Shown in pieces: positions 1-32,000 of a stretch of 32,000 nucleotides of DNA. A program made the translations under genes and the position numbers. The DNA is from Candidatus Saccharimonadota bacterium. Lineage in GTDB: Bacteria > Patescibacteriota > Microgenomatia > UBA1406 > GWC2-37-13. The stretch's first letter is position 1. Each line of letters opens with the position of its first letter. The stretch spans positions 660,001-692,000 of the forward strand of contig CP065004.1 of assembly GCA_016700135.1 (NCBI GenBank), read 5' to 3'. The notes beneath the pieces were generated by a model. It was given only the letters and a program-made list of their open reading frames with translations. It was not told the origin of the DNA and did not search any database.

Positions 1-2
1 CA

Positions 3-3000
3 TTGTCTTCGAACGTTTCACTCCTGGGTCAGTCAATTGAGACAACAGAGATTACTGACGGAACGATCCTTCCCGTGGATATTAATTCCGGCGGAACGCC
101 CGCACAGAACGGATACTCGCTGATCTACAACAGTACTACTGAAACATTTGACTGGATATCACCGGCATCGTTGGGAATAAACTATTGGGCGCGTACCAGC
201 GGAGTACTTTCACCGGTCAATGCTGATGATGTGTTGAGTATTACAAGCAGTGTGACGACACCAATGTCACTCATAAATACAAGCGGTGGCGCATCATTTA
301 GAGTCGATGATCAGGCAGGGGATACTTCACCCTTTATTGTTGACAGTACAGGGAAAGTAGGAGTAGGAATGTCCACGCCCGTTCATAATTTGGATGTGGC
401 CGGGAAAATCGGTATCAATAATACGCAAATGATCTATTTGCCAAACCAGTCGGTTTTTACCGGATCATTGGTAATTGGAGACGGAGGTGGCTCTTTGACA
501 TATAGCACGGGGTCTGACGGACGTAATAATTTATTTGTCGGTATGGATGTCGGTAAATTTAATAGTACCGGTTATCATAATACGGTCTTGGGCCAACTCG
601 CCGGATATGCGATTACAACAGGAGGAAACAATACATTGGTCGGACGCGCGGCAGGAGCTACCCTTAATTCGGCGATTAATAATACTCTTTTGGGTACTGA
701 TGCCTCATTCCAGACGACCTCGGGAGGAGGAAATGTCGTCGTTGGTGCAGGTGCAAATTACAATAACCAGAGTGGTTCCAACAACGTCATTTTAGGATAC
801 CAGGCTGGATATGGTAACACGGTTCATAGTAAGACAGGAAATGTAATGATCGGCTATCGTGCAGGATATTTTGATAGCAATAACAATAAGCTCTATATAG
901 AAAACAGTAATGCTACGATGAATGATGCCCTCATCTACGGAGACTTCTCAACAGACCAAGTTACCATTAATGATTATCTCGGGGTCGGGAGAACAAATCC
1001 ACAGTATGCACTCGATGTAGTAGGAACGGGACGTTTTAGCGGAGATCTTCGGGTAACCGGAGCTTTTTGGGATAGTTTCAATGTGCAGGGAGCAACGGGA
1101 AATATTTTGACCAGTACTGAGACGGGGACGAGGTGGCTTGCGGCAAGTACGATTTTTGACGGGACTTACTTCAAACAGGACGGTAATAGCTTTACAGCTG
1201 ATGCAGTACTCGGGACCAACGATACCTTTGGCCTGGCATTAGAAACTGATGGTGCTACCCGTGTATATATTGATTCTGTTGGAAATGTTGGCATCGGAAC
1301 TACTGCTCCGGGAGACGAACTGGATGTTAACGGAGAGATAGATTCATCTACATTTTACAAATTGGAGAATGCAAAGATACTTGATGTCTATAATACAAGC
1401 TCATTAGCTTTAGGTCATGGTGCGGGAGCCTCCTTAACAAATCCTCAATATACGACCCTTATTGGGTATCAGGCGGGATACAATCTCACAGATGGATACT
1501 CAAATACGTTTATCGGAGCTTATGCAGGTTGGGACAACACCGGGGAATATAACACGTTTATCGGTAATGCTGCCGGACATGGGAATAGCTCACAAAACTA
1601 TTGGAACACTGCAATCGGTGACTCAGCGTTGTACTCTTTGGGGACGGGAGATGATCAAAATACGGCTTTAGGAATGGATGCTGGAGTCGATTTTGACGGT
1701 GGTGACAACAACGTATTTATTGGAGCGAATAGTGGCATAAGTGATGGGATGTCTAATTCTATTGTTCTGGGAACGAATGCCTGGGCGTACTCATCCAATC
1801 AATGGGTAGTTGGTGACGAAGCTGCCCCAATCAATAATGCTTTCTTTGGTGAAGGGGTATTCTCATCAACTCCGTCAGATATCACCATAAATGCAACAGG
1901 CGGTTCGGGATCTGATATTGATGGGGCCAACTTGATACTTGCAGGAGGAAAAGGAACGGGGAATGCAGCAGGAGGATACATTGCTTTTAGTACTTCAAAT
2001 GCAGGGTCTAGCGGATCCACTTCACAGACACTTACTGAGAAAATGAGATTAACTGCAGATGGGAGAGTAGGTATAGGTACAACTGCGCCGGGATCGAAGC
2101 TAAGTATCGATAGTTTGGGGACCGGGACAGGATCACCTCTCGTGATTGACTCAAGCGGAAACGTCTGGAAAGATACTTCTTCCCGCAAGTACAAGGTCAA
2201 CATCCAGCCGCTGAACACAGACTTCAGCAAAATACTGGATCTAAAACCGGTTTCATATGACTTCAAAGATACAGGAATGCACACGATCGGATACATTGCC
2301 GAAGAGGTAGATGCAGCAGGGTTGAAGGACCTGGTTGTATATGATACCGCCGGTCAGCCTGACGGTATCAAGTATGATCGTATGGCTATGTATCTGCTTG
2401 AGGTTGTGAAAGATCAGCAGAAGTCGATCAATGCACTAAAACAGGCTCAAATGACTCTGGATACCGAAGGTACCGTTGAAATGCCGTTGACTGAGGACAA
2501 TCAGCTTCCCACGACTGACTTTGAAAATATCGATATAAATGAAGAAGGCAATGAAGAATTCCTGGCTTTGCAGCATAAGGTTAATTATGAACTGACATCT
2601 GAAATTGCCGATATCAGAGGAAGCGTTGAGAGTCTGAAAACAGAGATGGAAAATATTCAAGAACAGGTTGATACAAACGGATTTGATAAAGTTGAGAACG
2701 CTCCATATATAGCTTCTCTTTCAGAAGAACTTCAGCGTCTTGCCGATGAAGTAACCGGACTTAAAACTGACTTCCTGACGGCATCAATTTCAGCGAATCT
2801 GTCAGGAATTGATACCGTCGTTTCTGATCTTACCGTCACGGGGAAAACAAATCTCTATGATGTAGGTGTGGTAGGAGATCTTGTAGCGGGCCTGGTCACA
2901 GTGGATGGTGTTGAAGCCAGCATTAATACGATCGGTGAACCTCTCAGACTTCAATCAGAAAAAATGGCAGACGTAGAATTTATGGGGGGACTGGTGCGTG

Positions 3001-3302
3001 TTACCAAAGAAGGAGACGTGCATATAGCAGGGGAAGTAAGTGCACAGAAGTTCGTAGTAAATACGGACGATCAACTCAATGCTTCTGCAGGAGAGGCGAT
3101 CATTCCTGCGGGTACGGACATTATTGAAATACAGACAGAGAGTGTCACGGAAGGATCTTTAATCTATGTGACCTTTACATCGGATTATACTCCCGCTACA
3201 AGGTACTGGGTAGAAAGCCGTAAGAAAGGGGAGTCCTTTATCCTCAAAACGGATAAAATCGTTGACAAAGCAAGCCAATTCTCCTGGTGGATTGTGAACT
3301 AA
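3..3302 (+). CDS. Giant fibre/adhesin-like surface protein; N-terminus lies outside the window (1099 aa visible)
   Basis: The ORF is open from the window edge. It has two blocks of short G/N-rich repeats (NNTLxG..AG..) resembling YadA-head/Hep_Hag-type beta-rolls, and recurrent VGIGTTAPGxxLDV motifs. An internal SSRKYK..LKPVSYDFKD..IGYIAEEV segment matches a peptidase-S74 intramolecular chaperone. This is followed by a heptad-like coiled-coil region and a C-terminal beta domain ending FSWWIVN, which resembles the C-terminus of 23152..28959. Confidence 0.8.
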   Translation: MSSNVSLLGQSIETTEITDGTILPVDINSGGTPAQNGYSLIYNSTTETFDWISPASLGINYWARTSGVLSPVNADDVLSITSSVTTPMSLINTSGGASFRVDDQAGDTSPFIVDSTGKVGVGMSTPVHNLDVAGKIGINNTQMIYLPNQSVFTGSLVIGDGGGSLTYSTGSDGRNNLFVGMDVGKFNSTGYHNTVLGQLAGYAITTGGNNTLVGRAAGATLNSAINNTLLGTDASFQTTSGGGNVVVGAGANYNNQSGSNNVILGYQAGYGNTVHSKTGNVMIGYRAGYFDSNNNKLYIENSNATMNDALIYGDFSTDQVTINDYLGVGRTNPQYALDVVGTGRFSGDLRVTGAFWDSFNVQGATGNILTSTETGTRWLAASTIFDGTYFKQDGNSFTADAVLGTNDTFGLALETDGATRVYIDSVGNVGIGTTAPGDELDVNGEIDSSTFYKLENAKILDVYNTSSLALGHGAGASLTNPQYTTLIGYQAGYNLTDGYSNTFIGAYAGWDNTGEYNTFIGNAAGHGNSSQNYWNTAIGDSALYSLGTGDDQNTALGMDAGVDFDGGDNNVFIGANSGISDGMSNSIVLGTNAWAYSSNQWVVGDEAAPINNAFFGEGVFSSTPSDITINATGGSGSDIDGANLILAGGKGTGNAAGGYIAFSTSNAGSSGSTSQTLTEKMRLTADGRVGIGTTAPGSKLSIDSLGTGTGSPLVIDSSGNVWKDTSSRKYKVNIQPLNTDFSKILDLKPVSYDFKDTGMHTIGYIAEEVDAAGLKDLVVYDTAGQPDGIKYDRMAMYLLEVVKDQQKSINALKQAQMTLDTEGTVEMPLTEDNQLPTTDFENIDINEEGNEEFLALQHKVNYELTSEIADIRGSVESLKTEMENIQEQVDTNGFDKVENAPYIASLSEELQRLADEVTGLKTDFLTASISANLSGIDTVVSDLTVTGKTNLYDVGVVGDLVAGLVTVDGVEASINTIGEPLRLQSEKMADVEFMGGLVRVTKEGDVHIAGEVSAQKFVVNTDDQLNASAGEAIIPAGTDIIEIQTESVTEGSLIYVTFTSDYTPATRYWVESRKKGESFILKTDKIVDKASQFSWWIVN
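2172..2450 (+). other. Peptidase S74 / endosialidase-type intramolecular chaperone auto-processing domain, internal to CDS 3..3302
   Basis: The sequence DTSSRKYKVNIQPL..ILDLKPVSYDFKD..HTIGYIAEEVD..DGIKYDRMAMYLLEVVKDQQKSINALK follows the remembered S74 pattern: S-x-R-x-K nucleophile region, L.PV.Y.(F/Y)K, IG(F/Y)IAqEv, then a terminal helix. Assigned from motif memory, not an HMM search. Confidence 0.6.
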
Positions 3303-5149
3303 TCTCCGTTATTCGTTATGGCGCTTATGATAGCTTCCGTATCAATTTCTTCTAGTCGAAGAAGCTCTGACGGTGTGCCTGATCGGGGTGTTTTCTTAAC
3401 ACAAAGATGACTAAACTTGACATCAATACCATCAATTGCAACACGTACTGCTTCCCCGAGGCCGCCATTCGGGTAATGGTCTTCGACAACAACAGTATGC
3501 CCCGTTTTTTCAGCGAATGAACGGATCGTATCAATATCCAGCGGCTTTACGCTATATGCATCAACGACAGCCGTAAAAATGCCTCTGTTTTCCAGTTCCT
3601 GTTGAGCTTTAAGTGCCTCATGAACTGTAATGCCGGCAGCAATTATGACGGCTGTATCTTTATCTGATTCACGTAGTACTTTTGAGCCTCCGATCGGGAA
3701 GGAATCGGTTGGTTTATAAAGAGTATCAGTCTTTGCACGGGTGAGTCTGAGGTATGAAAGCCCTTCATGTTTCCTCATTTCATCAACAAGCTTGATCGTA
3801 GAAACAGGATCGGAAGGATAAAGAACTGTGCTCTGCAACAATGCCCGCATCATTGCAATGTCTTCGAGAGCCATCTGGGATGATCCGTCTTCACCGATTG
3901 AAACACCCGCGTGTGAGCCCACGATCTTAATATTCGGATCGGAGTATTGAGCCATTCTGATCTGATCATAAGCTCGTGAAAGGAATGCGGCAAAGCTGGA
4001 TGCAAATGGCTTTAGCCCGATTTTTGACATACCGAGAGCCACAGATACCATGTTTTGTTCAGCAATATACATCTCAAAAAACCGGTCCGGGGCGACTTCC
4101 TTCATTTTTTCAGCGTATGTAGAGTTGGAAGTCTCCGCATCAAGGATTACCACACTTTCATCTTCTGCAATGTATTTCATTGCCTCACCATATCCTTCAC
4201 GAGTGGCCATTTGAGCAGCAGGGGGATTTTCAGGCATGGAAATAGTATCTTTAGCCAAATTTTTCACAGAAATTTTTTCAGGTATTTCAACTGTTCCAGT
4301 TAGAGTATGTTCAAAGTTTCCGATTTCCTTAAGTGCTTCATCTTTCATCTCCGGTGTAAGCGCTTTCCCGTGCCAACCGTCCTTATCTTCAACTGATGAG
4401 ACTCCGGCTCCTTTTTTTGTTTTTGCTAGGATCATCATCGGAGCTTTGGCAGTATTAAGATGGGTAAAAGCTTCTGTTACAGCTTTAAGATTGTTCCCGT
4501 CTTCAATTACGATAGTATTCCATCCGAACGATTCCAGGCGTTTCTGATATGTCTCCAGGTCCCATTCGAGCATAGTTGCACCGCGCTGGCCCAACCGGTT
4601 GATATCAAGGAGACCGACAAGGTTATTGAGTTTGTAATACGAAGCAAGCTGTAGGGCTTCATATATTTGCCCTTCAGCAAATTCGGAATCTCCCATTAGC
4701 ACCCAAACGTGCGGCTCCCTTTTAGGTTTCAGTTTTTGAGCCTTCATCTGGTATTTTATTCCTAAAGCCATACCCAGTCCCACGGATAAGCCTTGACCTA
4801 GTGAACCGGTAGCGACATCCACCCAGGGCAATTCGGTCGTGGGATGGCCTTCAAGGCGGGATGTGAACTTGCGGAGTGAAAGAAGTTCCTCCGTCGTAAT
4901 TTTTCCTGCAGCCTGATAAAGGCTATAAAGGAGCGGTGAAGCATGGCCCTTAGAAAAAATCATACGATCGTTAAAAATATATTTCGGATCATCGAAGTCG
5001 TAATGCAAATACCCACCAAACCATAATACCGTCATAATTTCAACGGCAGATAAGGATGTAGTAGGATGACCGGAACCTGCTTTAGTTGTAGAAGTAATAA
5101 TATTTGAGCGGATAAGTTTGGTTAGTTCTGGGAGATTGTTCTGTGACAT
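3299..5149 (-). CDS. tkt: Transketolase (single-polypeptide, 616 aa)
   Basis: N-terminal GSGHPTTSLSAVEIM.., then GHASPLLY, the GDSEFAEGQ..E ThDP/Mg site, and a C-terminal Pyr/TK-C region (FEMYIAEQNMV..). Its stop codon overlaps the stop of the convergent gene 3..3302 (3299..3302). Confidence 0.9.
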   Translation of the reverse strand: MSQNNLPELTKLIRSNIITSTTKAGSGHPTTSLSAVEIMTVLWFGGYLHYDFDDPKYIFNDRMIFSKGHASPLLYSLYQAAGKITTEELLSLRKFTSRLEGHPTTELPWVDVATGSLGQGLSVGLGMALGIKYQMKAQKLKPKREPHVWVLMGDSEFAEGQIYEALQLASYYKLNNLVGLLDINRLGQRGATMLEWDLETYQKRLESFGWNTIVIEDGNNLKAVTEAFTHLNTAKAPMMILAKTKKGAGVSSVEDKDGWHGKALTPEMKDEALKEIGNFEHTLTGTVEIPEKISVKNLAKDTISMPENPPAAQMATREGYGEAMKYIAEDESVVILDAETSNSTYAEKMKEVAPDRFFEMYIAEQNMVSVALGMSKIGLKPFASSFAAFLSRAYDQIRMAQYSDPNIKIVGSHAGVSIGEDGSSQMALEDIAMMRALLQSTVLYPSDPVSTIKLVDEMRKHEGLSYLRLTRAKTDTLYKPTDSFPIGGSKVLRESDKDTAVIIAAGITVHEALKAQQELENRGIFTAVVDAYSVKPLDIDTIRSFAEKTGHTVVVEDHYPNGGLGEAVRVAIDGIDVKFSHLCVKKTPRSGTPSELLRLEEIDTEAIISAITNNGD

Positions 5150-5157
5150 ATGTGCTT

Positions 5158-5163
5158 AGTATA
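5158..5163 (-). promoter_or_regulatory. -10-like box TATACT, 8 nt upstream of the tkt ATG (candidate leaderless promoter)
   Basis: The minus strand reads ..ctatgcTATACTaagcacatATG. No Shine-Dalgarno sequence lies between the box and the start. The -35 is weak. Confidence 0.35.
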
Positions 5164-5201
5164 GCATAGGCGCTATAAGAGAAAACAAAAAAACGTAAGA
5201 G

Positions 5202-6320
5202 TGAATAAGTTACGAAAGATATGGCACTCATAGGGAACTAACATCTATGAGTAAATGGGGAGGAGATCAGCTTCGAGTAATTAGGAGTTATGACTGGCAG
5301 TACAATAGAGATCTTATGAAAAAGATACGATCTCTATCAGACTACAATCAGTCAGATGTAGCACAAATCAGAAACGATGTTCTGACATTTGCAGAGAAGT
5401 ACGGGATACAAGCTGCAGTTGATGCATATGGGATATCACGAAGGACATTGTTTCGATGGAGGAAGAGACGGCGAGATTCAGAAGGGCAGTTGGATAGCCT
5501 GATACCAGAGACAACCAAGCCAAAGACACCCCGACGTATGGAGACTCACCCGAAGGTCATATCCTTTATCAAAGAGATTCGAGAACAATACTTTTGTTTG
5601 GGAAAGGAGAAGATCAAGCCCTTACTTGATGAGTATTGCCTACAGGAAGGAATTTCAACTATATCTGAGTCAACCATTGGAAAAGTGATCAAAAGACACA
5701 ACCTGCAGCGCAAGACCTACCGGATCTATCACAATCCAGCAAGTGGCTTTGCAAAACGGAAAGTAAAGTACCGACAGAAGGTCAAGCGGTCTCCCAAGGT
5801 GGAAGATACCGGATACATTGAGATTGATACCATCACGAAGTTTGTACACGGAATCAAGCTGTATGTCTTCAATGCAGTGGACATCAAACTCAAATTCCAG
5901 TTCTCCTACGGATACTCAAAACTCAACAGCCGAAACGGTGCTGATTTTATGAGAAGACTGGAACTAGTATACCCAATACAAGATGGTATAAAAACCATAC
6001 AAACAGATAACGGCCTCGAGTATCTGGGAAACTTCCATGACTATCTGGAAGAAAACAATATCCCACACCTCTTTATCTACCCCAGATGTCCCAAGATCAA
6101 TGCCTTTATTGAGCGAGCAAACAGAACACTCCAGGAAGAATTTATGAACCCCTACATCTATACCAAGTGGACCGGTATCGGATCATTCAATCGTCACCTT
6201 ATTGAATACCTCGTCTGGTACAATACAAAGCGAGTTCACAAAAGCCTGAACAATATTTCACCTATGGATTACCTATTATCTATTTTACCTAAAGAGTGCC
6301 ATATGTATGGAACTCATACA
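5202..6320 (+). mobile_element. IS481-family-like insertion sequence, copy 1 (1119 bp)
   Basis: Boundaries come from comparison with the inverted copy at 21862..22980. Ends are TGAATAAGTT.. and ..(rc)TGTATGAGTT, an imperfect IR of about 33 bp sharing a subterminal ATATGGCACTC. It is flanked by a 5-bp direct repeat AAGAG (5197..5201 and 6321..6325). It carries a single HTH+DDE(rve) ORF. Confidence 0.85.
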
Positions 6321-6329
6321 AAGAGATGA
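5247..6329 (+). CDS. IS481/IS3-like DDE transposase (HTH + integrase-core rve domain)
   Basis: The N-terminal region has a helix-turn-helix character (..GISRRTLFRWRKRR..). The DDE triad context is IEIDT.., QTDNGLEY.., FIERANRTLQEEF. The protein is identical to ORF 21826..22935 except for the last residues. The stop codon lies outside the element, in flanking DNA. Confidence 0.9.
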   Translation: MSKWGGDQLRVIRSYDWQYNRDLMKKIRSLSDYNQSDVAQIRNDVLTFAEKYGIQAAVDAYGISRRTLFRWRKRRRDSEGQLDSLIPETTKPKTPRRMETHPKVISFIKEIREQYFCLGKEKIKPLLDEYCLQEGISTISESTIGKVIKRHNLQRKTYRIYHNPASGFAKRKVKYRQKVKRSPKVEDTGYIEIDTITKFVHGIKLYVFNAVDIKLKFQFSYGYSKLNSRNGADFMRRLELVYPIQDGIKTIQTDNGLEYLGNFHDYLEENNIPHLFIYPRCPKINAFIERANRTLQEEFMNPYIYTKWTGIGSFNRHLIEYLVWYNTKRVHKSLNNISPMDYLLSILPKECHMYGTHTKR

Positions 6330-6382
6330 AATATCCTATAATATATGGTATAATAAGATCCATTATTATTGAAATAATCATT

Positions 6383-6757
6383 ATGTCTGAACTATTTCCA
6401 GCAAATACTGATAAAAAAATCGATAGAAGAACATTCCTCAGAAGTGCTGCAGGACTTTTTGGTCTAGCAGTTTTAACGGCATGCGGAGGTGGGCCAGATG
6501 GCACAAGTCCAACTCCAGCTCCGGCTGTAACCTCGGTTCCTGAGAGTCAGGGGTATGCCTGGGATGTAGACTGTACAGCTCAAGTACAAGTAGAAGCAGG
6601 TGATGTTTTTGGAGACGTTATTGACCGTGCGCAAGATACGTGTCCAAACCTCTCAATCCATGACGGATATGAATCTTTTTATATGCAGGATAGAAGTGTA
6701 AACAACATAATGGCAGGGGAGACAGTCACCTTAAATGACTACAAAAATGTACCATAA
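6383..6757 (+). CDS. Small secreted lipoprotein with a twin-arginine (Tat)-type signal peptide
   Basis: MSELFPANTDKKIDRRTFLRSAAGLFGLAVLTAC|GGG contains an RRxFL Tat motif followed by an h-region and an L-T-A-C lipobox. I moved the start from 6296, which lies inside the IS end, to the ATG at 6383. An extended -10 (TGgTATAAT) sits at 6346..6354. Confidence 0.55.
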   Translation: MSELFPANTDKKIDRRTFLRSAAGLFGLAVLTACGGGPDGTSPTPAPAVTSVPESQGYAWDVDCTAQVQVEAGDVFGDVIDRAQDTCPNLSIHDGYESFYMQDRSVNNIMAGETVTLNDYKNVP

Positions 6758-6765
6758 AAGTAAAT

Positions 6766-7095
6766 ATGGAAATTTTAAGAGTAAACTCAGTTGATAGAAA
6801 CAGGGTCATTACGCATGTAGCTGGTATAGCCTTACTGTTAGCAACACTGGCAGCCTATAAGTGGACACATCCGACAGTAGACCCGGATGCAGCTTATCCG
6901 AAACCGGCATGTTTTGATCAGCTTGATCCTGTCAATCAGAAGTATTTTCTGGACAACAGAGAATTCATTGTTAACCATCCGGATGCTTATTCGCCTCTCA
7001 CGGAGGAAGTATTGCTTCATGTTGATTGTCCGGCGGAAGATAGTCAGGTTATCGTGTCACCTGATAGCTCTGCACTTTCTGTAGAAGCTCCTTAG
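6766..7095 (+). CDS. Hypothetical small membrane-anchored protein
   Basis: The ORF starts 9 nt after the upstream stop. It has one N-terminal hydrophobic helix (VAGIALLLATLAAY). I recognise no homology. Its 3' end overlaps the convergent tyrS by 47 nt, which lowers confidence. Confidence 0.35.
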   Translation: MEILRVNSVDRNRVITHVAGIALLLATLAAYKWTHPTVDPDAAYPKPACFDQLDPVNQKYFLDNREFIVNHPDAYSPLTEEVLLHVDCPAEDSQVIVSPDSSALSVEAP

Positions 7096-8128
7096 CTTCT
7101 GCATTTTCTTCAAAATGCTTCCTTACGGGAGCGAGCAATTCGTCAAGAAGTTTAATGACGGTATTTTTAAGATCAAGCGGATGGAGGCTTTTATTGGCGT
7201 AATCCTGTTCAAGATCTTTATATGATGTGTAGGTTACTGTGCCGCCAAATTTTTCCGGACGTTCGATTTTCAGTTCACCAAAAGATTCAAATAAGATATA
7301 TTTACAGTATTCCAGAATTGGGTTTTCATCAACAATGCCTTCAGGTGCCCATGCTTTCAGTATTTTTCTTTTGATATCTTCTGCTGTATCTGTCATATAA
7401 ACCGCTGAATCGGGATGAGATTTTGACATTTTTATTGCAATGGTGCGTGAAGTTTTATCCTCTCCGGAAGCCTCAGGCGGCTGAGCAAGTCCCATCAGCA
7501 TGTGATGACTTACAACAACAGGTTTCCAAAAACCCAGCTGAGGTCCAATTTCACGGGCTAACATATTCACTTTTCTTTGATCCATGCCTAATTGGGTGAT
7601 TTTTGCCCCAAGTTTAAAAATATCTGCAGTTTGCATACAGGGATATATGATCTGAGCAGCAGTAAGATCCATAGATTCATCACGACCCATTATTTCTGCC
7701 GTTCGGATAAATCTTTTGAGGGAATTAGTTTTTGATATTTGAAGTACGAGCTTCCAGTAATCGGGTTCTTTTACCAGGTCTGATGCCCATACAAACTCAA
7801 CATGAGAAAGATCCATCCCGCATGCTTTCCATACTTCAATAAAATATTTTCCGACAGTTTGAATTCGTTCAAGATCTCCTCCCATTTTATTATTTGCATA
7901 CGCGTGCCAATCTGCGACCAACATCTTAAACTTTACTCCTGCCTTTGTCATCTTATTTACATTGATTGTACGGAGAATTCCCTGAGCGATGTGAATTTGT
8001 CCTGATGGCTCGAATCCATCATAAGCAATTAACTCTTCTTCTGATCCCAGAAGAGATGCAAGATCTTCTTTTGTGATAATTTCTTCTCCGACTTCACTGA
8101 TAAGCCGGATACGTTCATCGGTCGTCAT
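7049..8128 (-). CDS. tyrS: Tyrosyl-tRNA synthetase, archaeal/eukaryotic type
   Basis: It is collinear with the Methanocaldococcus-type TyrRS: AYDGFEPSGQIHIAQG (HIGH-like), YPCMQTADI, GMDQRKVNMLARE, KMSKS, and RPEKFGG..Y.SY..LE..Y....LHPLDLKN. Confidence 0.9.
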   Translation of the reverse strand: MTTDERIRLISEVGEEIITKEDLASLLGSEEELIAYDGFEPSGQIHIAQGILRTINVNKMTKAGVKFKMLVADWHAYANNKMGGDLERIQTVGKYFIEVWKACGMDLSHVEFVWASDLVKEPDYWKLVLQISKTNSLKRFIRTAEIMGRDESMDLTAAQIIYPCMQTADIFKLGAKITQLGMDQRKVNMLAREIGPQLGFWKPVVVSHHMLMGLAQPPEASGEDKTSRTIAIKMSKSHPDSAVYMTDTAEDIKRKILKAWAPEGIVDENPILEYCKYILFESFGELKIERPEKFGGTVTYTSYKDLEQDYANKSLHPLDLKNTVIKLLDELLAPVRKHFEENAEAKELLQKVQSYQVTR

Positions 8129-8135
8129 GTGAAAT

Positions 8136-8141
8136 AGTATA
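8136..8141 (-). promoter_or_regulatory. -10-like box TATACT, 7 nt upstream of the tyrS ATG (candidate leaderless promoter)
   Basis: The minus strand reads ..gcttatgctgTATACTatttcacATG, with no SD. Confidence 0.35.
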
Positions 8142-8198
8142 CAGCATAAGCTAAAGAGTAGCCAGTATCTTGTATAGGCTTTTGTGTAGACATCAATT

Positions 8199-8250
8199 AT
8201 GAAATGACGTTCATTTCATACACCTAAATACAGGTACCCCCTACCCGTAT
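8199..8250 (-). terminator. Two adjacent hairpins between the PPAT/DPCK-like stop and the tyrS promoter (possible terminator/insulator)
   Basis: 8228..8250: ATACGGGTA-GGGGG-TACCTGTAT on the minus strand, a 9-bp stem with one G-U. 8199..8219: ATGAAATGA-acg-TCATTTCAT, a 9-bp stem. Neither has a strong U-tract, so this is not a canonical intrinsic terminator. Confidence 0.25.
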
Positions 8251-8294
8251 CCATTTTGAAATTTACACACGGAAGGTGAGCTGATGGTTGAGGG

Positions 8295-9302
8295 TTATTC
8301 AAATTGCTTGATTATTCCTGCAATTTGTTCTTTCTTTTCTTCGGTAACGGCAATAAGGATTATTCCCATATCAGCTTGCCCGTAAACAACTACTGAGTTC
8401 AATGGAGAGAGAAGAATGGCGGGGAGAGCTAGGAGATCTTCTTCACCCTTTATTATTATTGTCTTCATTCCGCTATCTTCTATATCGGAAATTGCCTGAT
8501 GTATTGCTTTAACAGTTGTCTGTTTTATTGTGCCGGGGGGATTGGTTATAGCGTTCTTTGACCTTTGTATTATCGGTAAATCTTTCCTTCGTGAACGGTT
8601 ATCCCGAATGATAAGTTGAGGTTTGAAGCCTGCAGCAAGAAGAGAGTCTGAAACAATATCACCAACAAGTATGGTCACAACGGGATGATGCTTTTGTATG
8701 GCTCGTACAGCTTTTTCGGCTGTAAAAGAAGCAAACCTTTCTTCACCTTCAATAATTGTCCCTAAAGGTTTCCTTAAAAGTTCTCTTAAGCGCGGCGGAA
8801 GATTAAGTTGCCGTGTTTTTGTAAATAATTGCAGATAGGAGTTCCCCAATCTGTTTATTGCTCCCTTACGAATTCTTTCAGCACGGACAATTTTATTGTC
8901 CGTTCCTTTTAAAAACGGGACAGATACAATATCGAGAGGAAGTAAGCTGTTCTTTTTACGTCTTTTATTGATTTTTAGTGCATTCTCAGAGGTTTCTCTG
9001 GTTACAATTATTGCCTGAAGGGTGTTGTCAGTATCAGCAGTTCCGTATATATCGTTTAGCGGGAAAATTACAGCTCTTTCTTTCCAACCATTTTGAATTA
9101 AATAGTCGGTTAAGTATTCTTTTCTCAAGTGAAAAGATTGAATAGATTGAGATAGTATCTTTTTTTGAATAAACTGATCAGTTGAAATCCCAATTGAAAC
9201 TTTCAGCCCTGTATGAAAAGCAAAGTCCAGTATACGTTTATGGCCGGCATGAAGATGGTCAAATGTTCCTCCCAAACATACATGTCTATAGTGATATCTC
9301 AT
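8295..9302 (-). CDS. Fusion protein: N-terminal archaeal/eukaryotic-type phosphopantetheine adenylyltransferase (cytidylyltransferase fold) plus C-terminal DUF359-type GTP-dependent dephospho-CoA kinase-like domain
   Basis: N-terminus: GGTFDHLHAGHKRIL (the (H/T)xGH nucleotidyltransferase motif), ..IVTRETSENALKINKRR..IVSVPF.., ..RAERIRKG. C-terminus: VGDIVSDSLLAAGFKPQLIIRDNRSRR..TNPPGTI..IKGEEDLLALPAILLSP..VVVYGQADMGI matches the remembered DUF359 pattern (GDvv.., D.kt.R, NPpG.I, GEEDLl.lP, YGQP..G). Confidence 0.7.
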   Translation of the reverse strand: MRYHYRHVCLGGTFDHLHAGHKRILDFAFHTGLKVSIGISTDQFIQKKILSQSIQSFHLRKEYLTDYLIQNGWKERAVIFPLNDIYGTADTDNTLQAIIVTRETSENALKINKRRKKNSLLPLDIVSVPFLKGTDNKIVRAERIRKGAINRLGNSYLQLFTKTRQLNLPPRLRELLRKPLGTIIEGEERFASFTAEKAVRAIQKHHPVVTILVGDIVSDSLLAAGFKPQLIIRDNRSRRKDLPIIQRSKNAITNPPGTIKQTTVKAIHQAISDIEDSGMKTIIIKGEEDLLALPAILLSPLNSVVVYGQADMGIILIAVTEEKKEQIAGIIKQFE

Positions 9303-9312
9303 ATCATTAATA

Positions 9313-9321
9313 ATTATATCA
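9313..9321 (-). promoter_or_regulatory. Extended -10 (TGaTATAAT), 10 nt upstream of the ATG at 9302
   Basis: The minus strand reads ..ccctaacTGaTATAATtattaatgatATG. There is no SD and no convincing -35. Confidence 0.35.
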
Positions 9322-9800
9322 GTTAGGGTCTCTAGTCGAGAAGTAATTCCTCTGAATACAGTATTTAGTCTAAATTAATTTATCAACTTTTATACTTATA
9401 TAGAAACTTAAACCTGCAATTTGAATAAATATCATTAGTAAATTGGTTTATTGAGAACTGTCTTTATATATATGTATTTTGTAACAAAAGAACAGGATAT
9501 GTGCCAATCATCTCTAGATACATATAGAGCCCTATTTAAAGAGGTGCCTTTTAATGCCAAAAATATGATAAATGATTTAATATCAATTTAGCCATTTCCA
9601 ACAATCTGCTTTAATTTGTTACTAATAAAGAGAGGGGGGATAATCGATTATTTATAGTCTTATAGTGATGAACAAATAAATGATTTAGGAAATCATGAAT
9701 AAACTTCAATTTTCATTATTAACTCTGCAGACTTACTTTCTGCTGCAGTCACAAAACCTATATGAATAATATAAAAAGAGCTTCCTGAGTAGGATTATAC

Positions 9801-9829
9801 TTGAGATACTTCTTTCTCTCCCGTATAAT
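9801..9829 (+). promoter_or_regulatory. Sigma70-like promoter of leuS: -35 TTGAGA, 17-bp spacer, -10 TATAAT
   Basis: TTGAGA is at 9801..9806 and TATAAT at 9824..9829. The ATG at 9846 is only 16 nt after the -10, implying a 5' UTR of about 9-10 nt with no SD. Confidence 0.45.
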
Positions 9830-9845
9830 TACGTGACATACTCAT

Positions 9846-12476
9846 ATGGCAAAAAAATACCAACCTCAAACGTTTGAAAAACATTGGCAGGAGCAATGGG
9901 AGAAGGAAAAAACATATAAAGCTACTGCGAGCAAAAAGGATAAAAAATATATTCTGGACATGTTCCCGTATCCCTCAGGTGCAGGCCTTCATGTAGGGCA
10001 TCCCAGAGGATATACTGCTACGGATATTCTTTCACGATATTATCGGATGCAGGGATTCGATGTACTTCATCCGATGGGGTGGGATGCATTTGGACTCCCG
10101 GCGGAAAATGCAGCTATAAAGGCAAAAACTAATCCGAAAAAGCTAGTACCACAAAATATTGCAAACTTCAAAAGGCAAATGAAAATGCTGGGATTCTCAT
10201 ATGATTGGGATCGTGAGTTTGCGACAACTGATCCCGTATACTTCAAATGGACACAGTGGCTGTTTATTCAGTTCTTCCGCATGGGACTGTTATATAAAAA
10301 AAATACCCCGATAAATTATTGTCCCAGTTGCAAAACGGGTTTGGCAGAAGAAGAAGTTCTGCCTGACGGTACGCATGAAAGGTGCGGTAATCCGATTACT
10401 AAGAAAGATCTGCCGCAATGGATTTTCCGAATCACTAAATATGCAGATGAGCTTATTGATAGCCTTGATGGACTGAAATGGCCAAAAGGTATCCTTGAAA
10501 TGCAAAGAAACTGGATTGGGCGTAAAGAGGGAATTAACATCACTTACAAGATTGAAGGGACAAAAGAGTCGGTCACGTGTTTTACAACAAGGCCTGAAAC
10601 TAATTTTGGGGCAACCTTTATCGTAATTGCTCCTGAACATGAGTTGACCGGAAAAATTATTGACGGTTCTATTCAATCAGGAGAAATCACTGAAAAGGTG
10701 CGCACGGAGGTAGAGCGCTACGTGGCTCAGGCAAAAGCTAAAACTGAACTTGAGCGTATTTCTGAAGGAAGAAAAAAGACGGGTGCATTTACCGGGTTAT
10801 ATGCACTCAATAATCTGAACGGGAATAAGATTCCTTTGTGGGTTTCTGACTTTGTATTGAAGGATTTTGGCACGGGGGCGGTTGTCGGAGTTCCCGGGCA
10901 TGATTTACGGGACTTCGAGTTTGCGCAGGAGTTCAAGCTCCCAGTGTTAAGAGTAGTTGTTAGCAGCGATGGGGATACTTCGCCAATAAAAACAGCATCC
11001 CAAGTTCAGGAAGAAGATGGGAAAATGGTTAATTCTGAATTCCTTGACGGAATGGATATCCATAAAGCCAAAGCTCAAATCATGGATTATCTTGAGGAAA
11101 AAGGGTGGGGAGAAAAAGTCGTTTCTTATCATTTACGCGATTGGATTTTTTCACGACAGAGATACTGGGGAGAGCCTATCCCGATGGTCTATTGTGAGGT
11201 TTGTTCGAAGAATAAACGATCCGGACTTACATCAGAAGATCAAAATTTATCCGTTCGTGAAAAAAACGTAGAAGATAAGATTAATGGATGGAAGAGCGAG
11301 GTAGAGCCTTCAATGTACGGCTGGTATCCCATTAGTGCGAATGATCTTCCGTTGGATTTGCCGGATGTTGACAGTTATGAACCTCTCGAAAGCGGTGAGT
11401 CGCCACTTGCTGCAATCGACAGTTTTGTAAAAACAACCTGCCCGAACTGCGGAGCTGTTGCAAAGCGTGAAACTGACACAATGCCCAACTGGGCAGGTTC
11501 ATGCTGGTATTTCCTGTACTTTGCAAGCAGTGAAGTTTTAAATAAAAGTACTTTAGACACAGAACCCAATGCAGAAGAATGGCAAAAATTGATCGGAGAT
11601 GCTTCCCGACATTGGCTGCCGGTTGATTGGTATGTGGGTGGGGCGGAACATGCTGTATTGCACCTTCTGTACTCCAGGTTCTGGATGCATGCCATGTATG
11701 ATCTTGGGATTGTTGATGTACGTGAACCGTTTATGCGCTTAAGGAATGTAGGTATGATTTTAGCTGAGGATAATAGAAAAATGAGTAAATCATGGGGGAA
11801 TGTCATCAACCCCGATGACGTTGTGAGTGAATATGGGGCTGATAGTTTGAGGTTGTATGAAATGTTTATGGCGCCTTTTTCACAGGAAATAGCTTGGTCA
11901 ACCCGAACTCTACAGGGAACATATCGGTTTCTGAAAAGAGTCTGGGCCATGAGCCAGTTATATGCAAACGGAGATGCCCAAAATATGCCCGAGAACGAAG
12001 ATCTTAAGCGAAAGCTGCACCAGACCATTGACAAAGTTTCACGTGATATTCCTGACATAAAATTCAACACAGCAGTGGCGGCAATGATGGAATTTTTGAA
12101 TGAATGGGAAAAAACGTTTAACGTAAACAGAGAAACATTGGGAAAAGAAGACTTTAAGGCATTCTTAAAGATACTGGCACCGTTTGCTCCCTACATGACT
12201 GAAGAAATTTGGCACACAGTCTGTGGAGAAAAGACATCAATACATCTTGCAGTCTGGCCAGTTGCAGATACAGAATTCATTAAAAGCTCTGACGGAGAAA
12301 TTCCAGTACAGGTCAATGGTAAGGTCCGCACGATAATCAAAGTACCTAATGATTACGGACGTGAAAAAGTCCTTCAAGAAGCCCTAAAACATGAAAAAGT
12401 ACAAAAGTACGTGACAGCAGGTAAGTATAAGAAAGTAATATTTGTACCGGGCAAAATCTTAAATATTATTGTGTAA
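9846..12476 (+). CDS. leuS: Leucyl-tRNA synthetase (bacterial type)
   Basis: PYPSGAGLHVGHPRGY (HIGH), a Zn module CPSC..C, the CP1 editing domain (TTRPETNFGATF, GTGAVVGVPGHD), KMSKSWGN (KMSKS), and a C-terminal anticodon-binding/C-terminal domain. Confidence 0.95.
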   Translation: MAKKYQPQTFEKHWQEQWEKEKTYKATASKKDKKYILDMFPYPSGAGLHVGHPRGYTATDILSRYYRMQGFDVLHPMGWDAFGLPAENAAIKAKTNPKKLVPQNIANFKRQMKMLGFSYDWDREFATTDPVYFKWTQWLFIQFFRMGLLYKKNTPINYCPSCKTGLAEEEVLPDGTHERCGNPITKKDLPQWIFRITKYADELIDSLDGLKWPKGILEMQRNWIGRKEGINITYKIEGTKESVTCFTTRPETNFGATFIVIAPEHELTGKIIDGSIQSGEITEKVRTEVERYVAQAKAKTELERISEGRKKTGAFTGLYALNNLNGNKIPLWVSDFVLKDFGTGAVVGVPGHDLRDFEFAQEFKLPVLRVVVSSDGDTSPIKTASQVQEEDGKMVNSEFLDGMDIHKAKAQIMDYLEEKGWGEKVVSYHLRDWIFSRQRYWGEPIPMVYCEVCSKNKRSGLTSEDQNLSVREKNVEDKINGWKSEVEPSMYGWYPISANDLPLDLPDVDSYEPLESGESPLAAIDSFVKTTCPNCGAVAKRETDTMPNWAGSCWYFLYFASSEVLNKSTLDTEPNAEEWQKLIGDASRHWLPVDWYVGGAEHAVLHLLYSRFWMHAMYDLGIVDVREPFMRLRNVGMILAEDNRKMSKSWGNVINPDDVVSEYGADSLRLYEMFMAPFSQEIAWSTRTLQGTYRFLKRVWAMSQLYANGDAQNMPENEDLKRKLHQTIDKVSRDIPDIKFNTAVAAMMEFLNEWEKTFNVNRETLGKEDFKAFLKILAPFAPYMTEEIWHTVCGEKTSIHLAVWPVADTEFIKSSDGEIPVQVNGKVRTIIKVPNDYGREKVLQEALKHEKVQKYVTAGKYKKVIFVPGKILNIIV

Positions 12477-12505
12477 TGAAGGATATTTCTCAAAAAAATA
12501 TTTAT

Positions 12506-12580
12506 TGGTGAGCCCGCCGAGACTCGAACTCGGAACCAATAGCTTAAAAGGCTACTGCTCTACCATTGAGCTACGGGCCC
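12506..12580 (-). tRNA. tRNA-Lys (anticodon UUU), CCA encoded
   Basis: The reverse complement reads GGGCCCG-TA-GCTC-AATGGTA-GAGC-A-GTAGC-CTTTTAA-GCTAT-TGGTT-CCGAG-TTCGAGT-CTCGG-CGGGCTC-A-CCA. The acceptor stem is 7 bp with one G-U. The anticodon loop CT-TTT-AA and the T-loop TTCGAGT are as expected. Confidence 0.9.
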
Positions 12581-12669
12581 ATGTATTCCATTCAAAAGAC
12601 AGCAGAAAGATTCTGACTGGTAGCTTTAGAACCGAACAAGATGGATATGAAATTGTATCAACTAAACCT

Positions 12670-13113
12670 CTAATTTTCAACGGGAGCTTGTTTGGTCACG
12701 GTAATCTCAAGTTTGGCATCTGGCACGGACTCTGTATCTACATGATATACACCTTCATTCATGAGTACTACAATAAACCGTTCGGATTCGCCGTATCCGC
12801 GTTCAGTCCTGAGTTTCTCTTCATTTGACCTCAACTTCATTAGCGTTGATGTGCTTTTATTGGTTATTTCGATACGCTTACCAATCGGGACAGAAATATA
12901 TTGCGGATCAAACTTATGACCGTCAAATGAAATCTTAACCGCGTTTGAATCATTATCACTTAATCGCTGTTTTGTGATGTCGGTTGTCTTTTCACCCGTC
13001 CTCATAAGACTAATAATAGCCTCAGGTGGGCGAACCATCAGAATAGCATTAGTATAAAAACCGATAATGAAAGCAATAACAAATAGGGCAACGCCTCGAA
13101 TATAACTTTGCAT
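12670..13113 (-). CDS. Hypothetical membrane-anchored protein with a small beta-sandwich (cupredoxin-like fold guess, no obvious Cu ligands)
   Basis: N-terminal TM helix (GVALFVIAFIIGFY). The pattern FDGHKFDPQYISVPIGKRIEITN..GVYHVD..LEITV resembles cupredoxin_1/EfeO-N-type strands. It is the last gene of the minus-strand surface operon, starting 3 nt after the upstream stop. Confidence 0.5.
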   Translation of the reverse strand: MQSYIRGVALFVIAFIIGFYTNAILMVRPPEAIISLMRTGEKTTDITKQRLSDNDSNAVKISFDGHKFDPQYISVPIGKRIEITNKSTSTLMKLRSNEEKLRTERGYGESERFIVVLMNEGVYHVDTESVPDAKLEITVTKQAPVEN

Positions 13114-13115
13114 GG

Positions 13116-14033
13116 TTATTTATTGGCAGTCCTTTTATTTCGTCTGAGATACTTCCTGATCAGAAGTATTATGACGATCAGGATGATAATTCCTGCCACG
13201 ATCTTGACTGGGAAAGCAAAAAACGGAGTGTATGTAGTAATGCTTTTATTTTCACTCCCATAATAAACGATTGCTACAGCCTGATAGGGGCCGATTAAGA
13301 ATTTTTGGTTAAATGAGGTGTCAATGACCCGTGCAGCATCAGGGAAAACATTAGTCGGGGGAATAACTATATCTTCAACTTTTTTTCCTAATACATTCAT
13401 GATGCTGACAATTCCGGTTGCTTTCACATGAACATTTCCTCCATTCTGAAGCCTCAAAGTGAGTGGTACCGGTCCGAATTCTACAAACGACGGAGCGGAA
13501 AATTCAAGAACTTTTATGTTCTCATCGACTGGACCTGATACGCGCAATAAAAACAATGAAGCAATCTCTTGGGCAATCGCTGCACTGTTTGGAGTGGTTC
13601 CTCCGTTTATCGAAAATACCATTGCTCCGTATCTTCCTCCTCCTACCTTCTGGTCCGGAACTTTAATTGTTACTTGTACTTCGCGTTCTGATTTCGGCTC
13701 AAGGGTAAAGGTAGCAGGTGATATGGTAGACCAACTGGAAATTGCCCATGGGCCTTGCTCGACAAGTGCCACCTGTCCGCCTTCTCCTTCAGCTGTAAAG
13801 TCTTCAATTCTTGTTGTAAGAGTGTAGGGGATATTTCCTTTATTTCTGGCTTTGGCCTTCAATGTAATTGTCTGACCGGGATCTACATCAAGCTCTTGGG
13901 ATGGAGGAGATATCTCAATAGATTGCTCAGGTGTGATATTCTGTGCAAAGTTTGAAGTGATGTTAAAAGCTAATATTCCCGCGGTTAGAATAATAAGTAC
14001 AAGCAACGATAGAAGATATTTCTTTTTAGACAT
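13116..14033 (-). CDS. DUF916-like cell-surface protein (signal peptide, beta-rich ectodomain, C-terminal TM anchor with basic tail)
   Basis: Signal/TM LLSLLVLIILTAGILA. IEISPPSQELDVDPGQTITLKAKARNKG..TLEPKSEREVQVTIKVPDQKVGGGRYGAMVF matches the pattern remembered for DUF916/CscA proteins of WxL loci. C-terminal anchor: IVAGIIILIVIILLIRKYLRRNKR. GGAG lies 12 nt upstream of the ATG. Confidence 0.65.
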   Translation of the reverse strand: MSKKKYLLSLLVLIILTAGILAFNITSNFAQNITPEQSIEISPPSQELDVDPGQTITLKAKARNKGNIPYTLTTRIEDFTAEGEGGQVALVEQGPWAISSWSTISPATFTLEPKSEREVQVTIKVPDQKVGGGRYGAMVFSINGGTTPNSAAIAQEIASLFLLRVSGPVDENIKVLEFSAPSFVEFGPVPLTLRLQNGGNVHVKATGIVSIMNVLGKKVEDIVIPPTNVFPDAARVIDTSFNQKFLIGPYQAVAIVYYGSENKSITTYTPFFAFPVKIVAGIIILIVIILLIRKYLRRNKRTANK

Positions 14034-14061
14034 ACTGCATTATAACTCCAATTTTATAGAA

Positions 14062-15210
14062 TTAATATGTTGGAGTTGCGACAAGGATAATTGTACCAGT
14101 GTAGTTACCTGCTGGTTGCAGTTCATTTACCTCAGCTCTCCAACCTACACGCTTCGATTCAGATCCGCCTGCCGGGGCAGCAGCATTATATATCAATTCC
14201 TCAGGAGTTGTTGAAAAACCAGCCCAATTGTTTGAACTAAAGCGATTAGTTGTACCCGTACCTAGGGTAAAGTCTTCAGTTGTATATCCGAAGAATCCGG
14301 TGTTAGTATTGGCTACTCCTCCGTTTGGAGCTCCTGTAGCCCAAGATGCGGGAGAAGCATTCGTACCGGTGAAGTTATCAATATTGTTGGATCCGTCATT
14401 AAGCGGAGCACTTGATCCGGGATCAATATATTTTACAGTCACCTGGTACCCATTCACTGAGTTGGTCTCAACCGTAATGTCATGGGCAGCAGTATTCGGA
14501 TCTTCATCAGCAAGAGTTCCGAACGGTATAGTATTTGCGGTTGTTACGACATCAAGCGTAGCTCCGTTTACTTGGCCGTTCACCAGTCCAATACCTGAAG
14601 TATCATTAGAACCGTCAACAGGATCAACGGTAAAGGTAAATGTCGGTCCGATTGAAGCCGTAACTGTGATAGAAGTATCAGTCAGGACAGCTGCCGCAAC
14701 CTGAGCAGTATCAATCGTTGCATTTGAACCATCACGGGTTGTGATGTTTACAAAAAATGATGTATCAGCAGTAGAAGGGTTCGTAACGTTTGTCCACGGA
14801 ATAGTGATTGCAACACCGTTGTTTACTGATGCAGGTGAAGTAACAGTATATGTCGCCACATTTGATGCAACTCCTCCGGTTCCAGCACCCAGTCCTGTCA
14901 CTGATCCGACCGCCGTTCCGATAGTAAGGCCGGTAGGAGCACTACAGGTACCGGTTGAGGCAGTACAATACTCAAATCTTACCGAAGCAATAGTTCCTGT
15001 TGTTGCAGTTGTAAACGTAAAAGAATGTGTTGTTCCTGTATTTGAAGCACGTGAATCGCTGATTGTAAGTGCCGCCGTAGTCAAGGTACCTGCCAATACA
15101 TTTTGCATGATAAGATATTTCGACAAAGGAGGCACAATAAGGAGAAGAGTGATGATAAAAGAGACTAATACGATTCTGGATATTAGTTTCAAGTAATAAA
15201 ATTTCAACAT
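14062..15210 (-). CDS. Secreted T/G/N-rich surface protein with a WxL-like C-terminal domain
   Basis: N-terminal hydrophobic anchor/signal. The C-terminal region has TIPFGTL.., ..NGYQVTVK.., ..PAGNYTGTIILVATPTY(stop), which parallels the LxFG / GWxLxV / aGxYxGxLTWxLxxaP layout of WxL domains. It is a paralogue of 16965..18032. Confidence 0.65.
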   Translation of the reverse strand: MLKFYYLKLISRIVLVSFIITLLLIVPPLSKYLIMQNVLAGTLTTAALTISDSRASNTGTTHSFTFTTATTGTIASVRFEYCTASTGTCSAPTGLTIGTAVGSVTGLGAGTGGVASNVATYTVTSPASVNNGVAITIPWTNVTNPSTADTSFFVNITTRDGSNATIDTAQVAAAVLTDTSITVTASIGPTFTFTVDPVDGSNDTSGIGLVNGQVNGATLDVVTTANTIPFGTLADEDPNTAAHDITVETNSVNGYQVTVKYIDPGSSAPLNDGSNNIDNFTGTNASPASWATGAPNGGVANTNTGFFGYTTEDFTLGTGTTNRFSSNNWAGFSTTPEELIYNAAAPAGGSESKRVGWRAEVNELQPAGNYTGTIILVATPTY

Positions 15211-15643
15211 GTGTTTCCTTTTCTTGTAAATTTAGCTAGAAAAAGTATAGATATAATCATAATGGCACAGTTCAGAGTGCTTGTCAATAAGTATTACTTT
15301 CTCTTAATTAATTGCTGCACGAAATTTTTCATTCGATCCATCAGAGCAACCTTTCTAGCAAAAAAGAGTAGTGCTATCAACAGTATCAATACAATAATCA
15401 GCTGGGGCGGAAGGTAGAAAAAATACTTTGTGTCAACTGTCTGAATACCGTTGCCCAAGGACACCCGTAATTGTCCGGTATAGAACCCGGGCATGAGATC
15501 GGGTACGGATGCCGTACTTTCCCATGCTCTTGTTTTGCCAGGAAATATAAGCTTTTCTTCCAAAGCAATTTTCTGTTCATTAGTAAAAAAAGAACGAATA
15601 TGAAGAAATGGCCGTGCAGTGAAGTGGTAAAGTGAATTACTTT

Positions 15644-16358
15644 GGCTCTAGACTAGCAGAGTAGTGCTAAACTAGAGGTATGGTTTGTAACAATAGGCCG
15701 ATATCAAAATACAAGAGAAAAAAGATACTATGGTGTTTTGCACACGATCTGAGTGCTACACAGACCTCTGGTATTTTGGGTCTCAACCGCAATACAGTCA
15801 ACAAATATTACAATAATATTCGTCAACTCATATATCATCACCAAGTGCACCAGATGCAACGATATGTTGGTGGTGAGATAGAAATTGATGAATCATACTT
15901 TGGACCTCGAAGGATGAGAGGCAAGTCAAGTAAAAGAGGTCGTGGGACGTCATTTAAGCAGGTAGTATTTGGGATATATGAGCGTCAAGGACGTGTATTT
16001 ACTCGTATCATTCCAAACTGTAAAAGAAGAACGCTACATGCTGTTATGAAGGGAAAGATTGACTTGAACAGTACTGTATATTCAGATTCGTGGAGCGGAT
16101 ACAACGGACTTGTTGATGTCGGGTATGACAAACATTTGAGAATCAATCACAAGAAAAATGAGTTCTCAAATACAAAAGGGGTCCATATCAATGGCATAGA
16201 GTCATTCTGGTCCTTTTGTAAAAGACGTCTCGTTAAGTTCAATGGTGTAAAGAAAAACTTTCCATTACACTTGAAAGAGTGTGAATGGAGATGGAGCAAA
16301 TCCCCATCGATCCTTTACAATGAACTATTACAAATTGTTAATGTGCTAGTCTAGAGCC
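15644..16358 (+). mobile_element. IS1595-family (ISXO2/IS1016-like) insertion sequence, 715 bp
   Basis: Perfect 15-bp terminal inverted repeats GGCTCTAGACTAGCA (15644..15658 and the reverse complement of 16344..16358). It is flanked by a 7-bp direct repeat TTACTTT (15637..15643 and 16359..16365). It carries one transposase ORF. Confidence 0.85.
15680..16354 (+). CDS. ISXO2-like (IS1595 family) DDE transposase, 224 aa
   Basis: GEIEIDESYFGPRR..GRGTSFKQVVFGIYERQGRVF..VYSDSWSGY..HLRINHKKNEF..HINGIESFWSFCKRRL matches the DDE_Tnp_IS1595 pattern. AGAGG lies immediately upstream of the ATG. The stop lies within the right IR. Confidence 0.9.
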   Translation: MVCNNRPISKYKRKKILWCFAHDLSATQTSGILGLNRNTVNKYYNNIRQLIYHHQVHQMQRYVGGEIEIDESYFGPRRMRGKSSKRGRGTSFKQVVFGIYERQGRVFTRIIPNCKRRTLHAVMKGKIDLNSTVYSDSWSGYNGLVDVGYDKHLRINHKKNEFSNTKGVHINGIESFWSFCKRRLVKFNGVKKNFPLHLKECEWRWSKSPSILYNELLQIVNVLV

Positions 16359-16964
16359 TTACTTTTTACTCTGAATTCATAGTCCAGCGAATTTGGGTCT
16401 AGGAGAATAAAAGGAGTATTGTAATCGGAGATAAGGGCAGGATGCACGCCGTTTGCCGGACTGCCGATGTTCGTCAATATCAGTGCACCGATTTTTGTTG
16501 TAAGAAGGGAATTAAACTGTTTTTGATTCGGGAATAGGGGTTCGATGAATATCATGCCATGGTAGCCTCCGAAAGAAATTTTTTGAGGAGTTTTAACCGT
16601 AATGGAAATATTCTGCTTCTCACGCGGTTCAAGAATCATTTCCTTAGGATCAATACTGATCCATGAAATAACTGAGTTGGTGTTATTCTTTTCAAATATA
16701 TAATCTCCAGATTCTTCGGAAACCTGGAAATCTTCTGTAGAAATCCGGACAGGGACAGGGATATCCAGCAAATTCTCAACAGTCATGTCGTAGGTCGTGG
16801 TTTTGTTTGGAGATAATGTCAGATCAAAAATGAACGGAGAAACCCGGATAATCTCACGTTTCGATGATTGAGCGAAGATATTGTTATACAGGCCCGTTAT
16901 ACTATGGGGGAGTATAGTAAATATGGCTAAAATTACGGTTAAAATAAGAGTGCGTTTCATATTA

Positions 16965-18032
16965 TTAATAGGTGGGGACAATAATATAAACAATGATACT
17001 CTGATATACTCCTGCAGGAGTGGTGGGATTGGCCGAAACCCGATAATCAACTTCAAACTGTTGTGCAATGATCGGGGTAATAATCGGTCCCGGTGTATCT
17101 ACGATAGGATCGCCAGGAGGTGTCCCTGTAAAGCCGGCATATTTCGGACCTCCGTTCGTGAATCTGTCAGCAGTTCCTCCGGTAAGACTAGTATCTCCGC
17201 TTGAGTAGCCGAAGCCGTATCCGCTCCATACGGTTGGTGAGGAGTTTGGACTGCCGTAGTGAGGTATTGTTTGTGAGTTGGCAGTGAGCGGCTGAGTGGC
17301 AAAACCGTATACAATATAGCCGTTATAGGCATTGGTCGTGGTCGTCATAACTGTGGATTTAGTGTCATCCGTAAAGCTGTTCAGTGAGTTCAGGTCATCA
17401 AAGATGATTGCATCCGAATCTACCCCGAATGACAAAGAGGCAATGGATGTCGTGGCGACAGCTTCAGGGCCCCATCCAGTCTCTGTAAATTCACCCTGTC
17501 GTGCCTTAACTTTAATTTTATATGTGGTATTCGGTTGGAGATTAGTGATGTAAGTTCCTGAAGCTCCTCCCCAGGCTGTGTATGTCAGAAAATCTTCAAG
17601 TCCCAGAGTTGTTCCGATTGATCCGTCACTCTGTATATACCGGATATAGGTCCATGATGTGTCCGATGCTTCCGTTATAGCGACAGCATATGTTGTATCC
17701 GATGGATTGCCCGCCGTGCTTATTATCATGCGGAGACGATCGTAGAGTGAGCCGGGATTATTAAATGTAGGAGCAGGAGGCAACGCAGGCATAATCGTGT
17801 TGGGTAATCCGGGAAGAACTTGGAAATTCGTTGAAGAAGGATCTCCTTGGGAAACTTCACCTAATATACCGAACAGTGAAAAGTTGGTTGAATCTGATTG
17901 CTCTGTCCCACCTGAACCGAATGAATAATCACGTAACTGAAAATTGGTACTTGAGGGAGATGCAGCGTATGTTGCTGCCGTGACCAACAAAAAGCAAACA
18001 ACTATAAAAAGAAGTGCAATTCTTTTTCCCAT
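16965..18032 (-). CDS. Secreted surface protein: SSTNF repeats, fibronectin-III-like domain, WxL-like C-terminal domain
   Basis: I chose the start at MGKRIALLFIVVCFLLVTAATYAAS (signal peptide). It has three SSTNF(Q/S)L motifs and an Fn3-like LQPNTTYKIKVKARQGEFTETGWGPEAVATT. The C-terminus (NGYIVYG.., GYGFGYSSGDTSLTGGTADRF.., PAGVYQSIIVYIIVPTY stop) is homologous to 14062..15210. Confidence 0.7.
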   Translation of the reverse strand: MGKRIALLFIVVCFLLVTAATYAASPSSTNFQLRDYSFGSGGTEQSDSTNFSLFGILGEVSQGDPSSTNFQVLPGLPNTIMPALPPAPTFNNPGSLYDRLRMIISTAGNPSDTTYAVAITEASDTSWTYIRYIQSDGSIGTTLGLEDFLTYTAWGGASGTYITNLQPNTTYKIKVKARQGEFTETGWGPEAVATTSIASLSFGVDSDAIIFDDLNSLNSFTDDTKSTVMTTTTNAYNGYIVYGFATQPLTANSQTIPHYGSPNSSPTVWSGYGFGYSSGDTSLTGGTADRFTNGGPKYAGFTGTPPGDPIVDTPGPIITPIIAQQFEVDYRVSANPTTPAGVYQSIIVYIIVPTY

Positions 18033-18038
18033 ATCTTC

Positions 18039-18044
18039 ATTATA
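18039..18044 (-). promoter_or_regulatory. -10 box TATAAT, 6 nt upstream of the ATG at 18032 (candidate leaderless promoter of the minus-strand surface operon)
   Basis: The minus strand reads ..ttcttttcgtTATAATgaagatATG. TTCGAA lies 17 nt upstream as a weak -35. Confidence 0.4.
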
Positions 18045-18275
18045 ACGAAAAGAAATGAAAGTTCGAAAATTCTCATAATTTTCGATGGTTCTGTTTTGTT
18101 CAAATAATATAAACAAAATACGAACGTTTAAATTGACAGCAATGAATCTTGTAGTGTTTTCTTACATTTCTATATATTTCAAAAAATATGTTGCCCGATC
18201 AACATATTTGTTTGTTTATTGAGGTAATAATTTCGAAATAGGATCAGAACTACCTTCTTATTGTATATATAAGAC

Positions 18276-18305
18276 TTGAAACACACCTGTTTTTGTATCT
18301 ATACT
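18276..18305 (+). promoter_or_regulatory. Sigma70-like promoter of 18327..21164: -35 TTGAAA, 18-bp spacer, -10 TATACT
   Basis: TTGAAA is at 18276..18281 and TATACT at 18300..18305. The ATG is at 18327, with no obvious SD. Confidence 0.4.
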
Positions 18306-18326
18306 GAACTAACGCACTCTGTTCGT

Positions 18327-21164
18327 ATGTTAAACAAAATTGAACAAATAATAAAGAATTGCATATCTGGAAAGGTAATATCCAGATTGTTGACAGTCAT
18401 AATACTGGCAGTCTTTTTTATTGGTTTTATCTTCTTATCAATCCAAACCGTAAGTGCTGCACCGGGTATCCGACAGACAATCAACTTTCAAGGAAAACTT
18501 GTGGACGATGAAGGATTAAATGTTGCGGACAGTACATACAGCATTATATTTACGCTGTATGACGCGTCATCAGGCGGCTCGCAGCTGTGGCAGGAGACCC
18601 GATCAGTTGCTACCAGTGATGGTATTTTCCGTGAAGAACTTGGCACCAGTACAAGTTTGTCTTCTGTTGATTTTAATAGCGATAGCATCTATTTAGGAAT
18701 TAAGGTTGGGGCTGACGCAGAAATGACTCCTCGTGTCAGGTTTACCGCAACACCTTATGCATTCCAGGCACAAAATGTCCCGTGGAGCGGCCTGCAAGAT
18801 GCAGCTGCAAATCTCGCAGTATCTATGGGGTCATATACTTCTGCGTTTACCTACGGGAACAGTACTGGAGCAAATGATCTCTTCAAGCTCGCCGATACGT
18901 CAAGCAATTCCGGGACAGGCAAACTTCTGTCAATTCAAACAGCATCGGGATCATCCGTAAAGCCTTTCCATGTATCTTCTGCCGGAGTAGAAGCAATTTT
19001 GGTTGATGCAAGCGGAAATATCGGAATCGGGACAACCAATCCCTCCCGCAAACTTGATATAAACGGAACTGTGCGTATGCGTGGACAGCTGTATGATTAC
19101 AACGATTCTGTCGGTACCCCGGGACAAGTACTTTCGACCACAGCAACTGGCGTAGAGTGGATCGATGCATCCGGTGTCGGAACTGATGATCAGACACTTG
19201 CAGAAGTGTATGCAGAGGCAGGAAACAGTGTGCAGTTGACAGCAGGGTCAGGAGATATCCGCTTCTACAGAGGAACCAATACTGAGATGCTCTTTTTGGA
19301 TGAAAGCAGTGGGAATGTGGGAGTGGGGACTACGAATCCGAGTATTGGAAAACTTCAAGTTTCTGGAAATATTTATTCTGCTGGTACTATGCAAGTTGTC
19401 AATTCATCAAATAATGGGCTGACGAATCGAGGTTTTGTATTATCACCAGCAGACTATAACGGTGAGAGTACATTTACAGCATGGGGGAATTCAGGAGGAA
19501 CTACTGTCTTTGGCGCTCGAAATACCGGGAGCGGTAACATTACCGCTCAGTTATCTTTTGAACCGGGAGCGGGAATTGTTCGAATTTCGACGGGTACAAC
19601 GTCACCTTCAGAACGAATGAGAATTAATGCATCAGGAGACGTGGGAATCGGTACGACAAATCCGGGGTACAAACTGGATGTGAATGGAGATATCCGGATT
19701 GCAAACGGGAGTGAGTTGTATAGTTATGGATCTGCCACTCTGGGAGACAGGTCATATACAACACCCAGTTATGTGACATCAGGTCAGACTTTCACTGCCT
19801 CGATACAGGCGCTTGATGATGCAGTGGAAGGGGTCATTTCCGGCTCAGGTGGGGTATGGTCGAGAGATTCAGGGAACGGATATCTCTATCCTCAGACGCT
19901 GACAGACAGCGTGGGAATCGGGACATCGACACCTTCAGAAAAATTACATGTGGTAGGGAATATCTTGGCGACAGGAAATATTGTCGGCTCTACACTGTCA
20001 GATGGTACGCTCAGTATTACGGCAGGGAACATTACCGGAGCGGGAAATATTACGGCCGGAGGCATCATTACCGGTACGGGATCAGGGTTGACAGGACTCA
20101 ATGCAAGCAACCTTGCATCAGGCACTGTACCGTCTGCACGTATTTCTGGCAATTACCTCGGTATCACAGGAGTCGGGACAATCACAAGCGGTACCTGGCA
20201 GGGAAGTGTTATTTCTTCTACATATTTGGACACTGCAGTAATCCTTGCCACTGAGATTGATACATCAGCAGAGCTTGCAGGGATCATCGGAGACGAGACA
20301 GGTTCAGGAGCACTGGTATTTGCAAACTCACCGACGTTTGCAGGGAATGTGCTTTTTCCGGGATCCGGAATCTGGGAGTCAACAGGAGATGTGGGAATCG
20401 GTACTACCAATCCAGGATACAAGCTTGATGTAAATGGGGATGTACGTATAGCAAGCGGCAGTGAGCTCTACAGTTACGGTTCGGCCACACTGGGGAATCG
20501 ATCATATACTACACCGACATATGTGGCAAGCGGACAGACATTCACGGCATCAATCCAGGCACTTGATGATGCGGTGGAGGGAGTTATCTCAGGTTCAGGA
20601 GGAGTCTGGTCACGGAATGCGGGGAGCGGATACCTTTTCCCTCAGACATTGACTGACAGTGTAGGTATAGGCACGTCAGTTCCTTCGGAGAAATTGCATG
20701 TCATCGGTAATGCAATCATTTCGGGGAATATCACGTCGGGCGGTATCATTACCGGTACGGGATCAGGGCTCACGGGATTGAATGCCTCAAATCTTGCATC
20801 AGGTACGGTACCTTCTGCACGAATCAGTGGCAATTATTCAGGAATCACGGGAGTAGGGACCATTACGAGCGGGACATGGCAGGGAAGTGTGATCAGTTCG
20901 ACTTATCTTGATCCGGCAGTTATTTTATCTACAGAAATTGACACATCTGCAGAACTTGCCGGAATCATCGGAGATGAGACAGGATCAGGAGCATTGGTAT
21001 TTGCAAATTCACCGGCACTTGTGACACCGAACATCGGAGCAGCAACAGGAACATCCTTAAATGTCACAGGAGCAATTACGGCAGGAGGAATTATCACCGG
21101 TACAGGATCAGGTTTATCTCATCTCAATGCTTCAACTCCCGATAGAGACAGTCGTCCGAAATAA
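18327..21164 (+). CDS. Giant modular fibre/adhesin-like surface protein (about 945 aa), apparently lacking the C-terminal module set of its relatives
   Basis: The ATG at 18327 is followed by a TM/signal (LLTVIILAVFFIGFIFLSIQTVSA). The N-terminal INFQGKL.D..G.....Y...F.LYD...GG..LWQE domain is typical of tail-fibre-like proteins. It has GIGTTNP..KLD(V/I)NG motifs and a tandem repeat of about 250 aa. It ends abruptly within a third repeat copy (..GGIITGTGSGLSHLNAS-TPDRDSRPK stop) and overlaps the convergent gene by 46 nt. Confidence 0.8.
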   Translation: MLNKIEQIIKNCISGKVISRLLTVIILAVFFIGFIFLSIQTVSAAPGIRQTINFQGKLVDDEGLNVADSTYSIIFTLYDASSGGSQLWQETRSVATSDGIFREELGTSTSLSSVDFNSDSIYLGIKVGADAEMTPRVRFTATPYAFQAQNVPWSGLQDAAANLAVSMGSYTSAFTYGNSTGANDLFKLADTSSNSGTGKLLSIQTASGSSVKPFHVSSAGVEAILVDASGNIGIGTTNPSRKLDINGTVRMRGQLYDYNDSVGTPGQVLSTTATGVEWIDASGVGTDDQTLAEVYAEAGNSVQLTAGSGDIRFYRGTNTEMLFLDESSGNVGVGTTNPSIGKLQVSGNIYSAGTMQVVNSSNNGLTNRGFVLSPADYNGESTFTAWGNSGGTTVFGARNTGSGNITAQLSFEPGAGIVRISTGTTSPSERMRINASGDVGIGTTNPGYKLDVNGDIRIANGSELYSYGSATLGDRSYTTPSYVTSGQTFTASIQALDDAVEGVISGSGGVWSRDSGNGYLYPQTLTDSVGIGTSTPSEKLHVVGNILATGNIVGSTLSDGTLSITAGNITGAGNITAGGIITGTGSGLTGLNASNLASGTVPSARISGNYLGITGVGTITSGTWQGSVISSTYLDTAVILATEIDTSAELAGIIGDETGSGALVFANSPTFAGNVLFPGSGIWESTGDVGIGTTNPGYKLDVNGDVRIASGSELYSYGSATLGNRSYTTPTYVASGQTFTASIQALDDAVEGVISGSGGVWSRNAGSGYLFPQTLTDSVGIGTSVPSEKLHVIGNAIISGNITSGGIITGTGSGLTGLNASNLASGTVPSARISGNYSGITGVGTITSGTWQGSVISSTYLDPAVILSTEIDTSAELAGIIGDETGSGALVFANSPALVTPNIGAATGTSLNVTGAITAGGIITGTGSGLSHLNASTPDRDSRPK
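19635..21134 (+). repeat. In-frame tandem repeat inside CDS 18327..21164: unit of about 750 bp, two copies plus a truncated third
   Basis: GDVGIGTTNPGYKLDVNGD(I/V)RIA(N/S)GSELYSYGSATLG.RSYTTP.YV.SGQTFTASIQALDDAVEGVISGSGGVWSR... begins at 19635 and again at 20385. A third GGIITGTGSGL start at 21084 is cut short. The copies are highly similar in protein but heavily diverged at synonymous sites. Confidence 0.85.
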
Positions 21165-21829
21165 CTCAAACTCATAAAGATCGTTATAAGAATGAGGACC
21201 GCACCGGTGGCAAACCTAATGAGAGATGCGGTCGTAAAAAAATTTGCGGTATTGGATGACCCACCTGATTGAGTGCCTGCAGCGGAAGGATTATTGTCGT
21301 TTGTAGGCCGGACGACCACGCGAATTTTACTGATGACCTGTTCATTATCAGCAGCTTCCTGCACATCCACGTCCTCTGCAGCAGTACCGAGGACCGGGCC
21401 TGCACCCGTTGCCTTCATGCCGACTCCTTCCCAGGGAGACGATGTTATGTAGTCTCCTTTTTTGATGGGACCGTTTGCCAATGATACCCAGACAGATGCT
21501 TCACCGCTTGTTGCAAGGGGATAGGTTCCTTCAGCATCTCCTGTATTCAACTCAATTGCAGGATTTTCCGTCACCACACCAATAATGTTCTTCTGATATG
21601 CTTCGGTTGTCACCACGTACCCTTCATCGGTTGTGGCAATAATATATCCGTCTAGTACTGAATCTCCGTCGATAGGTACTCGTGTGCTGAATCCGAAAGA
21701 AGTATTCTGCGCATTTACAATTATTACGTCAGGAAAAAATACATGGAAAAGAGCTAAAAGAATACCTATCAAAAATATGTACGGACGTATTATTTTAAAA
21801 ATTAGCCCATTTTGATACATAAATTTCAT
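21119..21829 (-). CDS. Small membrane protein carrying the GDYITSS..GVGMKAT module; paralogue of 31162..31959, C-terminally shorter
   Basis: I chose the start at MKFMYQNG.. (ATG 21829), because the upstream MPYVWNSY.. residues are encoded by the IS end. It has an N-terminal TM/signal (IFLIGILLALFHVFF). The module is ..NIIGVVTENPAIEL..TYPLATSGEASVWVSLANGPIKKGDYITSSPWEGVGMKATGAGPVLGTAAED. It has one C-terminal hydrophobic helix and ends at ..GVEALR, where the paralogue continues. Confidence 0.7.
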   Translation of the reverse strand: MKFMYQNGLIFKIIRPYIFLIGILLALFHVFFPDVIIVNAQNTSFGFSTRVPIDGDSVLDGYIIATTDEGYVVTTEAYQKNIIGVVTENPAIELNTGDAEGTYPLATSGEASVWVSLANGPIKKGDYITSSPWEGVGMKATGAGPVLGTAAEDVDVQEAADNEQVISKIRVVVRPTNDNNPSAAGTQSGGSSNTANFFTTASLIRFATGAVLILITIFMSLSYFGRLSLSGVEALR

Positions 21830-22935
21830 TCTAGTATAAATCCGAAAAGAAGTATAGGTCTTGTATGAGTTCCATACATATGGCACTCTTTAGGTAAAAT
21901 AGATAATAGGTAATCCATAGGTGAAATATTGTTCAGGCTTTTGTGAACTCGCTTTGTATTGTACCAGACGAGGTATTCAATAAGGTGACGATTGAATGAT
22001 CCGATACCGGTCCACTTGGTATAGATGTAGGGGTTCATAAATTCTTCCTGGAGTGTTCTGTTTGCTCGCTCAATAAAGGCATTGATCTTGGGACATCTGG
22101 GGTAGATAAAGAGGTGTGGGATATTGTTTTCTTCCAGATAGTCATGGAAGTTTCCCAGATACTCGAGGCCGTTATCTGTTTGTATGGTTTTTATACCATC
22201 TTGTATTGGGTATACTAGTTCCAGTCTTCTCATAAAATCAGCACCGTTTCGGCTGTTGAGTTTTGAGTATCCGTAGGAGAACTGGAATTTGAGTTTGATG
22301 TCCACTGCATTGAAGACATACAGCTTGATTCCGTGTACAAACTTCGTGATGGTATCAATCTCAATGTATCCGGTATCTTCCACCTTGGGAGACCGCTTGA
22401 CCTTCTGTCGGTACTTTACTTTCCGTTTTGCAAAGCCACTTGCTGGATTGTGATAGATCCGGTAGGTCTTGCGCTGCAGGTTGTGTCTTTTGATCACTTT
22501 TCCAATGGTTGACTCAGATATAGTTGAAATTCCTTCCTGTAGGCAATACTCATCAAGTAAGGGCTTGATCTTCTCCTTTCCCAAACAAAAGTATTGTTCT
22601 CGAATCTCTTTGATAAAGGATATGACCTTCGGGTGAGTCTCCATACGTCGGGGTGTCTTTGGCTTGGTTGTCTCTGGTATCAGGCTATCCAACTGCCCTT
22701 CTGAATCTCGCCGTCTCTTCCTCCATCGAAACAATGTCCTTCGTGATATCCCATATGCATCAACTGCAGCTTGTATCCCGTACTTCTCTGCAAATGTCAG
22801 AACATCGTTTCTGATTTGTGCTACATCTGACTGATTGTAGTCTGATAGAGATCGTATCTTTTTCATAAGATCTCTATTGTACTGCCAGTCATAACTCCTA
22901 ATTACTCGAAGCTGATCTCCTCCCCATTTACTCAT
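21826..22935 (-). CDS. IS481/IS3-like DDE transposase, copy 2 (369 aa; C-terminal tail encoded by flanking DNA)
   Basis: It matches ORF 5247..6329 through ..CHMYGTHT, then diverges (RPILLFGFILE versus KR) because the ORF runs out of the element. Its TGA stop (21828..21826) overlaps the ATG (21829..21827) of the downstream gene. Confidence 0.9.
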   Translation of the reverse strand: MSKWGGDQLRVIRSYDWQYNRDLMKKIRSLSDYNQSDVAQIRNDVLTFAEKYGIQAAVDAYGISRRTLFRWRKRRRDSEGQLDSLIPETTKPKTPRRMETHPKVISFIKEIREQYFCLGKEKIKPLLDEYCLQEGISTISESTIGKVIKRHNLQRKTYRIYHNPASGFAKRKVKYRQKVKRSPKVEDTGYIEIDTITKFVHGIKLYVFNAVDIKLKFQFSYGYSKLNSRNGADFMRRLELVYPIQDGIKTIQTDNGLEYLGNFHDYLEENNIPHLFIYPRCPKINAFIERANRTLQEEFMNPYIYTKWTGIGSFNRHLIEYLVWYNTKRVHKSLNNISPMDYLLSILPKECHMYGTHTRPILLFGFILE

Positions 22936-22980
22936 AGATGTTAGTTCCCTATGAGTGCCATATCTTTCGTAACTTATTCA
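21862..22980 (-). mobile_element. IS481-family-like insertion sequence, copy 2 (1119 bp, inverted relative to copy 1)
   Basis: It is the reverse complement of 5202..6320. All stretches I compared by eye were identical, and the encoded proteins are identical. It is flanked by its own 5-bp direct repeat GGTCT (21857..21861 and 22981..22985). Confidence 0.85.
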
Positions 22981-23151
22981 GGTCTTCTTGCAAAATACCA
23001 CATATAAATTTCTAAATGAGCAATATAAAAAATGTCTTCATAAATTGATAATTGAATATATATGTTCAATAAAATAGTTCAAAATAACTTCCTTCTTAAT
23101 ATATATATTGCAACGTCTACAAAATTATGTAATACTGAATTTGTAGAGGGT

Positions 23152-26100
23152 ATGAAAAAATTCCGGAAATTTATCATCGCAATCATAGTTATTGCAGTGT
23201 TTACTGTGTTATCCCTCTTTGCCTTCACGTACTACTCCCGTGCGGAATCGCCGATTATCTTCATCTCACAGCTGCTGCCAATGACCCGGGAGGGGTTGAC
23301 TGCTACAGAGAGAGTTATCGAGACCAGGAATCTTCCGAATCCAACGTTTTTGTCAGAACCTGATTTATTGACAGATGCCACCCTTGAAATCAATTTACCG
23401 GCTTTATTTTCAGCTCCCGTGGTATTTCTGGAAGATATCACGGCACCCAATATCCTCTACAGCCTTGATGCGGGTGACGGAATTGAGCTTTCAGGAGATC
23501 CTCAATCTCCGACAATTACCAATACGGGAGTCATTTCACTTGAGGGAGTAAATGGAGCTATTGAGCTTCAGAGTGATAATATCCGAATCAGCACATCCGG
23601 GAATACGATCACCCTGAGCGCAGACATACCTGCCCCTGACATTCAAAAACTGACGGAATCCGATATTGAGGCATTTATCTTTGATGCCGATAATACCGGG
23701 ACGCTTAGTTCGGGAACACTGTCACTGGATGAACTTTCCTACACAGGGACGATTCCTTCTGCAATTGTTGTAGGTGAGTATAGCGATATAACAGGAGTAG
23801 GAACTATTACAAGCGGTACCTGGCAGGGGAGCGTCATCAGTTCAACATATCTTGATCCGGCAGTGATACTTTCAACTGAAATTGATACATACACAGAACT
23901 AAACACAATTGTAGCGGACGTGACACTTACTCACAATGGACTGATCGATACCTCAGCAGAGATAGCGGGTATTGTCGGAGATGAGACGGGATCAGGAGCA
24001 TTGGTATTTGCAAATTCTCCGACGTTTGCAGGGAATGTGCTGTTTCCGGGGTCCGGTATATGGGAAAGCACAGGAGATGTCGGTATTGGAACGACCAACC
24101 CCAGTGCCAAGCTTGAGGTTGCAGGTCAGGTCAAGATCACGGGAGGATCACCGGGAGCAAATAAGGTACTCACTTCCGATGCAAGCGGTCTTGCTACATG
24201 GCAGACATTGGGTGCAGCTAGTATCGGTGATGATTCTCTAGACTTTGATAAATTTTCAGACAATATGACGCTTGATGCAAAGACAATCATCAATCAGGCA
24301 GGGTTTGATTTCGGTTTCCAAGGGACAGGAAATGTGGGTATTGGGACAAGTACTCCTTCTGAAAAGCTCCATGTTATCGGCAATGCAATCATTTCAGGGA
24401 ACATCACGTCGGGTGGGATCATTACGGGGACAGGATCAGGATTGACAGGACTCAATGCAAGTAACCTTGCATCAGGTACAGTCCCTTCCGCACGGATCTC
24501 GGGTAATTATTCAGGGATCACAGGAGTCGGAACAATCACTAGCGGAACATGGCAAGGCAGTGTCATTTCCTCAACGTATCTTGATCCGGCAGTGATACTT
24601 TCAACTGAAATTGATACATACACAGAACTAAACACAATTGTAGCGGACGTGACACTTACTCACAATGGACTGATCGATACCTCAGCAGAGATAGCGGGTA
24701 TTGTCGGAGATGAGACGGGATCAGGAGCATTGGTATTTGCAAATTCTCCGACGTTTGCAGGGAATGTGCTGTTTCCGGGGTCCGGTATATGGGAAAGCAC
24801 AGGAGATGTCGGTATTGGAACGACGAGTCCTGGGTATAAACTTCACCTCTCCGGTACGGCGACTACTACGATGGTAGAAAACACAAGTGCGAGTAGCTAT
24901 TCTTACTATTCCATGCAAAACGATACAGGATTCAATGCGGGATTGTTATTCGCAGGCTCGACCTATGCAGGTTACGGAGGTGCGAACTCGTTGAGCATAT
25001 TGAATGGGCACAGCGACGGTAACATTTCAATCTTTGCCGGAGGAACCACAGCGGCTAATGAACGCGTCAGAATAACTTCCTCTGGCAATCTTGGGATCGG
25101 CACAAGCTCTCCAAGCCGTAGACTCCATGTTGATGCAGCTGCCGATGGATGGTCAGCACGGATTCAAAACGATAACGGATATATTGATTTTGGACCAAAT
25201 AATACAGAAGGTGCTCATATCTATACTGATCGTCCTCAATTTTACTTTAATCAAAAATTGAATATCATCACAAATGATATAACTTCTTACAATGGTGACT
25301 TTACATTGCAGCGAGCAGGTACAACAAGGCTTACATTGGGGTCGTCAACATCTACATTTGCAACACCTCTTAATGTCAATACAGGAACATACACAATATC
25401 CTTGGAGGGTAGAAACACATGGGATACCGGCGGCGCGACTCAGTACCCTGTCATCCGGAGTAGCAGCTCGAATGAGCGGGTCATGTTCCACAATATTCAT
25501 GTTCCATATATGCAGAATGGCCAAGGTGGATATACAGGCACTACTACAGGGGCGATTATTCGTTTTGCCAGCAATTATACATCCCCAACATCCTGGGATG
25601 TCGGTATCGATTCTGATTTGGGTACAGACACGTTCGGAATAAGTAGAGGAACAAGCAATTTCTTAAGCATCGCTAACAATGGAACCGTGACCATCCCAGG
25701 TACGCTAATGATAAATGGAGCTGAAGCTGCAAGTTTGAAAACACATAATGCAACAGTGACAGATGGCTGGTATCGTATTGCAAGTGACGGGCCTACGAGC
25801 GATGGAGGAACAGGTGGGCATACAGCCTACGGAAGGTTTGTAGTATGGTCATATGAGTCGGATAGGCATTGTCAGGCAGAGTTCACTGCAGGATATGATT
25901 ATAGTCGTTCTGCTACTTCTCCAACTGTTATTCTCAATAGTAACAACTGTTATAACGGTACCGATACTCCAATCACGGCTATACGAGCAGTTGCAGGAGA
26001 CGCGTACGAGGGGGCAGCGGTAGAAGTCTACATTGATGTTACCACTAGTGCAAGTGTAGGATATCAAATATATGATGAGGCAAATGCTAGTCCTGCAACC

Positions 26101-28959
26101 AATGGGAATGGAGCTTGGACTCCTGTAGACTGGACTGCCGGAAGCGTATGGACCGGGGCGGGAGCCACTACCGTAAACATTGCTTCCACTGACGCAGTGA
26201 TCGGAATGGCTTCAGGCTCGAGTGCTACAGATGAGTTTTACATTAATAGAAACGGCGTAGGAATCTTTTCTAACGGTATTTATAATCAAACCGCAGATGG
26301 AGAACTTGGTGCCAGTGCCAACTTTGTTTTCCGTGACACAGGAGACTCATGGCTAAGACTGCGTACTGCTTCAGGAGGTAGTACTTATGCTGATCTGGCA
26401 GTTGGTGACCTAAATGTTGCCGGTAACATTACTGCACTACAAACATTATCTTTCGCAAGCGGTAATACATTGACTTCCCAACCGACGGGGGATTACGGTT
26501 CAATACAGGTAAACGGAGGCGGAAAAGGGGCATGGGAAGGTTATAGCATCGATGGGCGCGCGGTATTTATGCACAACGGAACGACGGAAACAGGTATCTA
26601 TAATGATGTTGAAAATGAGTGGCTATTCCACGGTACCCATAATGCAGGTTCAATTATGTACTATAACGGAGCAGCCCGGGTAACTACAACCTCAGGAGGA
26701 GCTACAATTACCGGGGATGGTAATGCAACAGGAGATCTGACTGCAGGTGTCGGATTGGGTGTCGCAAACACGACTTCGACTACAGGATACGGTCTTTCTC
26801 TCTATGGAGGCGCAACTGCCGGGGCTCCGACTTACGGCATGATGTTTGCCGGAACGGCAACATTCGGAGGGCATGGAGGAGTTTCCGGGAGTGACTGGGC
26901 GACTTATCTTACCATGAGCAATACCACAACCCGAGGATGGATTTTCAGACGGGGATCAACCAATGTCGCGAGTATCGCAGGAAACGGGACCTTATATACA
27001 AATGGAATTATTAATGCCGGAAGCAATATTACGGCAGGAGGTCACTTGTATGTAGGCGGAGGGACATCGTATTACTTCAGTTCGGCGGGATTGGTAAACG
27101 CCGCTCATTTGCGCTCGACAACCTATCTCCAGGTCGGATCAACTGCCGAGCAAGGGCTCTACTATGATATCAACTCAAATGACTTGGACGTGGGAGGATT
27201 ACTTGCCCAAGATGGGACAGTGACTGTCAAGGATAGAAATGGAGTAGCACGTCTTGAGATAGATACTGACACTTCATATGCACGTCTAAAATTGCAGATG
27301 CAAACCAGTAACAACATTGGTGTTTGTCATGTTGTTAACGGATCATTTAGAGAAATCGTTGACTGTAGCAGTGCCCCGACTGATTTGGCAGAAAATTTCA
27401 GCACAGTAGATGCAAGTATAGAAGCAGGTGATTTAGTTATTGGTGATGGTCAGTCAAAAGTCATCCCAGAGCCAAATACACCTGGGAAAATTACAACAAA
27501 AGCATCAATTAAGAAAACAGACATGAGATACGATGACAATATCCTCGGTATCATCTCTACAGATCCCAATCAATTATACGGAGATGACGGGGTATTTGAT
27601 CCGTCTGAGAATCCTGTACCGGTCTCTCTGGCAGGACGGGTACCCACTAAAGTTTCACTGGAGAACGGGCCTATACGTACGGGTGACTACATCACTTCAT
27701 CATCTACTCCCGGTGTGGGAATGAAAGCTACCCGGGCAGGACGAGTAGTCGGTATTGCTCTTCAGGATTTCACGGGAGGTAGTGGAAACAACCAGTTCGG
27801 AAAGATTGTCGTTTTTGTCAATCCGACCTGGTATGATCCGTCAACGAAACTCAATTCAGCCGGAGAGCTGTCGATTAATGCAGATAATGGATTGTATAGT
27901 GTCAAGAATAGTACTGATAATACAACGTTTGATAATTCCAACGCCGCAAAAGAAATGATTGCTGCATATCTTAAAACAGGGAAAATTACGACTACTGATC
28001 TGAGTGTAGCCGGAAAAGCTGAATTTACCAATCTTCAAGTAAATAATTTCAAGGTTGGAGGGAAAACACTGAATCAGTATATTGAAGATTCTGTTGTGAC
28101 AGGACAGGTCTTTACGAGCCTTGATGATCAACTTACAGCTCAAGAAACTCAGATTGCACAACTTGATCTTGAGAGCAACATCTTGAGTACCTCTGTCGCT
28201 TCGCAGTCAGCCTCATTAAGTACTGTTACCGCCAGGCTGGATCAGATTGAGCAGGCCACGAATGATACGGAAGCGGTTATAACGTCCCTTCAAGATAGAA
28301 TTGCAGCTCTGGAAACGATGTTTGCTAACAACATGTCCACAAATTCCGCAATGCTCTTTACAGAGAGTCCATCTGCTACCGTGTCAGCAAGTATTGCCCG
28401 GTCAATCACGGATACTGAAGTCATCTTCGACAAGAAGCTCATCGCGGAAGATGATGTGACTATATTAGGTAAGCTCAATACATCAGATATTGGTGTGACC
28501 GGAACCATCTCAAGCGGGCTATTGACCATCAACGGATTCAATGATGAAATGGCGACTCCGTCTGCTACGATTTCAACACTCGGAGGAGTACTCAGCCTGC
28601 AGCATGACGGTATGAACGGAATTGAATTTATTGCAGGGAAAGTAGCCATTGATGTCAACGGTAATGTCCTGGTTCGTGAAGGAGATGTGGAGATAGAGAA
28701 CGGTGATCTGGTGCTTCGAAAAGGAAGTATTAAGGGAAGCACCAGTATTCGCGGAATCGATGTACCTGTCACGGCAGGAGCTACGGAGATAACAGTGACA
28801 TTTACTGACGTGAATGATACTGATACCTATGCAATCAGTGTGTTGCCGACATGGTTTACCAATATTATCGTCCAGGACAAGACAATAGACGGATTCAAGA
28901 TATTGTTCGACAGACCGGCGCCGGTTGATGCCACTCTTGACTGGCTTATTGTGGAATAA
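23152..28959 (+). CDS. Giant modular fibre/adhesin-like surface protein (about 1935 aa)
   Basis: The ATG at 23152 has GAGGG 4-8 nt upstream, followed by a signal anchor (FIIAIIVIAVFTVLSLFAF). It shares repeat modules with 18327..21164. It has a long unique G/T/S/N-rich central region, a GDYITSSSTPGVGMKAT module (about 27380..27840), a coiled coil (about 28090..28330), and a C-terminal beta domain ending LDWLIVE that is homologous to the end of 3..3302. Confidence 0.9.
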   Translation: MKKFRKFIIAIIVIAVFTVLSLFAFTYYSRAESPIIFISQLLPMTREGLTATERVIETRNLPNPTFLSEPDLLTDATLEINLPALFSAPVVFLEDITAPNILYSLDAGDGIELSGDPQSPTITNTGVISLEGVNGAIELQSDNIRISTSGNTITLSADIPAPDIQKLTESDIEAFIFDADNTGTLSSGTLSLDELSYTGTIPSAIVVGEYSDITGVGTITSGTWQGSVISSTYLDPAVILSTEIDTYTELNTIVADVTLTHNGLIDTSAEIAGIVGDETGSGALVFANSPTFAGNVLFPGSGIWESTGDVGIGTTNPSAKLEVAGQVKITGGSPGANKVLTSDASGLATWQTLGAASIGDDSLDFDKFSDNMTLDAKTIINQAGFDFGFQGTGNVGIGTSTPSEKLHVIGNAIISGNITSGGIITGTGSGLTGLNASNLASGTVPSARISGNYSGITGVGTITSGTWQGSVISSTYLDPAVILSTEIDTYTELNTIVADVTLTHNGLIDTSAEIAGIVGDETGSGALVFANSPTFAGNVLFPGSGIWESTGDVGIGTTSPGYKLHLSGTATTTMVENTSASSYSYYSMQNDTGFNAGLLFAGSTYAGYGGANSLSILNGHSDGNISIFAGGTTAANERVRITSSGNLGIGTSSPSRRLHVDAAADGWSARIQNDNGYIDFGPNNTEGAHIYTDRPQFYFNQKLNIITNDITSYNGDFTLQRAGTTRLTLGSSTSTFATPLNVNTGTYTISLEGRNTWDTGGATQYPVIRSSSSNERVMFHNIHVPYMQNGQGGYTGTTTGAIIRFASNYTSPTSWDVGIDSDLGTDTFGISRGTSNFLSIANNGTVTIPGTLMINGAEAASLKTHNATVTDGWYRIASDGPTSDGGTGGHTAYGRFVVWSYESDRHCQAEFTAGYDYSRSATSPTVILNSNNCYNGTDTPITAIRAVAGDAYEGAAVEVYIDVTTSASVGYQIYDEANASPATNGNGAWTPVDWTAGSVWTGAGATTVNIASTDAVIGMASGSSATDEFYINRNGVGIFSNGIYNQTADGELGASANFVFRDTGDSWLRLRTASGGSTYADLAVGDLNVAGNITALQTLSFASGNTLTSQPTGDYGSIQVNGGGKGAWEGYSIDGRAVFMHNGTTETGIYNDVENEWLFHGTHNAGSIMYYNGAARVTTTSGGATITGDGNATGDLTAGVGLGVANTTSTTGYGLSLYGGATAGAPTYGMMFAGTATFGGHGGVSGSDWATYLTMSNTTTRGWIFRRGSTNVASIAGNGTLYTNGIINAGSNITAGGHLYVGGGTSYYFSSAGLVNAAHLRSTTYLQVGSTAEQGLYYDINSNDLDVGGLLAQDGTVTVKDRNGVARLEIDTDTSYARLKLQMQTSNNIGVCHVVNGSFREIVDCSSAPTDLAENFSTVDASIEAGDLVIGDGQSKVIPEPNTPGKITTKASIKKTDMRYDDNILGIISTDPNQLYGDDGVFDPSENPVPVSLAGRVPTKVSLENGPIRTGDYITSSSTPGVGMKATRAGRVVGIALQDFTGGSGNNQFGKIVVFVNPTWYDPSTKLNSAGELSINADNGLYSVKNSTDNTTFDNSNAAKEMIAAYLKTGKITTTDLSVAGKAEFTNLQVNNFKVGGKTLNQYIEDSVVTGQVFTSLDDQLTAQETQIAQLDLESNILSTSVASQSASLSTVTARLDQIEQATNDTEAVITSLQDRIAALETMFANNMSTNSAMLFTESPSATVSASIARSITDTEVIFDKKLIAEDDVTILGKLNTSDIGVTGTISSGLLTINGFNDEMATPSATISTLGGVLSLQHDGMNGIEFIAGKVAIDVNGNVLVREGDVEIENGDLVLRKGSIKGSTSIRGIDVPVTAGATEITVTFTDVNDTDTYAISVLPTWFTNIIVQDKTIDGFKILFDRPAPVDATLDWLIVE
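23848..24095 (+). repeat. Perfect 248-bp direct repeat, copy 1 (in-frame, within CDS 23152..28959)
   Basis: I compared it base by base with 24577..24824 and found it identical. The offset is 729 bp, or 243 codons. Confidence 0.95.
24577..24824 (+). repeat. Perfect 248-bp direct repeat, copy 2
   Basis: Identical to 23848..24095. The sequence immediately upstream and downstream is diverged: upstream only synonymously, downstream also in protein. Confidence 0.95.
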
Positions 28960-29027
28960 GAGTGTACGACAAAAAGAAACAGATAGGGTATACTAAAAGC
29001 CTTAGTTACGATTTATTCAATTAATAC

Positions 29028-30302
29028 ATGATCACAACTGTTAAAAAGCTAAAAAATGGACTGCCTGTTATCTTTGTCGATACGGAGGCTTTTCCCTCTG
29101 TAACGACCATGATTCTTGTGGGAGCAGGTTCTCGTTTTGAAACGCCGGAAAACAACGGAATTGCTCACTTTTTCGAACATATGGCATTCAAAGGTTCAAA
29201 AAAATATCCTACGGCTTTTGATATCTCTTCAAAAATAGAGGGATTAGGAGGGGCTTTTAATGCATTTACAGCAAAAGACCATACAGGGTATTATGTCAAA
29301 GCACCCGTGTCTCACTTCTCAGAAGTGGCGGATGTACTTTCCGATATGCTTCTGCACTCGACGCTGGATCAGGGAGAAATCGACCGTGAAAAAAATGTCA
29401 TTGTGGAGGAGATAAACATGTATGAAGATATGCCGTCCCGAAAAGTATCCGATGTTTTTGATGAGATGATTTTTGCCGGTCATCCCTTATCCTACGATAT
29501 AGCAGGAAGCGAAAAAACGGTACGATCATTTACCCGCAAGACATTTACCGATTATATTGACGAGCTGTATCATCCGAACAATGCCGTGGTCATAGTAGCG
29601 GGCGGTCTTGATACGAAAACGGTGGGGATTGAAAAATATCTTGGGATAATTGAGGAGAAATTCGGTTCATGGGACAAAACCGGCAAAACAAAACAAAATC
29701 CCTTCGTTTCGAAACAGCAAAAACCTTCTATTATTGTCCGCTACAAAAAAACCGAACAGGCACACTTCTGCTTAGGATATCGTGCCTTTCCCTTCTCAGA
29801 TCCCCGCAGACATGCCCTTACTGTCTTGAGCGGTATCTTGGGAGGGGGAATGTCGTCACGCTTGTTTATAGAGGTGAGAGAGAGGCGTGGATTGTGTTAT
29901 TACGTCTCAACAGGTCGTGAATTGTATGAGGATACGGGATATATGGTCACTCAGGCAGGAGTAACCAATAATATAAGTCAGGTCAATGAAGCAATCGAGG
30001 TAATACTCAAGGAGCATAACAAGATTGCAAAAGGGGATGTCAGCAAAGAAGAGCTGGTAAAAGCGAAGGAGCTCTTAAAAGGTCGATTGTTACTGTCTCT
30101 AGAAGATTCCTACCGTGTTGCATCACTTCAAGGTTCAAGATATCTCTTTGAAAATCATACAATTGAACCTGAAGAAATTATTGCACTAATAGATAAAGTG
30201 ACCGGAGAGGAGATTACAGCAGTGGCGTCTGATCTGTTTCGAGAAGATCGTTTAAATATTGCATTGATCGGACCGTATCACAAGAAAGATATTACAATCT
30301 AA
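29028..30302 (+). CDS. M16-family (pitrilysin/insulinase-like) zinc peptidase
   Basis: It has the HFFEHMAFKG inverted zincin motif (HxxEH) and a downstream EEINMYED region supplying the distal Glu. The two-domain length (424 aa) is typical of bacterial M16B proteins. Confidence 0.85.
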   Translation: MITTVKKLKNGLPVIFVDTEAFPSVTTMILVGAGSRFETPENNGIAHFFEHMAFKGSKKYPTAFDISSKIEGLGGAFNAFTAKDHTGYYVKAPVSHFSEVADVLSDMLLHSTLDQGEIDREKNVIVEEINMYEDMPSRKVSDVFDEMIFAGHPLSYDIAGSEKTVRSFTRKTFTDYIDELYHPNNAVVIVAGGLDTKTVGIEKYLGIIEEKFGSWDKTGKTKQNPFVSKQQKPSIIVRYKKTEQAHFCLGYRAFPFSDPRRHALTVLSGILGGGMSSRLFIEVRERRGLCYYVSTGRELYEDTGYMVTQAGVTNNISQVNEAIEVILKEHNKIAKGDVSKEELVKAKELLKGRLLLSLEDSYRVASLQGSRYLFENHTIEPEEIIALIDKVTGEEITAVASDLFREDRLNIALIGPYHKKDITI

Positions 30303-30307
30303 ATCCA

Positions 30308-31102
30308 ATGATAGAATCGTATATATTTATTTTAGGGCTCTTTTTCGGTTCATTTCTGAATGTACTTGCAGACAGATTGCCGAACGGAAGGACATTGCTT
30401 GGACGTTCAAAATGTGATTCATGTTCGCATGAATTATCGTGGAGAGATCTTATACCAATTATTTCATTTATTGAAATAAAGGGAAAATGTCGTTATTGTA
30501 AAGCCCCATTGTCTATACAATACCCATTAAGCGAATTATTTACTGGCGTAATATTTTTGCTGACGTGGATTTTATCAAATCAGTGGTATCATTCAGAAAT
30601 CCTGCATCTAATCCATATTGCGATTGCTTCTGTATTGATTGTGATGATGCTGAGTGATCTGCGTTACCAGATTATTCCGGATTCTATGCAGGTAATATTG
30701 CTAGTGCTCGGCATAATAAGGCTTATCTTCTTGGGAATGCTCCAGCAGGAGATGAATATTCTCGGATGGACTCAATTTGCGGGTTGGGCGATTCTTCATG
30801 GAGTCATTGTTATGGCGCCATTGCTAACTGTTTATTTGATCACGAAAGGACGCGGAATGGGATTTGGAGATGTGAAGTTTTCATTTACGAGCGGCTTCAT
30901 TCTGGGGTTGTGGTCAGGTCTTGGGGCTCTGTACATAGGATTTATAACAGGGGGAATTGTGGGGGTATATTTAATTTTATCGCGGCGAGGAAAACCGAAA
31001 TCAAAAATTGCATTTGGCCCTTTTTTAATTTTAGGATTTTATATAATGCTTTTTTTTGAACATGACGTCATATTTTGGATAGGCAGATTATATGGATTTT
31101 AG
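30308..31102 (+). CDS. pilD: Prepilin peptidase (A24 family, PilD-like)
   Basis: FGSFLNVLADRLP, and CDSC..(21 aa)..CRYC as the Zn-binding pairs. The SDLRYQIIPD and GMGFGDVKF aspartate motifs and FGPFLILG are present. It has multiple TM helices and starts 6 nt after the M16 stop. Confidence 0.9.
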   Translation: MIESYIFILGLFFGSFLNVLADRLPNGRTLLGRSKCDSCSHELSWRDLIPIISFIEIKGKCRYCKAPLSIQYPLSELFTGVIFLLTWILSNQWYHSEILHLIHIAIASVLIVMMLSDLRYQIIPDSMQVILLVLGIIRLIFLGMLQQEMNILGWTQFAGWAILHGVIVMAPLLTVYLITKGRGMGFGDVKFSFTSGFILGLWSGLGALYIGFITGGIVGVYLILSRRGKPKSKIAFGPFLILGFYIMLFFEHDVIFWIGRLYGF

Positions 31103-31161
31103 CTCTAAATAGGGGAAGTTGTATACTATTTGTGAATAGGTATTTTTCCTATCCCATAAGC

Positions 31162-31959
31162 TCAAAGCTGAAGTACTGCATAGGCCATAGCAAGACCACC
31201 AGCACACATTACCGCCATGACTAATCCATGAAAGAGCATGTTCCTATGAATAATCTTCGACGCAAGAGGATTCCTTCCCAGAGCCTCAACTTCTTTCTTT
31301 GAAATCTGGATATAGTAGATTATGCTGCCAGTAAAGGATATAACGGCAATAAGACCGGCACTGATATACTTCACATATTTTAAAAAGGACACGGATTCAT
31401 CAGAGTCGTCCTGGCCGTTTATGTTAATGTTGTACTGTGATCCGCCTCCGCCGACATTACCCAAAGAATCGGCCGAAACGGTTTCATAGTTTATTGAAAC
31501 CATAATAAGATCATGCCCGTCAGCAGATTCATTCATGCTTTCAAGTGCTATCCCAAGAACACGTCCGGGTTCGGTTACTTTCATACCGACGCCGCGCTCA
31601 GTTGATGAAGTGATATAGTCACCTTTTGTAATAAGTCCGTTTGTATCGGTAACGAGAACGGGAACCTTACCTGAGGTAGCAACCGGGTACGTTTGTGAAT
31701 CAACATCTTTTTGTCCGAGACTGATAGCCGGTTTCTCCGTCACGACACCGAACATATTCGGGTCGTATTCCTGTGTGGTGATGGTAATGGTATTGCCGTT
31801 GTTTGTCACAATCATCCCTCGCCGGATATCGGTTCCTTCGATCTCAAAATTTGTAGCAACCGTGAAACTCGATTTCTGTGCAATTACATTTGAAGGAAGC
31901 GAAAAGCTTACGACTAATACTGCAAAAATGCCTGGAATAAGGGAACGGTAATACTGCAT
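31162..31959 (-). CDS. Small membrane protein with the GDYITSS..GVGMKV module and a C-terminal two-helix hairpin resembling ATP synthase subunit c
   Basis: I chose the start at the ATG at 31959 (MQYYRSLIPGIFAVLVVSFSLPSNVIAQ signal). TACAAT lies 9 nt upstream and GAGGG 4 nt upstream. The module is ..NMFGVVTEKPAISL..TYPVATSGKVPVLVTDTNGLITKGDYITSSTERGVGMKVTEPGRVLGIALES. The C-terminus is ISAGLIAVISFTGSIIYYIQISKKEVEALGRNPLASKIIHRNMLFHGLVMAVMCAGGLAMAYAVLQL. Confidence 0.7.
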   Translation of the reverse strand: MQYYRSLIPGIFAVLVVSFSLPSNVIAQKSSFTVATNFEIEGTDIRRGMIVTNNGNTITITTQEYDPNMFGVVTEKPAISLGQKDVDSQTYPVATSGKVPVLVTDTNGLITKGDYITSSTERGVGMKVTEPGRVLGIALESMNESADGHDLIMVSINYETVSADSLGNVGGGGSQYNININGQDDSDESVSFLKYVKYISAGLIAVISFTGSIIYYIQISKKEVEALGRNPLASKIIHRNMLFHGLVMAVMCAGGLAMAYAVLQL

Positions 31960-32000
31960 GTAACCCTCATTGTAGAGAGAATCAATAGACAATTCAATTC

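Follow-up and report, generated by a model that had tools for sequence, protein, structure and literature searches.

Why do repeated modules of a bacterial surface protein remain nearly identical as protein when their DNA copies differ so widely? The question is raised by a 32,000-nt stretch of DNA (the window) from a CPR bacterium, in which copies of one set of modules lie in two genes, here termed C and D (Table 1). The original prediction offered two answers, very strong purifying selection on the module or selection for nucleotide divergence that guards direct repeats against recombination. Our analysis favors the first: with a probability of roughly three in four, the copies are old duplicates under strong purifying selection, and their low DNA identity is a passive outcome.

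Architecture of the two genes

Gene C is a tail-fiber-like gene whose longest reading frame begins at a TTG codon; a library protein (P0361, 945 aa) matches the form that starts at MLNKIEQ, nt 18327. Gene D encodes a protein identical (100%) to P0241, annotated at NCBI as hypothetical protein IPM65_03660 of Candidatus Roizmanbacteria. The module had been placed in two different giant genes; there are indeed two, of which C, at 945–962 aa, is not giant. Gene C has two copies each of modules Z, X, and Y and ends within a third X copy, past which the frame enters unrelated sequence and then stops, so that the gene appears truncated at its 3′ end. Inversion between two IS copies was considered as the source of this truncation and rejected, as both retain intact 4-bp target duplications. 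Relative to C2 and D2, the X copy C1 bears a 23-codon insertion, and the second Y copy of gene C is conserved over its first 26 codons, then takes a ...PALVTPNIGAATGTSLNVTG form that is frequent in other phyla. Three copies of the originally described module are full (C1, C2, and D2); two more are partial, D1 retaining 34 codons of X from 23788 and C3 being truncated from 21069. The two copies in gene D form a mosaic: when 23788–24096 is aligned with 24517–24825, 20 codons (23788–23847) that encode identical amino acids and are saturated at synonymous sites adjoin 248 bp of perfect identity. This tract marks a recent duplication or gene conversion.

Table 1. Coordinates of genes C and D and of their module copies (positions in the window).
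Feature	Position	Strand	Basis or remark
Gene C, tail-fiber-like surface protein	18276..21164	+	ORF of 962 aa from TTG
Module Z, copy C1 (DVGIGTTNPGYKLDVNGD...QTLTDSVGIGTS)	19635..19952	+	Aligned to 20385–20702
Module Z, copy C2	20385..20702	+	Aligned to 19635–19952
Module X, copy C1	19911..20264	+	Core aligned from 20043
Module X, copy C2 (reference copy of the original prediction)	20661..20945	+	Codon comparison with 24334–24618
Module Y, copy C1 (DTSAELAGIIGDETGSGALVFANSPTFAGNVLFPGSGIWESTGDVGIGTT)	20256..20426	+	Matches 23944–24102 and 24673–24843
Module Y variant, copy C2	20937..21068	+	First 26 codons conserved
Truncated third X copy, C3 (GAITAGGIITGTGSGLSHLNAS)	21069..21143	+	18–19 of 25 aa shared with other X copies, codons 6–10 of 25
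Gene D, fiber protein	23152..28959	+	1935 aa; P0241, 100% identity
D1: end of X (23788–23889), 21-aa YTELNTIVADVTLTHNGLIDT insert, Y (23944–24102)	23788..24102	+	Alignment to other copies
D2: full X (24334–24618), insert, Y (24673–24843)	24334..24843	+	Alignment to other copies
Perfect 248-bp repeat tract	23848..24095 = 24577–24824	+	Offset 729 bp, in frame

Genes C and D form one family with a third gene, A (3–3302, P0243), and a fourth member encoded elsewhere in the genome. Judged from sequence, these proteins are probably phage-tail-fiber-like trimeric surface fibers, with both trimer formation and surface location predicted. Gene C matches a PHROG tail fiber family (2.8e-14), and PHROG tail fiber families also match A. 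In the PDB, D matches 8ond_A (Bd2133) at E = 1.5e-15 and 8ol4_A at 1.6e-4, and C matches 8ol4_A at E = 5.6e-5 as well as 8ond; these matches lie over GNVGIGT...KL.V units, not over modules X or Y. The NCBIfam model NF053851 (Bdello_MAT_N) finds C residues 54–129 weakly, at E = 2.2e-4 and 21.1 bits with a curated cut-off of 60, and has no match in D or A. The Peptidase_S74 domain (PF13884) is present in A (E = 2.9e-9) and in its paralogue P0242 (2.1e-17) and absent from C and D at E ≤ 0.01, the C-terminus of D being of a non-S74 type. The genes are chromosomal and lie among housekeeping genes, namely LeuRS, transketolase, and a class I Trp/Tyr-type tRNA synthetase, not in a prophage. The shafts would be assembled from a few recurring modules, Z, X, and Y, each bounded by a VGIGT(T/S)xP motif.

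A Pfam, NCBIfam, and PDB profile search returned neither a family nor a structure for the module itself, and an AF2 monomer prediction of the 251-aa C2 unit gave an extended chain with a pLDDT of 58 and a pTM of 0.22. Even so, 2204 cluster representatives show a match to the module at E ≤ 1e-3. A GTDB scan and a metagenome pattern scan returned just distant carriers of it. Identity among copies within the genome forms a continuum between 57% and 100%, the more diverged ones (57–68%) residing in P0242. In P0257, a different Roizmanbacteria protein, three Z copies stand at 82%, 82%, and 70%; the repeats of this protein have codon identity of 0.44–0.77 at amino acid identity of 87–96%. At the other end of the range is P0362, a homologue of 3857 aa from a different genome, which has more than 30 module matches and contains repeats of up to ~1000 aa that are 98–100% identical in DNA.

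Near-identical proteins from diverged DNA

Between 20661–20945 and 24334–24618, 53 of 95 codons differ and one difference is non-synonymous (V/T), reproducing exactly the original hand count. The 66 nucleotide differences leave a DNA identity of 76.8% and include four Ser TCN<->AGY switches, along with Leu TTG<->CTC switches. The other copies had been said to behave alike, and the remaining diverged pairs bear this out, with amino acid identities of 91–96% at nucleotide identities of 75–82%; over all other pairs, within or between genes C and D, the ranges are 91–100% and 75–83%. The two Z copies of gene C are 91% identical in protein and 75% in DNA, with 68 of 106 codons different. The X core together with the start of Y (20043–20333 vs. 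20724–21014, C1 vs. C2) gives 96% and 78%, the X core of C1 against D2 (20043–20264 vs. 24397–24618) 95% and 79%, and the C–D pairs of module Y (20256–20426 vs. 23944–24102 and 24673–24843) 95–96% and 81–82%.

Formal estimates agree with these counts. The dS between module copies is 0.9–2.0 by NG86, 1.1–2.8 by LWL85, and 2.3 to >20, unbounded, by maximum likelihood (ML), and the ML ω of the diverged pairs is 0.000–0.016. The corresponding NG86 and LWL85 values of 0.007–0.065 are inflated, because these methods count Ser family switches as non-synonymous paths. At fourfold sites, changes of all kinds occur (18 transitions and 16 transversions). At synonymous sites the three X copies lie equally far apart: the counts of shared codons are 10, 11, and 13, with 21 sites the same in all three and 15 different in all three.

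How close this comes to saturation can be read from codon identity at conserved residues, which is 0.39–0.52 between copies. Full saturation, as defined by drawing codons independently from the usage of these genes, would give 0.32–0.36 (±0.05). Thus the description of the copies as almost maximally recoded is right in that they are near saturation and overstated in that they are not at the maximum; the 19635/20385 pair alone falls within 1 SD of it (0.39 vs. 0.34 expected).

Two other sources of such a pattern were discarded. Repeats of a diversity-generating retroelement do not fit, as all but one of the 53 codon differences are synonymous, and the window's ORFs include no reverse transcriptase. 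Constraint from an overlapping gene fails likewise, nearly all differences being synonymous in the fiber frame. An assembly or annotation artefact, for instance strain variants joined in one contig, has a negligible chance of being the explanation. Short-read assemblies of relatives do break exactly within the modules, X being the point at which the L023 contig stops and Y that at which the L004 contig begins. Against this, the present source is a single contig of 1,448,136 bp, the reading frames stay open across 2.9 and 5.8 kb, the flanks differ between copies and are non-allelic, and the same proteins are present in NCBI.

Age of the copies and constraint on the protein

Sister species provide a time scale. 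In L023, which represents one of them, a syntenic fragment of the gene C orthologue (L023:17716–19149) carries Z ahead of X, as gene C does. The Z module of this orthologue is 90% identical to C2 in protein, with codon identity of 0.48; the X module differs at 3–4 of 41–42 aa, the orthology of that copy being uncertain. Among single-copy genes, LeuRS has 84–85% amino acid identity and codon identity of 0.54–0.55 against sister species, two neighboring genes have codon identity of 0.54, and others span 0.43–0.65; the non-module parts of A and C lie at 0.47–0.49. Single-copy genes as a whole lie mostly at 0.47–0.55, and comparisons between species mostly at 0.47–0.58. Because codon identity between module copies is 0.39–0.52 compared with 0.43–0.65 in single-copy genes, the copies date from around the time of that species split or from before it. 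Their low DNA identity probably follows from this age.

At comparable synonymous divergence, amino acids change far less in the modules (1–9%) than in LeuRS (16%) or in the non-module fiber parts (~19%), with binomial P values from 5e-8 for 20661/24334 to 5e-3 for the weakest pair. This lower divergence than in the rest of the same proteins, together with the very low ω and with sub-motifs that are 70–85% identical in proteins from other phyla, upholds the proposal of very strong purifying selection on the module. The dN/dS of module X is unusually low; the phenomenon is otherwise ordinary in kind. The premise that the repeat is exposed fares less well: a repeat it is, and its exposure is doubtful, since the modules are placed in the stalk of tail-fiber-like proteins. 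In such proteins the shaft, not the tip, is normally the conserved part.

The copies bear the marks of birth-and-death evolution. Synonymous divergence between them is as high as between species, accompanied by very low non-synonymous divergence, and their ages are mixed, as exemplified by the 248-bp tract in D, the truncated X in C, and the most diverged copies in P0242. Under concerted evolution, paralogues would be closer in DNA than orthologues; this is so only for 23848–24095 versus 24577–24824 and in none of the C–C and C–D pairs. The wider family displays a whole spectrum of repeat ages, from the DNA-identical repeats of P0362 through the intermediate P0257 to gene D, where a fresh tract sits beside saturated codons.

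The likely course of events is then as follows. Duplication and module shuffling would have produced the copies on separate occasions, after which their synonymous sites would have drifted almost to saturation, while strong purifying selection would have held the amino acids near constant (ω of ~0.003–0.02, lowest for module X). A plausible reason for the constraint is that in an interdigitated trimeric shaft repeat the structure would constrain almost every residue. As the tract in D shows, DNA-identical copies also arise and are tolerated.

Is the divergence itself selected?

The second answer, that synonymous differences were favored because they prevent direct repeats from undergoing RecA-dependent deletion or gene conversion, is very improbable. 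The copies in genes C and D are direct repeats separated by 0.7–4.6 kb, and no diverged pair has an identical run longer than 24 nt. About 24 nt is also the minimal length for efficient homologous recombination. These facts sit comfortably with recoding, but the same run lengths emerge by chance: the longest identical runs (14–24 nt) match those in simulations that place the differing codons at random (P(sim ≤ obs) = 0.65–0.95), and codon identity between copies never falls below its neutral saturation level. Moreover, single-copy genes of sister species have diverged to a similar degree at synonymous sites, pairs within one gene have diverged as much as pairs between genes, and the codon usage of each copy is normal. 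The perfect 248-bp direct repeat, its copies 729 bp apart, persists in D, and P0362 keeps its far longer repeats virtually intact. Selection for nucleotide divergence thus finds no support. Since their longest identical run is about 24 nt, the old copies would simply no longer recombine.

Import of cassettes and homogeneity of the protein

Synonymous divergence might also have accrued between genomes rather than in place, if the copies diverged in separate lineages and were joined by recombination or horizontal transfer of fiber cassettes; the protein identity would again be due to purifying selection. We consider this unlikely. The borders of the modules are abrupt, with 99% identical protein beside unalignable flanks; A and D share an N-terminal 235 aa that is 99% identical; the 5′ end of D, with ~55 nt upstream of it, hardly differs from the orthologue of A in another species; and the X copies are star-like, with most multi-step codon changes on C2 alone. 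Weighing against import, the codon usage and GC3 of every module copy are typical of the genome and indistinguishable from those of the host genes. Among the hits scanned, nothing donor-like was closer than 55–68%. In addition, the sister-species orthologue of C already has Z then X, and the arrangement therefore predates the species split.

A different concern comes from serine codons. Switches between TCN and AGY occur at 4 of 15 Ser positions in C2–D2 and 3 of 12 in C1–C2, all on the C2 branch, compared with 11 of 307 in orthologue comparisons. Conversely, about one S/T replacement is seen in the modules, and in orthologues such replacements are five times commoner than switches (54 vs. 11). 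Drift under constraint fits this excess of Ser switches only if the split of C2 is much older than its synonymous sites show. A second counterpoint is that X differs at 1 of 95 aa between C2 and D2, more conserved than in the comparison with L023, a difference that is not significant (estimated P ~0.08).

Both observations would be accommodated if homogeneity of the protein were itself selected within the genome, for example because shafts co-assemble or share an anchor, chaperone, or glycosylation partner, such that parallel changes keep the copies alike while the DNA drifts. Thr might then have become Ser via TCN in one copy and via AGY in another. In keeping with such independent T→S routes, the Ser switches lie at positions that have Thr or Asn in homologues, S/T replacements are deficient relative to switches, and C2 and D2 are 99% identical, yet the cross-species X fragment differs by 7–10%. 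We nevertheless regard this explanation as distinctly improbable. The counts are small and not significant, and an early excess of within-genome similarity came from a non-orthologous comparison: L004 is the orthologue of P0242, not of C, and the modules of P0242 are ~95% conserved across species. The claim that copies within the genome are closer than orthologues has accordingly been largely withdrawn. Furthermore, within-genome copies span 57% to 100% continuously, so no general homogeneity is imposed. If true, selection for homogeneity would amount to protein-level concerted evolution without DNA homogenization, and would explain both the 99% identity of C2 and D2 despite their Ser switches and the near absence of S/T differences.

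Comparison with known systems

The closest described relatives are the MAT (mosaic adhesive trimer) fibers of Bdellovibrio bacteriovorus (Caulton et al., 2024, PMC10769870; PDB 8OND, 8OL4, and 8ONF). Like the family predicted here, they are a multi-gene family of cell-surface, phage-tail-fiber-like proteins in a bacterium living on other bacteria. Shared features are a signal or anchor N-terminus, repeated (S/T)GNVGIGTTxPxxKLxV units, mosaic C-terminal parts, and a Peptidase_S74 chaperone that ends some members (here A and P0242) and not others (here D); the PDB matches of D to 8ond and C to 8ol4 point the same way. Unlike the MAT fibers, the present proteins belong to another phylum (CPR/Patescibacteria), their trimer formation, surface location, and adhesion are putative, their X, Y, and Z modules are without counterpart in the solved MAT fragments, and the N-terminal NCBIfam model is matched far below its cut-off (21 bits vs. 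60). Phage tail fibers and spikes with an S74 chaperone, such as the T5 L-shaped tail fiber and the K1F endosialidase, resemble the family in the S74 domain of A and P0242, in the PHROG tail fiber matches of C and A, and in combining a conserved shaft with variable distal parts. They differ in that the present genes sit on the chromosome among housekeeping genes and that C and D lack S74.

As an evolutionary pattern, the modules recall the polyubiquitin and histone multigene families (Nei et al.), in which near-identical protein repeats likewise have high synonymous divergence, copies vary in age and include very recent ones, and the same question of purifying selection versus concerted evolution arises. 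Here, in contrast, the repeats are sub-domains of bacterial structural fiber proteins, and their conservation is lineage-restricted (55–68% to the nearest modules outside close relatives) rather than universal.

The tandem repeats of classical bacterial surface proteins are homogenized in DNA by unequal crossing-over or conversion, that is, by concerted evolution. Proteins of this type, with modules of this very family, can take that course, as P0362 exemplifies, whereas the copies in genes C and D represent the opposite extreme, homogenized in a single tract of 248 bp.

Implications

Genes C and D offer a clean, quantified bacterial case of protein-identical repeats with near-saturated synonymous sites, and such a pattern in a surface fiber needs no special recoding mechanism. 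They also bring to light a widespread shaft module without a Pfam family, part of the tail-fiber/MAT-like surface fibers of CPR bacteria, found in 2204 cluster representatives and up to ~30 times per protein. Only long-read assemblies recover the fiber genes whole. In relatives assembled from short reads the contigs break within the modules, and the family is therefore under-represented in protein databases.

Fibre Genes and Their Setting

The window belongs to the chromosome of a member of Candidatus Roizmanbacteria (CPR/Patescibacteria). In it three tail-fibre-like genes, A, C and D, lie among housekeeping neighbours (transketolase, a class I Trp/Tyr-type tRNA synthetase, an M16 peptidase and a prepilin peptidase) and mobile elements. 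A carries a Peptidase_S74 chaperone domain, C and A match PHROG tail-fibre families, and D and C match solved Bdellovibrio MAT fibres (8ond at E = 1.5e-15, and 8ol4); the MAT N-terminal model matches C weakly, well under the cut-off. In MAT proteins, a trimer forms a phage-like surface fibre whose adhesive tip is mosaic (PMC10769870).

Features of the window, in window coordinates
Feature	Coordinates	Strand	Remarks
Gene A	3-3302		full length 1453 aa (P0243); 5′ end upstream of window
IS, rve-integrase transposase	5202-6321	+	1120 bp
LeuRS	9846-12476		100% identical to NCBI Candidatus Roizmanbacteria protein
IS1595/ISXO2-like transposase ORF	15680-16354	+	PF12762, E = 1.7e-27; upstream of gene C
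Gene C	18276-21164	+	945-962 aa
Module Z	19635-19952, 20385-20702
Module X	19911-20264, 20661-20945, 24334-24618		partial copy from 23788; truncated copy 21069-21143
Module Y	20256-20426, 23944-24102, 24673-24843		variant at 20937-21068
Predicted small membrane protein	21119-21829	-	~236 aa; N- and C-termini hydrophobic
IS, rve-integrase transposase	21861-22980	-	1120 bp
Gene D	23152-28959	+	1935 aa; NCBI hypothetical protein IPM65_03660

The two rve-integrase IS copies are 100% identical and inverted, each with an intact 4-bp target duplication (AGAG and GGTC), and the minus-strand copy sits between C and D; the IS1595/ISXO2-like ORF is a third mobile element within 32 kb of a small CPR genome. 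The predicted membrane protein shares with D residues 1460-1559 a ~100-aa domain (43% identity, E = 5e-16; motif …NGPI+.GDYITSS..GVGMKAT…) for which no Pfam family was found.

The 3′ end of C (21069-21164) falls inside a third X module, reading …GGIITGTGSGLSHLNAS, then TPDRDSRPK*, and it shares its final 46 nt with the 3′ end of a convergent gene. Because no C-terminal tip or chaperone domain was found in it, C is probably a fibre gene truncated at its 3′ end. At the other end, the N-terminal 235 aa are 99% identical between D and A (window 23062-23860 region), the D N-terminus is 95.5% identical to another species' A orthologue (L025:388-1180), and ~55 nt of upstream non-coding DNA (TATATATATTGCAACGTCTACAAAATTATGTAATACTGAA…GTAGAGGGTATGAA) are nearly invariant across species. 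Together, these shared ends suggest a conserved promoter or 5′ leader, or 5′-end exchange among fibre genes.

Conserved Protein, Diverged DNA

A systematic diagonal search resolved three sub-modules, X, Y and Z, each bordered by a VGIGT(T/S)xP motif. The original prediction was of a module conserved as protein and recoded as DNA, and its hand count for 20661-20945 against 24334-24618 was reproduced exactly: 53 of 95 codons differ with a single amino-acid change (V/T), at 76.8% DNA identity. The same pattern extends to all C-C and C-D pairs (protein identity 91-100%, DNA identity 75-83%). Their dS is 0.9-2.0 (NG86), 1.1-2.8 (LWL85) or 2.3 to >20, unbounded (ML), and their ML omega 0.000-0.016; omega rises to as much as 0.065 with the counting methods (NG86/LWL85), solely because these treat Ser TCN/AGY switches as non-synonymous paths.

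By comparison with the remainder of the proteins, the modules are exceptionally conserved. Amino-acid difference is 16% in LeuRS and about 19% in fibre regions outside the modules, where synonymous divergence is equal or lower, versus 1% for X between C2 and D2 (copies named by gene and order), 4-5% for other X and Y pairs and 9% for Z (binomial P = 5e-8 to 5e-3). In the comparisons run, therefore, neither a dS no higher than elsewhere nor a dN/dS no lower was found, and the proposed purifying selection is supported.

Conservation reaches well beyond this genome. The syntenic C orthologue on the sister-species contig L023 has Z then X, 90% identical to C2 at a codon identity of 0.48, and another Roizmanbacteria protein holds three Z copies 70-82% identical to those of the window. 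The segments LNASNLASGTVPSARISGxYxGITGVGT and IDTSAELAGIIGDETGSGALVFAxSP recur in proteins of other phyla at 70-85% identity, and the 170-aa X-Y unit matched 2204 cluster representatives at E <= 1e-3, with at least 30 matches in some proteins. By analogy with MAT fibres, we infer that X, Y and Z would be shaft modules of a trimer, with most residues constrained. A monomer AF2 model is extended (pLDDT 58), and neither a Pfam family nor a solved homologue was found for the module.

Short-read assemblies of sister species break inside X and Y (contig end at L023:19149; contig start at L004:1), and protein collections seem not to include the partial fibre genes on such contigs, so that close relatives are hard to find. 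For a 251-aa query the homologue list contained no protein above 440 aa, and with the 1935-aa query the range was 1075-3363 aa; that giant or short relatives are not in these lists is therefore no evidence that they do not exist.

Age of the Copies

At conserved residues, codon identity between module copies is 39-52%, against 32-36% (SD about 5%) expected at saturation, if codons were drawn independently at the frequencies of the genes themselves. The predicted near-saturation thus stands, in the sense that the copies are near saturation, mostly not fully saturated and never beyond it. Two sister species (L023 and L025; LeuRS 84-85% identical, synteny kept around LeuRS) supplied a yardstick: their codon identity with the window, again at conserved residues, is 0.54-0.55 for LeuRS, 0.54 for two neighbouring genes, 0.43-0.65 for other single-copy genes and 0.47-0.49 for non-module parts of A and C. 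The copies are thus as old as the split from these species, or older. The three X copies are synonymously equidistant, with 10, 11 and 13 codons shared pairwise, 21 the same in all and 15 different in all.

One copy stands apart in its serine codons. TCN/AGY switches concentrate on C2 (4/15 against D2, 3/12 against C1; 0/9 for C1-D2), as do most two- and three-nucleotide synonymous changes (X copy, 20724-20945). Orthologues show 11/307 such switches, 2/204 in non-fibre genes and 9/103 in fibre parts; there S/T replacements are commoner than switches (54 against 11), while they are almost absent in modules. A very deep C2 split, with Thr as a short-lived intermediate, fits these switches, but sits uneasily with 99% C2-D2 protein identity and with the 3-4 differences in 41-42 residues found against the L023 X fragment. 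The C2 counts are too small to reject the simple model. An apparent greater likeness of within-genome copies than of orthologues generally came from non-orthologous comparison, the L004 gene being the orthologue of P0242, a fourth paralogue elsewhere in the genome; what survives of it is an unlikely reading, in which selection on the protein would keep copies within one genome alike.

Is the DNA Divergence Selected?

The alternative originally offered, that nucleotide divergence was selected to protect the repeats from recombination, finds no support. Codon identity never falls under the neutral expectation. The longest stretch free of differences measures 14-24 nt, as when the differing codons are shuffled (P(sim <= obs) = 0.65-0.95), pairs within a gene have diverged no further than pairs between genes, and every copy has codon usage and GC3 typical of the genome. 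Identical repeats also persist: in D, 23848-24095 matches 24577-24824 perfectly, a 248-bp direct repeat with in-frame copies 729 bp apart, and directly adjoins 20 codons that are protein-identical yet DNA-saturated. Recombination between these repeats would cause exactly 243 aa of the shaft to be lost or duplicated, a possible route to fibre length variation.

Relatives fill in the range. A 3857-aa homologue from a GC-rich (60%) genome (L028:501-12074; GCA_026004575.1, BPJK01000001.1), with about 30 X-Y module matches, lies at the other extreme from the window's copies: its internal repeats reach about 1000 aa and are 98-100% identical in DNA. A 3202-aa Roizmanbacteria protein has a repeat codon identity of 0.44-0.77. 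The fibre family spans a full spectrum of repeat ages, with the window at the old end. Taken together, these results match what birth and death of modules, through repeated duplication and shuffling, would produce under strong purifying selection. The same interpretation was proposed for polyubiquitin by Nei and colleagues, where debate continues (PMC10457151).

The confirmed pattern is an ordinary evolutionary one, in a tail-fibre/MAT-like fibre family; what is notable is that omega is very low in module X and that a widespread putative shaft module lacks a database family.
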